From Nitrosopumilus sp. (GTDB lineage Archaea > Thermoproteota > Nitrososphaeria > Nitrososphaerales > Nitrosopumilaceae), in assembly GCA_965249555.1 (NCBI GenBank), contig OZ252243.1, positions 1,216,001 through 1,280,000 on the forward strand: a stretch of DNA of 64,000 bases. The letters are read 5' to 3'. The position numbers were made by a program, and so were the translations under genes. Below, piece by piece: positions 1-64,000 of this stretch. Under the pieces are notes generated by a model, which was not told where the DNA came from, searched no databases, and saw only the letters and a program-made list of their open reading frames with translations. Numbering within the stretch: the stretch's first letter is position 1; each line of letters opens with the position of its first letter.

Positions 1-2
1 TA

Positions 3-440
3 TTTAAAAGTAAACTCAGAGATCCTAAATACGTTGATGATATACTTAATTCTACAAATTTTTCCAAAAATGATATTGAGAGTCTTAAGAATATTAGTGA
101 TGAAAATAAAACTACTTTTATGGATACATTATATGGCACGCTAGAATTTTATATAATTAAGAAACTAACTGACATTCTTGTTAAAAGTATTAAATCTAAT
201 ATCCGAGTAGATTCTGGTACTGAAATTGAGACAAAATTATATGAATATTTTACAGATTTGAAATTTACTATCTACTATCAAGATCTTTTGGGAAATACGT
301 ATGAACCAATTATAAAATTAATACAACTTCGAGATTGTAGAAAAAAATCACAAAAACTTTCTATTATGACTCCAATATTAATTGATGTAGATAATGATAA
401 TTTCTATCAAAATGTAGAGGATATGAAAATAAATGATTAA
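3..440 (+). CDS. Hypothetical protein, 5'-truncated by the window edge
   Basis: The frame of ORF 120..440 is open back to position 3 (FKSKLRDPKYVDD...). It overlaps the next ORF by 8 nt and is very AT-rich. Confidence 0.6.
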   Translation, partial: FKSKLRDPKYVDDILNSTNFSKNDIESLKNISDENKTTFMDTLYGTLEFYIIKKLTDILVKSIKSNIRVDSGTEIETKLYEYFTDLKFTIYYQDLLGNTYEPIIKLIQLRDCRKKSQKLSIMTPILIDVDNDNFYQNVEDMKIND

Positions 441-1353
441 CATCAATCTTAATGATGAATTAGATAAATGGTTTAATGGTATAAAAAAATATTTTGAAGA
501 TTTTAAACCTGAAGCCAAATCTATGAGTATTGACTATCAAAGAAAAAAAGGAATAATTAGTTTTGTTTTAAATGTGCCTTCTGGCTTTCGTAAAAATCAT
601 AATAAAATTAAACTTCCTATTTATGCAGGATACCAAATTATGAGAATGTATGACGAATCATTTAACGATATACACACTAGTTGGGTAATTACTGATGATT
701 ATCTTGTATTTGATGCATCAAAGTTATCTAGTAGTGAATCTTTTTTCATTGAATTAGAAGGAAACTTGAATGATGATATACTTGAGAATTTGGTTTACAT
801 AAAACCATCCATTAATAGAGATAGTGATAATTTATTAGATAAATATTGGTTAGATGCTTCTTTAAGAAATCCAGATATCTTAGAAAAGATTTGGTCCAAT
901 TTTGAGATTAGTGATGTAGATGCTGGAGTTCTGATTGATATTGAAAAATTAATTGGATTACGTATACCTTCCTCTATTAGATCTGGTATGGAATCTTTAA
1001 AAGATTATTTAGCCGCTGCACAACAATTTGATCGAAATAAAATTTTTGTAACTGCACGTAGATATAGTGCATCAAGAAATAAAGTGAAATCTACTGCAAC
1101 TGATTATTATAATCTAATTACTACTTTAATTTCTAAACAAACATTAGGCGATTATCTATATACAGCAAAAAATAATTTTACGTTAGGTAATGTTGAATCA
1201 CCAAAAGATTATAAGGGAATAATACCACAAGATGTTAAAATTCATACATTAACAAGGTTAACATTAAATAAACCACAATCTATTGATACGTTGATATTTA
1301 AAAGAAAAGATTATTTGGATTTTATTGCTAAAGAATTTTCTGAATTTGTATAA
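433..1353 (+). CDS. Hypothetical protein (306 aa), accessory region
   Basis: Long ORF coupled to the upstream gene; no recognisable motif. Confidence 0.7.
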   Translation: MININLNDELDKWFNGIKKYFEDFKPEAKSMSIDYQRKKGIISFVLNVPSGFRKNHNKIKLPIYAGYQIMRMYDESFNDIHTSWVITDDYLVFDASKLSSSESFFIELEGNLNDDILENLVYIKPSINRDSDNLLDKYWLDASLRNPDILEKIWSNFEISDVDAGVLIDIEKLIGLRIPSSIRSGMESLKDYLAAAQQFDRNKIFVTARRYSASRNKVKSTATDYYNLITTLISKQTLGDYLYTAKNNFTLGNVESPKDYKGIIPQDVKIHTLTRLTLNKPQSIDTLIFKRKDYLDFIAKEFSEFV

Positions 1354-1666
1354 TTTGATTTGTACTCTTTAATGTAAATCATGGTCAATTGGATTAACCT
1401 TAAAAAGTCGTGATCACTCATACTAATTATAGCATATAAAAGTATATATTTCCTTTGTTAATTTTTTTGATAAAATAATTAATTATATTGGGTCCAAATT
1501 CACGAATAAAACTATACTGACCCAAATGGCTTAGATCCATTCAAATCATGGAATTGGTCCATTTTATATTATACTTCGTAATAACATACTATATGTCTGA
1601 AGATGACGAAAAACCTGCAAAAGGTGTAACAATCGGTACAAAACCAGTGTTTAAAGAAGAATACAC

Positions 1667-3086
1667 GTATGTATCAAGCACTTAGATGTATTTTATCATC
1701 TCAGGAAACATGTTCAATCCCCTTATTCTCCATGTCTCAAAGCATGTGAGAAAGACTGAGATCATCCTCATGCCCTGATCACTCTTCATCTGCCCGCGAA
1801 CATTCCTCTGCATCACGCACTTTCGAATGGAATTCTCTGCATCATTGTTAGTTGATGGAACATCGCCATCCATGACAAACGTAAACATGTTGTTTCTTGC
1901 AGTCTTTAGCTTCTTGCCAAACTGAACCATCTCTGTATCACCTTTCAAATATCGTGCAATGATACGGTCCAGCTGTTTTAGTAAATCATTCCTGTACGTT
2001 TCCCGCCGTTTTGTATAACGATTACTCACACTCCAAACCCTGGCATGACCTAGCATATCTGAGAATTTCTCATATAGAATCCTGGCCTTTTTGTCTTTTG
2101 ACTTTCTTGCCAGATATTTGGCATCGCGCTGCAGGTGTGCGGTGCATCTCTGCTTTGTGTTATCACAAAATACGGTCCTGTACGGAGCATATCCATCAGA
2201 CACTAGGGTTCCTTTGAATTTTTTCCAGCGCTTTTTTAGAACATTGGCACCTCTGCTGTACTCTAAGGTATACTGTGCCCTAGTCTTGCTTCTTGCAACC
2301 CACATCCATCCATTCTTTCCATCAATTGAAAATCCTGTCTCATCGATTCCAAGAATCTTCTCATTCACGATTTCACTGTGGATGTCATTGTAAAATGGCT
2401 CTAACATCACACTACCGAGGCGAAGAATGGCTTGTATTGTCGTATTGCTGATTTCTAATCCATATCTTTCATAGAGTGTGATTCTGATAGCATCGTATGG
2501 CAATCTCTTTGAGTACAGTGAGATGATCTCGCGTATCACTGAACCACCAAAACATCCATGTGGTGGAAGGTTTCCAGTGGTTTGAAAATTATCAAAACAG
2601 TTCTTGCATATGTATTGATACATGACATGCTCAGTCACATCGTAAGATGTTGGTGGGGGAATCTTGACCATTGACCTTTTGCAGATTTTGGTCTGATGAA
2701 TGTTATCACTGCCGCATTTGGGACATGCATCTGATTTGTGGTATATGGTATTATTTGGTATGAATTTCTGTGTCTTGCCAACGTGTCCTGCTATTCCACC
2801 ACGTCTTGATTTGCCTGACTGTCTGTGTTGTCTTTTTTGCTTTTTTATTCAATGGAATTTTTTGATGGCGGAGAGTGCGCATTCTCATAATATGACAATC
2901 TTTTTTGTAGTTCCTTGTTTGATTCTATGAGATTTTCTATGATTAATTTTAGTTGTTTTATCTTTGCTTGTAGCTGTATGATGATTTTCTCATGACCACA
3001 ACCTGACATGTTTTATATGATGATTTAGTTTATCTTAGATCTTTTTGTGTAATGATATTGATTTGTACGTGAAGGTTGATACATAC
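1667..3086 (-). mobile_element. IS66-family element, single-ORF (ISBst12-like) type, frameshifted copy
   Basis: Termini GTATGTATCAA(1667) and TTGATACATAC(3086); close homolog of 29285-30726 but 22 bp shorter. No matching 8-bp TSD. It truncates a short ORF starting ~1593 (MSEDDEKPAKG...). Confidence 0.9.
1682..3009 (-). pseudogene. IS66 transposase (TnpC-like), frameshifted near 2850
   Basis: DETG, SDGY, QRCTAHL and STNNDAE motifs in ORF 1682..2671; the N-terminus (MSGCGHEK) is in another frame. Confidence 0.88.
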
Positions 3087-3094
3087 TAACTACG

Positions 3095-4023
3095 TGAGAC
3101 TTGGGCATAATGATTTACAAAAAAACCAAAACTTTTCTCTAACAACAAAGCATTCTTTTCACAATCCTTGGATTCTCACTTCCAATTACACAGTTACAAT
3201 ACACTGCCAACTGATACGCCAACACGCAAATCAGCACGAATGATTATATATTCTCAAATCCTTTCACTGGAACTGTTCTAATGCTAAACGTATCCTTGAT
3301 TATCTCAAAGGAACAAGATATGGAAAAATTCGTGAGCGGTTATACGTTCTAATGCTAAACGTATCCTTGATTATCTCAAAGAGTGCTTCAATTGATATTT
3401 TTCTCTGAGAATATAATTTCTGACCAACTGCTGAATTGTAAAACCCTATCAACTTTGTTCTGTCTGGTGTGCGTAGAATGATATTTTTTGACTGGACAGA
3501 TCAATCTCATGGCATTATTCTTAGTTGACTTGTATGGTTTGGAATCATCATATGCAGGATCTCACCATATACTATTCATCAATCCAGAAAGTGACTCTCA
3601 ATTTTTCATATGGCTTGCTATCATGAACATTTGCAGTAGTTACACATGGCAGATAATGGAACCAGTCTTCCTGCACTGCAACTCATGTGTAGTTTGTATC
3701 CATACGCCCAACCCTTTGATTTGGAGAATCCCCACCAGTGTGTTGTCACTTGGAATTCTTATCCATGACTTTACGATGTATAATTACATCATTAGAACAG
3801 CTGAATAGACATATGGCCGTCCCCGTCTCACTGCATTTTCATACAGATATAGTGTTCCAACCAGATACAAAACACCAACAAGAAATGACTCACATAGAAT
3901 ATTGCCAGGGATTTTTATTTGTAATCATTCCAATGAACAAAACATGATGAGATTCTTTGCTTTTTCTATTTGAATAATTTGAGAAATCGGTTAAAAATGA
4001 GAATTGATTATGCCCATGTCTCA
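3095..4023 (-). mobile_element. Decayed IS5/IS982-like DDE insertion sequence
   Basis: 17-bp TIRs TGAGACTTGGGCATAAT / ATTATGCCCATGTCTCA (1 mismatch). Minus-strand fragments GWAYGYKLH, DPAYDDS and RKISIEALFEIIK are broken by stops and frameshifts. Confidence 0.75.
3275..3381. repeat. Perfect 36-bp direct repeat flanking a unique 35-bp insert (repeat-spacer-repeat)
   Basis: GTTCTAATGCTAAACGTATCCTTGATTATCTCAAAG at 3275-3310 and 3346-3381; insert 3311-3345. Confidence 0.95.
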
Positions 4024-4195
4024 GATATCTATCAAAATTTGATTTTCAGCCAATTTTTCTCAAAATCCCCTTTTATTGATTCATTTTTTTCATATCTGAG
4101 ATGATTTCTTACTATATTTTCTACACATTAAAATTAAGTATTACTTAACTTGATATTAGGATTTTTTATGTATATTATCAAAGGAAGAATTAGTC

Positions 4196-5410
4196 TTGGC
4201 TAGAACATCGCTGCAATGTAGGGAATGTAAAAAAGAATACGAGTCTGCTTTCAAGTATATCTGTGATGACTGCTTTGGCCCCCTTGATGTAAAGTATGAT
4301 TTTCCAACAATTACCAAAGATACATTTTCCAACCGTGAGCAGACATATTGGCGATATTTTGAACTATTACCAATAGAGAACAAATCAAGCATTGTAAGTA
4401 TTGGTGCTGGAATGACTCCATTAACAAAAGCAAACAAGCTAGGAGAAAAACTAGGCTTGAAAAATCTTTACATCAAAAATGATTCTGTAAATCCTACGTT
4501 CTCATTCAAAGACAGACCTGCAGGTGTTGCAGTATCAAAAGCAAAAGAATTTGGATTGTCAGCCGTTGGTTGTGCATCTACTGGTAATCTGGCATCAGCT
4601 ACTGCAGCACATGCAGCAAAAGGTGGATTTCCATGCCATGTCTTTGCTCCAAGTGATATTGAAATGGCAAAGATTGCACAGGCATTATCATATGGTGCAA
4701 ATTACATTGCAGTAGATGGAACATATGATGATGCAAACAGAATTGCTGCACAAATTGGCGATTCCAAAGGAATTGGAATTGTAAATATTAACATGCGTTC
4801 TCATTATGTAGAAGGTTCAAAAACTTTAGCGTTTGAAGTTGCAGAACAACTTGATTGGAAAGTACCTGATCAACTAATCATCCCTGTAGGAAGTGGTGCA
4901 ATGCTTAATGCAATCTGTAAAGGATTTGAAGAATTACAAAGTGTTTCGTTACTTGGTGACGTTTCTAACATGCATATGATTGCAGCACAACCACATGGTT
5001 GTGCTCCCATTGTTGATGCATTTAAGAAAAATAGTAATGAAGTAATTCCAGTTGAGCATCCTGATACTGTTGCAAAAAGTTTAGCAATTGGTGATCCTGG
5101 TGATGGTAGATATGTATTGAAACGTTTACAACAGTACAATGGATTTGCAGAAGAAACAAATAACAAAGAAATTCTTGATGCAATTTTACTTCTTGCAAGG
5201 ACAGAGGGAATATTTACAGAACCTGCAGGCGGGGTCTCAATTGCTGTTCTTCAAAAAATGGTAGAACAAGGAAGGATTGATGCAAATGATAAAGTGGTAT
5301 GCTATGTAACTGGAAATGGTCTAAAAGCAACAGAATCAATTATGGAAGTTTTAGAAAAGCCCACAGTAATGAAAGCAGATGTAAAGGAAATATCGGCGGT
5401 AGTAAATTAA
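4196..5410 (+). CDS. thrC: Threonine synthase (PLP fold II)
   Basis: NPTFSFKDR PLP lysine, ASTGN, PVGSG and an N-terminal Zn ribbon. Confidence 0.9.
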   Translation: MARTSLQCRECKKEYESAFKYICDDCFGPLDVKYDFPTITKDTFSNREQTYWRYFELLPIENKSSIVSIGAGMTPLTKANKLGEKLGLKNLYIKNDSVNPTFSFKDRPAGVAVSKAKEFGLSAVGCASTGNLASATAAHAAKGGFPCHVFAPSDIEMAKIAQALSYGANYIAVDGTYDDANRIAAQIGDSKGIGIVNINMRSHYVEGSKTLAFEVAEQLDWKVPDQLIIPVGSGAMLNAICKGFEELQSVSLLGDVSNMHMIAAQPHGCAPIVDAFKKNSNEVIPVEHPDTVAKSLAIGDPGDGRYVLKRLQQYNGFAEETNNKEILDAILLLARTEGIFTEPAGGVSIAVLQKMVEQGRIDANDKVVCYVTGNGLKATESIMEVLEKPTVMKADVKEISAVVN

Positions 5411-6741
5411 TGGCAAATATTACATTCACAATACCTTCTGTTCTAAATCAGGGCGGAGGAGAAAAAAAGACTGAGATTTCAGCTGATTCACTAACCAATG
5501 CATTCGCAAAAATCTCTGAATCAATGGGTGATGACTTTAAGAGAAGAGTTTTAGAAAACGATGGAAAACCGCGCTCATTAATTAATATCTACATTAATGG
5601 AAAAAATGCAAAATTTTCAGATGGTATGGAGACTGTTCTCAAAGATGGAGATGAGATCTACATCCTACCTGCAGTAGCCGGTGGTTCCAAAGAACTATCT
5701 TCTAAGGAACTTGATAGATTTTCACGACAAGTAATGCTTGAAGAGATCGGCTATCAAGGACAATTAAAATTAAAAAATTCTAGAGTTTGTGTTGTTGGAA
5801 CTGGAGGTTTAGGAAATCCAATAACATCAAGACTTGCAGCGATGGGTGTTGGAACTTTACGTATTGTTGATAGAGATGTAATTGAACTATCTAATTTACA
5901 TAGACAGACAATGTTTGATGAAGATGATGTTGGTCAAGTAAAAGTAGAAGTTGCTGCAAAAAAATTACAGAAACTAAATCCTGATTGTAAAATAGAGGCA
6001 CTAGCAGTTTCTGTAAATGACTATACTGCACTTGAAGTTATTGAAGGATGTGATGTTGTAATTGATGCACTTGATAGTGTCAATGCTAGGTATGCGTTAA
6101 ACAAAGCATGTGTTCAATCTAATATTCCATTTGTAACAGGAGCTGCAGTTGGAGTTTCAGGACAGGCATTCACAGTTTTACCGAAACAAAGTGCATGTTA
6201 TTTTTGCATGTTTCCTGAATTAAATGAAGACGCAATGCCAACATGTAGTGTTGAAGGAGTACATCCATCAATACTTTCAATTGTTGGAGGAATTGAAGTT
6301 GCAGAAGCTGTAAAAATTATTATTGGAAAAAAACCCAGTCTGTCTGAAAGAATTTTACATATTGATTTAGAAAATCTTGACTTTAACAGTACAAGAACAT
6401 TCAGAGCTGATGAATGTCCAATCTGTGGAACAGGTAACCTTGAAGTTGTACCAAAAGAAGAATTAATTCTAGAGGAATTGTGTGGACGAAATCGTGGCAA
6501 GCGAACTTATTCGATTACTCCAACTGAAACATTTGATCTTGATGTAAACGGTGTCACTGCAATTGCAAAAGAAAAGGGATTCATAATTGAGAATCAAGGT
6601 ACTCTGGGATTATCCATGAGAACAAATGATCTCTCTGTTAGTTTTATGAAAAAGGGATCTGCTGTTGTGGTAGGCTCAAAAGATGAGGCTGATGCAATAG
6701 CATTGTACAAAAGTCTCCTTGGTAAAGAGATCAGGGCGTAA
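5410..6741 (+). CDS. MoaD/ThiS (SAMP-like) ubiquitin-like domain fused to a ThiF/MoeB E1-like enzyme
   Basis: Likely start ATG 5410. Beta-grasp domain ending PAVAGG, then RFSRQ, VGTGGLG, SNLHRQ, CYFC, PTC and CPIC. Confidence 0.9.
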   Translation: MANITFTIPSVLNQGGGEKKTEISADSLTNAFAKISESMGDDFKRRVLENDGKPRSLINIYINGKNAKFSDGMETVLKDGDEIYILPAVAGGSKELSSKELDRFSRQVMLEEIGYQGQLKLKNSRVCVVGTGGLGNPITSRLAAMGVGTLRIVDRDVIELSNLHRQTMFDEDDVGQVKVEVAAKKLQKLNPDCKIEALAVSVNDYTALEVIEGCDVVIDALDSVNARYALNKACVQSNIPFVTGAAVGVSGQAFTVLPKQSACYFCMFPELNEDAMPTCSVEGVHPSILSIVGGIEVAEAVKIIIGKKPSLSERILHIDLENLDFNSTRTFRADECPICGTGNLEVVPKEELILEELCGRNRGKRTYSITPTETFDLDVNGVTAIAKEKGFIIENQGTLGLSMRTNDLSVSFMKKGSAVVVGSKDEADAIALYKSLLGKEIRA

Positions 6742-6900
6742 AATAGGCTGTAAAAATTTCATAAATTATATGAAAAATATGAAAAATTTAAAGATCAAAC
6801 AGTAGATAAAGAGGTAAAATATGATTTTTATAACCAAGTTTTATAATATTTTTATAAAAATCTGGAATTTCTTACAAAATCGCAAGATTTTCCCAAATTG

Positions 6901-6928
6901 TGGACAAATCGTCCATTAGGCTTAAATA
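6901..6928 (+). promoter_or_regulatory. S-layer promoter: TATA box with an upstream palindrome
   Basis: CTTAAATA at 6921-6928 is 27 nt before ATG 6956 (leaderless spacing). The palindrome TGGAC-AAATC-GTCCA is at 6901-6915. Confidence 0.5.
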
Positions 6929-6955
6929 CAAATTCTAAAGAAAATTATCAATAAC

Positions 6956-9900
6956 ATGAATAACGAATTAGGACGAAAAATAACTAGTCTTACATTAATG
7001 ACAATTATGGTCGCCGGTGGTATGACATTTGCATTCCCTGGCTTTATGCCAGTTGCACATGCAGCCAACCCCGACCTATTTGTCTCCGCAGAAAGCTCAG
7101 TCTTTGAAAATTACATGTCAGGACCTCAAGTCATTGAGGTTATAGTCAGTGACCCAGGTCTTACTGATACAGATGAAGCAAAAGGTGAACCAACCGTTAC
7201 CGTTGGAGGCGATGAACTTAGAATGGTTCAAGGCACTGATGGTAAATGGTATGCTTACTTTGCAGACAGAACTCAAGCATTTATTGCAGACTCTACCACA
7301 GAAGACGTTGTAAACGAAGGATTAAACTTCGGTAACTTTTGTGGAGCAAATTCTGACATATTTTCAAGTGTTCCTAACGCCATACTATTCAGTGAAACTT
7401 CAGGTGTCGCTATTCCAGTCAATCAATTGGTTGGAGCAACAAATGGTACCGATGCACAAACTGCATTAACAGATTGTACTGCATTCGGTCCAAACCTTGC
7501 ACTTCATGGCACAGCTGCAGAAAACGTGATTAGAGAAGCAGAAGATGTAAACACATCCATCTCAGGTAACATAGGACAAATTGGTCTTGTAAATACAGAC
7601 ATTTGGCCTTTCATTCAACTTTATGACATCAACCCAACTGGTAACATTGATGTATTTTATGACAAAGGTGGTGATCCTCAAACGGTTAGACTAACTTTTG
7701 ACACAGTAGATCAATTAGCAGCAACTGGATTAGACAAAGATAGAACAATCTATCCTCAAGGTGCTGAAGTACACGTTACTATTACTGATACTTGGCTAAA
7801 CATTGATCCAACTGACGAAGATTCTTGGACATTTGGTACACTTGCAGGTTCTGCATCTACCAATTATCAAGTCTTTGACGAAAGTGGTGGTCTAGCAGGT
7901 GCAAACGTTGTAAATGGTGTAATCGATATCTCAGGTGAATTATCAACTATGATGATCGGAGATAACGGTATCTTACTTGTTGATCTTGACGCACAATCAG
8001 TAGAGCAAGATGTCTTAATACTTCAAGACAATGATGACTCTAGAATTACTTGTGAAATGCCCCAAGATGCATCTACTTGTAAAATTGATGGTGACAGTAC
8101 GGCTGTAATCAGTCAACCAGTTACCATCACTGAAAGTGCACCAAACTCTGGTGTATTTGAAACATTTGACAACGGCGATACTTCTATATTCGCAATTTCA
8201 GACAAGGCTAAACAAGGCACAACTGGAACCATCGATTATAACGCAAGTCCCGTCTCTATCGAAACAGATTTCTCATATGGGTCGGTTGACATTAAAGCAG
8301 TCGATGATGAATGGAATTCTGGTGAAGAGATTCCCGTTGAAGTAGTTGATGCAGATCAAAACAGAAACAGTAGAGTAGATGAGGATCTAATAGTATCTGA
8401 TCCAAATATAACAATCATTCCAGCATTAACTACTGGTGATCCATTTACACTTGGTGAAGCAGGAACAGGTGGCATTAATGACATTGATCAGCAAGCACTA
8501 TACGTTGCATGGCCTGGTCTCACAAGTTTTGGTAACTTTACTATGCTCGGTACTAATAACCTCAATGCTACTGCAACAATATCTGTTGATAGCTTTAGTG
8601 AAAGAGCACTCATCACAAACATGACCGCTGTAGATAATGGTGATACTAATTATACTACTGCATTGATCATTGACTTAGCTACTAAATTCTCTGACTTGAC
8701 AAGTACGATCACTGATGAAACTTCATTTACTGGATTTAACCTCTTAAACGTAGATTTGAGAAGTTTATCCGCCACACGCACCTATGATGTTTACTTATTG
8801 AATACAACTGACACCACTGATGGTATTATTCTAAATGTTGTTGGTTTAATCAATGGTGCAAAAGAAATAGGTGCTACTCTACTCGTTGACAGTGTTGATG
8901 CACAAAGCCTCACACTCTTAAGCAGCAATGCTAATGATGCAATATTCAATGGTAACACCCCTGGTACCAATTCAATTGGTCTTGCTATTGTTACAAATAA
9001 TAACAAAACAATATCTGGCAACACCCTTGTTGATGTTAATCCAATCGTAGTAGACTTCTTCTCATTCGGCTTTAGTGATGATGGTGTGCAAGCATCCGAA
9101 AGGATTGCAAACCAAATCATCAGAATTGAAGTTGAAGAATCAGGTGACAACACAGGTGTCTTTGTAGGATCCCTTGAGTATGTCATGGTTAACCAACTAA
9201 ACATCATGGATAAGAATACCTACTTAGGTATCGCTCCAATCGCTGATGATCCATCATTCATTGTAATTGAGGATCTCACTGATGAAGATGCACCACAAGT
9301 TTCATATCTTGATATAGATCAAGAAGGTGAAGCTACAACCGTATCTGATAGAGAAGCAGCTCCAAGTCATTCAGGTGTTGTATCATTGAATCAAGATTCA
9401 TACAAGATTGCTGACACTGTAATTATTACTCTCGAAGACGTAGATCTTAACGTAGACTCTAGTCTTACCGATGTTTACACTGTTGTCGCCACAAACGACG
9501 CTGATGTAGATAACGACCAAGTAGGAAAAGATGTCGATAGTGACCTAGAGACTTTCTCATTTGGTTCTCAAGGCAGATTACTTGATGTTACATTTGACGA
9601 CGCTAAATGGACAGATGAAGATGCTTGTAATCCTGGAGGCTTTGATGGCCTTGCAGATACCGGATTCACACTAAAAGAAACCGGTCCAGCAACAGGTGTA
9701 TTTGAAGGCAGCTTCTTAATCCAAGCAGATTGGTGTAGACCAGATGGAAAATCAGATACAACAGGAATTCCAGAAACCACAACCGGACTTGATATCGAAG
9801 TCAACTATGTTGACTATAGAGATGCATCTGGTGAAATTATAGAAGTTGGTGACTCTGCAGGCGTACGCGCAAACACAGGCTCAGTAAGTCTTGACAGAAC

Positions 9901-12070
9901 AGTTTACCCAGTACCATTTGGTGTATTTGGTGACTTTACTGACAATAATGCTGAATCTCCAGACGGTAGATCATTATTCCCAGTACATCAAACCGGTGTA
10001 AGTGGTGATAATGAATTACAAACAGGAGAAGCCCTTGTTAGCGGAGATCTAACTATTCACGTAAGAGTAAATGATCCAGACTTTGACATTAACCCAGCTG
10101 GTGTAGATTTCATAGCCGCAAATACCGCAACAACTAACGTAGGTCCTGTCAAAATCTCTGTTATCAGAAGTTCTGATGAGGTCGTACTCGGTTACGCAGG
10201 TGGTCCTGCAGCATTAGACGGCTTAATTGACGTCGGTGATGATGCAGCAACCTCAGCACGACAATTTGGTCCAATTGATGAAATTGCACCAAATTCAGGT
10301 ATTTACGAACTTGATCTCACTATCCGATACACTGACGGTCCAGCATCAGCAACATGCCCAAGTGGTTCAGAATATACGCCACTAGATGGCACTGCTGTTG
10401 CAGCAGATAACGAATCAGCAAGATTTGACGCTCCCTCAGACCCAGGTGAGAATTACTGTATCCTACAAGGAGATATTCTCCAAGTAGAATACACTGATCC
10501 TGCCGATGCATCAGGTGACGAAAATACTGTTACTGACTCTGCTACATTTGATCTAAGAAACGGTGTATTGCAATCCGACAAATCAGTTTACATTATCGGT
10601 TCCGACATGATCTTAACACTCATTGAGCCAGACTTTGATCTTGACAATGATGGTGCTGAGACCTATGACTTGGACTTGATCGAATGGGACTCTTCTGCAA
10701 AGACTACTACCATGGGAAACTCTGGTACTGACGCAGTAGCATTCGATCCAGAACCAACAGACTTCAGAGAAACAGGTGACAGTACTGGCATCTTCCAGAT
10801 TGTTATCGAGATTCCTGAAATTCTTAGTGGTAATAACCTTGAAAGAGGTGAAGAAATCATTCTAGAATATACTGATTGGGGTCCATCCGGATCTGACTAT
10901 GTAGGTGATGAAGATGAAGATGTAAACATTACATTATTCACTTCAAACTTCGGTGCAACTGTAAAGCTTGACCAAAAAGTTTACACATGGACTGATAAAG
11001 TCTACATTACCATTGTCGCTCCAGATCACAACTTTGACGGTGATCTAATTGACGAAATTGGAGACGGACGTGCAGACCCAATAAAGGTCTCTACTCGAGG
11101 ATTCGATCTTGACAATTATAAACTCGTTGAAACTGGAACCGACACAGGCATCTTCACCGGTGAAGTAATCCTTACTGGATTTACCTCACATGATGCAGAT
11201 GGCGATGGTGATGATAATGATGCCATAGGTATTACCTATCCATCCACTAACGGCGGTCCAACAGATGGACTATTAGCCACAGATGATGATGACGGACTTA
11301 CAGTATCCTTTGAATTCTCAGAGGATGAAACTGTAGTTGGTTCATCACTTATCAGATGGAATATAGGTGAAACTCAATGGTTAGAGGCAAGCTACCCAGC
11401 TAGCGGAACAGGTGTTGTAAGAATAATTGACCCAGATATGAACTTAAATCCAGAAGCAGTCGACAACTTCGATGTCGATGTGTTCTCTGACTCTGATGGT
11501 GGAGGTATTGACCTTACTGTAACTGAGACTAATGAGGAAACCGGAATATTCGAAGGTACTGTGTTCTTCACAACTACCGATGGATCATCTGGTCACAGAC
11601 TCAGAGTCGCAGAAGGTGATACTGTCACCGCAGAATATGAGGACAATACACTACCAGAACCGTACTCAACTGCAGATGAATTTAAAATCACTGCCACTAC
11701 GCTAATCGGCACTGTAGTACCACCTCTCGAGAGAGCACCAGTTGCTAACTTGAGAACCGTTGATGCATTCGGCAACAGCTTAGATTCTGTTTCCGTTGAC
11801 CAACAGGTACAAATCAGCGCTGACTTGGCAAATGGTCAGGATAGAGAGCAAGCATTTGCATACTTGGTACAGATTCAAGATGGTAACGGTGTTACAGTCT
11901 CACTGGCATGGATTAAAGGTGCACTTACAAGCGGTCAATCATTAAGCCCATCGGTATCATGGCTTCCAACTGAAGTAGGAACATATACTGTTACTGCATT
12001 CGTTTGGGAGTCTGTTGATAATCCAACGGCATTATCACCACCAGTTAGTACAACTGTCAACGTAAGATAA
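6956..12070 (+). CDS. S-layer protein (thaumarchaeal SLP type)
   Basis: Signal peptide MNNELGRKITSLTLMTIMV, acidic composition, repeated ETGxxTGxF Ig-like motifs and C-terminal FVWESVDNPTALSP; T-rich terminator follows. Confidence 0.92.
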   Translation: MNNELGRKITSLTLMTIMVAGGMTFAFPGFMPVAHAANPDLFVSAESSVFENYMSGPQVIEVIVSDPGLTDTDEAKGEPTVTVGGDELRMVQGTDGKWYAYFADRTQAFIADSTTEDVVNEGLNFGNFCGANSDIFSSVPNAILFSETSGVAIPVNQLVGATNGTDAQTALTDCTAFGPNLALHGTAAENVIREAEDVNTSISGNIGQIGLVNTDIWPFIQLYDINPTGNIDVFYDKGGDPQTVRLTFDTVDQLAATGLDKDRTIYPQGAEVHVTITDTWLNIDPTDEDSWTFGTLAGSASTNYQVFDESGGLAGANVVNGVIDISGELSTMMIGDNGILLVDLDAQSVEQDVLILQDNDDSRITCEMPQDASTCKIDGDSTAVISQPVTITESAPNSGVFETFDNGDTSIFAISDKAKQGTTGTIDYNASPVSIETDFSYGSVDIKAVDDEWNSGEEIPVEVVDADQNRNSRVDEDLIVSDPNITIIPALTTGDPFTLGEAGTGGINDIDQQALYVAWPGLTSFGNFTMLGTNNLNATATISVDSFSERALITNMTAVDNGDTNYTTALIIDLATKFSDLTSTITDETSFTGFNLLNVDLRSLSATRTYDVYLLNTTDTTDGIILNVVGLINGAKEIGATLLVDSVDAQSLTLLSSNANDAIFNGNTPGTNSIGLAIVTNNNKTISGNTLVDVNPIVVDFFSFGFSDDGVQASERIANQIIRIEVEESGDNTGVFVGSLEYVMVNQLNIMDKNTYLGIAPIADDPSFIVIEDLTDEDAPQVSYLDIDQEGEATTVSDREAAPSHSGVVSLNQDSYKIADTVIITLEDVDLNVDSSLTDVYTVVATNDADVDNDQVGKDVDSDLETFSFGSQGRLLDVTFDDAKWTDEDACNPGGFDGLADTGFTLKETGPATGVFEGSFLIQADWCRPDGKSDTTGIPETTTGLDIEVNYVDYRDASGEIIEVGDSAGVRANTGSVSLDRTVYPVPFGVFGDFTDNNAESPDGRSLFPVHQTGVSGDNELQTGEALVSGDLTIHVRVNDPDFDINPAGVDFIAANTATTNVGPVKISVIRSSDEVVLGYAGGPAALDGLIDVGDDAATSARQFGPIDEIAPNSGIYELDLTIRYTDGPASATCPSGSEYTPLDGTAVAADNESARFDAPSDPGENYCILQGDILQVEYTDPADASGDENTVTDSATFDLRNGVLQSDKSVYIIGSDMILTLIEPDFDLDNDGAETYDLDLIEWDSSAKTTTMGNSGTDAVAFDPEPTDFRETGDSTGIFQIVIEIPEILSGNNLERGEEIILEYTDWGPSGSDYVGDEDEDVNITLFTSNFGATVKLDQKVYTWTDKVYITIVAPDHNFDGDLIDEIGDGRADPIKVSTRGFDLDNYKLVETGTDTGIFTGEVILTGFTSHDADGDGDDNDAIGITYPSTNGGPTDGLLATDDDDGLTVSFEFSEDETVVGSSLIRWNIGETQWLEASYPASGTGVVRIIDPDMNLNPEAVDNFDVDVFSDSDGGGIDLTVTETNEETGIFEGTVFFTTTDGSSGHRLRVAEGDTVTAEYEDNTLPEPYSTADEFKITATTLIGTVVPPLERAPVANLRTVDAFGNSLDSVSVDQQVQISADLANGQDREQAFAYLVQIQDGNGVTVSLAWIKGALTSGQSLSPSVSWLPTEVGTYTVTAFVWESVDNPTALSPPVSTTVNVR

Positions 12071-12177
12071 AACTAGTTCAAACTTTCCCTTTTTTCTTTT
12101 TTTGAATCCCACTTAACGATAGTTATGGACAATTTTTCCAGAAGTAATATCTAGTAGACCATTAACAATTAATTAAA

Positions 12178-13152
12178 ATGAAATTGCAAATTTTATTTTC
12201 TGCATTGATGGTTCTTCTACTTGTAAATACTCCTAATTCATTTTCAGAACTTGAGTTATCTACCAACAGTAAGGTTTACTCTCCTGCACATAATTTACAA
12301 ATTTATGGGACTGGATTGCCTGAAGAAAACCTGATTATACGACTTTTTGCTCCTGATGAAACAATTGCAAAATTTGATCAAATTACTACCAAACCCGACG
12401 GTTCTTTTAATTATGGGCTGTTTATCTGGCCAGAACCTTCAACAAGCTTTCCATACGGAACATACACAGTTGAGGTAATTAGTACTGAACAGAATGGAGT
12501 TTCTAAAAAAATTGATGTAAAGTTCTCATCTACAACTGAACTGCTTGATGTAACTGTGGAAAGATTTGTGAATACTTTGGTCTTTGCACCTGAAACTGCA
12601 GCAAAGAATCAATCATTTCGAGTCTTTGTGCAAACAACTAGTGATGGTCTTTTAATTGGAAATGATCCCACTGAACTGCTGAGAACAACTCATGTCCATT
12701 TACCGTCCGGTCTTTCTGTTTCTTTGGCCAAGTCATTTAATGCATTACACCAAGGATTGTACTTTGTTGACTATACTGCAAGAGAAGAAGGAACACATGT
12801 CTTTCATGTTGTTGCTTTTAGTCAGGGAACGACATCTCATGGTTCTGCTGCAACAAACGTTCTAAGTCAAGATCTTGGCGGAATTTCTAATCAAATAATT
12901 AAGCTAAATTCTATTCTGGATGATACCTCAAGTGAGCTTGATAATCTGAAATCTGAAATTCAAGGATTTGATACTACTTTGGAGCATGCAAGTAGTCAAA
13001 TTGATGAAAATATTGGAACCATATCTGGTTCTGTCAAATCCATTAGTGAAGCTTCCTCTCAACTCAATGCATTGATGTTACCAATTATTGCATCTATTGG
13101 ACTTATTGTAGCCTTGCAGGTTACAATTCTTGCACGAAGAAGACAGTTATAA
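12178..13152 (+). CDS. Secreted protein with coiled coil and C-terminal membrane anchor (possible S-layer-associated stalk)
   Basis: Signal peptide, Ig-like region, heptad stretch and terminal TM helix; adjacent to the SLP gene. Confidence 0.7.
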   Translation: MKLQILFSALMVLLLVNTPNSFSELELSTNSKVYSPAHNLQIYGTGLPEENLIIRLFAPDETIAKFDQITTKPDGSFNYGLFIWPEPSTSFPYGTYTVEVISTEQNGVSKKIDVKFSSTTELLDVTVERFVNTLVFAPETAAKNQSFRVFVQTTSDGLLIGNDPTELLRTTHVHLPSGLSVSLAKSFNALHQGLYFVDYTAREEGTHVFHVVAFSQGTTSHGSAATNVLSQDLGGISNQIIKLNSILDDTSSELDNLKSEIQGFDTTLEHASSQIDENIGTISGSVKSISEASSQLNALMLPIIASIGLIVALQVTILARRRQL

Positions 13153-13180
13153 TAATGCTACAACAAAAGAAAATTTACTG

Positions 13181-16100
13181 ATGTCCAAAGTGGCGATCTT
13201 CTTTTCGATAATACTGCTTTCCACTGTGGCGACAAATTCCTACGCATTTGTTCCTGGTGATATGGTCTTTGAAGAAAGTATGCCAAAACAAATTGAATTT
13301 GATTCAGGTATTGTTCAAATTGATTCTGACTTTTTTGCCGAAAGTAATTTCAAGCGGTATCTAGTTTTTGGAACAAACTCACAAGATTCTGATCTCTTAA
13401 AAAACAGTTCTTTGCATGGAATTCATTCTGATAGCGGATTTTTTTATGTAACTGTACTTTCAGAGAAGAATGCATCAAGTCTAGTCTCTCAAGGATATGA
13501 TGTAATTGAAGATTTTCAATTGGATTTTCATTCCACTGATGACCTAGATGACGCATCTAGAATTGCTCAGATATCTCGCTCTGATATTGCACAAAAAAAC
13601 TATGGTGTTACAGGAAATGGGACAACAATTGCAATTATAGATACTGGCGTTGATTTTTCCAATCCGGACATTCAACATTCTCTTGCCAGAGATGAGAAAA
13701 ATCATCCTATAATGCTTGATCCTGACGGTCAAGGAATTGTTTTAACAAATGCAACTTTTTTTGCATATATTGATGAAAATGAAATTATCAGAAATTATAG
13801 TAAACCTATTCCATCTCACATGACATCCTCAGCATATGTAACAAAACAAGGAGTTTTTCTAGATGTGTCCCAAGGTGGAAAGGGAAGTCAAATCTCAATT
13901 TACAATTCATTTTTTCCACAACTAGGTTCTTCAATAATTTTTAATGGAACTTTGGCTGATGATATGAAAATTGGTGATGATAACAGAAATTATATCAAAT
14001 CAAAAAGTGGTGTGTATCATCTTGGTATAATTTATCAAGGTGCTACACAAGGACCTTTGGCACAAATACAAGTTGTACCTGTATTGGTAGTTGATTCATT
14101 CATTTCTGGAGTTTATGATACTATAATTCCTGATATGAGTACTTCGTGGGAAGATTATACCCGGTTTGATCTGGAAGCAGATCAAGAACCAGAGTATGAT
14201 TTTGATTTTACTGATGAGAAACCAATTGTGCTAGGTAGTGGAAAAGAATTTCTTGTGTATGATTCAAACAATGACGGAAAAAATGATTATAGCGCGGGAA
14301 CATTTGGCGCACAAGTTTTGGATGTTTATGGGGTAATGCAAAATAAGACTGCAGACATTGATGATACGTTAAATGCAATTAATGGAACATTACTTCCTAC
14401 GCTAGATCCTGATGGCGAATTTTTTGGTTTGATGACTGATTTTGTGGGACATGGCACGTCCAGTGCCGCATCTATTACTTCAAGAGGACATGAAGTTTAT
14501 GACATCTATAACAGTACTGAGAGATTTACCATAACTGGTGTAGCTCCTGGTGCAAAGATTCTTCCTGTAAAGGCATTGTGGTTTGGCGATACAGTTTATG
14601 GATGGTTGTGGTCTGCTGGATTTGATAATGCAAAACATGATTGGAAATTTTCAGGAAAGACCAGAGTTGATATAATTTCAAACAGCTGGGGCGTATCTGC
14701 ATTTCCTTCCTTTAGGACATCTCCTGGAATGGATGCCCTCTCATTGATTCTTAGCGTACTTGTAACACCTCATTCCTTGGATGATGATTATCCCGGAGTA
14801 ACAATAGTTTCTAGTGCTGGAAACACTGGACATGGGTATGGAACAATAGGATTGCCAAGTGCATCACCCTTTGGAATTTCAGTTGGAGCAACCACTAATA
14901 ATGTATTTGTGGGTTATGGCCCATTCAAAGATCAACCCAGATTTGGAAACACGATATCTCATTACAATGATGTAGTTGATTTCTCTAGTAGGGGCCCCAG
15001 CTCTATTGGTGATCCAAAACCTGATTTGATGAGCATAGGTGCGTATGGATTTGCTCCGTCAAGTGTCTTAAAAATTAAAAAAGATTCAAAGGATGAATCC
15101 TTTTCTCTGTTTGGCGGGACCAGCATGGCAGCACCTATCGTATCTGGCAGTGCGGCAATTTTGATGGAAGGTATGAAAAACCAATCCCAAAACATTGATC
15201 CATTCACAATCAAAAATATTCTAATGTCTACTGCAACTGATCTGAAAAACGATCCATTTACTCAAGGATCCGGATTAGTTGATGTCTCTTCAGCTTTGGA
15301 TTATGTGAATGGAAGAGACGGATTGTTTATGGTATATAATGATGCATCATACCAGAACATCAAAAAAATTCTAGATTCCGCAATAGATAACGTGAATTCA
15401 ACTGCAATCGGATTTGAAAAATTCCAATTGCCTTCTAATTCTATACCCATGACTAGTTGGTTTGCAGGGCAATTACTTCCAGGTGAGAGAAGCTCTGCTA
15501 CTTTTACTATAGTTAATCCCTCTGAAAATGAAATCAAAATTAATGTGGTGCCAAAAAAATTATCGTTAATTGCTAAAAATGAGTTTAACGGAGTAACTGC
15601 TGTACATCAACAAGATTCAATACTTAACAAATCTGGAACCTATATTCCAAATTATGTTAAACTTTCAGATGTAAAACCCCATTTTTCCCTGGATGAATTT
15701 TTTGATGAGACAGATCCCATTCCTGATGATTCCTCATTGATGATACTTGATGTAAATTTTCCATTTGATTCATTCATGAATGATACTTTGGGCGTCTATG
15801 CCAGTGATATCAAAATCTCTTCTTTGTATATTTACGACTGGCTTGACAATAATAATGATACAAAAATTTCAAGTGATGAATTGTCCTTAGTGAATAGAGC
15901 CGGCTCTTGGGGGACTGTTCAAGAACTTAGAGTCACTGATCCGAATGAAAAATTTGAAGGAACCCCCCTAGTTGGGGTATATCCCGTCCCGACAAGATTT
16001 TCTTACTGGTTGGGCGATACAAATATGAATTCTACCTCGATGGATTACACATTATCTGCAAGTTATTACCAAAAAGAAAAATGGTCTGTAATCTGGCCTC

Positions 16101-16966
16101 AATCTCAAACAGTTACTGTACCCCCAAAAGATGCTGCTACAATTGATGTAACATTGATTGCACCAACTGATCTGCAAACTGGAGTCTATCAGGGATTTCT
16201 TACTTTTGAAGGAGAGAAACATTTGGTAAATGCTCCGGTATCTTTTGTAATAAAACAATTAGTTGATCAAAATGATTCTTTTGTAATTGTCAAAGGCAAA
16301 CAAAGCAATGATGTTCTTTATGGTAATGGATACATCAAAGGCGCATTTGATATGGCTAGCCGCTATATGGCAGGAGATTGGAGACAATATTATTTTGACA
16401 TCCAAGATGAATCAATTAATTCAGCAGCGGTTGAACTTTCATGGATTGCCGATGATACTAATCTGGCTGTCTTTGTAATGGATCCATCCGGGCAAATCGT
16501 CCAAACAAATGTTCCATCTGGAGTATTTGGTCATTTTCTAGGATGGCCCTCTCTTGACTGGTTGGGTAATTCTATCTTTAGTCAAGGTGGTGGATTTTTT
16601 CCTGTAAAAAATAAGGATGATACATCCACTGTTCTCTATGTTCCAATCAACCAAACCGGCACTTACACTCTTTTGACACACTCTACGTTGTTTGGAGGAA
16701 ATTCCACAACAGAACCCATTACACTTGCAGTAAAATTTACAAACATCTCCCCCCAAACTGAACAAGCAGAGACAGAGTTTGAATCAGATGATTCTATTTT
16801 AGAGAATGACTATGACACAATTTCTAAAACAAAAACTACTTTTGATGATTCTTTTCCAATAAATAACTCTGATTCATCTTTCAGTCTTGGAATTGTTATT
16901 GGACTAGTTGTTGGTGCTGCGATCGGAGTTGTTATCATATTCATCATTAGAATAAAACCTAACTAA
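13181..16966 (+). CDS. Membrane-anchored subtilisin-like S8 serine protease
   Basis: DTG, HGT, SAGN and GTSMA catalytic motifs; signal peptide from ATG 13181; C-terminal TM. Confidence 0.93.
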   Translation: MSKVAIFFSIILLSTVATNSYAFVPGDMVFEESMPKQIEFDSGIVQIDSDFFAESNFKRYLVFGTNSQDSDLLKNSSLHGIHSDSGFFYVTVLSEKNASSLVSQGYDVIEDFQLDFHSTDDLDDASRIAQISRSDIAQKNYGVTGNGTTIAIIDTGVDFSNPDIQHSLARDEKNHPIMLDPDGQGIVLTNATFFAYIDENEIIRNYSKPIPSHMTSSAYVTKQGVFLDVSQGGKGSQISIYNSFFPQLGSSIIFNGTLADDMKIGDDNRNYIKSKSGVYHLGIIYQGATQGPLAQIQVVPVLVVDSFISGVYDTIIPDMSTSWEDYTRFDLEADQEPEYDFDFTDEKPIVLGSGKEFLVYDSNNDGKNDYSAGTFGAQVLDVYGVMQNKTADIDDTLNAINGTLLPTLDPDGEFFGLMTDFVGHGTSSAASITSRGHEVYDIYNSTERFTITGVAPGAKILPVKALWFGDTVYGWLWSAGFDNAKHDWKFSGKTRVDIISNSWGVSAFPSFRTSPGMDALSLILSVLVTPHSLDDDYPGVTIVSSAGNTGHGYGTIGLPSASPFGISVGATTNNVFVGYGPFKDQPRFGNTISHYNDVVDFSSRGPSSIGDPKPDLMSIGAYGFAPSSVLKIKKDSKDESFSLFGGTSMAAPIVSGSAAILMEGMKNQSQNIDPFTIKNILMSTATDLKNDPFTQGSGLVDVSSALDYVNGRDGLFMVYNDASYQNIKKILDSAIDNVNSTAIGFEKFQLPSNSIPMTSWFAGQLLPGERSSATFTIVNPSENEIKINVVPKKLSLIAKNEFNGVTAVHQQDSILNKSGTYIPNYVKLSDVKPHFSLDEFFDETDPIPDDSSLMILDVNFPFDSFMNDTLGVYASDIKISSLYIYDWLDNNNDTKISSDELSLVNRAGSWGTVQELRVTDPNEKFEGTPLVGVYPVPTRFSYWLGDTNMNSTSMDYTLSASYYQKEKWSVIWPQSQTVTVPPKDAATIDVTLIAPTDLQTGVYQGFLTFEGEKHLVNAPVSFVIKQLVDQNDSFVIVKGKQSNDVLYGNGYIKGAFDMASRYMAGDWRQYYFDIQDESINSAAVELSWIADDTNLAVFVMDPSGQIVQTNVPSGVFGHFLGWPSLDWLGNSIFSQGGGFFPVKNKDDTSTVLYVPINQTGTYTLLTHSTLFGGNSTTEPITLAVKFTNISPQTEQAETEFESDDSILENDYDTISKTKTTFDDSFPINNSDSSFSLGIVIGLVVGAAIGVVIIFIIRIKPN

Positions 16967-17011
16967 TAGTTGAACAAGGTTTATAAGCAATTTGGCGAGT
17001 TAGTCAGCTGA

Positions 17012-17617
17012 ATGTCAGAGCTTGGGACAAAAAAGTCTGGCGGATTATCCAGAAGAGACTTTCTAAAGTTAATCGGCGCCGCAGGCACAGGTTTAGCGTT
17101 TGCTCCATTTATTCCGTTTGGTAATTTTATGCCAAACCCCAATCAGGCGTCCCTTGAAAAAGTACCAGTAATTTTACCTGATGGCACACATGCAAATATC
17201 AATACTTATCCGGTTAATTTTTCTGAAGTTATTACATATCCAGCTACTGGTGATCCTGCACTTGATGCAGAAGCATTTCGTAAATGGCAATTCATAAGAT
17301 TACCTGAAGAATTAGGTGGTGCAAAAAATGACCTATCTGCCCTCAGAATATACAGCATGATATGTCTTCATCTTTGGTGTTTGTGGAAATATTGGCCAGA
17401 TGAGGGAAGAAAGAGAGGTGAGTGTCCCTGTCATGGCAGTATGTATGATCCAACTACTGGAACAGCTTTTGTAGGCCCTGCATCAGTGCAAGCCCCGCCA
17501 TCTAACACTCTAGCTGAATTATATTTTGAATTTGACTCGGATGGATTTGTATATATCTTGCCGCCAAAGTTTGATGTAAATGCTAATGGAGTAATTGGAT
17601 ATGGCCGTTTCGCTTGA
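17012..17617 (+). CDS. petC: Rieske 2Fe-2S protein of complex III (Tat signal)
   Basis: SRRDFLK, CLHLWC, CPCHGS. Confidence 0.93.
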   Translation: MSELGTKKSGGLSRRDFLKLIGAAGTGLAFAPFIPFGNFMPNPNQASLEKVPVILPDGTHANINTYPVNFSEVITYPATGDPALDAEAFRKWQFIRLPEELGGAKNDLSALRIYSMICLHLWCLWKYWPDEGRKRGECPCHGSMYDPTTGTAFVGPASVQAPPSNTLAELYFEFDSDGFVYILPPKFDVNANGVIGYGRFA

Positions 17618-19172
17618 AAGAAGAACCGGCCTAGTCGCCCTCATTTACTGGGTATGGGATGGGATAGATAGAACAATCTTTACTGCAATAAAGTTTTCAT
17701 TCCCTGCTAGATTTGTTAGTCCGTTTGGATTCTTGGGCATGCTTACCTTTGTTGTATTTATCATTCTTGGGGTTTCAGGAGCTCTGCTCATGTTTTATTA
17801 CCAACCCATTTTGGATAGGGCCTGGGATAGCGTCCAATTCATCAATGATGATGTTCCATTTGGTTTCCACATAAGAAACATTCACTATCATGGCTCCAAT
17901 GCAATGGTACTCTTGGCTGTTCTTCACATGTATTACCAATACTTTAGTGGACGATACAAGATCAGAAATGAGGTTTTATGGATGACTGGTGTCATTCTCG
18001 GCGTTGTTACTATTCTTGAAGCATTTACTGGATATGATGTTATATTTAGTGAAAGAGCAGAACTTGCAATTAGTATTGCGGCGTCTCTGACTACGTCAAT
18101 TCCTGTTGTCGGACCGACGATTCGCGATGCGGCACTTGGTAGTGGGTTCTCGGACTTTGTATTGAGATTCTATGCGCAACATGTGTTCTTGCTACCAATT
18201 GTAATGCTAGGATTGATGGCAGTTCATTTCCCAAGATTCTTGGTATTTGATGTTCCTATGGTTATGGCAATTTCTGGCGCTATTCTCATCACAGGTGGCG
18301 TGTTTCCAATTGATCTGGGATTCAAGTTTGAGCCGACAGTCCCGCCGGGTGTAACGGTTCCTGAATGGTATCTTACAGGAATTTATGCATTCATGAGGAC
18401 TCAATATGACAAGTTTGTAACAGGACTGCTGTGGCCGTTGGTATTTCTTGCCGCATTTATTGTTGTTCCGTTCATTGATAGATACAAAAAATTCTCATGG
18501 AGGGAAAGACCGATAGTTACAGCATTTGGAATTACCAGTATCGCTCAGATTATGGTTACCACATATTGGGGATTCTATATTTCACCTGATGTCTCAATTC
18601 CATTAGTAGAGCGTTTGGTAATTGATCCAATATTCTTCTATGCTACAATGATATTGCTGCTTCCACTGGGATTTGGATTCACATATATGATGATTAAACT
18701 TGCAAATGAGGCTGAAAGAAAATCAAAACTTGCAAAAAGTAAAGGTCCACAGAAAGTTGCCACAATCAACCTATCTGAAAAATGGATTAACTGGCTACTA
18801 ATTGCACTGTTGGCATTCCAAGTATTCCTAAACATTGCAGCATATAATGCAGCTTTGACAGGAATGAAGAACATGTCATTGTTCTTTGTTGGAATAATCT
18901 TGTTGGTATTTGCAGCATTCTTCCATGTTTACAGATATGCTTTGAGTGAGGAAAAGAATGCACCGCCACCTCCGCCAGTTCCAGTACAGGAAGAAAAACC
19001 AAGACTAGATGCACCCAAATCTGAACCAAGTAAGCTTCCAGATGACACTGCACAAGAAAAACCAAAAGAATTAACTCAAAAAGTTCCTACACAGACTCGG
19101 GCAGATTTGGGAGTTGGTGCAGAAAACAATCCTAATCTTGGTTCTGATGATCTTGAGGGATTGAAGAAATGA
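17601..19172 (+). CDS. petB: Cytochrome b of complex III
   Basis: Heme-ligand histidines (RNIHYH, VLHM), PEWY motif, many TM helices. Confidence 0.93.
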   Translation: MAVSLERRTGLVALIYWVWDGIDRTIFTAIKFSFPARFVSPFGFLGMLTFVVFIILGVSGALLMFYYQPILDRAWDSVQFINDDVPFGFHIRNIHYHGSNAMVLLAVLHMYYQYFSGRYKIRNEVLWMTGVILGVVTILEAFTGYDVIFSERAELAISIAASLTTSIPVVGPTIRDAALGSGFSDFVLRFYAQHVFLLPIVMLGLMAVHFPRFLVFDVPMVMAISGAILITGGVFPIDLGFKFEPTVPPGVTVPEWYLTGIYAFMRTQYDKFVTGLLWPLVFLAAFIVVPFIDRYKKFSWRERPIVTAFGITSIAQIMVTTYWGFYISPDVSIPLVERLVIDPIFFYATMILLLPLGFGFTYMMIKLANEAERKSKLAKSKGPQKVATINLSEKWINWLLIALLAFQVFLNIAAYNAALTGMKNMSLFFVGIILLVFAAFFHVYRYALSEEKNAPPPPPVPVQEEKPRLDAPKSEPSKLPDDTAQEKPKELTQKVPTQTRADLGVGAENNPNLGSDDLEGLKK

Positions 19173-19630
19173 GTGCACCTACATCAAGCCACGCGTATGG
19201 TATAGGAGTAATTGCACTAATCATCGGCATGTCAGTCTCCATAGTGTTTTACACTTCATTTTATATTCCTGAATCTCTGGCAAAGCCATCTGTATCTGAA
19301 CATATCCTAAATCCTGAAAAAGATCTTATCATTGAAATTGTTCCAGGTGCAGTAATTGAAGGAAACGAGAATTATGTTCCAAATAAAGCAAATGCGTTAT
19401 TGAATATTAATAACAAAGTAATTTGGAAAAATTTGGATGATACTCCCCACACTGTAACTCCTGATCATAGAGCATCTGATAGCTATAGTGGTGACTTTGG
19501 TTCTTCTGGTGTCCTAAAACCTGGTGAAGACTATGAATTCCTATTTACAGAGCCTCAAGAGATCCATTATCACTGTGAACCACATCCGTGGATGACTGGT
19601 TCTATCAATGTAGAAAAGAGTAGGTTCTAG
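19169..19630 (+). CDS. Membrane-anchored blue (type 1) copper protein, plastocyanin-like
   Basis: PHTVT and YHCEPHPWM copper ligands; in an operon with Rieske and cytochrome b. Confidence 0.9.
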   Translation: MSAPTSSHAYGIGVIALIIGMSVSIVFYTSFYIPESLAKPSVSEHILNPEKDLIIEIVPGAVIEGNENYVPNKANALLNINNKVIWKNLDDTPHTVTPDHRASDSYSGDFGSSGVLKPGEDYEFLFTEPQEIHYHCEPHPWMTGSINVEKSRF

Positions 19631-19977
19631 ATAGAATATTTTGCAAAAATTATTTGACTTTCAATTTCTTTGTGTTGCTCAATAATTGACACTCTAAATT
19701 TTATTTCATGTTCTTGTTTTGGTTCAAATTTTATTAATGCAATAAATTCTGCCTTGTTTTCAGGCATCACATCTTTGTTAATAAATAATCTTGAGACATT
19801 TTGTGAAATATTTTTTCCATTATATGATTTGTATGTTATGTGTTCATTTGAATCCAAAATTTGAGTATTTATCACAACTCCATCATATCTTCCAGGATAT
19901 GAAACAGAAATTGCCCCCTTAATTTCGGAATTTGGGTGAATGTCAGTTGAATTTAGTTTGAATTCTATATCTTTCAC
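19627..19977 (-). CDS. Hypothetical protein (beta-sandwich-like)
   Basis: 116-aa ORF convergent with the complex III operon. Confidence 0.7.
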   Translation of the reverse strand: MKDIEFKLNSTDIHPNSEIKGAISVSYPGRYDGVVINTQILDSNEHITYKSYNGKNISQNVSRLFINKDVMPENKAEFIALIKFEPKQEHEIKFRVSIIEQHKEIESQIIFAKYSI

Positions 19978-20200
19978 GAAAACATCATCTCCAAGTCAGA
20001 ATAAATAATTTTGTTAAGCGAGCCCGAAGGGCTTTTGAGCATTTTTATGAAAAGTCCCGGATTTCATTAATTTCAAACAATTACGATATTGGTATATTTC
20101 AAATATTAAAGAATATCTGCATCCGGTTCTGTTAACTTGACGGAGCTTGGATCATAATCTTTACACTGTTCAATCTTAGGATGTTTTCAACCAATCTCAA

Positions 20201-20242
20201 AGAGTGTTCATTTAGGGTGCTAGAGTGTTAAGTTAGGGTGCT
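20201..20242. repeat. 21-bp tandem repeat x2
   Basis: AGAGTGTTCATTTAGGGTGCT / AGAGTGTTAAGTTAGGGTGCT (2 mismatches). Confidence 0.85.
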
Positions 20243-20260
20243 GTAAATGGTAGTTTATGT

Positions 20261-20890
20261 TTATGAATCCCTTTTCTTAATTGCCTCTTTTTTTCCATCT
20301 GGCAAACTGTCAAAAATATCATCTATAATTTTTCCTCTGGTATGAGCCCAATCAGAAATATAATTTACAATCTCAAACAACTTGGTTGCTGTGTTTACAT
20401 CATCTCTCAAATCCATTTCTAAAGGGTGTACTGCTTGTCCACCAATCACTCTGACAGAATCTAACGCTTTTATCATTCTATCCTCTAGTCCTTGCTCTGC
20501 CAATTTTTTTATTTTTTCATTCAAATCTTTACCTGTCGCTTTTTTCTCATTACATATCTTTTCAATACACAATCTCAATAATACACACGCTGACCTTGGA
20601 GAACGTGAAATTATGTCTCGCGCTTCATTGTAATCAATTTTTATTTCATCAGTCATATCTGGGTTAGGCATTGGTGCATTACCTGTTGATGGATAAATCA
20701 TATTTTCTTCTTTCCAAATTGTAATGTCTCTACATCGTCTACAATGTCCAACCATGAAGTTATTAGCATTAACAGAATTTACATACTGACCTGTTCTTAT
20801 TACATTCGTCCAAGATTGATCAGAATATGATCCACAGTTTGGACAATGAAATGCATCTAGATTTACAGCAGGTTGAGTGAATTCAGTCAT
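20261..20890 (-). CDS. DUF4145-like (HEPN superfamily) protein with an N-terminal Zn ribbon
   Basis: CPNC/CRRC; YNEAR..SPRSACVLLRLCIE; RVIGGQAVH resembles the RxxGNxAxH motif. Confidence 0.8.
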   Translation of the reverse strand: MTEFTQPAVNLDAFHCPNCGSYSDQSWTNVIRTGQYVNSVNANNFMVGHCRRCRDITIWKEENMIYPSTGNAPMPNPDMTDEIKIDYNEARDIISRSPRSACVLLRLCIEKICNEKKATGKDLNEKIKKLAEQGLEDRMIKALDSVRVIGGQAVHPLEMDLRDDVNTATKLFEIVNYISDWAHTRGKIIDDIFDSLPDGKKEAIKKRDS

Positions 20891-20907
20891 AGTTTTATGA
20901 GAAAATT

Positions 20908-21501
20908 TTAATTCATTTTGTAATTATCATTCCAATAGTATATCCAATACTTCATTACTAATTGCATGATTCCAGCAGTTTGTATGATGTTCTTTGATCT
21001 TCGTTCTATTTTATTTTCTATTTCTTTTAATGAATTAAATATGGGATTTCCTTCTACTAATATTTCTTTTTGAAATTTCTTGATTTCATCTTCTGAGGCA
21101 AAATTAGAAGAGTAACTAATAAGATTAAAATTATGAAATTTTAGTTTAAACGGTTCCCATATTTTTAGAAAATTTTCTAAATCTTTTTTCTCATCAGTAA
21201 CATCATGATTTAACGATCTAAAATATTCTGTAAATATTTGAATCTTGTTAATTTTTAAATCCACATATTTTTCAAATCCCTCTTTTATTTTTTTAATAAT
21301 GTTGTCAAACTCTGGGATTATATTTGGTAATTGTTGTTTATTATGATTAGACATTATGACTTTGCTAATTAGTTGTAGTATTTCCAATGAACCATTTGTA
21401 ATCATTATCAATGCTTCACTATCTGGTTGATTGATACTATTGTTCATTTTTGATAATCTCATTATCACTGCTGCTGTATTAAATTGATTTGGCTCACTCA
21501 T
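20908..21501 (-). CDS. Hypothetical helical protein
   Basis: 197-aa ORF co-oriented with its neighbours. Confidence 0.65.
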   Translation of the reverse strand: MSEPNQFNTAAVIMRLSKMNNSINQPDSEALIMITNGSLEILQLISKVIMSNHNKQQLPNIIPEFDNIIKKIKEGFEKYVDLKINKIQIFTEYFRSLNHDVTDEKKDLENFLKIWEPFKLKFHNFNLISYSSNFASEDEIKKFQKEILVEGNPIFNSLKEIENKIERRSKNIIQTAGIMQLVMKYWIYYWNDNYKMN

Positions 21502-21502
21502 T

Positions 21503-21649
21503 TTAGATCCTAACTCTTGGTTTATTCCAATATGGAGATTTACATTTTACATTGGCACAGTTCTTAGGAGATTCATTAACACTATACCAAATTTTCTCAC
21601 AACGATTACACTCATGCTTCCAGTAATCACCTTCTACTTTCATACTCAT
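21503..21649 (-). CDS. Small Zn-ribbon protein (48 aa; not in the ORF track)
   Basis: Manual translation MSMKVEGDYWKHECNRCEKIWYSVNESPKNCANVKCKSPYWNKPRVRI*; the stop lies 1 nt before the next start. Confidence 0.7.
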   Translation of the reverse strand: MSMKVEGDYWKHECNRCEKIWYSVNESPKNCANVKCKSPYWNKPRVRI

Positions 21650-21719
21650 AACTACCTTAAGATAATTCTATTATATAATTTCTTTTCATATATCCATTTA
21701 AGGTATAGTATTATATATG

Positions 21720-21745
21720 GGTTGAACACATAGGTTGAACACATA
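21720..21745. repeat. 13-bp tandem repeat GGTTGAACACATA x2 between a TATA-like element and the tRNA-like gene
   Basis: Direct reading. Confidence 0.85.
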
Positions 21746-21755
21746 GATATGATAT

Positions 21756-21841
21756 GGTGAGTTTATCTAGAATGGTAAGATGTCGGGCTTATGACCCGAT
21801 TGTTGTAAGAGACATCGTGGGTTCAAATCCCACACTCACCG
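21756..21841 (+). tRNA. Atypical tRNA gene, anticodon TAT, long variable arm, G73
   Basis: Acceptor GGTGAGT/ACTCACC, D stem ATCT/AGAT, anticodon stem TCGGG/CCCGA with loop CTTATGA, 17-nt variable region, T arm GTGGG-TTCAAAT-CCCAC. Confidence 0.85.
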
Positions 21842-21880
21842 CATCTTTTCATTCTATATTAATTGAGAGGTCTTAGGTTT

Positions 21881-23166
21881 TCCCATACGAAATCATCTCC
21901 AACCCTACTGAGGACACTTCCTAGTGTGCTTTGCTGAATCAGGACATCTCAGATATGCCTTGCATCTTATACTTTCGTTGTGTCAGTTCATGATTTTGTG
22001 TACGATATACTTTCAGAGTTAGCATGTACCCGGATTATTGCAAGCATCCGGTCTTGCAGCTGCCACCTTTGCCTTTTGTTTTCCTCTTCTCTTTGCAATT
22101 CTGAAATAGAATGATCCCATTCTTTCATCAAATCGTACTGTAGTTGCAGCCTCTACCATTGCGTTACGTAACCATGCAGAACCCCTCTTTGTTATTCCGC
22201 CTCCTCGGTGCACATCTGCACTGTCCCTGTGCGACGGTGCAAGTCCTGCATATGAGACTAGTTTTTCTGCTGTTGCAAATCTGCTGATGTCAACTATCTC
22301 TGAAATTATTGTCAATGCCGTGACATAGTTTATTCCAGGAATGGTCATCAGTAGTCTGGTTTTCCCATCCTCATTGCTGCAATCTTTATCTCAATTGTGT
22401 TGATCTGTTTTTGCATCATATCTATGGTATCAAGATATGCATCCATTGCCATTCTATCAGATTAATTTCATGCAACCATCGTACTCCTTTCTGCGAGAAT
22501 GTCTTTGTGGGTATAATCATATTTTGCAAGTATTGCATAAATCATGTTTTTGTGTTTTGATACATTTCGCACGCGATTCAGTCTGGTTCTTACCAGACTG
22601 TATAGATCTCTATAGTATTTTTCTGGTACGAATGAGCTGTACACCATGTCTGCTCTTAGCAAGTCTGCCAATACGTCTGAATCAAGTTTGTCGTTTTTTA
22701 GCTTTGCCTGTGCAATTATCTTGGTCTTTGCAGGATGTGTAAGAATTGTATCAATTCCATGGTCTTCTAGTGTGTCATGTAGTCTGATCCAATAGTTTGC
22801 AGTTGATTCGCATACTGCCTGTATGTCATTACCATATGTCTTTTTGATATGTTTGATAAAACCCATTATTCCATTTGTGGTATTATCAAAGCTTGTCTGC
22901 TCTAGCTTCTTTCTGGATTCCCGTTTTATTGTTGCAACACATTTCTTCTTGTGAACATCAATTCCTATGCTGATCATATTATCACCTCCTTTTTGATCAA
23001 ATTGCCTGATCTAGCGGAATGCTCCCATTCACCATCTATGTGGTATTTTGTTTTCCGCTCACTTTGAGTTAGTCTGTCAAACGCCCTTGTACATGGCAAT
23101 ATTCATTCAACTCTCAGGCCTAACAGTAGGTATACATCACAAGATATGAAAAAGATTTCGTATAAC
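21881..23166 (-). mobile_element. IS110-family element with frameshifted transposase (ORFs 22468..22977 and 22019..22348)
   Basis: GIDVHK, CEST, KNDKLDS, TIPGI, SYAGLAP-S; subterminal inverted repeat ATACGAAATC (21885-21894) / GATTTCGTAT (23154-23163). Ends are approximate. Confidence 0.8.
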
Positions 23167-23981
23167 GTCTGTCAATATCTGCAATTTCTGCTGCAATAAC
23201 TAGTGACGAGTAATCACCAATTCCTGGTATTGATTTTATTATCATGGCATCAGGACTGGTCTTTACAGCAGCATACACTCTTGAATTAATATCTTCAATT
23301 TGCAGATTAAGATGGCTTATCTGTCGTACAAATCCATCTATGCGATAGTCACCCAGGGAGGTAAGTCTTTTGTTGTATGTTACAGTGAACGTGACTCCTG
23401 GTATCTTGATTCCCTCCTGTAACAAAATTCCATGAACAGAATTTTTGAGAGATGTTCTCCACTGAACGAGTTTTTTTCTGTATCTTACCAGCTGGCGATG
23501 TTTTACTATCTTTTTGTTTGGAATATGGCATGTTGCAATGTATCCCCCGCGCAAAAGATCTGCCAGTATCCTGGCATCAATCTTGTCTGTTTTTTTTGAT
23601 GCAGCTATTGCCTTTGTAAGATACGGGTTTGAGAGTGTTACGTTTTTGTATCCTAATTCATCTGTAAGAAACCTATACGTGCCATACCAGACTGATGATG
23701 ATTCCATGACAATATTGGCATGAATTGGTATGTCTGTAAAATGTTTCCTGATTGATTCATGAGTGTTCTCAACTTTTATGTTTTGTAATATTTTTCCGTC
23801 ATTATCCATTGTTGCTACTTGAAGAAATTTCTTGTGCAAGTCAATGCCAACATACATGCTCTTGTCTTTCCCCCTAATCTGTTTCTTTGGACTTTTCTTG
23901 GAATACGATGGATTACGACTCCTGGACCTGAGTTCATTCCCTATGCTATCTGATTTCCTTCTTTTTGTATTCACATATAGC
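23167..23981 (-). mobile_element. IS110/IS1111-type element, 3'-truncated copy
   Basis: MYVGIDLHKK, MES, KTDKIDA, IPGIG; near-identical to 31677-33580; similarity stops where the neighbouring IS110 begins. Confidence 0.85.
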
Positions 23982-24012
23982 TATTGATTTGTGCGTGAAG
24001 GTTGATACATAC
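23982..24012 (-). repeat. Isolated 31-bp IS66 left end abutting the IS1111-type element
   Basis: Identical to 30696-30726 and, in reverse complement, to 31646-31676. Confidence 0.9.
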
Positions 24013-24091
24013 AATCTTTGTGCAAATTGTGGCTATCGAATTACAAGGATTGCAAACTCATAGGCACGAACAACAATGATTTTTTGATATT

Positions 24092-24670
24092 TTACTTTGA
24101 ACCTTTTTTACTGGTTTTCTTTTTTGTGGTTAGTTTATTCTTGTTAGATGAATTTTTTTTAATGCTTGTAGTTACACGTTTAGTAATAGGCTTTAATTCA
24201 TCCCAACGTTTTTTAATAAATGATTCAGATCCTTCTAATTCAATATATCCATGATGCTTGTGTTTCATTTTAATTTTGGTAGTTGGTAGTGTAGAAATCT
24301 TCTGAGTATCACTTAATTTTTTGTTGGATGTATTAGTTGTAATGTCTTCAATTTCTAGAGATTTTTGGTTTATGTTACTTTGATATGTAAAATCTCCTTT
24401 TTCTGCTTTGATCATGATAATAAATTCTTTAACAGTTGTATCCCAGAATCTTCTGACACCATCTTTTGTTTTAATTCTCTTCAGCTTTACTAATCCTTGT
24501 ATCTCTAAAGACTGAAGATGTTCATATACTTCTTCCATTGACATGTGAGTTCCTCTAGATATAGAATAAGTATCTAGGGGCTTGCCATTAGACCACAAAA
24601 ATTTTAGTATGTCAATATTTGGTGCTGAACATATGGTATAAAGTTCATTTAGCCAATTAATATCGCCCAT
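24092..24670 (-). CDS. Winged-HTH (ArsR/TrmB-like) protein with a basic C-terminal tail
   Basis: ILKFLW..PLDTYSISRGTHMSMEEVYEHLQSLEIQGLV. Confidence 0.75.
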   Translation of the reverse strand: MGDINWLNELYTICSAPNIDILKFLWSNGKPLDTYSISRGTHMSMEEVYEHLQSLEIQGLVKLKRIKTKDGVRRFWDTTVKEFIIMIKAEKGDFTYQSNINQKSLEIEDITTNTSNKKLSDTQKISTLPTTKIKMKHKHHGYIELEGSESFIKKRWDELKPITKRVTTSIKKNSSNKNKLTTKKKTSKKGSK

Positions 24671-25804
24671 CTAAATTCCCCTCCTAAGATATCTTTCCAA
24701 ATCTGGTGGCAACTTAAACTCATAATTTCTTTTTGATCCACTTCGTAGAATAGCTCCTTTATCAATTAATTCTTTTAATTGATTAAGAATGGAACCAATT
24801 GGGTAGCCTAACAATTCTGCAATAACTTTAGAGGATGATGGTCCACTTTTCAGCATATTAATTATCTTTTTTTGCATTTCGGTTAAATTTTCATAAAGTG
24901 ATTTAGATCCAGATATTACTGTGGATATTACATTATCTAAATCTATTATATCTATTTCATTAATCATTGCATTGTTAACAGCTTTGTTAGTTATTTCTAA
25001 TAATTTCCTTGGTGCTCCTCCACTAAATGAATAAAGTTCATCTATTGCATCTGGAGTAAAAGGGCTTAAACATCCATTACAATTAGTTTTTTTTGTATTT
25101 GAACATGCTCCTTGGCTTCCATTGTTTAAATCACTTTCAATACACGCAAATCGTATTCTTTTATTTATAAAATCATAAACATCTTCTTTGTTGAAACCAT
25201 CTAAGTAAATTTGATTTGAAATTCTATCTGCAAGTGGAAAGTGTTTAGCTTCCAAAAGTCTGAGAGTTTCTGGAGGTCCAGATGCAATAAGACTTACTCC
25301 ACCTATATCATGGAAAGATCTTATCCAATACAAGACATCTGTATGTCCCTCACCTAATTCATCTATCACTACTATGAATTTCATCCCTTGACCAACAAAC
25401 TTGGTAATTTCATCAGATACCATTTTGAAAATAGTTGTTACATCTAAATTTCTTGGTCTTTTTTCTGTTAAATGTTCAAGAACGTCTGCAAAGAATACCT
25501 TAATACTACTTGGAGCTTTTCTAATAAAGATAGACTTGAATTCATCTGTAGGTAATCCATTTAATACATATTCTAGGAATGTAGTTTTACCAATACCAAC
25601 GTTACCTGTTAACAAGGCACTTTGTCCTTTATCTACACATACCAGAAACTGTTTAATTTGCTCAGTATATCCTGTAAAAAGTTTCCTATTGCTCTTGATG
25701 TCCACAATATCAAAAGGATTAATTTTCCAAGCCGGATCTCTATTTTTTAGCCAATTGTTTTTTCCTTCTCTTACATCTTTTAGAAGATCCCTTACTTCAG
25801 CCAT
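24671..25804 (-). CDS. AAA+ ATPase (ExeA/Cdc6-like) with C-terminal wHTH
   Basis: Walker A GNVGIGKTT, Walker B IVVIDE, LADRI, GGAPR, a Cys-rich insert and a terminal wHTH. Confidence 0.85.
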   Translation of the reverse strand: MAEVRDLLKDVREGKNNWLKNRDPAWKINPFDIVDIKSNRKLFTGYTEQIKQFLVCVDKGQSALLTGNVGIGKTTFLEYVLNGLPTDEFKSIFIRKAPSSIKVFFADVLEHLTEKRPRNLDVTTIFKMVSDEITKFVGQGMKFIVVIDELGEGHTDVLYWIRSFHDIGGVSLIASGPPETLRLLEAKHFPLADRISNQIYLDGFNKEDVYDFINKRIRFACIESDLNNGSQGACSNTKKTNCNGCLSPFTPDAIDELYSFSGGAPRKLLEITNKAVNNAMINEIDIIDLDNVISTVISGSKSLYENLTEMQKKIINMLKSGPSSSKVIAELLGYPIGSILNQLKELIDKGAILRSGSKRNYEFKLPPDLERYLRRGI

Positions 25805-25970
25805 ACTTGTAGAACGATCTATTGGTTAATAAGAATTATTCATTTTTATTCATTACATTTATATTCTAGGTGAATATAGATTAATAAGATATGGTCACTG
25901 AAATAAAACAAAGCAAAAACATCATACAGCCTCATCACCAACTGAACAATCACATAGGAGTAATAAAGGC

Positions 25971-26570
25971 ATGAACAAAACCGTAGTTTTTGTAAACGGT
26001 AAAAAACATGAGCTGACTTCTAATCAAGTTTTAGTTGGAGAACTGATTACATTAGGAGGCGGTAAACCTGGTGAGTACGAACTTCAAAAACGTAAAGGAC
26101 AGGGAGGACCAGTAACAAAAACTTTCCAAGATCCTAATCAAGTGATTGAAGTAAAAAACGGAGATCACTTTACAACCAGATTTACTGGATCCATCAATCC
26201 AGCTGCGGAGGTAACTCCCTCCTCAGCTATTTTTGGGAAATTTCTCACAAAAAATGGAATCAAGTATGAAGTTAGAAAAATTGCAGATAAGTCAATTTAC
26301 ATTTTTGAATATAAAATTCCTAATGGAGAATATACAAATATTTCAATTACTTTAGGTCTTCCAATTTCAGAAGATTTTCCAATTACTGCACCATATGGAT
26401 TTCATATCAAAAAAGATCATAATTTTAAGGAGAACATAACAAATGTGAATTCTAGTCCATTAGGTGGAGATTGGGAGTTTTGGAGTAGAGAAGTTACAAA
26501 TTGGGATGTAAATCATCGTGGTTCTCAATACTACCTAGATAATGTAAACCGATGTTTGGAGTTGAAGTAA
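25971..26570 (+). CDS. Multi-ubiquitin-type Ubl fused to a prokaryotic E2 (family E-like)
   Basis: VFVNGK..GELITLGG..IEVKNGDHF (Ubl), then YKIPNGEY, FPITAPYGFH and WEFWSR (E2). Confidence 0.8.
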   Translation: MNKTVVFVNGKKHELTSNQVLVGELITLGGGKPGEYELQKRKGQGGPVTKTFQDPNQVIEVKNGDHFTTRFTGSINPAAEVTPSSAIFGKFLTKNGIKYEVRKIADKSIYIFEYKIPNGEYTNISITLGLPISEDFPITAPYGFHIKKDHNFKENITNVNSSPLGGDWEFWSREVTNWDVNHRGSQYYLDNVNRCLELK

Positions 26571-27959
26571 ATGGAATATAATGTAGCTATGACTGAATCT
26601 GCCAACAAAGAACTTTCTGATTTCTTATTAGATGATCTGAATGATGAAGAAATTTGTTTTGCAACTTGGTCACCATCAAACGGAAAAGATAGAATCACTA
26701 TACTACTAAATGACATTATCTATCCTGAAACTGGAGATAGAGTTCGTCATGGAAATGTTTCTGCCATGCCACAATATGTTGATCGAGTAAAAGAATTTGC
26801 TCGAAAAGAAAAGAAAGGATTAATCATGATTCATACACATCCAAGTGCTACTGGTTCTCAAGGAGTTTCAATTCCTGATTTACATTATGAACAAGATGTT
26901 TTGTCACGTGAAGTTTTTGGAATAACTAGATTGCCATTTGTTGGAATGACACTCTCAGGTGATGATGTGTGGAGTGCTAGGTGTTATCCACAACCATACA
27001 AAATCATTTGGTGTTCTGCAGTTCGAATAGTTGGCAAAAGACTAATCATCCATTATAAGTCCCAGAGTTATTCACATTCAAATGAAAAACTAGTCAGGAC
27101 AACCAGTATCTGGGGAGAGCAAAAACAAGAAGAAATTATGAGGTTAAAAGTTGGCATTATTGGGGTTGGAAGCATAGGTGCTGCGGTGGGTGAAATATTA
27201 GCCCGAATGGGAATTGGCAAAATTTTATTGATGGACTATGACCTAGTTAAGAAACATAATTTTGACAGGATGCTGTATGTCACTGATCATGATGTAAATG
27301 AAAAAAAGGCAGATATTGTTGCAAAAAACCTTAGAATATCTGCTACTAATCCTAACTTTGAATGTGTTACATACTATAGTAGTATTGTAGAAGAAGATGG
27401 TTTCAGAGAAGCATTGAACTGTGATGTATTGTTTAGTTGTGTTGATAGACCCTGGCCAAGACAAGTATTGAATCATTTATCCTATTCCTCATTGATTCCA
27501 GTAATTGATGGAGGTGTAAGTTTCTACATTCCAAATGGAAAATTTGTTCATGGAATGTTTAGAGCACAAACAGTAGGACCAGAACGTGCATGTATGGAAT
27601 GCCTTAATGCCTTTGATGCAGGTCAGGTACAACAGGATCGAGACGGTATTTTTGATGATCCTGAGTATGTAAAAAAACAGGAAACAAACACAAAAACAAG
27701 ACAAAACATCATGCCATTTGTGTTTGGACTTTCCAGTCTTGAAACTATACAGTTTGTTGAACTAACAACAAACATTGGTAACATGGGAGATCTTGGTCAG
27801 CAACCATACAACTATCATCCTGGAGATCTATCACCAATTCACAAAAAATGCATAGATGGTTGCTATTATGTAAAAAATATTGGATTAGGAGAATCATCTA
27901 GACCTTATTTGTCAAATGATTTGTCAAAACAAAGAGAATCTGGGGTTCAAAATGAATAA
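26571..27959 (+). CDS. JAB/JAMM peptidase fused to a ThiF/E1 adenylyltransferase
   Basis: EE..HTHP..SIPD; VGIIGVGSIG, DYD..HNFDR, SCVD, CMEC and C-terminal CIDGC. Confidence 0.88.
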   Translation: MEYNVAMTESANKELSDFLLDDLNDEEICFATWSPSNGKDRITILLNDIIYPETGDRVRHGNVSAMPQYVDRVKEFARKEKKGLIMIHTHPSATGSQGVSIPDLHYEQDVLSREVFGITRLPFVGMTLSGDDVWSARCYPQPYKIIWCSAVRIVGKRLIIHYKSQSYSHSNEKLVRTTSIWGEQKQEEIMRLKVGIIGVGSIGAAVGEILARMGIGKILLMDYDLVKKHNFDRMLYVTDHDVNEKKADIVAKNLRISATNPNFECVTYYSSIVEEDGFREALNCDVLFSCVDRPWPRQVLNHLSYSSLIPVIDGGVSFYIPNGKFVHGMFRAQTVGPERACMECLNAFDAGQVQQDRDGIFDDPEYVKKQETNTKTRQNIMPFVFGLSSLETIQFVELTTNIGNMGDLGQQPYNYHPGDLSPIHKKCIDGCYYVKNIGLGESSRPYLSNDLSKQRESGVQNE

Positions 27960-28360
27960 AAAACCAACAAAATTAGATGCACTATTTATTTTTACAATGA
28001 CATCTGGTTTGTTTTTAGCATGATCAATTATTAATATTTCACATAAACTTAGCAATTTCAAAATCTATCTTTGATTGGGCAAGAATTAGTTTTGTTGGAA
28101 CCGTTCTAGTTTCATTTTTCATCTTAGGTCTTACTATGTATTTTAAAGAAATACCGTATTTTTCCTTGGAAATTTTATCTGGAATGATTCTATTTTTGGT
28201 CGGTCAAAAAGCCATTATTTCTAAAGATGCCAAACTCATGAAACAATGGGATTACTCACATTTAGCCATGATCATAGGTATATCCATATTCATTCTAGCA
28301 TTGATAACATTCTCATCGTTTGGTCTAATCACGCAACCTGAGATTATTTATCATAGATAA
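27952..28360 (+). pseudogene. Degraded small membrane protein downstream of the E1 gene
   Basis: ATG overlaps the end of the E1 gene (MNKKPTKLDALFIFTMTSGLFLA*); hydrophobic fragments continue into ORF 28136..28360. Confidence 0.45.
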
Positions 28361-29284
28361 TGTATAGTATAGTATGACTGATGACATGAAAGCTAAGATT
28401 GATAAGATCTTAAAAGAATCATTGCCTGACGAATCACTTTTCGTGACTGTTAACAATGACTACGAATGCAAAAAATGCAACTAATAACGTTCAGTTTTAT
28501 TCTAAATCAATTGTAAATTAACTTCAAAACTGAAGAGCTTGAACGAATTTGACAAGTCATCTCGAGAGAATTAATGTTCAAACCTTGGCAGATTTGTTAT
28601 TTGGAAATCCAAAAATGGTCTGAGCCTCTAAGAATTAAAATTGCAGTAAAGATCTAAATAGATCGCGATCTAACCCAAAAAGATCCTGCAACACACAGAA
28701 GGGCCATCTATTGGAAATACCTTTGATAATAGGTATGTTGATTGGCAAGAAGAAGGAAGCCATATCCAAAAAATCATACGTCAATACAATTGGGAATATA
28801 GGAAAAAAATTTGTTTTAAATGTCCAATTGAAAAACAACAAAAATTAAACTGTATCAAAATTAACAATTTTAAAAATGGCATTCAAGAAACATATTGTTC
28901 CAAAATGACCAAATCTAGAAGTAAAAAATTTAAAAAAATAATTTTAAAATATATGGATTTTCATCCATCAAATTCTAGAGTTTAATATTTTGTTTAGTGC
29001 AGGTTGTGTTGGAACAAATTTTGAATAATATTCCTCTGACGAAGTTTTTTGATGTATAATTAATGAATATTCCACAAGAAGATTGATAGATTTTGCTCTT
29101 GCTTCATCATCTGTTAGAGTATCTGTTTCTTCAAAATATCCAGTTGCTGGATTAAATACATAAGTTATTCTTACTTTCGGTTTTTTAATAATTTTATTTT
29201 TATTTGTTCCTGAAAATCTTGGATATTGTAAAGAGGCAGTATGTACTCCATAAAAAAATACAGAGGATATTAAAGAAAATTTAT

Positions 29285-30726
29285 GTATGAATCAAGCACT
29301 TAGATGTATTTTGCCATCTCAGAAAACATGTTCAATTCCCTTATTCTCCATGTCTCAAAGCATGTGAGAAAGACTGAGATCATCCTCATGCCCTGATCAC
29401 TCTTCATCTGCCCGCGAACATTCCTCTGCATCACGCACTTTCGAATGGAATTCTCTGCATCATTGTTAGTTGACGGGACATCGCCATCCATGACAAACGT
29501 AAACATGCTGTTCCTTGCAGTCTTTAGCTTCTTGCCAAACTGAACCATCTCCATATCACCTTTCAAATATCGTGCAATGATACGGTCTAGCTGTTTTAGT
29601 AAATCATCCCTGTACGTTTCCCGCCGTTTTGTATGACGATTACCTACACTCCAAACCCTGGCATGACCTAGCATATCTGAGAGTTTCTCGTATAGAATCC
29701 TTGCCTTTTTGTCCTGTGATTTTATTGCCAGATATTTGGCATCGCGCTGCAGGTGTGCAGTGCATCTCTGCTTTGTGTTATCACAAAATACTGTCCTGTA
29801 CGGAGCATATCCGTCAGACACTAGGGTTCCTTTGAATTTCTTCCAGTACTTTTTTAGAACATTGGCACCTCTGCTGTACTCCAAGGCATACTGTGCACTA
29901 GTCTTGCTTCTTGCAACCCACATCCATCCAGTATTTCCATCAATTGAAAATCCTGTCTCATCGATTCCGAGAATATTTTCAGTCACGATTTCGCTGTGGA
30001 TTGTATTGTAAAATGACTCTAACATCACACTACCGTTGCGAAGAATGGATTGTACGGTTGTATTGCTGATTTCTAATCCATATCTTTCATAGAGTGTGGT
30101 TCTGATAGCATCGTATGTCAATCTCTTTGAGAACAGTGAGACGACCTCACGTATCACTGAACCATCAAAACATCCATGTAGTGGAAGGTTTCCCGTGGTT
30201 TGAAAATTATCAGAACAGTCCATGCAGATGTATTGATTCAAAACATGCTCAGTTATACCGTAGGGTGTTGGTGGAGGAATCTCAACCATTATCCTTTTGC
30301 AGGTTTTGGTTTGATGAATATTTTCACTACCGCATTTGGGACATGCATCTGATCTGTGGTGTTTGGTGCTAGTTGGTCTGAATTTCTGTGTCTTGCCAAC
30401 GTGTCCTGCTATTCCACCACGTCTTGATTTGCCTGGCTGTCTGTGTTGTCTTTTTTGCTTTCTCCATTCAAGGGAATTCTTTGATGGCGGAGAGTGTGCA
30501 TTCTCATAATATGACAGCTTTTTTTGCAGTTCCTTGTTTGATTCTATGAGATTTTCTATGATTAGCGGTAGTTGTTTTAACTTTTCTTGCAGTTGTTTTA
30601 TCTCTGCTTGTAGCTGTATGATGATTTTCTCATGACCACAACCTGACATGTTTTGTATGATGATTTAGTTGATCTTAGATCTTTTTGTGTAATGATATTG
30701 ATTTGTGCGTGAAGGTTGATACATAC
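29285..30726 (-). mobile_element. IS66-family element (1442 bp), apparently intact, 8-bp TSD
   Basis: TIRs GTATGAATCAA / TTGATACATAC; TSD AAATTTAT at 29277-29284 and 30727-30734. Confidence 0.95.
29300..30649 (-). CDS. IS66 transposase (449 aa)
   Basis: Leucine zipper, SPPS, CPKCG Zn finger, DETG/SDGY/STNNDAE. Confidence 0.93.
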   Translation of the reverse strand: MSGCGHEKIIIQLQAEIKQLQEKLKQLPLIIENLIESNKELQKKLSYYENAHSPPSKNSLEWRKQKRQHRQPGKSRRGGIAGHVGKTQKFRPTSTKHHRSDACPKCGSENIHQTKTCKRIMVEIPPPTPYGITEHVLNQYICMDCSDNFQTTGNLPLHGCFDGSVIREVVSLFSKRLTYDAIRTTLYERYGLEISNTTVQSILRNGSVMLESFYNTIHSEIVTENILGIDETGFSIDGNTGWMWVARSKTSAQYALEYSRGANVLKKYWKKFKGTLVSDGYAPYRTVFCDNTKQRCTAHLQRDAKYLAIKSQDKKARILYEKLSDMLGHARVWSVGNRHTKRRETYRDDLLKQLDRIIARYLKGDMEMVQFGKKLKTARNSMFTFVMDGDVPSTNNDAENSIRKCVMQRNVRGQMKSDQGMRMISVFLTCFETWRIRELNMFSEMAKYI

Positions 30727-31645
30727 AAATTTATCTGAGTTTGTGAAATATTGTTGTGGAATACCTACTACATTACACCAAATATCTTTACCATAGATCT
30801 TTTTTGAAAGAGCAATCCAGTTATCTTGTTCATTAATAATATGTCTATAGATGACATTAAATTTTTTAATTCCATGATCAGGTAATATTTGAATTTTTTC
30901 CTCAAATAATTCAACAGGTTTCATGCCCATATCTAGCGTAGGACAAATAATGTTTTTGGGGTATTTTTTTAATACTTCTTTTAGTTGTTTTTCAAATTTT
31001 TCTATTGATTGATTTGGATTTGATTCATAATCTGCAATCATAAGTAAACCTGCTTCAAATTGTATTTCTAGAATATTTTTACGCTCAGTTTCTGTAGGTG
31101 CAATATCTTTCCAGAATTGGAAAAATACATCTACTGTCAAATCAGGATTGTCTTCAAGTATAATTTTGATCTTCTCAATAATCTTATCTTTTGTGGCTTT
31201 AGTGTTAATTCGTTCATCTGTTTCAACTCTGTGAATGAACTGGAGCATTGAAGATTTTAATTTAATTTTTGCATCGTTTGCTTTTTTTAACTCGCTTTGA
31301 TGTGGTACAGGCATCGGAAATGTTAATTGTTCTTCTGCAAGTTCCACACTAATTACATTGGATCCAATTTCGTCATCATCGTTATTGAAACGATCTGCTG
31401 CAACATTTTCAATGTTGAATTCTTCCATTAAAAATTTGACGGTGTTCTATGTAATAACATGTTCGAATGAATTATTACATCAATCTAATTAAAATTCATT
31501 TCATTTTTTTAACTAGAAATTGATCTTCATCCTTCTTGAAAATTATTTTGTAAACCTATGTTATTGATCGGTTAGATTTTGCGATCAGTAATTTAATTAG
31601 AATTTTTTTAACTATTGAGATTTCTGTATCTAAATAGGTTCAAAA

Positions 31646-31676
31646 GTATGTATCAACCTTCACGCACAAATCAATA
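31646..31676 (+). repeat. Second isolated 31-bp IS66 left end abutting an IS1111-type element
   Basis: GTATGTATCAACCTTCACGCACAAATCAATA. Confidence 0.9.
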
Positions 31677-31805
31677 GCTATATGTGAATACAAAAAGAAG
31701 GAAATCAGATAGCATAGGGAATGAACTCAGGTCCAGGAGTCGTAATCCATCGTATTCCAAGAAAAGTCCAAAGAAACAGATTAGGGGGAAAGACAAGAGC
31801 ATGTA

Positions 31806-32898
31806 TAGCGACGATCAAAAGTTCGTGAACATCCTTGCAGGATTTCTAAAAATATAATTAACAACATCAAGTTTGAATTTTTTTGTTCCAAAGTATTGTG
31901 ACACTGCATTATTCATTATTGTAAACATTGCATAATATTCTGATACCAACAACACATGCTTGCTTATTTTCCAACACTGCTCTATCATGTTTAGATATGG
32001 TGGGTTCCTTTTGGTAGCCAAATCAGTCTAACATCTGGATTATCTGTCAAAAAGTCCTTGACCTTCTTTGATTTGTGCACTGATGCCCTGTCAAGTATCA
32101 ACGCAGTTTTACCATATTTGTAGTGCAACTCTTTTAGATATTCTACAAATGTTATGCCGTTGAATTTTTTATAAATTCTAAACAGTTGGTCTCCATTGAT
32201 TGTAATTGTTCCATATACTGCCAAACTTTCATGGTCTCCCACATATGGGAGAAATATTCTTTTGGCAACTGGTGACCAATATTTTCGTCCTGCTTTTACA
32301 TCCCTAACAAAGAATGCCTCATCAAGCATTGCAATGGTGAATCCACTCTTTTTTAGGTGTGGAATTCTCTTTTTCATGCGTTGCTGCCCAGCTGCGCACA
32401 TCTGTTACACTTGCATGATTGATGTGATATTTTTGTGCAGTTTTAGCAGACATTCCATACATTCCATACTGGCGCATTATTTTTCTGACATGTGTTGTGT
32501 GAAATTTTATTCCAGTAGAATCAAATATTGTCTGCTACAGCATTACAGGTGTAAATAGTGTCAACATAATTTTGAACATAATACAATTCATTTGCTTCTT
32601 TGGGATTACACATGGTCTTTCACTCCTTGGGTGATCGTATAGGCCATCTACGTTAAAACGATCAACCCATTTGCGTACCCAGTTTGTACAGCGGTATAGT
32701 GTTTGTGCGGTGTGCTCTAATTCCTTGCCATCTTTGAGAACCATTAGTACTGCAAGCATCCTGACTATATCTTTGGAGTTTTCCTTTTTGTATGCTGCTT
32801 CAAGCTGTTCTAACTTGTTCATGTGTTTCATTGTGTGTGGTGATCAAAAAGTCTTTTGTTTTGATGATTTTTAGTTCACGAACTTTGACTCTTCGCTA
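31806..32898 (-). mobile_element. IS630-family element with TA duplication; transposase fragmented
   Basis: ~25-bp TIRs TAGCGA..AAAGTTCGTGAAC; TA at 31804-05 and 32899-900; LDEA, LILDRASVH and LNMIEQCW in three frames. Confidence 0.9.
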
Positions 32899-33876
32899 TA
32901 TGTTGGCATTGACTTGCACAAGAAATTTCTTCAAGTAGCAACAATGGATAATGACGGAAAAATATTACAAAACATAAAAGTTGAGAACACTCATGAATCA
33001 ATCAGGAAACATTTTACAGACATACCAATTCATGCCAATATTGTCATGGAATCATCATCAGTCTGGTATGGCACGTATAGGTTTCTTACAGATGAATTAG
33101 GATACAAAAACGTAACACTCTCAAACCCGTATCTTACAAAGGCAATAGCTGCATCAAAAAAAACAGACAAGATTGATGCCAGGATACTGGCAGATCTTTT
33201 GCGCGGGGGATACATTGCAACATGCCATATTCCAAACAAAAAGATAGTAAAACATCGCCAGCTGGTAAGATACAGAAAAAAACTCGTTCAGTGGAGAACA
33301 TCTCTCAAAAATTCTGTTCATGGAATTTTGTTACAGGAGGGAATCAAGATACCAGGAGTCACGTTCACTGTAACATACAACAAAAGACTTACCTCCCTGG
33401 GTGACTATCGCATAGATGGATTTGTACGACAGATAAGCCATCTTAATCTGCAAATTGAAGATATTAATTCAAGAGTGTATGCTGCCGTAAAGACCAGTCC
33501 TGATGCCATGATAATAAAATCAATACCAGGAATTGGTGACTAATCACTAGTTATTGCAGCAGAAATTGCAAATATTAGCAGATTCAACAACTCTCACAAG
33601 TTATGCGCATATGCAGGAGTCGTGCCATCAGTCAGAAATTCTGTAGATTACATCATGGCCGTATAACCAAAAGAGGAAGCATGACACTACGATGGGTTCT
33701 TGTCCAATGTGTCTATGTCCATACACTACATGCCAAGAACAGTGACATTACAAAATTTTACAATCGCATTAAGAAAAAGAGAGGCTCATCAAAAGATGTA
33801 GTTGCTGCATCATCCCAGATTCTGCGAGTGATTTACTGGATGCTAAAAGAGAGGAGAGAATTTGTACAGAATTACA

Positions 33877-34070
33877 GTTAGGACTTCAAGTCGCGTTAAG
33901 CATGTTGAGGGACAAGCCTCGTCTGTTTAACTGCGAATAGTCCTAACGAAGGGATGAAGATAGCATTGAGGTTAAAGCCTCGTATGGATACATGTCCGTC
34001 ATCTTTTGATTGAAAGCATTCCCTAGCGAAGGCTATGCCTTGGGATGCAAAAAAGTGGGAAATGTATAAA
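33877..34070 (+). ncRNA. Putative bridge/seek RNA in the IS1111-type 3' non-coding end
   Basis: Two similar stem-loops capped by GAGG-n6-CCTC; outer stem GTTAGGACT/AGTCCTAAC; the second internal loop matches the element's own ends. Confidence 0.65.
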
Positions 34071-34210
34071 AACAATTCACATGGATAATCATATTAGATC
34101 TGTTTCAGCACCCGAAAGTAAACACGAAGAATTTTGTGATCTAACCCACGCAGATTACTCAGAACTAACATGGTTCATATTTATTAACCTTGTATAGGTC
34201 AATGTATGAT

Positions 34211-34351
34211 ATGAATCAAGATAGAATTAATTGGGATGAAAAGGCAGCTAAGGCTTTTGCCCGTCATGAATTGGATTTGGAACGAAAGTTTGAGAAAGAA
34301 GACACAAATGTAAATATATCCTCAATAGATGAGTTATTGAGTGACAATTGA
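34211..34351 (+). CDS. Small acidic protein (46 aa), antitoxin-like position
   Basis: MNQDRINWDEKAAKAFARHELDLERKFEKEDTNVNISSIDELLSDN*; overlaps the downstream GTG. Confidence 0.4.
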   Translation: MNQDRINWDEKAAKAFARHELDLERKFEKEDTNVNISSIDELLSDN

Positions 34352-34620
34352 AACTATTTGGAAAAGGAACTTTGATAGAGAGTTCAAAGTAACATTTCAG
34401 TTTCTATTACGTACAGATCAAGAATTAATCTGGGATGCAACTACAAAAATTTCTAATGCTAAAAATCCAAGAACAGTTTATCCACATGCATAATGTACTG
34501 CAGTTAGAAATCATATAATATGCAAGATTGAAGAAGAATACATCCTAGCTTTTAAAATAAAATAACAAGACAAACAAATTCACTTTATAGAATTTTACAG
34601 TTCACTACCAAGTAACAAAA
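34341..34620 (+). pseudogene. Possible RelE/ParE-like toxin remnant with two in-frame stops
   Basis: MTIETIWKRNFDREFK..DQELIWDATTKISNAKNP..; size and pattern only. Confidence 0.3.
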
Positions 34621-34739
34621 TGAATGTTACAAAACTACATTCAACTTACCAACTTTAGGAGGCTTCTTCTTCGGGAGTTATGTTTAGTTACACACTTTAT
34701 GTTTGCATCTTGGGACTCGATAAGTGTAGTAATACATAA

Positions 34740-34814
34740 CGGGCCCAAAGGGCTTCGATCCCTTGACTTTTGGATTAGAAGTCCAACACGCTATCCATGC
34801 TGCGTCATAGGCCC
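34740..34814 (-). tRNA. tRNA-Arg(TCT)
   Basis: Reverse complement GGGCCTATGACGCAGCATGGATAGCGTGTTGGACTTCTAATCCAAAAGTCAAGGGATCGAAGCCCTTTGGGCCCG folds as a cloverleaf with anticodon TCT. Confidence 0.93.
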
Positions 34815-34847
34815 AAAAACCTAGCAATTAATTACCATTTTAAGGGT

Positions 34848-35690
34848 TTACAGCCACTTTTTTTGGTAATTTTCTCTTTCCATTTTGAAGAGAAATTGTT
34901 GTGCATATCCTGCATATGGACCAAAATGATTTACAATTTTTTCATGAAGAATATCATATTGTTTTTTTGTAATTGTCTTTGTCTCAAGTTGAAATTCATT
35001 AAAAAAATATTTTTCTAAAATTCTAATCATCCATCTATCTAATGGAAATGCCTCCAATTTGTTTAACGAAAATAACATTACGCAATCTGCAACTTTATTC
35101 CCAACCCCTGGAATAGAACAAATACTCTCCCTAGTCTCAAAATAATCCGATTTTTTTAAACTCTCAAAATCTATTTTTTTTAAAAAAATTATATTTGCAG
35201 CTTCTTTGATAAATTTAGCTCTGTATCCTACACCGCAATCTTTAATTTCATTAATTGATGCTTTGGCAAGTTTCTTTGGTGTAGGAAATAAAAAAAATTC
35301 TTGATTTTCAAACTCGACCTCTGTCCCAAACTTTCTTGATATCTTTTCAAGACTAGTTTTTATTTTTTGAATATTAGAATTCGAAGATACAATAAATGAA
35401 ATCAAACATTGAAAAGGATCTTGTTTGAGAATTCTTAAACCAAGATATTTTTTTACAGCCTTTCTAGTTGTACTGTCTTTTGAAATTGACTTTATTATTT
35501 GCTCCATATTGTCTTTTTTTCTAAAAAAATCTGTTTTTGTATTCTGATATGATTTGATGCTTCCAGAACTGGCAACCCTTAGAATATCTTGGCCATTTAC
35601 CCCATACCAATAATCTCCATTTTTTCTCCAAAGAAATACCTGACCACTGTTTATTGAAATTTCTACATTTATTGCATTGTTGTTTTGCAT
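34848..35690 (-). CDS. 8-oxoguanine DNA glycosylase (OGG1-like HhH-GPD)
   Basis: SGQVFLW, GLRILKQDPF, GVGYRAK, IPGVGNKVADC, PLD. Confidence 0.9.
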   Translation of the reverse strand: MQNNNAINVEISINSGQVFLWRKNGDYWYGVNGQDILRVASSGSIKSYQNTKTDFFRKKDNMEQIIKSISKDSTTRKAVKKYLGLRILKQDPFQCLISFIVSSNSNIQKIKTSLEKISRKFGTEVEFENQEFFLFPTPKKLAKASINEIKDCGVGYRAKFIKEAANIIFLKKIDFESLKKSDYFETRESICSIPGVGNKVADCVMLFSLNKLEAFPLDRWMIRILEKYFFNEFQLETKTITKKQYDILHEKIVNHFGPYAGYAQQFLFKMERENYQKKWL

Positions 35691-35691
35691 T

Positions 35692-36957
35692 TTAGACAGT
35701 AATTGTATCATTTACTGCAGGGGCATATGTTTCTAAACCAAATTTTTCATGAATTTCTTTAGCAAACATTTCACATGATTCAGAATCTCCATGAACTGTC
35801 CATACCTTTGGATTTCCTTTGATTTTTTTAATCATGCCAAACAATTCATTTCTATCTGCATGACCTGAAAACTCAAACTGTTTTACCTCTGCTGAAACAT
35901 TGACGTCTTTACCTCTTGTTGATACCTTTCCTGTTTCAAGTAATTTTTTACCTGGTGTGCCTTCACCTTGATACGATACTAGGGCAATTCCATTTTTATC
36001 ATTAAATGCCAAGTGCTGTAAATAAAATACAGCATTTCCTCCAACTAACATTCCCGCAGGTGAGATTACTACACAAGGCTCCCCCATTGCACGTTTTCTT
36101 TCAGCATGTTCCCTTATTGCAGTTGCACTGTTTATTGCCTCTGAAAAAATTTTAGGATCTCTTAGATAATCTGGATGTCTAAACATTATTTCATTTACTT
36201 TTAGTGCCATTCCATCCATGATAATTCTATGTTTGAAATTTACACTCTTTAAAATACATGCAATCTCTTGAGAGCGTTCAACTGAAAATGATGGAATAAA
36301 CAATATTCCTTTCCTATCCATCACTTCGTTTGCAAATTCAATTAACTCCTTTTCTGATTCTCTCCTAGGTTTTTGTTCTGTTTTGGCATATGTGCTTTCA
36401 GTAATCAGTAAATCAATTTCCCCAATGTCCAAATCCATCTCTCGAAGCATTCTTGAACCATTTGTTTTGATATCTCCTGTATAGAAGAGTCGTTTTTTCT
36501 CTGACTCTACCAAAACAGTACTACCTCCAATTACATGTCCTGATTCTCTTAATTCAAAAGTTGCATTTCCCTTGGTAACTTTTTGTTTAAATCCAGTTTC
36601 CTTAGCATTTTTCATCATATTGTTTAGTTCAGGCAGATCAAATGGATGTGAGTTCTTTTCGATTTTTAGCATATCTTCAATCAATAACTTTGACAGATCA
36701 AAAGTTGGAGGTGTGGCATAGACGTCAGTATTTCCACTTACAAAAAGGGATGGAACATTTCCTGAATGATCTAAATGAGCATGAGTAATTATGATTGCAT
36801 CAAGATCTTTTGGTTTTACATGAAGTGGATATCCTGGAGGTGTTCCCCTTCTACCAAATAATACCCCATAATCCAGCAAGAGATTTGTTCCATTACAATT
36901 AACTAAAAAACCCGATCTGCCAACTTCGTTTGCAGCTCCTAAAACTTTAACATCCAA
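35692..36957 (-). CDS. Beta-CASP metallo-beta-lactamase ribonuclease
   Basis: EVGRS, THAHLDH, GHVIG, TGD, ESTY, SGHAD. Confidence 0.92.
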   Translation of the reverse strand: MDVKVLGAANEVGRSGFLVNCNGTNLLLDYGVLFGRRGTPPGYPLHVKPKDLDAIIITHAHLDHSGNVPSLFVSGNTDVYATPPTFDLSKLLIEDMLKIEKNSHPFDLPELNNMMKNAKETGFKQKVTKGNATFELRESGHVIGGSTVLVESEKKRLFYTGDIKTNGSRMLREMDLDIGEIDLLITESTYAKTEQKPRRESEKELIEFANEVMDRKGILFIPSFSVERSQEIACILKSVNFKHRIIMDGMALKVNEIMFRHPDYLRDPKIFSEAINSATAIREHAERKRAMGEPCVVISPAGMLVGGNAVFYLQHLAFNDKNGIALVSYQGEGTPGKKLLETGKVSTRGKDVNVSAEVKQFEFSGHADRNELFGMIKKIKGNPKVWTVHGDSESCEMFAKEIHEKFGLETYAPAVNDTITV

Positions 36958-37069
36958 GAATTAAGATAAATTTTAATCAACGTTAAAACCTTGTTAGAGC
37001 AATCCGATCATTATACTTATTATAGAATCTACAAAAGCTTTAATTAGTGTAAGCTAAGATCCGATCCTC

Positions 37070-37282
37070 ATGGGAAGAAGTTATACAGAATGGTTAGCCT
37101 TGCAAGATCAAGCACTCGTTTCTAAGACACGTGCTGGTGACGAAGCAAACAAACCCCTCTTAAACCAACTCAATTGGATCTGGGTTAACAATCTTATGAA
37201 TAAGAAAGCAGACCTTAATCCATCTTCTGCAGAATTACTTGACTGGGTTACTTCTGGTCAAATAGACGCAATGAGAAAATAA
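37070..37282 (+). CDS. Small hypothetical protein
   Basis: 70-aa ORF with a TATA-like element upstream and a T-rich terminator. Confidence 0.7.
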   Translation: MGRSYTEWLALQDQALVSKTRAGDEANKPLLNQLNWIWVNNLMNKKADLNPSSAELLDWVTSGQIDAMRK

Positions 37283-37422
37283 ACGTGCAAATCACGTTAT
37301 CTTTTTGTTTTTTAAATTTTCAAATCTGATTTTTGCGCATATTTTTTACTCGATCAATTTCATAACAGGGTTATGAATTTCAATCATGGTTTAAATAGTC
37401 ATCAAGCAATCTTAATTTTGTT

Positions 37423-37725
37423 ATGCCAATAGCAATACTTCCAGACATTGATGAACAAAGATGTATCGGATGTGCACTATGTGTAGAAATCTGTACAACT
37501 CTTGGTCCAGATGTCCTTAGAGTAAAACCAGTTGAAGGCTGGAAGAGAGGTAAAGCATTTGTATTTTATCCAGAAAGATGTATTTCTGATGGTGCATGCA
37601 TCGGTGTATGCCCAACAAAATCAATCTTTTGGATGAGACCAATGAATTATACTGCTGGACAACCAGTTCCTCTTCACAAAAACGGTGTCTTCATCAAAGG
37701 TTGGGCAGAAGACGCAGCACTATAA
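37423..37725 (+). CDS. 4Fe-4S ferredoxin
   Basis: CIGCALCVEIC and CISDGACIGVCP. Confidence 0.92.
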   Translation: MPIAILPDIDEQRCIGCALCVEICTTLGPDVLRVKPVEGWKRGKAFVFYPERCISDGACIGVCPTKSIFWMRPMNYTAGQPVPLHKNGVFIKGWAEDAAL

Positions 37726-37763
37726 GCTGAATCTTTTAGCACATTCTTTTTTCTTATTTTTAA

Positions 37764-39287
37764 TTAAACAAAAGATTTCTTCTTGATTTTTTTTGGTAGT
37801 GTTTTTACAAAATGTTTCAAGAATTTGTCATTTTTATCATAATGAATTTCTGAAAACTTGTTGTTACCAAAGAAATCTTTCCATGTCTTTTCAAATGTAG
37901 GGAATTCTTTTGGATCAAAATCTATCCTAGAAGTTTCATGGTGTGCTGCTGGAAAAATATCTGAAATCTCAATTGGAATTAATCCTAACTGTGGGTTATA
38001 TTGGCATACCTGTATTGAATCAAAATCCTTGAGTTTTCTTTCTAGTTCGATATATTGATGAGACAAATATCCTGGTTTTGAATTTGACTCTCTGGTGATG
38101 ACTAGTTTCTTTTTCTTTGATTTGAATTTTCTAACCATATTGTGATATGCTTGAACCTCTGGACGAAATTGATCTTCTTTATCGTATAGAAAAACAGCTT
38201 TTTCTTTGAACTTTGGTGTAGTCACACTAAAAAATTCATAATTATTTGTCATGACTTCAATCATTTCAAATAACTTGGGATGTGCCCTTGCCTTTTTCAT
38301 TACATATTCCCATAATCTTCCTTCATGGATTGCCTGCTTTACCTTGTCGACTTCAAGTTTTATTGCATGGAGATTATGAATTGCTAACTGATTGATTTTT
38401 TCAGTTACTTCAAGCTGGCGTAATTCATCAGGAGTATATTTTGAACATACTTCACAATTACATGGAAATACAACAATATCAGACAAATATCGTGTACCAT
38501 CATCTGTGATGTATCTCTGATGTTTGGCATAAAGCATGTAGGATGCTGAATCAAATGTATCGCATCCCAAAGCTACTGCAAATGGTATTGTTAGCGGGTG
38601 TCCTGCTCCAAAAAGATGTAAAGGAATAGAATGTGGCATTTGTTTTTTTGCAGCTACAATCATCTGTGCTAGTAATCTATACTCATATGACTCCATAAAT
38701 TCAACTGGACTTCCTAAAGCCAACATCTGAAAACCAATATCTACCAACTTTTTTGTTGACTTTGCAACAAGTTCAAAATGTTCCCCTCCTTGAATCGGAC
38801 CAATCCAAATTTGACCATTATCTTCACTGTCATCAAGTGTCTGCTTTGATACTTTGAGAGTATGCTTAACATATGCTTCTGCTTTTTTTAATGGTAGTCC
38901 AAATCCTGTTGGTTTATCAAGTGGAATCGCAAAATCAGTCAAGATTCCTTTTTCAAAATTTGCCATCTCTGGTGGTGAAACTTTTACATCGCCATATTCT
39001 AAAACTTGGTACCCACCAGAATCCGTCATGATTGCACCATCAAAATCTATAATTTTATGAATTCCTTTTTTTACAGCTTCATCACCATAATTATTTCTGG
39101 TAATGTATGCATTTGTAATTACTAAGTCAAAACCAATTGCTTGAATTTTTTTTGATGGTATTGTTTGCTTTACTGGATGAATAACGGGAATGTATGCTGG
39201 TGTCTCAATCTTTCCATGATTAGTATGTAGAGTACCTATTCTTCCTGCTAAATCAGTTTTAGAAATTTCAAACAAGTAATTACACAA
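37764..39287 (-). CDS. tgtA: Archaeosine tRNA-guanine(15) transglycosylase
   Basis: MTDSGGYQ, PIQGG, HLFGAGHP, DTFDSA, CNCEVC..HNL. Confidence 0.93.
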   Translation of the reverse strand: MCNYLFEISKTDLAGRIGTLHTNHGKIETPAYIPVIHPVKQTIPSKKIQAIGFDLVITNAYITRNNYGDEAVKKGIHKIIDFDGAIMTDSGGYQVLEYGDVKVSPPEMANFEKGILTDFAIPLDKPTGFGLPLKKAEAYVKHTLKVSKQTLDDSEDNGQIWIGPIQGGEHFELVAKSTKKLVDIGFQMLALGSPVEFMESYEYRLLAQMIVAAKKQMPHSIPLHLFGAGHPLTIPFAVALGCDTFDSASYMLYAKHQRYITDDGTRYLSDIVVFPCNCEVCSKYTPDELRQLEVTEKINQLAIHNLHAIKLEVDKVKQAIHEGRLWEYVMKKARAHPKLFEMIEVMTNNYEFFSVTTPKFKEKAVFLYDKEDQFRPEVQAYHNMVRKFKSKKKKLVITRESNSKPGYLSHQYIELERKLKDFDSIQVCQYNPQLGLIPIEISDIFPAAHHETSRIDFDPKEFPTFEKTWKDFFGNNKFSEIHYDKNDKFLKHFVKTLPKKIKKKSFV

Positions 39288-39306
39288 ACTTAAAGGCGTT
39301 ATTTAA

Positions 39307-39864
39307 TCAATCAGAAAAAAACTTTTTCAAATCATTATTTTTTGTAACCAAATCAAGCCAGTCTACTTCCTCATTACCTATGTTGCTGGAAATTAGGGTT
39401 GTCACTTTTTCTACTACTTCTTGAATGCTTTTGCCACTAGTGTTAATTTGGAATGCCTTTTCTTGGAATTTGCTCATTACATCATGTGCAATAATACCCA
39501 ATACTTCACTACCTAAATTTTCTCTACTTTTCTCATCTGTGTATTTCCTTTCTTTGTATACTGAGATCAAATCATAAGGGCTTTTTCTCAAAACAATCAT
39601 TATCTTTACCATAATTTTATCTAAAACATAAGGTGCTAAATGGCCTACAATCACATTTTTCTCTGAAATTTTTTGCTCAAGGATTTTTTCTAGTTTTACA
39701 GTATCTACATCGTTTGTATCCTTATTTTTTTCAAATAATCCTGCATCTCTTGCTATGTTATTAATATCAATTATGGATAGTTCGAGCTTTTCAGCAATTT
39801 TCTGCGTAATAGTGTGTTTTCCAACTCCTGGATTTCCAGTAATTACAATTGACATGTTATACAA
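39307..39864 (-). CDS. Adenylate kinase family (AK6/Fap7-like)
   Basis: ITGNPGVGKHT, VGHLA. Confidence 0.85.
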   Translation of the reverse strand: MYNMSIVITGNPGVGKHTITQKIAEKLELSIIDINNIARDAGLFEKNKDTNDVDTVKLEKILEQKISEKNVIVGHLAPYVLDKIMVKIMIVLRKSPYDLISVYKERKYTDEKSRENLGSEVLGIIAHDVMSKFQEKAFQINTSGKSIQEVVEKVTTLISSNIGNEEVDWLDLVTKNNDLKKFFSD

Positions 39865-39919
39865 TCACAATAAACTGCATTAAACGATTTCTGTAATACT
39901 AATAAGTAGAACTGAATTT

Positions 39920-41116
39920 TTGACTATATTGCAAATTGGTTTACTAGGTAAAGCAAATGTTGGAAAATCCACATTTTTTTCAGCTGCAACTGAAACTCCT
40001 GCCGCATCTGGTAATTTCCCTTTTACAACAATTGAACCAAATGTTGGTGTGGCTTATGTTAAAGCTGATTGTGCTTGCAAACATTTTGGTATACAACATG
40101 AAAATGAATTATGTGCTAATGGCATTCGTTTTATTCCAGTTAAACTCATTGACATTGCAGGATTGGTTCCAGGTGCACATGAAGGAAAGGGATTAGGAAA
40201 TCAATTTCTTGATGATGCACGACAAGCTGAAGTTTTGATTCATGTAGTTGACATTGCTGGTAGTACTGATATTCAAGGACAACCAGTTCCAGTTGGGACA
40301 CATGACCCTCTAGAAGATGTTGTATTTGTTCAAGATGAATTTGATCAATGGTTTGCAGATATTCTCAAAAGAGAATGGGATAGGATTACCCGTGAAATAG
40401 ATCAGAAAAGAGCCAAACTTACTGATGGCATTGCAAAACGATTTTCTGGATTAGGTATTAAAGACTATCAAGTACATGTAGTGTTACAAAAACTAGGTCT
40501 TATTTCTAGAAATCCTAAAGAGTGGGAAGATTCTGATATCCAAACTTTTGTTAAAGAATTAAGAAAAAATACAAAACCAATGATTATTGCTGCAAATAAA
40601 GCAGATCTATGTCACGATCTTGATATTCTTAAAAAAATTCCAGATCCTGTAATTCCTTGTAGTGCCGAAACTGAATTACTTTTACGAAAAGCATCAAAAG
40701 CAGGAATTGTAGATTATTCTTCAGGAGATGAAGGTTTTAAAATAATTGAAGGAAAAGAAATTCTACCTCCTCAACAAAAAGCACTAGATTTGGTAAAGTA
40801 TGTATTTTCTAAAATCCCATCTACTGGAATTCAGAAAATTCTAAACACTGCCGTTTTTGATTCTCTGAGCTTTATTGTTGTATACCCTGTAGAAGATGAA
40901 ACTAAACTAACCAATAAAGATGGCATCATTTTACCTGATACAAAATTACTTCCACAGGATTCTACTGCAAAAGATTTGGCAGTTTTAATTCATGCCGATA
41001 TTGCTAAGGGATTCTTACATGCAATTGATTGTAAAACTAAACAAAGAATCAGTGGTGATCAAAAACTCAAAAATGGCGATGTGATCAAAATTGTATCCAC
41101 GTTAAGTAGGGGCTAA
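39920..41116 (+). CDS. ychF: YchF/OLA1 family ATPase/GTPase
   Basis: GKANVGKST, PFTTIEPN, DIAGL, NKAD, TGS domain. Confidence 0.92.
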   Translation: MTILQIGLLGKANVGKSTFFSAATETPAASGNFPFTTIEPNVGVAYVKADCACKHFGIQHENELCANGIRFIPVKLIDIAGLVPGAHEGKGLGNQFLDDARQAEVLIHVVDIAGSTDIQGQPVPVGTHDPLEDVVFVQDEFDQWFADILKREWDRITREIDQKRAKLTDGIAKRFSGLGIKDYQVHVVLQKLGLISRNPKEWEDSDIQTFVKELRKNTKPMIIAANKADLCHDLDILKKIPDPVIPCSAETELLLRKASKAGIVDYSSGDEGFKIIEGKEILPPQQKALDLVKYVFSKIPSTGIQKILNTAVFDSLSFIVVYPVEDETKLTNKDGIILPDTKLLPQDSTAKDLAVLIHADIAKGFLHAIDCKTKQRISGDQKLKNGDVIKIVSTLSRG

Positions 41117-41117
41117 C

Positions 41118-42101
41118 ATGTTAGGCTTAGGAATTGAAAGTACAGCACATACATTTTCTTGCGCTATAATTGAAAAAAAAGGAAAGCAAGGAAGGATTCT
41201 TTCTGATGTCCGAAAAATTTATCGTCCTGCAAAAGGAGAGGGAATTCATCCAAGAGAAGCATCACGTCATCATATTGAGAATAGTTCTTCAGTATTGTTT
41301 GAATGTCTTAGGGAGGCAAATATTACAATCAAAGATCTAGATCTTATTTCTTATGCTGCAGGTCCAGGATTAGGTCCATGTTTGCGTGTTGGTGCAGTTG
41401 TTGCAAGGTCTTTAGCCTCTTTTTATAAAATTCCAATTTATCCTGTCAACCATGCAATTGGTCATATTGAATTAGGAAAGTTACTTACAGGTGCAACAAA
41501 TCCTTTGGTACTTTTAGTATCTGGAGGACATACTATGCTTTTGGCATTTCTTAACAAACAGTGGAGAGTTTTTGGTGAGACTTTAGATATTACATTGGGT
41601 CAATTACTTGACCAATTTGGAAGATCTATTGGATTTGCTTCTCCATGTGGAAAAAATATAGAAGAGTTAGCATCTGCATCTTCTAATTATGTTACATTGC
41701 CATATTCCGTAAAAGGAAATGATGTTTCTTTTTCAGGTTTATTGTCTGCTACAAAATCCGTTGCAAAGAAAAGTAAAGTAGATGCATGTTATTCACTTCA
41801 AGAAACTGCTTTTGCAATGATTAGCGAGGTAGTGGAGCGTGCCTTGTCATTTACTAGCAAAAAAGAATTATTGATAGTAGGTGGTGTTGCAGCTAACAAA
41901 AGATTATCTGAAATGCTTCATGATGTATGTAAACGACATGGATGTAAGTTCTTTGCAGTTCCATTGCAATATGCAGGAGACTGCGGAAGTCAAATATGTT
42001 GGACTGGGCTTTTAGAATCACAAGTCAAGCAAGGTGTTTTACTCAAAGATACTTTGGTTACACAGTCTTGGAGATTAGATTCAGTTAAAGTAGATTATTG
42101 A
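41118..42101 (+). CDS. kae1: KEOPS t6A synthase Kae1
   Basis: GIESTAH, GPGL, HAIGH, VSGGHT, GGVAAN. Confidence 0.95.
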   Translation: MLGLGIESTAHTFSCAIIEKKGKQGRILSDVRKIYRPAKGEGIHPREASRHHIENSSSVLFECLREANITIKDLDLISYAAGPGLGPCLRVGAVVARSLASFYKIPIYPVNHAIGHIELGKLLTGATNPLVLLVSGGHTMLLAFLNKQWRVFGETLDITLGQLLDQFGRSIGFASPCGKNIEELASASSNYVTLPYSVKGNDVSFSGLLSATKSVAKKSKVDACYSLQETAFAMISEVVERALSFTSKKELLIVGGVAANKRLSEMLHDVCKRHGCKFFAVPLQYAGDCGSQICWTGLLESQVKQGVLLKDTLVTQSWRLDSVKVDY

Positions 42102-42418
42102 TTTTTGTTATTAATTGCCTCATCGATACTTTTGAGCCAACTTTTTGTATTGAAAACTCCAAACTTGTAAGTTTGTTCATCTTTACCTGTCTTTACAGTA
42201 AAACATACTTTTTTTATTAACAATCCCTCTTTCCATGTTTTGGTTACATCCTCTAATGAAATATCCAGTATAGTATCACCCATATGTTTAGAAAAATCCA
42301 TCAATCGTGCCCTTGTTTTATCAAATGCTAATCTCTTGTTAGTTAATGTCAGAATTCCTGAACTTAAATTATCTTCACTACAATCTTCTTGTTTTATTTT
42401 TCTCTCTCCGTCTTCCAT
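42095..42418 (-). CDS. Small PH/GRAM-like domain protein
   Basis: GILTLTNKRLAF pattern. Confidence 0.65.
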   Translation of the reverse strand: MEDGERKIKQEDCSEDNLSSGILTLTNKRLAFDKTRARLMDFSKHMGDTILDISLEDVTKTWKEGLLIKKVCFTVKTGKDEQTYKFGVFNTKSWLKSIDEAINNKNQ

Positions 42419-42440
42419 GATTAATTTTTATTGAATCCCT

Positions 42441-43076
42441 TTGGATATAATGTTAATGAAATTAAGAAAAAAAGGAGCAGAAGCTGACATATATCAATCT
42501 AAATGGCAAAATTCTAAAGCAATTCTCAAAATTAGAAAAATAAAAAATTATCGTAATCCTTCTCTTGATTCAAAAATACGTAAACAAAGAACAATAAAAG
42601 AATCCCAAATCATATCTCTAGTAAAGTCGTTTGGAATTCCAACACCTCTTGTTTATTTTGTGAACTTGGAAAAAGCTATAATCGTAATGCAGGAAATTCC
42701 TGGAAAACCAGTTCATGATTTACCCGAATCAAAAATTATTGAATTATCCAAAGAAATTGGAAAATTAGTTGGAACATTGCACAAAAATGGAGTAATGCAC
42801 GGAGATTTGACAACATCAAACTTCATTTTGTTCCAAAACACTGTTTTTGTCATTGATTTTGGATTATCTCAAAATACAATAAAACCTGAAGATCATGCAG
42901 TTGATTTGAGATTAATCAAAGAAATTCTTAACAGTGCTCATGCAAAAATCATGGAACCTGCTTGGAAAAATTTCTTAATTGGTTACAAATCTATTGTTGG
43001 AAATGCAAATTACATTAAAATCACCAAACTAGTTTCAGATATTGAAAGTCGTGGTAGGTATGCAACAGTCATTTGA
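42441..43076 (+). CDS. bud32: KEOPS kinase Bud32
   Basis: KGAEA, HGDLTTSN, IDFGL. Confidence 0.93.
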   Translation: MDIMLMKLRKKGAEADIYQSKWQNSKAILKIRKIKNYRNPSLDSKIRKQRTIKESQIISLVKSFGIPTPLVYFVNLEKAIIVMQEIPGKPVHDLPESKIIELSKEIGKLVGTLHKNGVMHGDLTTSNFILFQNTVFVIDFGLSQNTIKPEDHAVDLRLIKEILNSAHAKIMEPAWKNFLIGYKSIVGNANYIKITKLVSDIESRGRYATVI

Positions 43077-43608
43077 TCTATTTTTTGTATCCTCAAATGG
43101 CCACAAATATCAAGAAGCAAAAAAAATTTTAGATTCTTTTGGAATAAAACTTGGTTTTTTCAAATTGGATTTAGAAGAGATTCAATCAAATTCACTTAAA
43201 GATATTGCATCAAAAAAAGCAAAAGATGCATTTTCAAAATGTAAAAAACCTATAATAATTGAAGATGACGGTTTGTTCATTGATTCCCTTGATGGATTTC
43301 CAGGTCCATATTCATCATATGTTTTAAAAACAATTGGAAACAAAGGAATTCTTAATCTTTTAAAAAATAACAGAAAGGCAAAGTTTGTCTCTATTATTAG
43401 CTATTGTGATAAAAAAACTCTACAATCTTTTGATGCAAAACTTGATGGTACTATATCGTATTCACAGAAAGGAAAAGGTTGGGGGTATGATCCAATTTTT
43501 ATACCAAAAAATACCCGGAAAACATTTGCTGAAATAAATAACAAAAATGAATTATCACATAGGTACAAAGCATTGAAAAAATTTTCTAATTGGTATTTGC
43601 ACAAGTAG
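43060..43608 (+). CDS. rdgB: Non-canonical purine NTP pyrophosphatase (RdgB/HAM1)
   Basis: SSNGHK, EDDGL, FPGPYS, GYDPIF, SHR. Confidence 0.93.
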   Translation: MQQSFDLFFVSSNGHKYQEAKKILDSFGIKLGFFKLDLEEIQSNSLKDIASKKAKDAFSKCKKPIIIEDDGLFIDSLDGFPGPYSSYVLKTIGNKGILNLLKNNRKAKFVSIISYCDKKTLQSFDAKLDGTISYSQKGKGWGYDPIFIPKNTRKTFAEINNKNELSHRYKALKKFSNWYLHK

Positions 43609-44614
43609 GAATATAACGATCAATTAATCGTTCATTATTCTGTAAAATTGAAATTCTTGAAACAAAACTTTCATCCATTACTGAAAATATCTTACTTTGT
43701 TTTGCAACTTGTTCACTAAAATTTCTTATCTCTTCCATTTCTAACATATTAGAATGTTCTAATCTATTAGTTGACCGACCAATATGCATGTATGATTTTA
43801 TTTCAATAAAGTGTGGACTAGCTTTTCTAACCATTTCTGCAAATGCTGGAATCATTTCTTTTATGTCATTATAATCTCTAATCAAAGTAATTCTTAGAAC
43901 TGTTCTTGTTTTCAAATGTTTTAACATTGAAAGAGTTCTGTTCCATCTTTCCCATGAATCATCATATTTTGGTTGGTTTATTCTCTTAAATGATTCATAG
44001 TCTGCAGCGTTTGTTGATAAGTACAATTGTGTTGGTAATGCATCTTCATCTTGTAGTCTTTGTATCATATCTGGTTCTTGTCCATTAGTTACAAGAAAAG
44101 TTGATTTTGTTGCTTTAAGTGAGTGTAGATATTTGATTAGTTCTGGCAACTTTGGATACATTGTTGGTTCACCAGAAAGTGAAATTGCATAATGACTAGG
44201 TAATAATGATTCATCTAATCTTTGTTTATCGTTTCTTGAATCTCCATAATAGCCGTTGATCAGTTCTTTTCTCTCAATCATCAATTTTGTCAAGATCTCT
44301 TCAGGTTCTGCAACTTGTTTTGGATCCATTTTTAATGAATCATAAAATTCCATTGGTCTCCAACAATATACACAACGATTCTCACAATGCATTCCAGCTG
44401 GGGAAAACTCCATACATGCATGAGTTGAAATTCCGTAAAACTTGTGTTTGTAGCAATTTCCTTCATGTTTGAATGATTTTTTTGTCCAATGACATAATGC
44501 CACTGTAGCATGATCCGCAATTCCATACTTTGCTTTTTTTAATTGCTTGGCTATTGCAGGTTTTATCTGAATTAAACGATCATCTTCTTCAACTGTTTCT
44601 CCAGAGCAACTCAT
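43586..44614 (-). CDS. taw1: 4-demethylwyosine synthase TYW1 (radical SAM)
   Basis: CHWTK, CYK, CENRCVYC, SLSGEPT. Confidence 0.93.
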   Translation of the reverse strand: MSCSGETVEEDDRLIQIKPAIAKQLKKAKYGIADHATVALCHWTKKSFKHEGNCYKHKFYGISTHACMEFSPAGMHCENRCVYCWRPMEFYDSLKMDPKQVAEPEEILTKLMIERKELINGYYGDSRNDKQRLDESLLPSHYAISLSGEPTMYPKLPELIKYLHSLKATKSTFLVTNGQEPDMIQRLQDEDALPTQLYLSTNAADYESFKRINQPKYDDSWERWNRTLSMLKHLKTRTVLRITLIRDYNDIKEMIPAFAEMVRKASPHFIEIKSYMHIGRSTNRLEHSNMLEMEEIRNFSEQVAKQSKIFSVMDESFVSRISILQNNERLIDRYIPTCANTN

Positions 44615-44751
44615 GAATCCTATTCTAATTTCTGTTTACTTAAATTGATCGTGTTTTTTGTCCATCATGGAATTTTTCTTAAAACTTGTTACAATTTAGA
44701 GTCGATTCTAGAGTGAGGTTTAATAACTGGATCCCCAAGGTAATTTTAGCA

Positions 44752-47190
44752 TTGAAAAATATCCATACTTTATCATTCCTAGTTTTGCTTTTAGCTACAT
44801 TAACGAGTATGCCTATAAACTACACTTTTGCTGCTGAGGACTTGGATAATGATGGTATTGACGATTCAGTTGATGCATGTCCAAATTTGCAAGAAGATCA
44901 TGTTGGCCCTGCTGATGGCTGTCCATCAGACTTTGTTCCATGGTATGATGAAGACTATGATGGAATACAAGATCATCTTGATCAATGTCCAAATATCAGA
45001 GAAAATTACAACGGCTTCCAAGACGATGACGGTTGCCCTGACACAATTTCTGAAGGTGGAGCAGGTGGATTACCAGATTCTGATGGTGATGGTTTTGTTG
45101 ACACGAAAGATTCATGTCCAAATCAACCAGAGACATTCAATGGTGTTTTAGATAGAGATGGTTGTCCAGATGATTTTGGTGCAGGTGACCGAGATTTAGA
45201 TGGAGTTCCAGATCCTGTAGATGCATGTCCACTGAGTGCAGAAAATTACAATAGATTCCAAGACGATGATGGATGTCCAGATTCTGTTCCAGGTTATTCT
45301 TTTGCTGATACAGATAATGATAGTATTCCAGATAACATTGATTTATGCATAAACGATCCAGAAGTGTATAATGGTTATCTTGATACAGACGGTTGCCCTG
45401 ATGTTCAATTAAATTCTTCATTTGATGATAAAGATGGTGACGGAATAGCAGATCAATTCGATATCTGTCCTAATAATGCAGAAACTTACAATAGATTTTC
45501 TGATTATGATGGCTGTCCAGATTCACTTCCATCGTTTACTGGTACATTAAATGATATAGATGGTGATAGAGTTATGGATGCTGATGATGCATGTCCTTTA
45601 GATCCTGAAAGATACAACGGCTTCCAAGACGATGACGGTTGTCCAGACATTCCTCCTTATTCTAGTGATACTGATTCAGACCTTGATGGAATTCCAAATA
45701 GTATTGATCAATGTCCACATGTGAAAGAAACTTACAATCGATATCAAGACGATGACGGTTGTCCAGACTTTCTTAGTGATGCTAGTGGAGTTCCAGACAC
45801 TGATGGTGATGGAATTAATGATTATGTAGATTTATGTCCAAACGAACCAGAAACATTCAATGGTATTTTAGATAGGGATGGCTGTCCAGATGAGTATTTC
45901 TCAAAGAATGATCGTGACTTGGATGGAATTCCTGATAATCTAGATCAATGTCCAACTGCTAAAGAAACTTACAATAGATTCCAAGACGATGACGGCTGCC
46001 CTGATACTATTTCTGAATTTTCAGAATCAGATTTTGATGGCGATAGAATTTCTGATTTGAAAGATAAATGTCCTCTCGAACCAGAAGTGTATAATAACTA
46101 TCAGGATACAGACGGTTGTCCAGATGTTCTAGTTTCAGATTCTGATAATGATGGAATCAGAGATACATTAGATCAATGTCCTACAGCTGCAGAAACTTGG
46201 AATAGATATCAAGACGATGACGGCTGCCCTGATAACCCGTCAGAATCTGATTCAGACTTTGATGGTATCTTAGATTCAGTGGATCAATGCCCTCTTGACA
46301 GAGAACGTTACAATGGCTTCCAAGACGAAGACGGCTGCCCAGATTATCCTGATTTTGTTACTACCTTTGATTCAGACTTTGATGGAATTCCTGACGAGTC
46401 AGATCAATGTCCATTAGTTCCAGAAACTTACAATAAATTCCAAGACGAAGACGGCTGCCCAGACCTTGTAGCAGATAATAAAGAAACTCCAGATACCGAC
46501 AATGATGGAATTAATGATTACAGAGATCACTGTCCAAACCAACCAGAAACATATAATGGAATTCTTGATTTAGACGGTTGTCCAGATGAGTATTTCTCAA
46601 AGAGTGATCGTGACTTGGATGGATTACCAGATGCTATTGATGTATGTCCAACTGCTAAAGAAACTTACAATAGATATCAAGACGATGACGGCTGCCCAGA
46701 TTTCATATCAGAATCATTTGTAGTTGACTCTGATAATGATGGCATTAATGACGTATATGATGATTGCCCTCTAGTTGCTGAAAACTATAATGGATTCCAA
46801 GACGATGACGGTTGCCCAGATGTTGATGACATTCAACCTGATTCTGATGGTGATGGTGTTTCAGATGTGATGGATATGTGTCCAGAACAAAACGAAACTT
46901 GGAATAGATATGTTGATTATGACGGTTGCCCTGATGTCGTGCCAACTGGAAATATTACAATTGATAGTGATGATGATGGCATAAATGATGAGATTGATTT
47001 ATGTCCAAATGAAAAAGAATCTTGGAACAAGTACAATGATCATGACGGCTGTCCTGACATTGCTCCAGAACAATCAAGATACAAACATGATGCTGATTTA
47101 GACAATATTATCAATGACTATGACTTGTGTCCTTTAGAACCAGAGGATTATGATGGTGATAGAGATACCGACGGCTGTCCAGACCCTTAG
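44752..47190 (+). CDS. Secreted thrombospondin type 3 repeat (Ca-binding) protein 1
   Basis: Signal peptide (likely TTG start 44752); ~20 DxDxDGIxDxxDxCP..E.YN..D.DGCPD units. Confidence 0.9.
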   Translation: MKNIHTLSFLVLLLATLTSMPINYTFAAEDLDNDGIDDSVDACPNLQEDHVGPADGCPSDFVPWYDEDYDGIQDHLDQCPNIRENYNGFQDDDGCPDTISEGGAGGLPDSDGDGFVDTKDSCPNQPETFNGVLDRDGCPDDFGAGDRDLDGVPDPVDACPLSAENYNRFQDDDGCPDSVPGYSFADTDNDSIPDNIDLCINDPEVYNGYLDTDGCPDVQLNSSFDDKDGDGIADQFDICPNNAETYNRFSDYDGCPDSLPSFTGTLNDIDGDRVMDADDACPLDPERYNGFQDDDGCPDIPPYSSDTDSDLDGIPNSIDQCPHVKETYNRYQDDDGCPDFLSDASGVPDTDGDGINDYVDLCPNEPETFNGILDRDGCPDEYFSKNDRDLDGIPDNLDQCPTAKETYNRFQDDDGCPDTISEFSESDFDGDRISDLKDKCPLEPEVYNNYQDTDGCPDVLVSDSDNDGIRDTLDQCPTAAETWNRYQDDDGCPDNPSESDSDFDGILDSVDQCPLDRERYNGFQDEDGCPDYPDFVTTFDSDFDGIPDESDQCPLVPETYNKFQDEDGCPDLVADNKETPDTDNDGINDYRDHCPNQPETYNGILDLDGCPDEYFSKSDRDLDGLPDAIDVCPTAKETYNRYQDDDGCPDFISESFVVDSDNDGINDVYDDCPLVAENYNGFQDDDGCPDVDDIQPDSDGDGVSDVMDMCPEQNETWNRYVDYDGCPDVVPTGNITIDSDDDGINDEIDLCPNEKESWNKYNDHDGCPDIAPEQSRYKHDADLDNIINDYDLCPLEPEDYDGDRDTDGCPDP

Positions 47191-47199
47191 TCTCGTAAA

Positions 47200-50100
47200 A
47201 TGAAAAAACAATATCTTTTAGGATTTTTGCTTTTACTTACTTCTACCATTGGTATGCTACCAGGTAGTGTTTATGCAACTGAAGTAATTGATTCTGATGG
47301 TGATGGAGTGCCAAATGATTTAGATCAATGTCCTAACCTTCTTGAAGATTATGACTCACAATATGGCACCAACATAGACGGCTGTCCTGCAGACTTTGTT
47401 CCATGGTATGATGCAGACTTTGATGGAATACAAGATCATCTAGATAACTGTCCAACTGTAAAGGAAACTTACAACAAATTCCAAGATGATGACGGCTGCC
47501 CTGATTTATCACCTGTTGATGGAAAAGGTATTGCTGATTCTGATGGTGATAATTATCCTGATTATCTGGATTTATGTCCAAATCAACCAGAGACATTCAA
47601 TGGCATTGATGACAAAGACGGTTGCCCTGATGATTTCGCTACTTTAACAGATAGTGATCAAGATGGCATTTCTGATACAATGGATGCATGTCCACTAGAA
47701 TCTGAAACTTACAATCTTTACTTAGATGAAGACGGCTGTCCAGATTCTGTTGATACAATAGATTCAACATACACTTTCCCAGATACTGATGGTGATGGAA
47801 TTGAAGATAGATGGGATGCATGTATTGATGAGCCTGAAAATTTCAATGGATTCCTAGACTCTGATGGTTGTCCAGATGTTGAGGGCACAACTGCAGATGC
47901 CATACTTGATGCTGATTATGACGGAATCCCAGATGATAGAGATGCTTGTCCCTTAGAGCGTGAGAATTACAATAAATTCCAAGACGAAGACGGTTGTCCT
48001 GATGAAATTGAATTTTCAACTATAGGTGATGCTGATGGTGATGGCATTGTAGATCCAAATGATTCTTGTCCTTTTAGTCCTGAAACTTATAATAAATTCC
48101 AAGACGATGACGGCTGCCCTGATTATGTAGCAGACAACAAACTTACTGCTGATACTGATGGTGATGGCATTGCAGATGTTTTAGACTTGTGTCCAAATCA
48201 ACCAGAAACATTCAATGGCATTGATGACAAAGATGGTTGTCCTGATAGCTTTGATTCTAAACTTGATTCTGATATGGATGGCATTATAGATACAATGGAT
48301 GCATGTCCACTAGAACCTGAAACTTACAATAGATTCCTAGATGACGATGGATGCCCTGACACTGCTGATTCCATTGTTTCATCTTACCTCTTCCCAGATA
48401 CTGATGGTGATGGAATTGAAGATAGATGGGATGCATGTATTGATGAGCCTGAAAATTTCAATGGATTCCTAGACTCTGATGGTTGTCCAGATGTTGAGGG
48501 CACAACTGCAGATGCCATACTTGATGCTGATTATGACGGAATCCAAGATCATTTAGATCAATGTCCAGCATTAGCTGAAAGATACAACGGATTCCAAGAT
48601 GAAGACGGATGTCCCGATGCTATTGATTATCAAACAGTCGGTGATACTGATGGTGATGGCATCTATGATGATGTAGATCAATGTCCAACTGCTAAAGAAA
48701 CTTACAATTTTTACTTGGATGGTGATGGCTGCCCTGATTATGTAGCAGACAACAAACTTTCTGCTGATACTGATGGTGATGGCATTGCAGATGTTTTAGA
48801 CTTGTGCCCAAATCAACCAGAAACATTCAATGGCATTGATGACAAAGATGGTTGTCCTGATAGCTTTGATTTTAAACTTGATTCTGATATGGATGGCATT
48901 ATAGATACAATGGATGCATGTCCACTAGAACCTGAAACTTACAATAGATTCCTAGATGACGATGGATGCCCTGACACTGCTGATTCCATTGTTTCATCTT
49001 ACCTCTTCCCAGATACTGATGGTGATGGAATTGAAGATAGATGGGATGCATGTATTGATGAGCCTGAAAATTTCAATGGATTCCTAGACTCTGATGGTTG
49101 TCCAGATGTTGAGGGCACAACTGCAGATGCTATACTTGATGCTGATTATGACGGAATCCCAGATGATAGAGATGCTTGTCCCTTAGAGCGTGAGAATTAT
49201 AATAGATATCTTGATGAAGACGGATGTCCCGATGCTATTGATTATCAAATAGTTGGTGATGCTGATGGTGATGGCATTGCAGATCCAAATGATTCTTGTC
49301 CTTTTAGTCCTGAAACTTATAATAAATTCCAAGACGATGACGGCTGCCCTGATTATGTAGCAGACAACAAACTTTCTGCTGATACTGATGGTGATGGCAT
49401 TGCAGATGTTTTAGACTTGTGTCCAAATCAACCAGAAACATTCAATGGCATTGATGACAAAGATGGTTGTCCTGATAGCTTTGATTCTAAACTTGATTCT
49501 GATATGGATGGCATTATAGATACAATGGATGCATGTCCACTAGAACCTGAAACTTACAATCTTTACTTAGATGAAGACGGCTGTCCAGATTCTGTTGATA
49601 CAATAGATTCAACATACACTTTCCCAGATACTGATGGTGATGGAATTGAAGATAGATGGGATGCATGTATTGATGAGCCTGAAAATTACAATGGATTCCT
49701 AGACTCTGATGGTTGTCCAGATGTTGAGGGCACAACTGCAGATGCTATACTTGATGCTGATTATGACGGAATCCAAGATCATTTAGATCAATGTCCAGCA
49801 TTAGCTGAAAGATACAACGGATTCCAAGATGAAGACGGATGTCCCGATGCTATTGATTATCAAACAGTCGGTGATACTGATGGTGATGGCATCTATGATG
49901 ATGTAGATGAATGTCCAACTGCTAAAGAAACTTACAATTTTTACTTGGATGGTGATGGCTGTCCTGATTATGTAGCAGACAACAAATTTACTGTTGATTC
50001 TGATGGCGACATGATTCCAGATGTTTTAGACTTGTGTCCAAATCAACCAGAGACATTCAATGGATTCCTAGATGGTGATGGTTGTCCTGATAGCTTTGAT

Positions 50101-50601
50101 TCTGTACTTGATTCTGATATGGATGGCATTATAGATACAATGGATGCATGTCCACTAGAACCTGAAACTTACAATCTTTACTTAGATGAAGACGGCTGTC
50201 CAGATTCTGTTGATACAATAGATTCAACATACACTTTCCCAGATACTGATGGTGATGGAATTGATGATAGATGGGATCAATGCTTAAACGAGCCTGAAAA
50301 TTATAATGGATTCCTAGACTCTGATGGCTGCCCAGATATCCTTGGTGCAGAATCAACCTCTCCTACATATGCTGATTCTGATGGTGATGGATATCCAGAT
50401 GTGACTGACTCTTGTCCAACAAGCCCAGAAACTTGGAATAAATATCTAGACTCTGATGGCTGCCCAGATACTGCTCCAGAACAAAAGAGATTTGCCCATG
50501 ATGATGATCTAGATGGCATCATTAATGATGAAGATTCATGTCCTCTTGATCCTGAAGATTATGATGGAGATAGAGACTCTGACGGCTGTCCAGATCCATA
50601 A
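47200..50601 (+). CDS. Secreted thrombospondin type 3 repeat protein 2
   Basis: Signal peptide MKKQYLLG; TSP3 units in a 615-bp higher-order repeat. Confidence 0.92.
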   Translation: MKKQYLLGFLLLLTSTIGMLPGSVYATEVIDSDGDGVPNDLDQCPNLLEDYDSQYGTNIDGCPADFVPWYDADFDGIQDHLDNCPTVKETYNKFQDDDGCPDLSPVDGKGIADSDGDNYPDYLDLCPNQPETFNGIDDKDGCPDDFATLTDSDQDGISDTMDACPLESETYNLYLDEDGCPDSVDTIDSTYTFPDTDGDGIEDRWDACIDEPENFNGFLDSDGCPDVEGTTADAILDADYDGIPDDRDACPLERENYNKFQDEDGCPDEIEFSTIGDADGDGIVDPNDSCPFSPETYNKFQDDDGCPDYVADNKLTADTDGDGIADVLDLCPNQPETFNGIDDKDGCPDSFDSKLDSDMDGIIDTMDACPLEPETYNRFLDDDGCPDTADSIVSSYLFPDTDGDGIEDRWDACIDEPENFNGFLDSDGCPDVEGTTADAILDADYDGIQDHLDQCPALAERYNGFQDEDGCPDAIDYQTVGDTDGDGIYDDVDQCPTAKETYNFYLDGDGCPDYVADNKLSADTDGDGIADVLDLCPNQPETFNGIDDKDGCPDSFDFKLDSDMDGIIDTMDACPLEPETYNRFLDDDGCPDTADSIVSSYLFPDTDGDGIEDRWDACIDEPENFNGFLDSDGCPDVEGTTADAILDADYDGIPDDRDACPLERENYNRYLDEDGCPDAIDYQIVGDADGDGIADPNDSCPFSPETYNKFQDDDGCPDYVADNKLSADTDGDGIADVLDLCPNQPETFNGIDDKDGCPDSFDSKLDSDMDGIIDTMDACPLEPETYNLYLDEDGCPDSVDTIDSTYTFPDTDGDGIEDRWDACIDEPENYNGFLDSDGCPDVEGTTADAILDADYDGIQDHLDQCPALAERYNGFQDEDGCPDAIDYQTVGDTDGDGIYDDVDECPTAKETYNFYLDGDGCPDYVADNKFTVDSDGDMIPDVLDLCPNQPETFNGFLDGDGCPDSFDSVLDSDMDGIIDTMDACPLEPETYNLYLDEDGCPDSVDTIDSTYTFPDTDGDGIDDRWDQCLNEPENYNGFLDSDGCPDILGAESTSPTYADSDGDGYPDVTDSCPTSPETWNKYLDSDGCPDTAPEQKRFAHDDDLDGIINDEDSCPLDPEDYDGDRDSDGCPDP
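47776..50340. repeat. 615-bp (205-aa) near-identical tandem repeat
   Basis: TTCCCAGATACTGATGGTGATGGAATTGA recurs at 47776, 48391, 49006, 49621 and 50236. Confidence 0.92.
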
Positions 50602-50688
50602 ACAATCTTTTTCTTGATTTTAAAATTATAGAAGAATCTATTTAACGTGAAACTTAATAAATACTTGATAATAGCGGAGTCAGAGAGA

Positions 50689-52932
50689 ATGAAAAAACAA
50701 TATCTTTTAGGATTTTTACTTTTACTTACCTCTACCGTTGGTATGTTACCAAGTAGCATATTTGCAACTGAAGGAATTGATTCTGATGGAGATGGAGTAC
50801 CAAACGCTCTTGATTTTTGCCCTAACCTTCTTGAAGATTATGACCCACAATATGGAAATGATATTGATGGCTGTCCTGCAGACTTTGTTCCATGGTATGA
50901 TGCAGACTTTGATGGAATACAAGATCATCTAGATAACTGTCCAACTGTAAAGGAAACTTACAATAGATTCCAAGATGAAGACGGCTGTCCTGATTTATCA
51001 CCTGTTGATGGAAAAGGTATTGCTGATTCTGATGGTGATAATTATCCTGATTATCTGGATTTATGTCCAAACCAACCAGAGACATTCAATGGCATTGATG
51101 ACAAAGACGGTTGCCCTGACGATGTCTTTATTTTAACAGATAGTGATCAAGATGGCATTTCTGATACAATGGATGCATGTCCACTAGAACCTGAAACTTA
51201 CAATCTTTACTTAGATGAAGACGGCTGTCCAGACTCTGTTGATACAATAGATTCAACATACACTTTCCCAGATACTGATGGTGATGGAATTGATGATAGA
51301 TGGGATCAATGCTTAAACGAGCCTGAAAATTACAATGGATTCCTAGATTGGGACGGATGTTTTGATGTATCTGGTGCAACATCTAATGCTTTGATTGATT
51401 CCGATTATGATAGCATTCCTGATTTTGTTGATGCTTGTCCATTAGACCGTGAAAATTACAATAAATTCCAAGATGAAGACGGTTGCCCTGATGAAATTGA
51501 ATTTTCAATTACAGGTGATTCTGATGGTGATGGTATTGCAGATATTTCTGATATGTGTCCTTATGCTAAAGAGACTTACAACAAATTCCAAGATGAAGAC
51601 GGTTGTCCTGATGCTATATACGACAATAAATTAACTGCTGATACTGATGGCGACCTAATTCCAGATGTTTTAGACTTGTGTCCAAACCAACCAGAGACAT
51701 TCAATGGATTCCTAGACTCTGATGGCTGTCCTGATAGCTTTGATTCTGTACTTGATTCTGATATAGATGGTATTGTAGATACAATGGATGCATGTCCACT
51801 AGAACCTGAAACTTACAACTTTTTCAAAGATGAAGACGGCTGTCCTGATGCCACTGGCTCTATCATTTTATCTCATCCCTTTGCAGATGTTGATGGTGAC
51901 GGTGTAGATGATAGATGGGATGCATGTCTTGATGAGCCAGAAAACTATAATGGTTATTTGGATTCTGATGGATGTCCTGATGTTCCAGGAATCTCAAAAT
52001 CTGCATTACCTGATTCTGATTATGATGAAATCCCAGATCATTTAGATCAATGTCCAACATTAGCTGAAAGATACAACGGATTCCAAGATGAAGATGGATG
52101 TCCTGATGCCTTAGCTTATGATTCCTTTGGAGATGCTGACTTTGATGGAGTTACTGATGATGTGGATGAATGTCCTTATGCCAGAGAAACTTACAACAAA
52201 TTCCAAGATGAAGACGGATGCCCTGATGCTATATACGACAATAAATTAACTGCTGATACTGATGGCGACCTAATTCCAGATGTTTTAGACTTGTGTCCAA
52301 ATCAACCAGAGACATTCAATGGCATTGATGACAAAGACGGTTGTCCTGATAAATTTGTATTTACACTTGATTCTGATGGTGATGGTATTGCAGATATTTC
52401 TGATGCATGTCCACTAGAACCTGAAACTTACAACTTTTATCAAGATGAAGACGGCTGTCCTGACTCAACTGATTCTATTACTCCATCTCACATCTGGGAT
52501 ACTGGATTCGGTATCGGCGCATGGACTGGTCCTGACTCAACTGATTCTATTACTCCATCTTACATCTTTGCAGATGTTGATACTGATGGTATAGATGATA
52601 GATGGGATGCATGTATTGGTGAGCAAGAGAACTTTAATGGATACTTGGATTGGGACGGTTGCCCAGATGTGTTAGCAGCAGAATCTACCATACCTACAAG
52701 TATTGACTCTGATGGTGATGGATATTATGATACCATTGATTCCTGTCCAACAAGCCCAGAAACATGGAACAAGTACAATGATCATGACGGCTGCCCAGAT
52801 ACTGCTCCAGAACAACAGAGATTTGCCCATGATGATGATCTAGATGGCATCATTAATGATGAAGATTCATGTCCTCTTGATCCTGAAGATTATGATGGAG
52901 ATAGAGACGATGACGGCTGTCCAGATAACTAA
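50689..52932 (+). CDS. Secreted thrombospondin type 3 repeat protein 3
   Basis: ATG 50689, signal peptide nearly identical to protein 2; contains a 24-aa in-frame insertion. Confidence 0.92.
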   Translation: MKKQYLLGFLLLLTSTVGMLPSSIFATEGIDSDGDGVPNALDFCPNLLEDYDPQYGNDIDGCPADFVPWYDADFDGIQDHLDNCPTVKETYNRFQDEDGCPDLSPVDGKGIADSDGDNYPDYLDLCPNQPETFNGIDDKDGCPDDVFILTDSDQDGISDTMDACPLEPETYNLYLDEDGCPDSVDTIDSTYTFPDTDGDGIDDRWDQCLNEPENYNGFLDWDGCFDVSGATSNALIDSDYDSIPDFVDACPLDRENYNKFQDEDGCPDEIEFSITGDSDGDGIADISDMCPYAKETYNKFQDEDGCPDAIYDNKLTADTDGDLIPDVLDLCPNQPETFNGFLDSDGCPDSFDSVLDSDIDGIVDTMDACPLEPETYNFFKDEDGCPDATGSIILSHPFADVDGDGVDDRWDACLDEPENYNGYLDSDGCPDVPGISKSALPDSDYDEIPDHLDQCPTLAERYNGFQDEDGCPDALAYDSFGDADFDGVTDDVDECPYARETYNKFQDEDGCPDAIYDNKLTADTDGDLIPDVLDLCPNQPETFNGIDDKDGCPDKFVFTLDSDGDGIADISDACPLEPETYNFYQDEDGCPDSTDSITPSHIWDTGFGIGAWTGPDSTDSITPSYIFADVDTDGIDDRWDACIGEQENFNGYLDWDGCPDVLAAESTIPTSIDSDGDGYYDTIDSCPTSPETWNKYNDHDGCPDTAPEQQRFAHDDDLDGIINDEDSCPLDPEDYDGDRDDDGCPDN
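52457..52567. repeat. 37-39-bp direct repeat flanking a unique 33-35-bp insert (period 72)
   Basis: GTCCTGACTCAACTGATTCTATTACTCCATCTyACATCT at 52457-52495 and 52529-52567 (1 mismatch). Confidence 0.93.
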
Positions 52933-52993
52933 TACGACATTTTTTGCATAAATTTTTGATATAGTAAATATATTCGGATTGTAGAATTATCTC

Positions 52994-53956
52994 ATGCTTC
53001 CAAAATTTTCTAGTAGGGCATTTTTGGCTCCAATGGCAGGAGTAAGTGATCCTGCACTTCGTTTACAATGTAAACAAAAGGGTGCTGGTCTAGTTGTTAC
53101 TGAATTTACTAACATTCATAAAATTATTGCAAAAGAAAAGCAACTCAAAGGAGATACTAAAACAATCCAAGAATTTATTGAATATTCCGAGCAAGAGCGT
53201 CCTCTTTCAGTTCAGTTATTTGGCTCTGATCTTTTTGCATTAGAGAAAGCTGCAAAAATTGTGGAACCTTATTTTGATATTATTGACTATAACATGGGAT
53301 GTCCTGCACCACATATTACTCAACAAATGGCAGGCGGTGCTCTTTTACAAGAAGTTAATCTAACTCAACAAATATTCAGTACTCTTGTTAATGCTGTGAA
53401 AAAACCTGTAACACTGAAAATTCGTTCTGGGGTAACAGATGCTAGTAAATTTCTCTTTAGGGAAATTGCTGAAATTGCAGAAGATGAAGGAATTCAGATG
53501 ATCACTTTTCATCCCAGAACTGTTAATCAAGGTTATTCTGGAACTGCAGATTGGAAAATGATTAAGGAACTTAAGGAAATATCCAGCATTCCAATTGTTG
53601 GAAATGGTGATATTACAACTCCTGAAGATGCTAAAACTATGATTGATGAGACTGGATGTGATTATGTGATGATTGGCCGTGGTGCAATGGGGAACCCATT
53701 CTTGTTTGAGCAAATAAATGATTATCTCAAAACTAACACTTACAATGAATACTCTTTCAAAGATCGTCTGGACTCATTTTTTGATTATTTGCATCTTACA
53801 AATCACTACAAAATCAAATTTGCAAATATTAAGAGTCAAGCAATCAGATTTACAAAAGGTATGCAAGGTGGCTCTAAATTACGTTCAAAAATTACTTTTT
53901 CAAAAAATATTGAAGAACTTGAGAAAATTATGAACAATGCATATACACCATCTTAA
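52994..53956 (+). CDS. dusB: tRNA-dihydrouridine synthase (DusB-like)
   Basis: LAPMAGV, NMGCP, HPRT, GNGDI, MIGRGA. Confidence 0.92.
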   Translation: MLPKFSSRAFLAPMAGVSDPALRLQCKQKGAGLVVTEFTNIHKIIAKEKQLKGDTKTIQEFIEYSEQERPLSVQLFGSDLFALEKAAKIVEPYFDIIDYNMGCPAPHITQQMAGGALLQEVNLTQQIFSTLVNAVKKPVTLKIRSGVTDASKFLFREIAEIAEDEGIQMITFHPRTVNQGYSGTADWKMIKELKEISSIPIVGNGDITTPEDAKTMIDETGCDYVMIGRGAMGNPFLFEQINDYLKTNTYNEYSFKDRLDSFFDYLHLTNHYKIKFANIKSQAIRFTKGMQGGSKLRSKITFSKNIEELEKIMNNAYTPS

Positions 53957-54097
53957 AAAATTTATCAAATTGTTGCATATTACTTTACATTTGTTTATAA
54001 TTTAACCAAAATTGTTATTGGATTTTAAAGTAAATTAAATTATTCTTATATATTTCAAGATGACATTTTCTATATGAAAATAGGAGTTGAATCATAA

Positions 54098-54337
54098 TTG
54101 GCAACAGCTTATGTTCTCATAAACTGTGAGCTGGGTTCTGAAGATGCAGTAATATCAGAACTAAAATCGATTGAAGGAGTTGTTGAAGTACATGGTACAT
54201 TTGGTGCATATGATATCTTGGCTAAAGTAGAATCTGGTCAAGTAGAAGCACTACGCGAGACTATTACCTGGAAGATTAGGAAAATTCCAAAAATTAGATC
54301 AACTCTGACATTAATGGGAATTGAAGGACAACAATAA
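54098..54337 (+). CDS. Lrp/AsnC ligand-binding domain protein
   Basis: AYVLINC..HGTFGAYDIL..IRSTLT. Confidence 0.88.
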   Translation: MATAYVLINCELGSEDAVISELKSIEGVVEVHGTFGAYDILAKVESGQVEALRETITWKIRKIPKIRSTLTLMGIEGQQ

Positions 54338-54501
54338 TTCTTCAAAATCCTTTGCTTTTATACTCAGATTGTAATATAATACATCCCTTCAAAAAACATG
54401 TCTCCCAAAGGGATACCGCACTGAGAGGAGTAGTTAGCCTCTCAGTAGAATTATTATAAATTAAATGATACTGTGTTCTTTAATTTGATACAAGAAAATG
54501 A

Positions 54502-54843
54502 TTAGAGAGCTTTAGAACCACTCTTTTTTGATGCAATATTCAGAACACTTTCTACATTGGTTACGACTATAATTCCATCCCCACTATTTCCAGTGCCAGC
54601 AGCATCTACAATGATAGAGATTATTGATTCTACTTTATCGTCATCAACTATTGTAGATATTGTTGATACCTTGTTGTATTCAGCTTCAATAGTTTCTGTA
54701 CCTCTTCCTGATCTAATAGTATGTCTTTTCCCAGAACCACGTCCATCACCATCCATTCTTGTGAAACCTCCTACTTTGTCTTTAATTGCATCCGAAACAA
54801 TAGACACCTTATCTGTTTGTATAGTTGCCTCAATTCGTTTCAT
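54502..54843 (-). CDS. glnB: P-II nitrogen regulatory protein
   Basis: MKRIEATI, GRG, TGNSGDGII. Confidence 0.88.
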   Translation of the reverse strand: MKRIEATIQTDKVSIVSDAIKDKVGGFTRMDGDGRGSGKRHTIRSGRGTETIEAEYNKVSTISTIVDDDKVESIISIIVDAAGTGNSGDGIIVVTNVESVLNIASKKSGSKAL

Positions 54844-54970
54844 TTTTCTTTCTTTCTTACTATCGTTTAAAAAAGATCATATGTTCTTATTCGGATTTGA
54901 TGATACACTTTTGAGTAATTGGTTATTTCATAATCCTCTGACCTTTTTAGTGTTAAAAAAAAGGAAATTT

Positions 54971-55147
54971 ATGAAAAGTGATGAAAAAAGATCTCATAGA
55001 CTAAACTATCTTTTGAAGTATTATTTGATAAATCCTCAAGAAAATGATCTCTATACAAGAGCCAAACAAATGGGGGTCTCTGATTCTACTGCGAAGGATT
55101 ACATCAGAACAGTCATTATACAAGCCCAAAAAATCTGTTCAAAATAG
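54971..55147 (+). CDS. Small HTH-like protein (58 aa)
   Basis: Likely real part of ORF 54557..55147: RAKQMGVSDSTAKDYIRTV. Confidence 0.55.
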   Translation: MKSDEKRSHRLNYLLKYYLINPQENDLYTRAKQMGVSDSTAKDYIRTVIIQAQKICSK

Positions 55148-55259
55148 ATTTTGGTGATTTATTTAAAAAATTGAATTAAATCAGTTTTTTTTCAAAAAGC
55201 AATCATTAGTAATCTTAAACAAGGAATTCATAAATAATCAACAAGGAGAGAAAACACAC

Positions 55260-55955
55260 ATGACTGATTCATTGCTTGATGATGCAAAGGCTCTTTTAGA
55301 CAAAGACTTTGGAGATGACAGAATTTTAAAGCAAATTTGTAGGGCATGTGAAAACGATGAACTCATTAGTAATTATGAAAGAAATTATGTCAAAAAATTA
55401 GCAGAAAAACACCTAGGAAGAAGGCCAGAAGTAGTTCAAACTCAAACATCTGTTGAAGACAAACCAATAATTCCAGATGTTGTCATCCCAGAACCCTCAC
55501 CAATTCAACAAATTCAAACATTTCAATCTACTCCGCTTCCACCTCAACGGATTTTATCTTCTAATTCAAAAAATTCAAAATTGATGCTGGGTATTGGTGG
55601 TGTCGCTTTAGTAATAATTATTGTAGTAGCTGCTTCATTTAGTGGCGTTTCTGATGTAACATCACCTAATCCAATTTCAGATACATTGTCAATTCAAACT
55701 GATTTATCATCCTATGACACAAAAGATATAATTTCAATTAGTGGCGTTTCTGATACTTTTGGAACTGTAAATCTCTCAATTGAAAATAAAAACAATGAAC
55801 TTGTATGGACAGAACAAGTTTCTATAAAAAGTGATGGACAATATTCAACATTAGCTATTGCTGGAGGTCCAGGATGGGAGAGTTCTGGTACTTATACAAT
55901 TAACATAGATAATGGTGTAGAAACAAAATCAAATACATTTTCATTTACTGCATAA
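55260..55955 (+). CDS. Single-pass membrane protein with a C-terminal Ig-like domain
   Basis: GDDRIL N-terminal motif, Pro-rich linker, TM, SIQTDLSSY..SGTYTI. Confidence 0.75.
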   Translation: MTDSLLDDAKALLDKDFGDDRILKQICRACENDELISNYERNYVKKLAEKHLGRRPEVVQTQTSVEDKPIIPDVVIPEPSPIQQIQTFQSTPLPPQRILSSNSKNSKLMLGIGGVALVIIIVVAASFSGVSDVTSPNPISDTLSIQTDLSSYDTKDIISISGVSDTFGTVNLSIENKNNELVWTEQVSIKSDGQYSTLAIAGGPGWESSGTYTINIDNGVETKSNTFSFTA

Positions 55956-56532
55956 TTTTTTCAAATTCTTTCCAATGTAAATCAACTATATCTCTAAGCT
56001 TCTCTACACTAATCTCTTCCATATGTTCACGATAAACTATGAATTTGTTTTGTTTACCTGAACTTTCATCATAAATATCCCTAGTATTTTTTGGAATTGC
56101 TCCTGTTTTCCATTGAGTCATCTCAAAAATCCATATTGTTGAATCTGGATTTGAAAAATCAATGTCATCACATCCTACAACGTAAAGAAAACATTTTGTT
56201 GATTGATTTAACTTTTCATGTAATTTTTCATATGCTATCATTTGGCCTTTTGGAATATTGATCTTATCATTATGAAATCCCTTGAATTCTAAGATGATAA
56301 AACCTCCTCTGTGTTCGATAAGCCAATCAATGTCGGTTCCACCCGAAGCTATCATTCCATGTACAATTAGGTTACCTAAGACCTCCCTTCCACGAGTAAA
56401 TTCTGACTCGTCAAAAATCTGATATTTTGCCTTTGGGCTTTTACGGATAATTTGTTTAGTATTATGATCAGAATGAATCGAGTTCTCTTTTTCGTATAGG
56501 GTATCAATTAATTCATTTGTTTCATTTACCAT
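55945..56532 (-). CDS. Hypothetical protein, PD-(D/E)xK nuclease-like motif
   Basis: TDIDWLIE..IILEFK..GQ. Confidence 0.6.
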   Translation of the reverse strand: MVNETNELIDTLYEKENSIHSDHNTKQIIRKSPKAKYQIFDESEFTRGREVLGNLIVHGMIASGGTDIDWLIEHRGGFIILEFKGFHNDKINIPKGQMIAYEKLHEKLNQSTKCFLYVVGCDDIDFSNPDSTIWIFEMTQWKTGAIPKNTRDIYDESSGKQNKFIVYREHMEEISVEKLRDIVDLHWKEFEKIMQ

Positions 56533-56602
56533 AATTTTGGAATTTTTAACTTGATGATAAGAGAGTTTGTGAAATTTAGTAAAGTTAAACTATTTTTCTG
56601 AT

Positions 56603-56824
56603 TTATCTGCAGAAAAACTCTCCCCCTGCATCTTTATATAAAATGAAATATTCATCTTGATTTTTTCGCTCTTTTTTAGCATTCAAAGCATCTTGATACA
56701 TTTCAAAATGTTCAACTAGATACAATTGGTTTCCAGAGTCTGCAAAATAATCTAATCCAACTAAATCAAATCCTGTTTCAGGAGTTAATTTGATCTTTTC
56801 CTTTTCAAAAATGTCTTCAGTCAA
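56603..56824 (-). CDS. Small hypothetical protein
   Basis: 73-aa ORF co-oriented downstream of tbp. Confidence 0.65.
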   Translation of the reverse strand: MTEDIFEKEKIKLTPETGFDLVGLDYFADSGNQLYLVEHFEMYQDALNAKKERKNQDEYFILYKDAGGEFFCR

Positions 56825-56861
56825 TTTCTAATTTTTTAAAATATTAAAATTTGTAAAATTA

Positions 56862-57422
56862 TTATTCATAAATCATTAGATCTTTTTCTTCTAATAGTGA
56901 ATGCAAGTTGTGAACAGAACGATAAACATCTGCTTCTTTTTTAGCTCCTGTACATACTAATTTTCCTGATGCAAATAACAATATCACAGTTTTTGGGTCG
57001 AGCATTCTATGAATAAGTCCGGGAAATTGTTCTGGTTCATACATACTTCTTGGTAATGTTCTTGCTGCTTTTTCTAAGTGAATTTTTCCACCAAGATTAA
57101 TTGCAGCTACTATATTTTGAACTGTAATTACTGCATCTTTTTTTACTTTGACTTTTCCCTTTCTTAGTTTTTGAACCACTGTGTTTACAGCTTTAATTGC
57201 CATATCTTCAGATTTAGCTCCTGTACATACCATCTTTCCTGTTCTAAAAATTAAAGTTGCAGTTCTAGGTGTCTTTAATCTAAAAACAAGTCCGGGAAAT
57301 TGTTCTGGGTGATATTCAGTATCTGGAAATTTTTTTGTAATTTCAATTAGATCAAGTTTTTGGTCAACGGATGCAGATGCAACTACGTTCTCAACACTAA
57401 CAATTGGTTTTGTTTGAGGCAT
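56862..57422 (-). CDS. tbp: TATA-box binding protein
   Basis: Two repeats NVVAS/NIVAA..YxPEQFPGL..GKxVCTGAK. Confidence 0.97.
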   Translation of the reverse strand: MPQTKPIVSVENVVASASVDQKLDLIEITKKFPDTEYHPEQFPGLVFRLKTPRTATLIFRTGKMVCTGAKSEDMAIKAVNTVVQKLRKGKVKVKKDAVITVQNIVAAINLGGKIHLEKAARTLPRSMYEPEQFPGLIHRMLDPKTVILLFASGKLVCTGAKKEADVYRSVHNLHSLLEEKDLMIYE

Positions 57423-57487
57423 AATATGGGTCTTTAAATAGCCCTGTATATATACTAGTCAAGTATTTTCCGGAAATTCAGGTTTTT

Positions 57488-57943
57488 CTAATGATGTCCA
57501 ATCCATTGGTAACGATATTCTTCATCAATGATATCTGTCACTATCTCCTTGTTTTTGATTTTTGTTTTAGGTAAATTTACCTCAAAGAATCCTAACTGAC
57601 CCTTCCATGGAATTGGGATTCTAAATGATTTTACATTTTTTAACATAAATCCAAACGTTTTATCATGAAAATTTTTTGAAGCTAAATGAAATTTTTGATC
57701 TGTTTTTATTTCCTTTACTGAATTATATTTTTTCACTTCATAAAGTTCTGCTTTGCCAATGATTGCACCTGTAACTAATTTTTTATTTATTTTTAATCTC
57801 TTACAATCTTCGGTTCTAATTTTAATTGGAGCATGAATCAAAAATTCTCCTCGAAAATTTGTATTCCAATTTCTTAACTCAATAATTTTTTTACCTGATA
57901 TTATTAAATCTGCAAATGGTTGTGATACTGATAGACATTTCAA
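57488..57943 (-). CDS. ASCH domain protein
   Basis: CLSVSQPFADLIISGKKIIELR, GQLGFF; likely TTG start 57943. Confidence 0.85.
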   Translation of the reverse strand: MKCLSVSQPFADLIISGKKIIELRNWNTNFRGEFLIHAPIKIRTEDCKRLKINKKLVTGAIIGKAELYEVKKYNSVKEIKTDQKFHLASKNFHDKTFGFMLKNVKSFRIPIPWKGQLGFFEVNLPKTKIKNKEIVTDIIDEEYRYQWIGHH

Positions 57944-57947
57944 AATA

Positions 57948-59489
57948 TCATTCAGTAGCTGCTTTAATAAATTCCCCGGGATTTTTGCCAATTCCTTCAG
58001 GCAAATTTGTTATTCCACCATTCAAGCTTTCAGTTACTATGCCTTTGCTTGCAAGAACTTGAGCAGTCATTAATGATGTATTTCCAGCCATGCAAATTAG
58101 CAATGATTTACCTTTAGAACCATCTAGTTCTTTGCTAAGCTCTTCTGGAATTTGCTGTGTTGATAACAATTCATTTATAGTGCTTGCTTTTGGAATTGCA
58201 ATTTTTTCCTTATCTACTCCTAAAGATTTAGCAATCATTTCAATTCCTGCTTCTTTTGGAGTATATTGAGGATGGACCCATATTATTTTATCATAATCTT
58301 GAACACTAGATGCTGCTTCATCCAATGAAACTTGAATGCGCTGATTCTTGAACATTGCCTCTAGATTTTTTCTATACTTTTCTATACCATCAGCAACTAC
58401 AACTATGAATTTTCCTTTATCACCGTCACTTACCATTTCCAATACTGTGTATAGTGCAAGTGCAGTGCTTTCACCAATATTGTGACCCTTATCTACAAAA
58501 AATTTTAGCAAATGTTTTGCCTGCCCAAAATCCATCTCGTGTTCAGCAGCATATGCATCTGGATTGTACAACTTTAATCCATCTGCTTTAGCCTTTGTTC
58601 TGATTCCTGCAACATCTTGACCTGCTGATGGAAACACTACATGTATTGCCTTTTTCCCATATTTTTCATTCATGTATTCACTTAATCCACCAGATGTGCC
58701 TCCAGTTCCAAAGGAACAAACTAATCTGTAGTCTTCTAACGAATCTTCATTTTCATGTAATTGCTGATCAATTTCTACAGCTGTAATTGTTCTATGAGCA
58801 TCAATGTTTAATTCATTATCGTACTGTTCTGGACAAAAACAACCATAAATTTTTGAAATTAGTTTTGCTAGATTAATAATGTCTTCTGCAGCCAATAGTT
58901 TTTCAATTTCCTCAATAGACTCATCAAATTTTGTAGGATCAAAACCCAATTCAGCTAATTGAGAGCGTACGTTTCCCGCAGTTGCTTTTGCTTTTAACAT
59001 ATCAGCATCACTATCTTTCATTCCGGGAGCAGGACAAATATCCATGTCTAGATCTATTGTGCGAATATTTTCATTTCTTAATTCCTTAAAGACTCCTTCT
59101 TGTAATTTTCTTGAAACAAGAGAAACAACAGTCAATCCTAGTTTTGACATTTGACCAAGAGCAATTCCAAAATTTCCTGACGTTGCTTCAATTATTGTTT
59201 GATCACTCTTCAGCTTTCCTGTTTTAATTGCATCATGCATAATGTAGATGGCAGGTCTGATTTTGATTGAACCCGATACCAAGTTTGCATCAAATTTTCC
59301 ATATACTTTCAAATCCAAATCTGAAATATCTAATTTGTAAAGATTTTTTGCACATTCCTTAAAATCACTAGTAAGATCAATTAGCGGTGTTGCATTGATT
59401 ACTTTACCTTCTTCTAAATGTGGAATTTTCTTCCAAATTTCTTGTTCAAAGCGTTCAAGAAGTACGTTATCAATACTGGTTTCTTCCAA
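57948..59489 (-). CDS. PLP-dependent cysteine synthase family protein with a rhodanese-like C-terminus
   Basis: SGSIKIR, EATSGNFG, GTGGT; LICMAGNTS..SLNGGI. Confidence 0.85.
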   Translation of the reverse strand: MEETSIDNVLLERFEQEIWKKIPHLEEGKVINATPLIDLTSDFKECAKNLYKLDISDLDLKVYGKFDANLVSGSIKIRPAIYIMHDAIKTGKLKSDQTIIEATSGNFGIALGQMSKLGLTVVSLVSRKLQEGVFKELRNENIRTIDLDMDICPAPGMKDSDADMLKAKATAGNVRSQLAELGFDPTKFDESIEEIEKLLAAEDIINLAKLISKIYGCFCPEQYDNELNIDAHRTITAVEIDQQLHENEDSLEDYRLVCSFGTGGTSGGLSEYMNEKYGKKAIHVVFPSAGQDVAGIRTKAKADGLKLYNPDAYAAEHEMDFGQAKHLLKFFVDKGHNIGESTALALYTVLEMVSDGDKGKFIVVVADGIEKYRKNLEAMFKNQRIQVSLDEAASSVQDYDKIIWVHPQYTPKEAGIEMIAKSLGVDKEKIAIPKASTINELLSTQQIPEELSKELDGSKGKSLLICMAGNTSLMTAQVLASKGIVTESLNGGITNLPEGIGKNPGEFIKAATE

Positions 59490-59517
59490 AAGTCTTTCTC
59501 CTCAAAATTCTAATAAA

Positions 59518-61080
59518 TTATCCTTCTAAAATACTAATCACTTTACTTGGAATATCATTTAATCTACTAACTGCCATAGTTTTTTCATATCCTAAATGTT
59601 TGAGATTATTTGCTATGGTAGTGGCCCTTATCGTATTTGGACCCAAGCCTAAAGCTACCATATTGATGCCTAACCCCTTGAGTGATTTTGTCATATTTCT
59701 TACTGCATTAGGATCTGATGGTTCACCATCTGTTAATGTCAAAAAAATATCTGGTCTTTTTGATTGCAACATTGGAAACATTTTATCATATACTTCTGCT
59801 AGTGGGGTTGATCCATTGGCAACGATCTGTGCTAATCGTTTTGCAGTGATATTGTTCCATTTTACATTGTCTTTTTTTATAGACCAGCAAACTACTGATC
59901 TGTTTTGAGTACTAAATGCATATACTGCAAATTTTACCTTAAGAAAAGCTAAAACTTCACAAAGTGCTAGCGTTGCTTTTTTGTATTCTAGAGCATCTGA
60001 TGCAATACTTGATGAATGATCCAACAAAATTACAATTTTAGTTTTAATGGATTTTTTAACATCTATAAAAAATGGTTCATGACCTTCAATGTAATTTTCT
60101 TCATCAAACTCATCTCCAGATCTTTGATGTTGTTCTTTCCATCCGTATTTCCATTCCTTAAATTTAATTTTTAATCTATTGATCAAACTCATATCATAGA
60201 TTGTGGTTTCATTTACGTTCCTTGTAGATGGAATTTGAATTCCTATTGCTTCTGGACTTAATCCCTTATTTTCCATTTTTTTGTTTTCATCAAGTAATAC
60301 CTGATATTCATCATAAACATTATCCCCTCTTAATACAGATGCAGAATTAGCTGAACCAAAATCACCTTCTTTGTTTTTAGAAATTATTTTAAGAATCTTT
60401 AATAATTCTTCTTCATTTAATGCCATTCCAGATTTCATAAAAGGTAAAGATATTGGTATTGTAAGTAATGAATCAATATCCAAAATCTTTACTATCTCGC
60501 TTACATTTTTTTCAAGCCAATCAGTATCATAATTTTCCTCAATTGCTTTGTTGACATTTTTTTTTGCAAATACAGTTGCTTTTTTAATTTTCTCAAAATG
60601 ACTGGATTGAATTTCTCCTTTAATTGCACCAAACATGAAATATTGATAAAATGCCTCTACAATTCGTGCATTTCCATAAACTGTGTTCAGTTGTGGTCTT
60701 GCTACAAGCATATAGGCATAATTGAAGATAATTTCATCATCCATTCCTTTCCAAATTTTCCTGCCTAATTGTTCAACTCTTTGTGTTTCCATTGTATTGA
60801 GAATGAATCCAAATGCATGATCATTGCTGAGAATCTTTTTACAAAATTTCATTCTCATTGCTTCATACCACAATGATGTTCTAAATTGTCGATATTTTTG
60901 AAAATCATTACCAATTCTTTTTTCAAGCGGTGTCATGATTACTTTTTTTTCATTGAGTCTTGTTCTGGTTTCCATCTTATCTGAGATTTCGATAATCATT
61001 TTATCTTCTTCAGACCATCTTCTTACAAGAAAGGTGCCAATCTCTACTATTGATTCATTTTGAAGTTGAATTGTTTGCAT
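59518..61080 (-). CDS. VWA domain protein (CbbO/NorD-like)
   Basis: DHSSS MIDAS motif, GSTP, LTDGEP. Confidence 0.88.
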   Translation of the reverse strand: MQTIQLQNESIVEIGTFLVRRWSEEDKMIIEISDKMETRTRLNEKKVIMTPLEKRIGNDFQKYRQFRTSLWYEAMRMKFCKKILSNDHAFGFILNTMETQRVEQLGRKIWKGMDDEIIFNYAYMLVARPQLNTVYGNARIVEAFYQYFMFGAIKGEIQSSHFEKIKKATVFAKKNVNKAIEENYDTDWLEKNVSEIVKILDIDSLLTIPISLPFMKSGMALNEEELLKILKIISKNKEGDFGSANSASVLRGDNVYDEYQVLLDENKKMENKGLSPEAIGIQIPSTRNVNETTIYDMSLINRLKIKFKEWKYGWKEQHQRSGDEFDEENYIEGHEPFFIDVKKSIKTKIVILLDHSSSIASDALEYKKATLALCEVLAFLKVKFAVYAFSTQNRSVVCWSIKKDNVKWNNITAKRLAQIVANGSTPLAEVYDKMFPMLQSKRPDIFLTLTDGEPSDPNAVRNMTKSLKGLGINMVALGLGPNTIRATTIANNLKHLGYEKTMAVSRLNDIPSKVISILEG

Positions 61081-61872
61081 TTAATTACCAAACATTGACG
61101 TAATGATGTCGCTTACTTTTTGATATTCTATGTTTCCCCATTGTGTGTAAACATTTCCAAAAACAAAATATGCTGTCTCTTTTGGAGACATTCCTTTGTC
61201 CAACAATTTTCCAAATGCAATAGTTTCTCTCAAGCTAGGAGAATAAAATAATTCTTCAACAGCAGCAGCTTGTCTTAGTATGTTTGCCAGTTTAATTGCT
61301 TGAATTATCTCTGATTCGTGTTCTCCAGTAACATGTTTTTTTATAATTTCTAATTCTATATTTTCTGGTGGATATTCCAATCTAATTCGTACTGGAAATC
61401 TACTTAGTATTTGTGGTGGGAGTTCCTTTGTTCCACTATGTGTTAATGGATTTATAGTTGCAATTACAAACCAATTTTCTTTTGCTTTGATTACTTCCCC
61501 TGTTGATTCCTTTAACACAATCTGTCTTCTATCATCTAACGCTTCATCAAGCCTAAGTAAAACATCAGCTTCGGCTGAATTAATTTCATCCAAGTAAAGC
61601 ATGTTTCCTTCCTTCATTGATTTAATCAAAATTCCTTCATCAAAACTCACAGTTCCATCTGTCAGTGTTTTTGTGCCAATAAGATGGCTCTCTCTAGTTC
61701 TTAGACTAAAATTAATGGATTCTAGATTGATACTCTTATTTTTTGCAAAATCTCTCACCAAAGATGTCTTTCCAGTTCCTTTTGGCCCTATAATGAGCAC
61801 AAAAAGACCAGCTTCTTGTGCCTTATTCAGAATTTGAATTGAATTATTCCAATCTAGATATTGTATTTCCAA
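61081..61872 (-). CDS. MoxR-family AAA+ ATPase (CbbQ/NirQ/NorQ-like)
   Basis: GPKGTGKT, YLDEIN, ATINP, LSRF. Confidence 0.9.
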   Translation of the reverse strand: MEIQYLDWNNSIQILNKAQEAGLFVLIIGPKGTGKTSLVRDFAKNKSINLESINFSLRTRESHLIGTKTLTDGTVSFDEGILIKSMKEGNMLYLDEINSAEADVLLRLDEALDDRRQIVLKESTGEVIKAKENWFVIATINPLTHSGTKELPPQILSRFPVRIRLEYPPENIELEIIKKHVTGEHESEIIQAIKLANILRQAAAVEELFYSPSLRETIAFGKLLDKGMSPKETAYFVFGNVYTQWGNIEYQKVSDIITSMFGN

Positions 61873-61912
61873 AGTACGTTTTCATTGATTTAAACAATAT
61901 TTAATATTAGAT

Positions 61913-63370
61913 CTAATTTCCAAATGTGCAAACTTTTGTAACTGCCTCACCAAATCTCTGATGAAATGTTTTGTTCCATTCATCAAAACCTGATGGATCT
62001 TTTGGATAATTATTATAATGTTCAACTAACCATTGGTTTTGTTCTGATGTGTATTTCAGCGCTTTTGCAACTGTCTGATTCATTGCACCTCTAATTATCA
62101 TGCCAATCTTTCCTAATCCTGAAAAGTCTGGATGCTCACCTTTGCTGATTGATTCAACATCAAGATTTCCCAAAAAGTGCTTCATTCCATAACTGATTTG
62201 CTCATTAGTCATTTGCTGTACTAATCCTCTGAAAAGTTCAAGACCTGCAGTTTTGTATCCATACTCTTTGATAAAGTCAAGATTGTACTGCCAAAGATTT
62301 GCTTCTGAAGTGTCATTTGCTTCTATTGCTTGAGATACGTTATTTCCAATAATTGTTCCCGCAATTAACGCTGGTCCTATTCCACCTGCATCGATTGCTT
62401 TTGGCATCCATGCAGAATCTCCAACTAACATGTATCCTCCTGATACCATACAATCATTTTGTCTTCTAACTGAAACTTGGAACACTCCAGAATTATTGTT
62501 AATGTCTTCGGGATCTTCTGATAATCTTGAATTTTTAATTGCTCTGTTTCTTTCAAGATATTCTTTCATTAATGATGCTACATTGTCTTTCTTACCCAAT
62601 CTCTTGTTTCTTTTATCCAAAAATGATTTCTCAACTCCTAAACCAATGTTGACTTTGTTGTCTCCTTTTGGAAATACCCATCCATATCCGCCTGGTGCAA
62701 TATCTTGATCTAAATGAATTATACAATAATCCGGATCAAATTCTGTAAGATCTTTTTGTCCTTGATCAAAGTACATAATGTATCTGCCTGTAGATTCCAA
62801 ATCTTTTCTGTCGATTCTTTTTTCCACTTTAGTTGAGTTTTGAAGTCCATTTCTAAGCGTAGATGTAACTCCTGTTGCATCAACTACAATTTTTGATGTT
62901 TTCTTAAATGGCTGTTTTGTTTTGTTATCAACTCCTTGAATTCCAACTACTTGCTGACCATCATAAATTAGACCAGTAAGATTAATCTCATATTCAAACT
63001 CAATTCCAATTTTTTTACATCTTTCATTTTGAATTTCAGGTAATTTTTGACGATTTAACATGTACCCGGCCCCATCAAATGGAATTGCGGTTTCTCTGTC
63101 TGGTGAAAATGCCATTACACCTTTTACATCATGTTCGATTTCTGGTTTGGTCCATTCAACCTTAATTCTGTTTGACATGAAATCCACTGCCTCTTTGGAA
63201 CATGCATCTCCACACACCCATCCTGCCAATGATTTTCTACCTGGTAAAAATTCTGTATTTCTATCAACAACCAAAATCTTTAGGTTTTGATTTGAATAGT
63301 GAGAGATGGATTGAGCTGTAATTGTACCTGCAAGACCTCCACCTGCAACTATAACATCATAATCTGCCAC
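61913..63370 (-). CDS. Geranylgeranyl reductase family FAD oxidoreductase
   Basis: AGGGLAG, DATG, APGGYGWVFPK, VGDSA..GGI. Confidence 0.9.
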   Translation of the reverse strand: MADYDVIVAGGGLAGTITAQSISHYSNQNLKILVVDRNTEFLPGRKSLAGWVCGDACSKEAVDFMSNRIKVEWTKPEIEHDVKGVMAFSPDRETAIPFDGAGYMLNRQKLPEIQNERCKKIGIEFEYEINLTGLIYDGQQVVGIQGVDNKTKQPFKKTSKIVVDATGVTSTLRNGLQNSTKVEKRIDRKDLESTGRYIMYFDQGQKDLTEFDPDYCIIHLDQDIAPGGYGWVFPKGDNKVNIGLGVEKSFLDKRNKRLGKKDNVASLMKEYLERNRAIKNSRLSEDPEDINNNSGVFQVSVRRQNDCMVSGGYMLVGDSAWMPKAIDAGGIGPALIAGTIIGNNVSQAIEANDTSEANLWQYNLDFIKEYGYKTAGLELFRGLVQQMTNEQISYGMKHFLGNLDVESISKGEHPDFSGLGKIGMIIRGAMNQTVAKALKYTSEQNQWLVEHYNNYPKDPSGFDEWNKTFHQRFGEAVTKVCTFGN

Positions 63371-63460
63371 GATAATGAGGTTTGTCTATCCGTATTTAAA
63401 ATAATACGCTGATAAAATGCATAGAATTCTTTAAACAAAATTCCATGATCGATTCAAAAA

Positions 63461-63531
63461 TGGGGTCGGTTCGTCGCGGCGTCTTCAAGGCTTTCGCTCA
63501 GACTGGAGCGGCTGTTATTTCCTCATTCCCA
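63461..63531 (-). ncRNA. Probable C/D box guide sRNA
   Basis: GC-rich island on the minus strand: GGG-A-ATGAGGA(C)..CTGA(D')..TTGAAGA(C')..CCGA(D)-CCC with a terminal stem; TTAAATA ~25 nt upstream. Confidence 0.65.
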
Positions 63532-63561
63532 AATTGAATAATTCTATTATTCCTATTTAAT

Positions 63562-63990
63562 CTAGTTGGCAATTTGAAAAATTTCTGTAAATGTTTTAAC
63601 AGTATTTTTTTTGTTGTAAATTGGTGTGTGAATTTTTATTTTTATTGATTCTTTTTCTCCAAATGCAAGATTTCCTTTCATTAGTTCTTGCTTGTCTAAT
63701 CTCATATGAAATCTGGAATCTACTGTCCTTTCTTCAATTTCTTCAATTAATTCATTGATTTGCTCAATTGATAAAAATCCTAAAAATTTCTTCATAAAAT
63801 TTTGAGCCTCTTTTTTTACAATTTCTGCATTTAACATGATTATTGGATTATCAAAATGCCCTAAGGTCTCGTGAATTGTGAAATCATCTTCTTTTAGATC
63901 CAATAATTCTTCAAAAGACTGGAATATTCTTGAAATATCTTCAGTTGCATGAATAATTACATCAATTGTTACTTCAATCTTATCAATCAT
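63562..63990 (-). CDS. RNA-binding protein (DUF54-like)
   Basis: HATED, GHFDNPI, RLDKQ. Confidence 0.8.
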   Translation of the reverse strand: MIDKIEVTIDVIIHATEDISRIFQSFEELLDLKEDDFTIHETLGHFDNPIIMLNAEIVKKEAQNFMKKFLGFLSIEQINELIEEIEERTVDSRFHMRLDKQELMKGNLAFGEKESIKIKIHTPIYNKKNTVKTFTEIFQIAN

Positions 63991-64000
63991 GATTGTAAAA

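Follow-up and report, generated by a model that had tools for sequence, protein, structure and literature searches.

Off-target ('non-canonical') integration of spacers by Cas1-Cas2 was reportedly described by Nivala, Shipman and Church (2018, Nat Microbiol) as giving rise to the seeds of 'neo-CRISPR' loci. Casposons, which are found in the archaeal genus studied here, also carry a Cas1-family integrase (casposase) and generate a target-site duplication; they are kilobases long and bear terminal inverted repeats, and their duplications are about 14-15 bp. The scars described below would share the integrase family and the target duplication with casposons but differ from them in size, in inverted repeats and in the length of the duplication. 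Off-target integration by Cas1-Cas2 is established experimentally and in E. coli required overproduced Cas1-Cas2, according to papers that cite that study (PMC7054753, PMC6698737, PMC9456107, bioRxiv 10.1101/148544). For natural genomes, one of these terms the evidence, which comes from two other species, 'circumstantial' (bioRxiv 10.1101/148544). Cas1 and Cas2 of Pyrococcus furiosus alone carry out full-site integration into non-CRISPR DNA in vitro, at sites that have sequence features in common with the repeat (PMC6698737).

Canonical adaptation of type I-G (formerly I-U) is also close to what is described here. In Geobacter, I-G adaptation yields predominantly 36-bp spacers, and about 50% of the unique ones derive from a site with TTN as the upstream PAM; with the Geobacter module in E. 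coli about 70% of unique spacers were plasmid-derived, so the remainder came from elsewhere (PMC6547450). In vitro, the I-G Cas4/1-Cas2 complex is described as integrating correctly at the spacer side in only 60-70% of events (PMC10504553).

Here we describe a spacer-sized insert with a duplicated target, scar #1, in a decayed insertion sequence (IS), together with further scars of this kind in the same genome. The window, by which we mean the whole stretch of DNA analysed (64,000 nucleotides), corresponds to C1:1216001-1280000. Like the E. coli neo-CRISPR events, the scars consist of a spacer-sized insert outside an array and a duplication of one repeat length; we count dependence on the adaptation module and the capacity, in principle, to seed new arrays as shared as well. 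Unlike those events, the scars are natural, archaeal and probably of type I-G, they number 12 in the core set and up to 18 in this one genome, they recur in two sister species, and several have traceable, self-derived inserts. Canonical I-G adaptation resembles the scars in its 36-nt repeat family, spacers of about 36 nt and an imprecise second site. However, it aims at the leader-repeat junction whereas the target of scar #1 is unrelated IS DNA, and the mean length of the scar inserts is about 2 nt below that of the resident array's spacers. Among open-access papers and preprints we found no paper describing off-target integration in this archaeal group or by a type I-G system; earlier natural examples may be better documented than that literature shows. 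What is known is the mechanism, by experiment. Scar #1 would be a natural instance of it, and what is notable is the abundance of scars, their recurrence in sister species that share the I-G system, the self origin of inserts and the in-frame insertions.

Results

The sequence-only reading of the window had reported a perfect 36-bp duplication around a 35-bp insert. A repeat search confirmed its coordinates and the letters of the insert. Identical 36-mers (100% identity) lie at window positions 3275-3310 (DR1) and 3346-3381 (DR2), with a period of 71 nt, and enclose a spacer-like insert of 35 nt at 3311-3345 (plus strand). A pair of 36-mers at 71-nt spacing in 64 kb is not a product of chance. 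The host DNA is a decayed copy of a multicopy IS on the minus strand (3095-4023) with weak IS982/IS5-like transposase remnants; a fragment from an intact copy matched the IS982 model with E = 0.0015. The terminal inverted repeats of the host IS (3095-3116 and 4002-4023) are 22 nt long and 86% complementary, and about 270 bp present in other copies are missing from this one between query positions 646 and 647.

When the IS was used as a query against its own genome, 76 matches were obtained. Each of the other copies aligns to the query in a left and a right piece that overlap by 36 nt, indicating one 36-mer and no insert. This was borne out by a MAFFT alignment of the copies in this genome, in which 17 of the 17 other copies spanning the site carry a single 36-mer without insert. 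Since all 17 are empty, scar #1 is an insertion event. The earlier reading had proposed a search for such an empty allele and had taken the duplicated repeat to be host DNA, and the alignment agrees with it on both counts. IS copies in three relatives (G007, G009 and G015) also match in two pieces (query up to 611 and from 647 onward). In one G007 copy, for which coordinates were compared, the pieces overlap by 34 nt, which corresponds to no insert, and Logan contigs of two other organisms (X23 and X24) omit exactly the 71 nt.

The insertion interrupts the reading frame. On the minus strand of the window copy the frame reads ...IEALFEIIKDTFSIRT, passes from ...FSIRT into the insert (YNRSRIFPYLVPLR), where it stops, and restarts two bases out of frame as FEIIKDTFSIRTVPVKGFENI, which ends in a stop. 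Insert-free copies read ...IEALFEIIKDTFSIRTVPVKGFENVQSF... in one uninterrupted frame, as expected from the earlier claim that the transposase tail becomes continuous once the insert and one repeat copy are removed. We observed no mismatches over the 36 + 36 + 35 nt of the two repeats and the insert, whereas the host IS copy differs from its paralogues by 5-10%; the insertion at scar #1 is therefore a recent event.

We found that the insert, which had been read as foreign DNA, is foreign to the IS only. It matches the host chromosome at C1:965252-965286 in 35 of 35 positions, 254 kb away on the same chromosome; the identity ends at both insert borders, and source and scar are the only two sites of this sequence in the genome. 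The source is intergenic, between two minus-strand genes. In G007, the sister species nearest to this one, the flanks of the locus are conserved and its middle has diverged (87% identity over 386 nt), on the strength of which we take the source locus to be native. The insert was copied recently from the version of that locus that this genome carries. Names read from translations rather than from a family search place cobalamin-synthesis and glycosyltransferase-type genes in the source neighbourhood. The insert had 0 hits in either genome_contigs or metagenome_contigs, collections from which the records of this genome were possibly left out.

The origin of the insert also bears on whether scar #1 could be an assembly artefact or a local slippage duplication, either of which is barely conceivable. 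The site lies in a multicopy repeat, where assembly errors are possible, and the contig found over a junction is single and short. This 60-nt Logan contig, from run X20, equals window 3281-3340 with 0 differences and reaches 30 nt to either side of the junction between DR1 and insert; it gives weak support for the scar, X20 being possibly source data of the assembly. No Logan contig among those listed bridges the insert/DR2 junction or the whole scar, a result that is uninformative either way. However, slippage cannot import DNA from a locus 254 kb off, and like structures were found in single-copy DNA as well as in three genomes whose assemblies are separate. Tandem duplication by slippage was rejected on these grounds, as the insert is absent from the 17 empty copies and matches a distant locus; two findings that the sequence-only reading had named as speaking against its own proposal, an insert present in intact IS copies or one derived by slippage from adjacent DNA, were thus not made.

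The genome is a single contig of 2,230,439 bases with 34% G+C, and a k-mer scan found two CRISPR arrays in it. Array A (C1:640019-643538) comprises 48 copies of a 36-nt repeat and, between them, 47 spacers that are 35-44 nt long (mode 38; 2 of the 47 are 35 nt), with periods of 71-80. On one side of it lie genes for Cas7g/Csb1, Csb2, Cas3g (705 bits) and Cas8g/Csx17 (525 bits), and on the other a Cas4g/Cas1g fusion (731 bits, cut-off 560) and Cas2 (35 bits, cut-off 24.5). All of these are open frames, with no internal stops in Cas4g/Cas1g or Cas2. From its flanking cas genes we assign the array A locus to type I-G, and it is apparently intact. The repeat at the low-coordinate end is degenerate and the layout in G009 is identical, for which reasons the leader presumably lies between cas2 and the array. 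The array A repeat forms a 7-bp hairpin (-8.2 kcal/mol, z = -3.9); the I-G repeats of G009 and G051 are also 36 nt, and the changes in their hairpin stems are compensatory.

Array B (C1:1609811-1613821) belongs to type I-B; its repeats are 30 nt long, and its 60 spacers measure 35-41 nt (mode 36). Its cas1 (315 bits) and cas2 (31 bits) are open frames, in a locus broken up by IS1595, IS66 and IS5/IS982-like elements. There are two Cas1 homologues in the genome, both CRISPR-linked. As had been stated before, the window contains no cas genes; they do occur about 575 kb away. A comparison of arrays, cas1/cas2 and lengths, which the earlier reading had suggested, gave a resident system with both genes: the 36-nt duplication of scar #1 equals the array A repeat length, and the 35-nt insert falls inside the array A spacer range. 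When the array spacers were searched against their own genome, 0 of 47 (A) and 0 of 60 (B) had a full-length self match, the best being 20 nt. A stand-alone mini-array at C1:1884690 is surrounded by ordinary genes and has no cas genes.

The genome was scanned for direct repeats at periods of 20-300, using seeds of 14 exact matches extended with mismatches. Only isolated pairs, those without a neighbouring repeat, were retained and both arrays were excluded, which resulted in 49 pairs. Of these, 23 are two-copy repeats of 28-40 nt, and 15 of the 23 fall at a period of 69-75 (binomial 3.6e-19 if periods were evenly spread). The structure seen at scar #1 therefore recurs; the sequence-only reading had suggested a scan for repeats of CRISPR-like period. 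Three further scars (C1:16547, C1:19053 and one at window 52457) lie near other repeats and had been removed by the isolation filter. We defined a core set of 12 scars (duplication of 35-39 nt, at most 1 mismatch, period 69-75) and a wider set of 18, which includes four in-gene cases with 2-5 mismatches (S18809, S95142, S512988 and S1290057) that could be ordinary protein-level repeats. The inserts and targets of the scars are all different. A transposable element was rejected as the cause, as no recurring element and no terminal repeats were found among the 19 orphan inserts.

BLAST against the own genome showed that 8 of the 19 orphan inserts match elsewhere in the chromosome. Six have robust unique sources, namely scar #1 and three others at 100% and two more at 97% and 94%; these sources are ordinary genes, an intergenic stretch and a tRNA-His gene. 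One insert, that of scar C1:1840225 (29-nt duplication, period 64, an I-B-like geometry), has a multicopy IS as its source, and one has a doubtful match at 984 kb (86% identity, E = 0.011). Within the core set, 6 of the 12 scars have a robust chromosomal source, or 7 with the doubtful match. That self matches are found in scars and are absent from the arrays would be expected if a working array makes such spacers lethal and an inert scar lets them persist. For three of the inserts that lack a self source, full-length exact matching in viral_contigs, which is a weak test, gave 0 hits each. The cumulative GC-skew maximum, at 1.01 Mb, has three sources in its vicinity (965, 984 and 992 kb; clustering P = 0.013); since the 984-kb match is doubtful and the skew has a plateau to about 1.5 Mb, we make no claim of a source hot spot.

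A second scar lies in the window itself, at 52457-52567. Its 39-nt repeats (52457-52495 and 52529-52567) have 1 mismatch and a period of 72, and the 33-nt insert (52496-52528) is in frame within a 766-codon open frame of a unique gene. The insert is 94% identical to C1:1099184-1099216. In the orthologous gene of 5 of the 5 relatives searched the site is empty, the two parts overlapping by 34-39 nt, and the relatives keep the source gene of the insert, conserved, at another locus.

Periods divisible by 3 were found for 8 of 8 scars in open frames of at least 240 codons versus 2 of 10 others (Fisher p = 0.001), a pattern that fits selection acting as a purifying filter. Three of these 8 lie in a single open frame of about 6500 codons. 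Two adjoin array A: one, in the presumed leader, overlaps the last codons and the stop of cas2 and leaves the protein unchanged, and the other splits a tyrosine-recombinase-like gene. The mean scar period is 71.9 (n=18) compared with 74.1 for array A (n=47; Mann-Whitney p = 1.6e-4). Because scar periods are about 2 nt shorter, the off-target products are not a simple sample of the on-target ones. Duplications of 35-39 nt in this genome and often 33 in G009 show that a 36-bp ruler holds only approximately. Such a loose second site would agree with the imperfect spacer-side accuracy of the I-G complex in vitro.

To compare genomes, the first 396.2 kb of each was scanned with an identical script, for three genomes with type I-G and two without; a Cas4g/Cas1g fusion above the cut-off is present in 5 of 61 genomes of the genus. 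Among those with I-G, this genome (G000) has 9 isolated pairs, 5 of them at period 69-75; G009 has 8, of which 6 are at 69-75 and one more at 66; and G051 has 14, including 5 at 69-75. The genomes without I-G are G007 (2 isolated pairs, 1 at 69-75 with 5 mismatches) and G002, which has no cas1 (6 pairs, 1 at 69-75, a perfect 30-nt pair with period 72). A rough test of 17 versus 2 scars gives p = 0.005, which is overstated, as it counts the period-66 pair and treats related genomes as independent. Scar frequency follows I-G presence across these five sampled, related genomes.

The perfect pair in G002 is one reason to weigh a process unrelated to CRISPR, in which filler DNA is captured as two nicks about 36 nt apart are repaired or an unfamiliar integrase or transposase cuts with a 36-bp stagger. 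The link between enzyme and event is also indirect, and the targets lack repeat-like sequence. We nevertheless regard such a process as very improbable. We know of no transposase or repair pathway that combines 33-39-bp duplications with unrelated inserts of 32-39 nt, and the inserts have neither common sequence nor terminal repeats. The narrow 69-75 band equals repeat plus spacer of the resident I-G array, and frequency tracks I-G in the five genomes sampled. A casposase is unavailable, both Cas1 homologues being CRISPR-linked.

If integration was by Cas1-Cas2, the I-B rather than the I-G enzymes may have performed it, or the I-B system may have supplied the prespacer. The I-B cas1 and cas2 are open frames in the same genome, the array B spacer mode of 36 is nearer than the array A mode of 38 to the insert lengths, which are about 33-39 for a duplication of 36, and scar C1:1840225 is near I-B geometry. 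However, 30-nt repeats predict a duplication of about 30 nt, while that of scar #1 is 36 and perfect scars have 35-39, and scar periods differ from those of array B (71.9 versus 66.4, p = 9e-11). The I-B locus is moreover interrupted by IS elements. In G000, G009 and G014 the Cas4g/Cas1g scan also picked up the separate I-B cas1, as a second match below the cut-off; in G051, where scars are found too, the sole match is the I-G fusion. Participation of I-B in scar #1 thus seems improbable, and the I-G Cas4/1-Cas2 complex remains, by gene content and geometry, the probable integrase.

The sequence-only reading had described the 36-mer of scar #1 as CRISPR-repeat-like from its ends (GTT..AAT and AAAG). 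We measured the best identity to the array A repeat in both orientations against 2000 random genomic windows and found that 13 of 36 positions are identical (p = 0.23). The 36-mer folds at -1.0 kcal/mol (z = -0.28), without the repeat hairpin, so this part of the earlier description did not hold. Only 1 of 19 scars reached p < 0.05 for repeat-likeness, and a repeat-like target was rejected as a feature of the scars, similarity to the repeat being at chance. This differs from P. furiosus, whose off-target sites have sequence features in common with the repeat; only a weak junction bias is seen here. In pooled junctions (48 half-sites of 24 scars in three genomes) G/C occupies -2 in 64% (p = 2e-4), and, as a weak bias, there is less A at -1 and more T at +2 and +3. 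The two half-sites of scar #1, each reading CT|(G/C)TT, are in line with the pooled bias.

Directly upstream of the scar #1 source, on the plus strand, lies TTT. This resembles the TTN of canonical I-G adaptation, which is the PAM reported for Geobacter and may not be that of this host. In one orientation, 3 of the 8 self-derived sources have TT upstream at -3 and -2, and in the opposite orientation none of the 8 does, which by our estimate is indistinguishable from base composition, and the flanks of these 8 sources show no consistent PAM motif.

These data also address the idea that scar #1 is a working mini CRISPR array ('neo-CRISPR') that is transcribed and processed, for instance in self-regulation. 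Such an array would have the repeat-spacer-repeat layout seen here, and the insert has a perfect chromosomal target whose upstream TTT fits the TTN PAM reported for I-G (PMC6547450). We consider it extremely unlikely, as the 36-mer resembles the real repeat no more than expected by chance and folds far less stably (-1.0 versus -8.2 kcal/mol), and the site is a decayed IS with no leader. A self-targeting guide should in addition be lethal alongside an intact Cas3g. The product of scar #1 is probably inert, given the missing hairpin, the lack of repeat identity, the dead IS and the perfect self target; inertness would in turn explain how a spacer matching the chromosome was kept.

Discussion

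Scar #1 is very probably the result of off-target Cas1-Cas2 integration of a self-derived prespacer. The sequence-only reading had proposed such an ectopic acquisition, and the empty alleles, the resident 36-nt-repeat system with cas1 and cas2 and the recurrence across the genome all support it. We infer the following order of steps. A 35-nt prespacer would first have been cut from the host's own chromosome at C1:965252-965286, beside TTT. Both of its 3' ends would then have attacked opposite strands of the decayed IS, in two transesterifications, instead of the leader-repeat junction; the points of attack would lie about 36 bp apart, the usual spacing of the complex across a 36-nt repeat. Gap filling would finally have doubled the intervening 36 bp, leaving target copy, insert and target copy.

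A dozen or more datable scars could be used to gauge how often the adaptation complex misses the array in the wild, what DNA is captured once selection against self-targeting is removed, and how the insertions affect genes. The empty alleles in paralogues and sister species and the traceable sources provide the material for such a measurement. It may further be that I-G Cas4/1-Cas2 acts in this lineage of ammonia-oxidising archaea as an ongoing, fairly frequent mutator that writes short stretches of mostly self DNA at many sites outside the array and adds in-frame blocks, a proposal on which we are evenly divided. If it is true, the scars would document naive spacer capture in nature, for the most part unfiltered by selection, and in-frame blocks of 23-25 codons would have been added to genes, including three in the frame of about 6500 codons. 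Coding sequences would then gain novelty from CRISPR adaptation, which would also supply seeds for new arrays.

From genomes that carry scars, natural target sites of the I-G integrase can also be collected. Programs that search for CRISPR arrays may call such pairs mini-arrays, and some caution is advisable in reading their output.

Scars in the window and sources of inserts

In addition to scar #1 (window 3275-3381), we found a second scar, two target copies around a spacer-sized insert that we read as off-target Cas1-Cas2 integration, at window 52457-52567. This scar has the same geometry, with a 39-nt run containing one mismatch, a 33-nt insert and a period of 72. The reading frame is kept within a 766-codon open frame, and the orthologous genes of five of five relatives have an empty site at the position of the scar. 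The insert shares 94% identity with C1:1099184-1099216, on the single contig (C1) of the genome holding the window (G000).

The insert of the scar at C1:2050963 was matched over 36 nt within a tRNA-His gene (C1:601730-601803). The two insert bases next to the left target copy differ from this gene, thus the real donor may be another copy of that part of the tRNA, carried for example by an integrative element. Three putative insert sources (C1:965252, 984192 and 991557) all lie inside 26 kb, close to the maximum of the cumulative GC skew (~1.01 Mb). Since one of the three matches is weak and the curve stays flat up to ~1.5 Mb, a tie between this cluster and a replication terminus is only a lead.

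Scars and a mini-array elsewhere in the genome

Two scars adjoin the type I-G array, array A, at C1:643692-643801 and 649261-649370 (11692-11801 and 17261-17370 of the local stretch L021). One falls within the presumed leader, overlapping the final codons and stop of cas2, which are preserved in its second copy. The other divides a tyrosine-recombinase-like gene into two ORFs.

At C1:1884690-1884798 (L025 8690-8798), 1.24 Mb from array A, we observed a stand-alone mini-array, in which one spacer lies between two perfect, genuine 36-nt I-G repeats. It is flanked by a GNAT acetyltransferase gene on one side and an unknown ORF on the other, and no cas genes were found among the nearby genes checked. 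An orphan scar (C1:1882077) is 2.6 kb away. Three further scars (C1:16547, 18809 and 19053, with periods of 75, 72 and 75) are in frame within a single open frame of ~6500 codons (C1:1593-21293), and a fourth (C1:23778) lies 2.5 kb past its end.

In the sister species G009, the first three repeat periods at the cas2-proximal end of the I-G array (L035 3621-3856) are 66, 59 and 64, and the spacers are therefore ~30, 23 and 28 nt. Deeper in, the periods are 71-76; the unusually short spacers occupy the newest positions.

Insertion sequences at the CRISPR and scar loci

The insertion sequence copy carrying scar #1 (window 3095-4023, minus strand) lacks ~270 bp present in other copies (junction at window 3735-3736, query 646/647), and was therefore already defective irrespective of the scar. 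Directly adjoining it, at window 1682-3009, is an IS66-family transposase ORF of 329 aa (213 bits) with a small coiled-coil-like ORF alongside. From this IS66-family element, a segment of ~390 bases at window 2700-3087 also appears, with 93% identity, at no fewer than five further genome sites. The type I-B locus (C1:1613800-1626000, L023) is interrupted by IS1595, IS66 and IS5/IS982-like elements, which separate array, cas1-cas2 and effector genes from one another.

What the first reader, a model, noticed from the sequence alone, without database searches (positions are those of the whole stretch)
21756..21841. Island-borne tRNA with a UAU anticodon on a long-variable-arm body
Seen: all four stems pair perfectly; anticodon TAT (21790-21792), G37, 17-nt variable arm and G73. 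Known: archaea normally read AUA with agmatidine-modified tRNA-Ile(CAU) and lack UAU tRNAs. Long arms mark Leu/Ser(/Sec), Ile and Leu use A73, and G73 plus a long arm is Ser-like. Inference: a missense tRNA placing Ser or Leu at AUA, a decoy or replacement against anticodon nucleases, or a drifted Leu(UAG/UAA). It is divergent from an operon ending in a HEPN-like DUF4145 gene.
Basis: partly seen in the sequence, partly recalled or inferred. Interest (0 to 1): 0.75.

Follow-up and report, generated by a model that had tools for sequence, protein, structure and literature searches.

The report
Mismatched tRNA carried by archaeal transposon
A well-formed transfer RNA gene with a serine/leucine-type body but an isoleucine anticodon is a regular part of a family of jumping genes that also carry anti-virus defence genes among ammonia-oxidising archaea; its job there is still open.

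Summary
Window 21756-21841 (+) is a clean class-II tRNA gene: anticodon UAU, G37, 17-nt variable arm, G73 (ARAGORN; Rfam 56.5 bits against a cut-off of 29).

It is not an orphan. It belongs to a family of about 29 loci in Nitrosopumilaceae. Their anticodons are GAU (13), GAA (11), UAU (4) and CAG (1), and A35 never changes. The cloverleaf and V stem show strong covariation (13 of 26 pairs compensatory, 97% of cells paired).

The family sits inside IS6-family transposons with ends starting GGTTCTGT. The layout is variable defence cargo, then an operator-flanked promoter, the tRNA, a T-run, and a SWIM + DDE_Tnp_IS240 transposase. One UAU-bearing element has an 8-bp target duplication.

The window holds a truncated copy: left end at 20125, PD-T7-4/DUF4145 plus a coiled-coil gene, then the tRNA. 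IS110 copies replace the transposase.

The host has TiaS and three CAU tRNAs, so this tRNA is not needed to read AUA. The body is a Ser/Leu hybrid that leans Ser.

My best guess, at modest odds, is charging that ignores the anticodon, probably by SerRS, which would make it a repressible missense tRNA. Non-translational and cognate roles remain open, and no RNA data exist.

Closest known: bacterial allo-tRNA(UAU) and nematode nev-tRNA(UAU).

The parts
20125..20143 (+). Left terminal inverted repeat of an IS6-family transposon (GGTTCTGTTAACTTGACGG), outer end at 20125
   Evidence: Nearly identical to the 60-nt TIRs of the complete element in L112. It fits the IS6 TIR consensus GG..cTGTt described in PMC7986276 (passages). 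No right-hand partner was found in the genome near this locus.
20261..20890 (-). Cargo gene 2: a 209-aa PD-T7-4 / DUF4145 defence protein
   Evidence: Pfam PF13643, E 5e-17. PADLOC PD-T7-4, E 1.1e-72 over 1-209 of 211 profile positions.
20908..21501 (-). Cargo gene 1: a 197-aa protein with an N-terminal Cys-rich stretch and a coiled coil, function unknown. ATA codons are 14 of 198.
   Evidence: Only a sub-threshold TACC_C coiled-coil match. Codon count.
21710..21745 (+). Promoter-like region of the tRNA: AT-rich box ATTATATAT (21710-21718), then two tandem copies of GGTTGAACACATA (21720-21732, 21733-21745)
   Evidence: Sequence. Family members have a pair of copy-specific repeats or palindromes around a TATAAATAA box at the same place. 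The role as promoter and operator is inferred.
21756..21841 (+). Class-II tRNA gene with anticodon UAU (21790-21792), G37, 17-nt variable arm (21800-21816), G73 (21841)
   Evidence: family model R1 scores it 99.7 bits.
21842..21877 (+). Conserved spacer that precedes the transposase gene in intact relatives: T-run CTTTTC, TATATTAATT, GAGAGG
   Evidence: Aligned by eye with the relatives' spacer (T-run, TATATTAATTTT, GAGGTG, then ATG).
21878..23175 (.). Inserted IS110-family copy with a broken transposase (ORFs 22019-22348 and 22468-22977, minus strand). It sits where the IS6 transposase gene should start.
   Evidence: At least 7 copies of about 1.3 kb at 94-95% identity elsewhere in the genome, with homology starting 114-126 nt after the tRNA start. 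Pfam Transposase_20 and DEDD_Tnp_IS110.
23168..24012 (.). Second repeated IS110-family piece (ORF 23120-23974, minus strand)

Best explanation
WHAT IT IS (odds about 0.9). It is a real, structurally selected class-II tRNA gene. It is a standard module of a Nitrosopumilaceae IS6-family transposon that carries passenger genes. In intact relatives the order is: TIR, variable defence cargo, promoter flanked by copy-specific repeats, tRNA, T-run, SWIM + DDE_Tnp_IS240 transposase, TIR. The window holds a decayed copy with the left TIR (20125), a PD-T7-4/DUF4145 gene plus a coiled-coil gene, and the tRNA. IS110 insertions have replaced the transposase and right end. The UAU anticodon is one state of a family whose anticodons are GAU, GAA, UAU and CAG, always with A35.

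HOW IT WORKS (inferred; odds about 0.35, only slightly ahead of the rivals). The RNA is transcribed from the repeat-controlled promoter, processed like a tRNA and given CCA. It is charged without regard to its anticodon. SerRS is the most likely enzyme, because G73 is kept in 26 of 29 copies, the D loop is Ser-type, and the V stem is conserved as a helix but free in sequence. It would then read AUA as Ser, in competition with the host's agmatidine tRNA-Ile2. That makes it a missense, potentially toxic tRNA whose level the element controls.

Shown: the structure, the family, the covariation, the IS6 and defence context, and redundancy with the host's AUA decoder. Not shown: expression, charging, any effect on translation, and which protein binds the upstream repeats.
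For: - **tRNA reality.**
- **Family.** blastn found relatives in 9 of 400 other genomes of the family at E<=1e-7, and 6 of 98 in the genus (only 2 candidates were scored per genome). Model R1 scored above 75 bits in 9 of 150 other genus genomes.
- **Covariation.** In 12 members, 97.1% of cells are paired and 13 of 26 pairs have changes on both sides. That includes 4 of 5 anticodon-stem pairs and 3 of 5 V-stem pairs. None of 500 shuffles reached this, and slid controls gave 32-48% paired.
- **Anticodon census**. About 29 loci: GAU 13, GAA 11, UAU 4, CAG 1. A35 is invariant. The loop is 7 nt in all but one intron-free copy (L045; L044 and L047 carry an insertion there), and U33 is present in most.
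- **IS6 context.** TIR pairs bound the whole unit in 3 of 3 elements fetched in full: L112 60 nt, L113 20 nt, L114 30 nt. L114, which carries tRNA-UAU, has the 8-bp target duplication GCCCGTCC. The transposase carries DDE_Tnp_IS240 (both copies scanned) and SWIM (reported for L044's only). A transposase gene or remnant starts 37-72 nt after the tRNA in 8 of 29 loci. Two of these are intact UAU elements in one genome (L147, L148). The window has the left TIR.
- **Ser leaning.** G73 is present in 26 of 29. The D loop is 9 nt without 20a/b, like host Ser and unlike host Leu. The 25-nt T arm + 3' acceptor + G73 string occurs in 58 metagenome stretches. ARAGORN of them tRNAs, all with long-arm Ser-type bodies: 50 have Ser anticodons, 3 UAU and 1 GUA; 4 were not called. 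R1 scores the host's four Ser tRNAs at 50-64 bits and its Leu tRNAs at 19-54 bits.
- **Redundancy.** TiaS and three CAU tRNAs are present.
- **Precedent.** Bacterial long-arm allo-tRNAs with Ser identity most often carry UAU. [quoted passage not shown]
Against: - **No expression or charging data.** No RNA run was listed.
- **Toxicity.** In yeast, tRNA-Ser with GAU or GAA anticodons is among the most toxic of all 64 variants (PMC6125640, passages). Ser-charged copies would therefore be heavily counter-selected unless tightly repressed or meant to be toxic.
- **Self-harm.** Cargo genes next to UAU copies are the richest in ATA: 51.5 and 61.8 per 1000 codons, against 13-43 for cargo next to GAU, GAA or CAG copies (n = 2 versus 5). 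The host average is 22.2 per 1000. A Ser-inserting UAU tRNA would damage its own cargo most.
- **No private code.** Ile and Phe codons of tRNA-linked transposases align with I/V/L/M and F in tRNA-less homologs. For L041 against the copy at 666121, 31 Ile align as 24 I and 0 S.
- **Hydrophobic pattern.** The anticodons are confined to NUN codons, which would also fit a tRNA carrying a hydrophobic residue.
- **Leu-like features.** The T arm is identical to host Leu tRNAs. G37 is present. The window copy's anticodon arm matches host Leu(UAG) in 15 of 18 bases.
- **Signs of relaxed decoding.** C33 in 4 copies and a 6-nt loop in 1.
- **Alternative fold.** For the window copy alone, the MFE fold is not the cloverleaf.
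Confidence: 0.45

Rival explanations
1. A tRNA-shaped RNA that is not used on the ribosome. It would serve the transposon or its defence cargo in another way. Examples: a processing or termination signal that sets the transposase level, a cofactor or regulator bound by an element protein, or an aminoacyl donor.
For: Its position is fixed between a regulated promoter and the transposase, with a conserved T-run and spacer. tRNA-less relatives of the same transposase carry the same repeat-TATA-repeat layout directly before their ATG. Four copies have C33. For bacterial allo-tRNA(UAU), six variants were inactive in E. coli translation, and the authors proposed a non-translational, transposon- or TA-linked role (PMC5389517).
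Against: A processing signal needs only the acceptor and T arms. Here the anticodon stem and V stem also covary. The anticodon loop stays canonical, with A35 invariant while positions 34 and 36 vary in a code-like pattern. Ten copies in a 35-kb defence region of G460 have no transposase gene downstream. In 9 of 12 intact tRNAs of the first set the transposase is gone, so the tRNA persists without it.
Confidence: 0.28
2. A decoding tRNA that carries a hydrophobic residue. It would be either a true extra tRNA-Ile charged by IleRS through its anticodon, or a Leu-charged class-II tRNA like the nematode nev-tRNAs. Its benefit would be supplying AUA (or AUY, UUY) decoding for AT-rich cargo.
For: All 29 anticodons read NUN codons (Ile, Phe, Leu). 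Each lies one change at position 36 from the Leu anticodons GAG, UAG or CAG. One copy still has CAG. G37, the T arm and the anticodon arm are Leu-like. UAU copies sit beside the most ATA-rich cargo. nev-tRNA-Ile(UAU) is leucylated in vitro (PMC3333845 and PMC4300185, abstracts in the listing).
Against: G73 is kept in 26 of 29 copies, whereas the host's Ile, Phe and Leu tRNAs all have A73. From my own recall, archaeal LeuRS needs A73 and specific V-loop bases, and A73-to-G turns human tRNA-Leu into a Ser acceptor. The V loops share no motif with the host Leu V arms. The D loop lacks 20a/b. GAU copies have G37 where Ile tRNAs need A37. The operator-flanked promoter looks regulated rather than constitutive. 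The host already has TiaS and tRNA-Ile2.
Confidence: 0.2
3. A decoy or spare tRNA that protects against anticodon-loop nucleases, from viruses or from rival defence systems such as HEPN-type enzymes.
For: It travels with defence genes: PD-T7-4 in the window, and restriction-modification systems in L112, L114, L148, L042 and G460. From recall, mobile-element tRNAs that neutralise tRNA-cleaving defences are known in phages.
Against: The cargo changes while the tRNA stays, so it is not paired with DUF4145 in particular. A close DUF4145 homolog in another Nitrosopumilus has no tRNA within 4 kb. A replacement tRNA should keep the cognate identity (A73, short variable loop), and this one does not. 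No nuclease partner is conserved.
Confidence: 0.05
4. A decaying pseudogene: a drifted copy of host tRNA-Leu(UAG), or a tRNA whose 'variable arm' is an unspliced intron.
For: The anticodon arm matches host Leu(UAG) in 15 of 18 bases. The element around it is broken. Several relatives are visibly degenerate (L045, L047, L052, L146:8361, L145:11269).
Against: All stems are perfect and all invariant tRNA bases are present. It scores 99.7 bits on the family model, among the best. Family-wide compensatory changes include the V stem. There are no 3-nt bulges flanking a 4-bp helix around the arm. Removing the arm would leave a 3-nt variable region. Three other UAU copies lie in intact or recently moved elements.
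Confidence: 0.02

Closest known systems
Bacterial allo-tRNAs, especially allo-tRNA(UAU) (Mukai et al. 2017, PMC5389517; passages read)
   Same: Long variable arm. Predicted Ser identity with non-Ser anticodons. UAU is prominent. They lie near transposon-related genes and toxin-antitoxin or defence genes. Their use in translation is doubtful.
   Different: Allo-tRNAs have 8/4 or 9/3 acceptor/T-stem geometry and are bacterial. This family is a canonical 7/5 cloverleaf, is archaeal, has mainly GAU and GAA anticodons, and sits at a fixed place inside an IS6 transposon.
Nematode nev-tRNAs, e.g. nev-tRNA-Ile(UAU) (PMC3333845, PMC4300185; abstracts in a search listing)
   Same: Class-II tRNA bodies carrying a UAU anticodon that belongs to neither Leu nor Ser. 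Charging ignores the anticodon.
   Different: They are eukaryotic chromosomal genes, leucylated in vitro. The family here has G73 and a Ser-type D loop and is borne by a transposon.
Candida tRNA-Ser(CAG) (recalled, not read here)
   Same: A Ser/Leu hybrid tRNA with G37 that reads a hydrophobic-column codon. One family member (L145:2224) even has CAG with G37.
   Different: In Candida it drives a genome-wide codon reassignment in a yeast clade. Here the element's own genes use the standard code.
IS6 family insertion sequences (IS26/IS257/IS240; review PMC7986276, passages read)
   Same: TIRs begin GG and contain cTGTt. The transposase has a DDE_Tnp_IS240 domain. An 8-bp target duplication is present (L114).
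   Different: The review names one IS6 member with a passenger gene and never mentions a tRNA ('trna' occurs 0 times). These elements are 3.2-5.1 kb and carry defence cargo plus a tRNA. Their transposase has an N-terminal SWIM zinc finger.
tRNA genes of phages, plasmids and integrative elements (recalled)
   Same: A tRNA carried by a mobile element next to defence or counter-defence genes.
   Different: Those tRNAs keep a cognate body for their anticodon. This one does not.

Membership tests
tRNA (Rfam RF00005) | Cloverleaf scoring above the curated gathering score | tested here: met
   56.5 bits against a cut-off of 29, model positions 1-71 of 71. ARAGORN also calls it.
tRNA (Rfam RF00005) | Invariant tertiary bases: U8, A14, G18G19, U33, T54-Psi55-C56, G53:C61 | tested here: met
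   Read from the sequence.
Archaeal AUA decoder tRNA-Ile2 | CAU anticodon modified by TiaS | tested here: not met
   The anticodon is UAU. The host has its own TiaS (125 bits) and three CAU tRNAs.
tRNA-Ile (any) | Class-I body, A73, and A37 for t6A | tested here: not met
   It has a 17-nt variable arm, G73 and G37. Host tRNA-Ile(GAU) has a 5-nt variable loop, A73 and A37. That these features define Ile identity is from recall.
tRNA-Ser (class II) | Long variable arm, G73, D loop without 20a/20b | tested here: met
   Compared with the host's four Ser tRNAs. R1 scores them 50-64 bits against 19-54 for Leu. The 3' 25-mer is shared with 50 Ser-anticodon tRNAs among the 54 that ARAGORN called in 58 metagenome stretches.
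tRNA-Ser (class II) | A serine anticodon (NGA or GCU) | tested here: not met
   UAU here. None of about 29 family members has a Ser anticodon.
tRNA-Ser (class II) | Charged by SerRS | not testable with these tools
   Needs an aminoacylation assay.
tRNA-Leu (class II) | A73, D loop with 20a/20b, and the host-type V arm (TCTYYAGGAGTTC) | tested here: not met
   G73, a 9-nt D loop and an unrelated V arm. Only the T arm, G37 and the anticodon arm (15 of 18 bases) are Leu-like.
allo-tRNA | 8/4 or 9/3 acceptor/T-stem geometry | tested here: not met
   7-bp acceptor and 5-bp T stem. T8 cannot pair with C65.
allo-tRNA | Long-arm Ser-type body with a non-Ser anticodon | tested here: met
   See the tRNA-Ser rows above.
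IS6 family (the surrounding element) | Short TIRs starting GG with a cTGTt core | tested here: met
   The window has the left end only: GGTTCTGTTAAC at 20125. Both ends are present in L112, L113 and L114.
IS6 family (the surrounding element) | DDE transposase of the IS240/IS26 type | tested here: inconclusive
   Present in relatives (PF13610, E about 5e-14). Absent from the window copy, where IS110 sits instead.
IS6 family (the surrounding element) | 8-bp target site duplication | tested here: inconclusive
   1 of 3 complete elements has one (L114, GCCCGTCC). It cannot be tested in the window because the right end is missing.
PD-T7-4 defence system (cargo gene) | Full-length match to the PADLOC model | tested here: met
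   E 1.1e-72, residues 1-209 on profile positions 1-208 of 211. Defence activity was not tested.

The most novel reading that the evidence does not exclude
The tRNA is a deliberately toxic missense adaptor. It would be a Leu-derived class-II tRNA remodelled into a SerRS substrate (G73, Ser-type D loop) while keeping anticodons for the hydrophobic NUN codons, where serine does the most harm. Defence-carrying IS6 transposons would hold it under a repressor-controlled promoter and release it on viral attack or loss of control. The result would be an RNA-only abortive-infection or addiction effector that works by proteome-wide mistranslation.
Probability: 0.12. Interest if true: 0.92.

Novelty: new variant of a known kind. 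Interest (0 to 1): 0.68.

Why it matters
Long-arm tRNAs whose anticodon does not match their body are known from bacteria (allo-tRNAs) and nematodes (nev-tRNAs), and their purpose is unresolved. This report adds three things.

- **An archaeal family.** It has a canonical 7/5 fold, clear purifying selection, and a narrow anticodon set restricted to NUN codons.
- **A defined genetic address.** The tRNA is a fixed module of IS6-family transposons that move restriction-modification and PD-T7-4 defence genes. That gives a concrete unit to test: promoter repeats, tRNA, transposase.
- **A direct route to an old question.** It asks whether cells or mobile elements use regulated mistranslation. Charging assays with three synthetases and tRNA-seq would settle it.

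It also extends the IS6 family to passenger-carrying, tRNA-bearing elements in Thaumarchaeota. My six literature searches and the passages read do not describe such elements. Supplementary tables of those papers were not examined and may list them.

Tried and rejected
- **Exact anticodon-arm 18-mer in genome contigs.** Two hits, both bacterial and not tRNAs: chance matches.
- **3' 29-mer pattern in viral contigs.** 0 hits.
- **Partial 3' tRNA repeat in the window (an att-site test).** None within 3 mismatches, so there is no sign of integrase-type insertion here.
- **DUF4145 homologs in genome contigs.** Two loci. The Nitrosopumilus one has no tRNA nearby; the Solirubrobacterales one has ordinary Asn and Met tRNAs.
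- **TIR search around the tRNA + transposase alone.** Nothing found; the ends lie further out. In L147 and L148, 4-kb pieces showed no clear TIR pair.
- **Do the window's upstream repeats recur at the TIR?** GTTGAACAC with up to 1 mismatch gave 12 matches in the window against 17.8 expected, and only one near the TIR. No claim is made.
- **Private recoding of element genes.** Rejected.
- **Expression.** No RNA holder was listed for window 20100-21880. Read laying was not used, since only contigs of DNA-type runs were on offer.
- **Earlier notes of this scan.** Nothing found.
- **Calls that failed on coordinates or strand.** Searches were corrected and repeated.
- **Not done.** No structure or complex prediction, and no tRNAscan-SE isotype models (not available).
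Full report
**1. The observation**

ARAGORN finds two tRNAs in the window. One is tRNA(tat) at 21756-21842. Rfam's tRNA model matches 21756-21841 at 56.5 bits (cut-off 29), about equal to the ordinary tRNA-Arg at 34740-34814 (57.7 bits).

Reading the sequence gives:
- acceptor GGTGAGT/ACTCACC;
- D stem ATCT/AGAT with the 9-nt loop AGAATGGTA;
- G26;
- anticodon stem TCGGG/CCCGA and loop CTTATGA, so U33, UAU, G37, A38;
- a 17-nt variable region with a 4-bp stem;
- T arm GTGGG-TTCAAAT-CCCAC;
- G73, with no encoded CCA.

One caveat concerns folding. For this single sequence the computed minimum-energy fold is a rod (-34.3 kcal/mol) rather than the cloverleaf (-27.3). It arises because the anticodon loop can pair with the 5' side of the V arm in this copy.

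**2. The host does not need it**

The window lies in a single-contig 2.23-Mb genome. Titles of related loci place it in Nitrosopumilus.

The genome has a TiaS gene, with a TiaS_FLD match of 125 bits in a 442-aa open frame. It has three CAU tRNAs, a normal tRNA-Ile(GAU) with A73, four Ser tRNAs and the Leu tRNAs.

ATA is a common codon, at 22.2 per 1000 in ORFs of at least 250 aa. So AUA is already read by the usual archaeal route.

**3. It belongs to a family**

blastn of the tRNA against 400 other genomes of the taxonomic family found relatives in 9 at E<=1e-7. Six of these were among 98 genomes of the genus. Only two candidates per genome were scored.

A 3'-end pattern found four loci in Nitrosopumilus assemblies and none in viral contigs.

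The host genome itself holds a 5'-truncated paralog at 2195289-2195362 (-). It has anticodon GAU and is fused to the 5' part of another long-arm tRNA.

I aligned twelve members (A1). On the cloverleaf plus V stem:
- 97.1% of cells pair;
- 13 of 26 pairs show changes on both sides (acceptor 4, D 2, anticodon stem 4, V stem 3);
- the T stem is invariant;
- none of 500 shuffles reached these values;
- sliding the partners drops pairing to 32-48%.

The whole class-II fold, including the extra arm, is therefore under selection. This also disposes of the intron idea. The arm is a maintained helix of the same layout as in the host's Ser and Leu tRNAs. It has no pair of 3-nt bulges around a 4-bp helix, and removing it would leave a 3-nt variable region.

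A covariance model of the family (R1) was run over 150 further genus genomes. Nine of them scored above the roughly 70-bit plateau that canonical tRNA-Ser(GCU) reaches in many of the genomes.

Fetching those loci brought the census to about 29 loci:

| Anticodon | Loci | Notes |
|---|---|---|
| GAU | 13 | |
| GAA | 11 | two with an intron-like ~14-nt insertion at 37/38, one with a 6-nt loop |
| UAU | 4 | window, L051, L147, L148 |
| CAG | 1 | L145:2224 |

Five copies are visibly degenerate: L045, L047, L052, L146:8361 and L145:11269. A35 is invariant. G73 is present in 26 of 29. U33 is replaced by C in four.

**4. The family lives in IS6-family transposons**

In relatives the tRNA is followed by four conserved features: a T-run, the string TATATTAATTTT, GAGGTG, and the start of a 365-385-aa protein. 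Both copies of that protein scanned against Pfam have a DDE_Tnp_IS240 domain, and L044's also gave an N-terminal SWIM zinc finger match.

Transposase homology begins 37-72 nt after the tRNA in 8 of 29 loci:
- full length in L041, L044, L147 and L148;
- split or truncated in L051, L042, L039 and the host paralog.

I fetched three elements in full, and the whole unit is bounded by terminal inverted repeats in each.

| Element | TIR | Coordinates | TIR start |
|---|---|---|---|
| L112 | 60 nt, 93% | 1463-4652 | GGTTCTGTTAAC |
| L113 | 20 nt, 100% | 2288-5844 | (T)GATTCTGTCAAG |
| L114 | 30 nt, 80% | 331-5411 | GGTTCTGTG |

They fit the IS6 end consensus in the family review: GG at the tip and a cTGTt core (PMC7986276, passages).

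L114 carries a UAU tRNA and is flanked by the 8-bp direct repeat GCCCGTCC, which is the IS6 target duplication. The other two elements show none.

G397 holds two intact UAU elements (L147, L148), so UAU-bearing elements have been mobile.

Upstream of each tRNA lies a TATAAATAA-like box flanked by two copies of a short palindrome or repeat. The motif differs between copies: GTTAAC, CCTTAAGG, GCACGTGC, ACGTACGT, and in the window GGTTGAACACATA twice. tRNA-less copies of the same transposase family in the host genome have the same repeat-TATA-repeat layout directly before their ATG. I read this as a regulated promoter. The binding protein is unknown.

**5. The cargo is defence and it varies**

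Between the far TIR and the tRNA lie different passenger genes:

| Element | Cargo |
|---|---|
| L112 | N6_N4 DNA methylase + HNH nuclease |
| L114 | methylase + type II restriction enzyme |
| L148 | methylase + HNH |
| L042 | MmeI fragment |
| L113 | IS630-like insert |

In G460, ten family tRNAs lie within 35 kb. None has a transposase gene downstream. They are interleaved with six N6_N4 methylases, MmeI-type and Eco57I-type enzymes, a BglII-like nuclease and DUF3800.

Some decayed copies instead abut housekeeping genes (L043, L045, L046, L050).

**6. The window copy**

At 20125 the window has GGTTCTGTTAACTTGACGG, nearly the same end as in L112. Then follow, on the minus strand, the PD-T7-4/DUF4145 gene (20261-20890) and a 197-aa coiled-coil gene (20908-21501). 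The PADLOC match for the former is E 1.1e-72 over its full length.

Next come the promoter-like region, the tRNA and the conserved spacer up to 21877.

At about 21878 a 1.3-kb IS110-family copy begins. At least seven near-full copies at 94-95% identity lie elsewhere in the genome. A second IS110 piece follows it.

No IS6 transposase remnant lies nearby. No right TIR was found.

The window thus holds a truncated transposon in which the tRNA is still perfect. It is one cargo among several, and a 54%-identical DUF4145 gene in another Nitrosopumilus has no tRNA within 4 kb.

**7. Which amino acid?**

The body is a hybrid.

Ser-like features:
- G73;
- a 9-nt D loop without 20a/20b, as in all four host Ser tRNAs, whereas host Leu tRNAs have an 11-nt loop;
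- two unpaired bases between the V stem and the T stem;
- a V stem conserved as a helix with a free sequence;
- R1 scores of 63.9, 60.6, 54.5 and 50.4 bits for host Ser, against 53.6, 46.2, 44.7, 39.4 and 19.3 for host Leu, 45.8 for Phe and 42.5 for Ile.

The 25-nt string of T arm, 3' acceptor strand and G73 occurs in 58 metagenome stretches. ARAGORN of them tRNAs, all with long-arm Ser-type bodies. Of these, 50 have Ser anticodons, 3 have UAU (2 distinct) and 1 has GUA; 4 were not called. These look bacterial from their D arms.

Leu-like features:
- the T arm equals that of the host Leu tRNAs;
- G37;
- the window copy's anticodon arm matches host Leu(UAG) in 15 of 18 bases, which is why blastn hits Leu(UAG) in most relatives;
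- all four family anticodons are one change at position 36 from GAG, UAG or CAG.

From recall, not tested here: A73 is required by archaeal LeuRS together with specific V-loop bases, and A73-to-G alone makes human tRNA-Leu a serine acceptor. On that basis SerRS is the likeliest charger.

**8. Arguments against a serine-inserting role**

- In yeast, tRNA-Ser with GAU or GAA anticodons is among the eleven most depleted of 64 variants (PMC6125640, passages).
- The element's own genes use the standard code. Ile and Phe codons of tRNA-linked transposases align with I/V/L/M and F in tRNA-less homologs. In L041 against the copy at 666121, 31 Ile align as 24 I, 5 V/L/M and 0 S, and 19 Phe as 15 F and 0 S.
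- Cargo next to UAU copies is the most ATA-rich: 51.5 and 61.8 per 1000, against 13.4-42.6 for five cargo sets next to other anticodons. The numbers are small.
- The restriction of anticodons to NUN codons would also suit a tRNA carrying a hydrophobic residue.

These points keep three readings alive. My rough odds are:

| Reading | Odds |
|---|---|
| (a) anticodon-blind charging, probably Ser: a missense and potentially toxic tRNA kept under a regulated promoter | 0.35 |
| (b) a tRNA-shaped RNA with a non-ribosomal role for the transposon or its cargo | 0.28 |
| (c) a decoder carrying Ile or Leu that helps AT-rich cargo | 0.20 |
| decoy and pseudogene readings | the rest |

Two observations argue against a purely cis role: the tRNA persists without a transposase in many loci, and the anticodon loop is canonical with a code-like pattern of variation. 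C33 in four copies argues for some relaxation of decoding.

**9. Comparison with what is known**

Mukai et al. described bacterial allo-tRNAs. These have long arms, Ser identity and 8/4 or 9/3 geometry. UAU is among their predominant anticodons. One such pseudogene overlaps a transposon-related ORF, and many lie near toxin-antitoxin genes. Six UAU variants were inactive in E. coli translation and two were lethal. [quoted passage not shown]

Nematode nev-tRNA-Ile(UAU) is a class-II tRNA leucylated in vitro (PMC3333845 and PMC4300185, abstracts in the listing).

The present family differs in four ways: it is archaeal, it has a canonical 7/5 fold, it carries mainly GAU and GAA, and it sits at a fixed position in an IS6 transposon.

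The IS6 review names a single member with a passenger gene and has no occurrence of 'tRNA'. The survey of thaumarchaeal mobile elements speaks of tRNA genes as integration targets and lists IS families, and shows no tRNA-bearing IS in the passages I saw (PMC6563490).

Searches found no description of such elements. I did not open any supplementary file, and these may list them.

**10. Verdict**

The finding is real. What it is stands on firm ground. How it works is inferred. No RNA data were on offer.

Noticed in passing
Host genome outside the window: 58883+, 87428+, 92748-, 506756+, 1841925+, 1886429+, 2185021-, 2194433-, 2214901-: Nine 71-72-nt tRNA-shaped genes (Rfam 43-60 bits) with an Ala-type acceptor (G3:U70, A73) but odd anticodon arms: a 31:39 mismatch and loops such as UCGAAAA or GUAAGAU. 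In most of them (seven of nine by my reading) a hairpin lies 30-70 nt upstream, followed by a copy of that gene's own anticodon-loop sequence. The co-varying upstream copy is unexplained.
   Followed up: partly
Host genome 181324+, 1539986-, 1917747+; L149 and L150 (G009): A second long-arm G73 family with acceptor GTCAGGG, anticodon GAA and a Leu-like 11-nt D loop, with conserved flanks. The copy at 181324 is followed by IS6 transposase fragments at 181693-182174. A long-arm 'Arg(UCU)' gene at 1186239 and a weak 'Gly(ACC)' at 491704 also exist.
   Followed up: partly
Host genome 2195289-2195442 (-): A chimeric gene. The 5' part of a GTCAGGG-type long-arm tRNA, up to its T loop, is joined to positions 17-73 of a GAU member of the family studied here. 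A 68-aa N-terminal remnant of the IS6 transposase follows.
   Followed up: partly
L145 + L146 (G460:C2:188001-226000): Ten family tRNAs (CAG, GAU, GAA) in 35 kb, each with the same conserved upstream and downstream flanks. They are interleaved with methylases and restriction enzymes in a cassette-like array without IS6 transposase genes.
   Followed up: partly
L133 (G216:C1:1307300-1307385, -): A tRNA with the acceptor and body of canonical Nitrosopumilus tRNA-Ser(UGA) but the anticodon loop CTTAAGA, i.e. UAA, a Leu codon reader.
   Followed up: no
L056, L077/L098, L108 (metagenome contigs): Bacterial-type tRNA-Ser bodies carrying UAU (two distinct sequences) or GUA anticodons. Their context was not examined.
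   Followed up: no
window 24092-27959: A second defence-like cluster just beyond the IS110 copies: an HTH protein with a weak Csa3-like match, an AAA_22 ATPase with a CARF-like C-terminus, a Prok-E2_E protein and a ThiF/E1 protein that matches PADLOC E1-E2 models.
   Followed up: partly
window 1682-2671, 21878-24012, 29300-30649, 31991-32401, 32914-33543, and genome-wide: The genome is crowded with insertion sequences (IS66, IS110, IS630-like). The 1.3-kb IS110 copy next to the tRNA has at least 7 near-full copies and dozens of fragments. Several of them abut other odd tRNA-like genes, for example at 1186321, 87107, 1917086, 2216514 and 2219453.
   Followed up: no
window 6956-12070 and 12178-13152: A 1704-aa ORF and a 324-aa ORF with no Pfam match, upstream of a 1278-aa S8 subtilase.
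   Followed up: no
Host genome ~1290740-1290869: The 3' part of what looks like tRNA-Leu(UAA) with one or more introns. ARAGORN mis-called it as a 2.5-kb 'Asp' gene and R1 gives it only 19 bits. Its structure was not resolved.
   Followed up: no

Follow-up and report, generated by a model that had tools for sequence, protein, structure and literature searches.

The window, that is, the whole 64,000-nt stretch analyzed on contig C1 of the Nitrosopumilus sp. genome under study (G000; other G numbers denote the genomes of relatives), contains a gene for a thrombospondin type 3 repeat (TSP3) protein (Table 1), whose product strongly matches the Pfam TSP_3 model (PF02412; E = 2.3e-32, 110.8 bits, cut-off 25). 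The gene is itself built of repeats, and TSP3 paralogs adjoin it. Within it, a 39-nt direct repeat with a single mismatch surrounds a 33-nt insert with a start-to-start spacing of 72 nt, a structure hereafter termed the TSP3 scar. The only difference between the two target copies is a C/T at 52489/52561, where the single copy in the relatives has T. The flanking copies are thus 97% identical to each other, whereas the insert shows no relation to the sequence around it and is richer in GC (0.58 versus 0.41 for the duplicated target). The chance origin of such a near-perfect 39-mer repeat is very unlikely, its match being far beyond chance. The frame reads through the scar as ..PDSTDSITPSHIW DTGFGIGAWTG PDSTDSITPSYIF.., gaining 24 codons and remaining open (766 codons from stop to stop with the scar and 742 without it). 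A paralogous unit of the same gene (51842–51880), 69% identical to the target, lacks the insert. An initial annotation, made from the letters of this DNA, had described this duplication-plus-insert geometry, a GC-richer insert, an in-frame gain of 24 residues and the lack of the insert in the paralogous units, and each of these observations holds. The same applies to its report of a second structure, scar #1, with a period of 71.

Table 1. Positions of the features within the window.
Feature	Position	Strand	Remarks
Host gene, thrombospondin type 3 repeat protein	50647..52932	+	761 aa, hydrophobic N-terminus
Left target copy	52457..52495	+	39 nt = maximal identical stretch; true duplication 36–39 nt; derived C at 52489
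Insert (spacer)	52496..52528	+	33 nt; up to 36 nt if 1 nt of the left flank and 2 of the right flank are included
Right target copy	52529..52567	+	Ancestral sequence
Scar #1	3275..3381 (copies 3275–3310, 3346–3381)	+	36-nt perfect duplication, spacing 71

The initial annotation took the insert to be foreign, a claim that our analysis refuted: it copies part of an endogenous gene, that for the ammonium transporter (Amt), which lies 169 kb away (C1:1099183–1099218; 34/36 nt), in the same strand and reading frame. A whole-genome search with the insert recovered only two matches, namely the insert itself and the Amt site; no TSP3 paralog was matched. The donor frame codes for a 520-residue protein with an Ammonium_transp domain (Pfam; E = 3e-111). 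The insert also shares the lineage's synonymous codons: among 30 Amt orthologs, its ATC-GGC pattern is confined to G000 and its closest relative. Further, the GAC codon that reads TTC in the insert is invariant in all 30 orthologs, indicating that this change arose in the scar. Amt matches in other genomes are not scars: two 37-nt matches in G066 are located at contig ends and are hence assembly overlaps, and a 44-nt match in G021 belongs to an Amt-like paralog.

The corresponding site in relatives is empty: one target copy and no insert were found in all 11 same-genus orthologous loci examined. The pattern is repeated at scar #1, which falls outside coding sequence or within a short frame. 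Its 35-nt insert is identical throughout (35/35) to C1:965252–965286, and its site is empty in all three relatives that have the locus. Among other scars of the genome (see below), relatives are about 69–72 nt shorter at the site of S202366, consistent with an empty allele. No ortholog was found in the relatives for S95142, and the flanks of S2050963 are too divergent in the relatives for a comparison, only its tRNA donor having been found there (5/5).

We then surveyed the whole genome for solo two-copy repeats with a spacing of 30–400, which yielded 149 instances. Their period distribution showed a sharp peak of 16 at 70–74, with just 3 and 2 in the neighboring bins. Fourteen had a period not divisible by 3, of which nine fall at 70–74 and one at 64. 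From the 31 solo repeats with a period of 55–95, a set of 17 orphan scars with periods of 69–75 was retained. The rest comprised ten low-complexity, AT-rich or tandem protein repeats (rows 8, 16–19 and 26–30), two cases whose inserts were long (53 and 59 nt; rows 4 and 5), a mini-array of true repeats (row 22) and a scar of period 64 (row 20), which was counted apart. The inserts of the 17 scars are 32–43 nt long and all different, and the maximal duplications across scars span 28–39 nt, with several in G009 being 33 nt. Three of the 17 are situated 25 kb or less from the I-G CRISPR array, one of them in its leader. None of the orphan scars in G000 has a third unit, and the three multi-copy families with a period of 55–95 outside the arrays, considered as potential neo-arrays, turned out to be protein tandem repeats.

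Donors elsewhere in the chromosome were recovered for 6 of the 17 scars (four of them 100% identical) and for an additional scar with a 30-nt ruler. Thus, 7 of 18 scars have self-derived inserts, as against none of the 107 canonical spacers, which gave no match to their own genome (Fisher 4e-7). Six of the 11 scars lacking a donor are in-frame repeats in long ORFs and might simply be protein repeats of the usual kind. For three orphan inserts, a search of the viral contig set by exact matching, a weak test of foreign origin, returned nothing. With respect to coding frames, each of the seven scars in open frames of at least 244 codons has a period divisible by 3, and the eight with other periods are all in short frames or no frame. 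We read this frame dependence as a selection filter.

Cas1, whose presence in this lineage bears on the integrase proposed by the initial annotation, occurs in two copies. One belongs to a complete type I-G locus, 620 kb from the TSP3 scar, which comprises the array and the genes for Csb1/Cas7g, Csb2, Cas3g, Cas8g1, Cas2 and Cas4g/Cas1g. The 561-residue Cas4g/Cas1g fusion covers its profile fully (NF049935, 731 bits), aligns end to end with the solved Geobacter sulfurreducens Cas4/1 (PDB 7mi4, E = 3e-160) and conserves the catalytic residues D87, K102 and E380; the adjacent Cas2 has 115 residues. The array consists of 48 repeats of 36 nt with spacers of 35–44 nt (mode 37–38) and a period of 71–80, and true I-G repeats outside it are found only at C1:1884690 and 1884763. 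The TSP3 scar is not a canonical CRISPR unit, as its flanking repeats are unlike the repeat of either array. In its arrangement of duplicated target and insert, it fits the repeat-plus-spacer geometry of the I-G array; its duplication of 36–39 nt is close to the 36-nt I-G repeat, and its insert of 33–36 nt overlaps the range of the array spacers only at the upper bound. Across the orphan scars, the mean period is 71.9 versus 74.1 in the I-G array (Mann–Whitney p = 3e-4) and the duplications range over 28–39 nt, so the off-target ruler is looser or shorter than that operating in the array. The duplicated targets bear no resemblance to the I-G repeat in either orientation (mean best identity 14.2/36 versus 14.1 for random 42-mers). 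TTN, the motif reported as the I-G PAM in G. sulfurreducens, precedes three of six donors (as TTT at the Amt donor), which is not above chance; the PAM of the present system may differ.

To place these scars in a wider context, we scanned the first 400 kb each of G055, G091 and G009, which have a homologous Cas4/1 and the 36-nt repeat family, and 800 kb of G007, the closest relative, which has neither Cas1 nor such a repeat. The three former genomes yielded 5, 3 and 8 scars per 400 kb, respectively, and in G055 the Cas4/1 fusion is the sole Cas1. None of the three scar inserts tested in G055 has a second copy there. The 800 kb of G007 gave 11 solo repeats with a period of 55–95, all with periods divisible by 3 and mostly protein repeats, and no scar of any other period; it still has two scar-like repeats, at 517108 (43/29) and 660163 (38/34). 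Of 81 genomes of the genus that were searched, 7, among them G000, have the I-G module.

Judging from these sequence comparisons, the TSP3 scar very probably records one off-target (ectopic) integration of a spacer by the I-G Cas4/Cas1–Cas2 complex. The involvement of an integrase is well supported by the presence of the I-G system, the scars of the same geometry, their donors, the empty alleles and the replication of the pattern in three genomes. Weighing against it are the dissimilarity of the targets to the I-G repeat, the shorter periods and variable duplications of the scars, the chance-level occurrence of TTN, the two scar-like repeats of the Cas1-less G007 and the 11 scars that lack a donor. 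The adaptation complex would have captured an Amt fragment of about 33–36 nt as a prespacer, and its two Cas1 active sites, which normally act at either end of a CRISPR repeat, would have attacked opposite strands of the TSP3 gene some 36 bp from each other. The target in between would then be duplicated by gap repair, with later changes being one T>C in the left copy and GA>TT in the insert. Since the flanking "repeats" are not CRISPR repeats, the TSP3 unit is presumably not processed to a crRNA, and its self-derived spacer would provoke no autoimmunity. The reading frame was kept, with a gain of 24 residues, because the added 72 nt are divisible by 3 and the fragment landed in the sense orientation and in frame; the graft, of which the Amt peptide WDTG(D>F)GIGAWTG is part, would sit in a linker between calcium-binding repeats. 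The initial interpretation thus survives in its core, i.e., insertion outside an array by a Cas1-type enzyme bound to a ruler, for which the 17 scars with periods of 69–75 provide many further instances. Of the conditions that it named as refuting (insert conserved in orthologs, match to a TSP3 paralog, lack of Cas1 or of further scars), none was borne out. Its proposal of a foreign insert does not hold, and no seeding of new arrays is seen, none of the orphan scars having a third unit.

Alternatively, the scar might have arisen by microhomology-mediated template switching (FoSTeS/MMBIR-like), with a polymerase copying 39 nt of the TSP3 gene, jumping to the Amt gene for about 35 nt and returning upstream. 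Such a process would readily yield an insert templated from a distant locus on the same chromosome at targets with no repeat-like motif, and at the junctions of the TSP3 scar, 1 nt (T) and 2 nt (GT) are indeed common to the scar and the flanks of its donor. However, scar #1 has zero junction microhomology with its donor. Moreover, template switching has no ruler and does not predict 17 events with periods of 69–75 and inserts of 32–43 nt, their recurrence in three other I-G genomes or the absence of scars among the non-multiple-of-3 repeats of the Cas1-less relative. We consider it unlikely.

Another integrase—either the second Cas1 of G000, from a type I-B locus with a 30-nt repeat, or an unrecognized enzyme—is a yet more doubtful source. 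The scar at C1:1840225, with a 29-nt duplication, a 35-nt insert and a period of 64, does recall the I-B array with its period of 65–71, but the TSP3 duplication is 36–39 nt and not about 30. Further, the I-B adaptation genes are disrupted by insertion sequences, with an IS1595 between cas4 and cas1 and an adjoining IS66; the I-B Cas1 match begins only at profile position 33, and no cas2 was seen at that locus. G055, in turn, has scars with the Cas4/1 fusion as its only Cas1. A casposon or another transposon was also considered and rejected. Casposons measure kilobases and have terminal inverted repeats and much shorter duplications of about 14–15 bp, in contrast to the inserts of 32–43 nt seen here, all of them different; likewise, G000 yielded no solo Cas1 of the casposase type, its two Cas1 genes being in CRISPR loci.

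That the scar is an ordinary feature of the gene, such as an old loop, a diverged slippage or tandem duplication or the product of recombination with a TSP3 paralog, is suggested by the repetitive make-up of the host gene and its adjoining paralogs. Nevertheless, this is very improbable: the orthologous site is empty in 11 of 11 cases, the insert matches Amt and no TSP3 paralog, and the flanks are nearly identical even though the insert is unlike the neighboring sequence. Slippage in particular is rejected, as the interior of the scar derives from a gene 169 kb away and not from its neighborhood. Finally, although short repeats can confuse assemblers, an assembly or sequencing artefact has a negligible probability, because a 100-nt unitig with zero differences spans 52459–52558 and both junctions in three of four sequencing runs from two studies (one of these three may be the source of the assembly itself), and the genome was assembled into one closed contig. 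As regards population polymorphism, the four runs gave no contig that skips the 72 nt, which is uninformative on absence as contigs drop rare variants.

Off-target integration by the I-G module, if correctly identified, has produced an unusual protein change, with 12 residues of an ammonium transporter now read in frame as part of a secreted protein of calcium-binding repeats. More generally, we give about even credence to the proposal that, in I-G-bearing marine ammonia-oxidizing archaea, Cas4/1–Cas2 acts as a chronic endogenous mutagen whose fixed scars are an unfiltered record of capture. If true, the self-derived share of over one-third in scars against none in the arrays would measure the autoimmune purge directly and in nature. 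Out-of-frame events would knock out genes, and in-frame ones would graft short peptides between proteins, a previously undescribed route to protein innovation. The mutagenic cost might also help explain the retention of the module in only 7 of 81 genomes. Several questions thereby become testable, including the rate of host damage by CRISPR adaptation, naive acquisition before autoimmune filtering (7/18 versus 0/107), the tightness of the integrase ruler in the absence of a real repeat and the birth of arrays by this route, of which there is none here.

One of the closest known systems is the type I-G (formerly I-U) Cas4/Cas1–Cas2 adaptation module of G. sulfurreducens and Methanosarcina barkeri. 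The portions of PMC6547450 and PMC10504553 available to us describe integration at the leader–repeat junction and a lower fidelity at the spacer side (60–70% correct). Like that module, the one studied here combines a fused Cas4g/Cas1g with an adjacent Cas2 and spacers of about 36 nt; those portions mention no chromosomal off-target scars. Cas1–Cas2 of Pyrococcus furiosus integrates spacers at non-CRISPR DNA in vitro, an activity that our reading ascribes to another archaeal Cas1–Cas2 here, but the off-target sites are described in the consulted part of PMC6698737 as sharing sequence features with the repeat, unlike the targets in G000. Casposon integration by a family 1 casposase of a Nitrosopumilus species, as outlined in the accessible section of PMC8464041, likewise involves a Cas1-family integrase from the same archaeal group and target-site duplications.

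A further close parallel is the non-canonical spacer integration, or "neo-CRISPR", of the Escherichia coli type I-E system (Nivala, Shipman & Church 2018, as cited in PMC6698737, PMC7054753 and bioRxiv 10.1101/148544). In both cases, a spacer-sized insert at a non-CRISPR site is flanked by a duplication of about repeat length, made in E. coli by Cas1–Cas2. Natural evidence of such integration is termed "circumstantial", from two species, in the part of bioRxiv 10.1101/148544 that we drew on, and we found no published report of natural off-target scars, including in ammonia-oxidizing archaea. As far as these accounts go, the E. coli events were produced with overexpressed Cas1–Cas2 and supplied oligonucleotides, whereas those reported here are natural, arose in an ammonia-oxidizing archaeon whose type I-G system has a Cas4/1 fusion and follow a ruler of about 36 bp. 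None has grown into an array, and many are fixed per genome, with over one-third being self-derived and some lying in frame in genes. What was shown in E. coli with overproduced Cas1–Cas2 thus very probably occurs in nature, with about 17 fixed events in a closed archaeal genome. The pattern recurs in three other species, and its analysis could draw on donors, on empty alleles and on a relative devoid of Cas1 as a control.

The repeat-insert-repeat structure described in the initial annotation, here the main scar, was confirmed in a gene whose product matches thrombospondin type 3 (TSP3) repeats (PF02412, E=2.3e-32); it lies in frame and adds 24 residues to a linker joining two calcium-binding repeats. 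The insert is indeed G+C-richer than the flanking repeat (0.58 vs. 0.41), and the companion scar #1 likewise proved real. The assembly is one closed contig (C1) of 2,230,439 bases with 34.4% G+C, and the genome encodes an archaeal AmoA, and is therefore that of an ammonia-oxidising archaeon. The signal-peptide regions of the host gene and the neighbouring TSP3 ORF are almost identical.

Coordinates of the scars and associated features; bare coordinates refer to the window and those marked C1 to the whole contig
Feature	Coordinates	Strand	Description
Main scar, left copy	52457-52495	+	39-nt direct repeat, one mismatch against the right copy
Main scar, insert	52496-52528		33 nt, between the two 39-nt copies
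Main scar, right copy	52529-52567		start-to-start spacing from the left copy, 72 nt
Host gene	50647..52932	+	ORF of 761 aa; hydrophobic N-terminus, TSP3 repeats
Paralogous unit, host gene	51842-51880		without insert
Neighbouring TSP3 ORF	47200..50601		1133 aa
TSP3 repeats	45186-52932		at least three neighbouring regions, repeats from 45186 on
Scar #1	3275-3310, 3346-3381		36 nt, 100% identical, spacing 71
Amt donor	C1:1099183-1099218		outside the window
tRNA donor	C1:601743-601780		3' half of a tRNA gene
Scar with tRNA-derived insert	C1:2050963-2051070
Period-64 scar	C1:1840225-1840317		29-nt duplication, 35-nt insert
I-G locus	C1:632963-645770		outside the window, between nuoB and nuoC
I-G mini-array	C1:1884690-1884801		two true I-G repeats, one 34-nt spacer
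Orphan scar	C1:1882077		2.6 kb from the mini-array
I-B-like adaptation genes	C1:1613967-1617000
Lone 30-nt repeat copy	C1:1334754
Scar-like repeats, in frame	C1:16547, 18809, 19053		periods 75, 72, 75; within 2.6 kb
Frame holding these repeats	C1:7548-21293 at least	-	>4500 codons
Fourth scar	C1:23778		4.6 kb beyond the three repeats
Solo repeat	C1:46341-46459		duplication 30, insert 59, period 89
Solo repeat	C1:82220-82340		duplication 34, insert 53, period 87

The insert had been taken to be foreign, a reading that the whole-genome search overturned: its single other match, over 34 of 36 nt, lies 169 kb upstream of the main scar within a gene for a 520-aa ammonium transporter (Amt; Pfam Ammonium_transp, E=3e-111). 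Donor and insert share strand and reading frame, the peptide being ..PHVWDTGDGIGAWTGTPE.. in Amt and ..SHIWDTGFGIGAWTGPDS.. in the TSP3 protein. The codon in which they differ is GAC (Asp) in all 30 same-genus Amt orthologs, and hence the GA>TT change arose within the scar. With this codon invariant, and the synonymous pattern ATC-GGC of the insert limited among the 30 orthologs to this genome and its closest relative, the donor is this lineage's own Amt gene.

The genome was scanned for direct repeats that occur in just two copies, are at least 26 nt long and lie 30-400 nt apart. Among 149 such solo repeats, 16 form a peak at period (start-to-start spacing) 70-74, against 3 and 2 in the adjoining 5-nt bins. 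As a period that is a multiple of three may reflect an ordinary protein repeat, the 14 with other periods were counted apart: nine fall at 70-74 (including the mini-array of two true repeats of the type I-G CRISPR-Cas system), one at 64, and four are scattered (89, 109, 242 and 368). Removal of low-complexity and tandem protein repeats left 17 scars of period 69-75, with maximal duplications of 28-39 nt (median 36) and inserts of 32-43 nt; the further scars anticipated by the initial annotation thus exist. All seven scars in open frames of at least 244 codons have a period of 69, 72 or 75; the eight whose period differs sit in short frames or outside any frame. When three scars are taken out in silico, the frame becomes longer (83 to 232, 175 to 214 and 0 to 123 codons), which hints that they disrupted genes. 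Of the 17, three are found no more than 25 kb away from the I-G array, and one of these sits in the array's leader. The three in-frame repeats near the contig start and the scar beyond them may point to a hot spot, or part of this set could be ordinary protein repeats. The two solo repeats of periods 87 and 89 have inserts matching other places in the genome and a geometry that fits neither of its arrays.

Inserts copied from elsewhere in the chromosome are found in six of the 17 scars, four of them 100% identical to the matching place; one derives from a tRNA stretch conserved in all five relatives searched. No donor elsewhere in the chromosome was found for the other 11, and none of three donor-less inserts tested had an exact viral match. 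The period-64 scar fits the second CRISPR locus, which has a 30-nt repeat, and has an insert matching a short multicopy element at about 25 places across the genome. In total, 7 of 18 orphan inserts (the 17 scars plus the period-64 scar) are self-derived, compared to none of the 107 spacers of both real arrays (Fisher 4e-7). Such a difference is expected if a self spacer kills the cell when it sits in a functional array and does no harm between pseudo-repeats, which would presumably go unprocessed and yield no crRNA.

Two Cas1 genes are present, both in CRISPR loci. The first codes for a fusion of Cas4 and Cas1 (561 aa; NCBIfam cas4g_cas1g, 731 bits) that adjoins Cas2 and a CRISPR array. This array comprises 48 repeats of 36 nt separated by spacers of 35-44 nt, giving a period of 71-80 (mode 73-74). 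Together with Cas8g1/Csx17, Cas3g, Csb2 and Csb1/Cas7g on the opposite side of the array, the fusion, Cas2 and the array constitute a complete type I-G system. The fusion aligns over its entire length with the Geobacter sulfurreducens Cas4/1 structure 7mi4 (E=3e-160), and the alignment shows conservation of Cas4 D87 and K102 and Cas1 E380, residues mutated in that protein by Almendros et al. The locus splits the NADH dehydrogenase gene cluster, separating nuoA/B from nuoC/D/H; the mini-array is found 1.24 Mb away from the main one.

Of 80 other same-genus genomes, six encode a full-length ortholog of the fusion, and the same 36-nt repeat family adjoins it in all three of these that were checked. 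In the first 400 kb of the 2.39 Mb genome G055, whose sole Cas1 is the fusion, we found five scars (periods 72, 73, 73, 72 and 73). The first 400 kb of G091 hold three (73, 72 and 73), with both of its solo repeats of non-multiple-of-three period at 73, and those of G009 hold eight (71-75), with 6 of 7 such solo repeats at 71-74. The closest relative, G007, has neither Cas1 nor an I-G-type repeat; in the first 800 kb of its 1.88 Mb, the solo repeats of period 55-95 number 11, each with a period divisible by three, and nine of them are recognisable protein or low-complexity repeats. The other two, at its C1:517108-517222 (43-nt duplication, 29-nt insert) and 660163-660272 (38 and 34 nt), both of period 72, are scar-like and unexplained; they may have been left behind by a lost system or produced by another process. 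Template-switch repair would account for a templated insert such as that of the main scar, but it does not explain why the geometry is fixed and goes along with the I-G module, and we consider it improbable.

Even less probable is an origin of the main scar from the second Cas1, for which duplications of about 30 bp would be expected. This Cas1 belongs to an I-B-like locus with 61 repeats of 30 nt (period 65-71), whose adaptation genes are broken up by insertion sequences: an IS1595-family transposase separates cas4 from cas1, the first profile position matched by the Cas1 is 33, the region has IS66 transposases at its flanks, and the locus showed no cas2.

The main-scar region has a match in 22 of 24 same-genus relatives, and in each of the 11 loci that were examined the flanks overlap on one 39-nt copy without the insert; the scar #1 site is empty in all three relatives having the locus. 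At the mismatch position, the closest relative has the T of the right copy, indicating that the C of the left copy is derived. For the main scar, the 11 empty sites and the genome-wide match to Amt exclude slippage, an old loop, or recombination with a paralog. An assembly artefact is excluded by a 100-nt unitig, identical to 52459-52558, which spans both junctions in three of four public runs, the three coming from two studies; one of them may be the assembly's own source.

With its donor and empty site identified, its geometry and the genes of the enzyme established, and an association seen across genomes, the main scar very probably arose by off-target spacer integration by Cas4/1-Cas2. The adaptation complex would have taken up a prespacer cut from the Amt gene; its two Cas1 active sites would have joined this to the TSP3 gene, attacking the two strands at points about 36 bp from each other, and filling of the gaps would then have duplicated the target in between. 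Thus, the earlier proposal of a Cas1-type integrase inserting spacers outside the array is supported, shorn of the foreign insert and of the seeding of new arrays, as no orphan scar in this genome has gained a unit beyond one insert. The frame was kept partly by luck, the insert having had a chance of about 1 in 6 of landing in this orientation and frame, and partly by selection, since only stop-free insertions of a multiple of three survive in a needed gene.

The proposed reaction is the same as that performed by Cas4/1-Cas2 at a real repeat, where leader-side attack is followed by spacer-side attack, the latter described as having 60-70% fidelity (PMC10504553). The duplicated targets showed no resemblance to the I-G repeat, and in this differ from the in vitro off-target sites of P. 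furiosus as presented in PMC6698737. For the I-G system of G. sulfurreducens, a TTN PAM has been reported along with a predominant spacer of 36 bp; TTN, which may not be the PAM of the present system, precedes three of six donors (TTT at Amt), not above chance. The mean period of the scars is shorter than that of the array (71.9 vs. 74.1; p=3e-4). In G009, four of the eight scars (loci L162-L181) have a duplication of 33 nt, against the 36 nt of its array repeat; three of these four carry an insert of 38 nt (period 71) and one an insert of 40 nt (period 73). This suggests a shorter off-target stagger. Duplication lengths vary, and away from the array the stagger seems slightly shorter or looser than 36.

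In the literature covered, which included few subscription journals and no supplements, we found neither a description of such natural scars from ammonia-oxidising archaea nor one of in-frame peptide grafting by off-target spacer integration. Nivala et al. (2018) reportedly observed off-target integration with repeat-length duplications when Cas1-Cas2 was overproduced in E. coli. The scars of this genome are thus well supported as a natural case of an already known type of event, rather than a new one.
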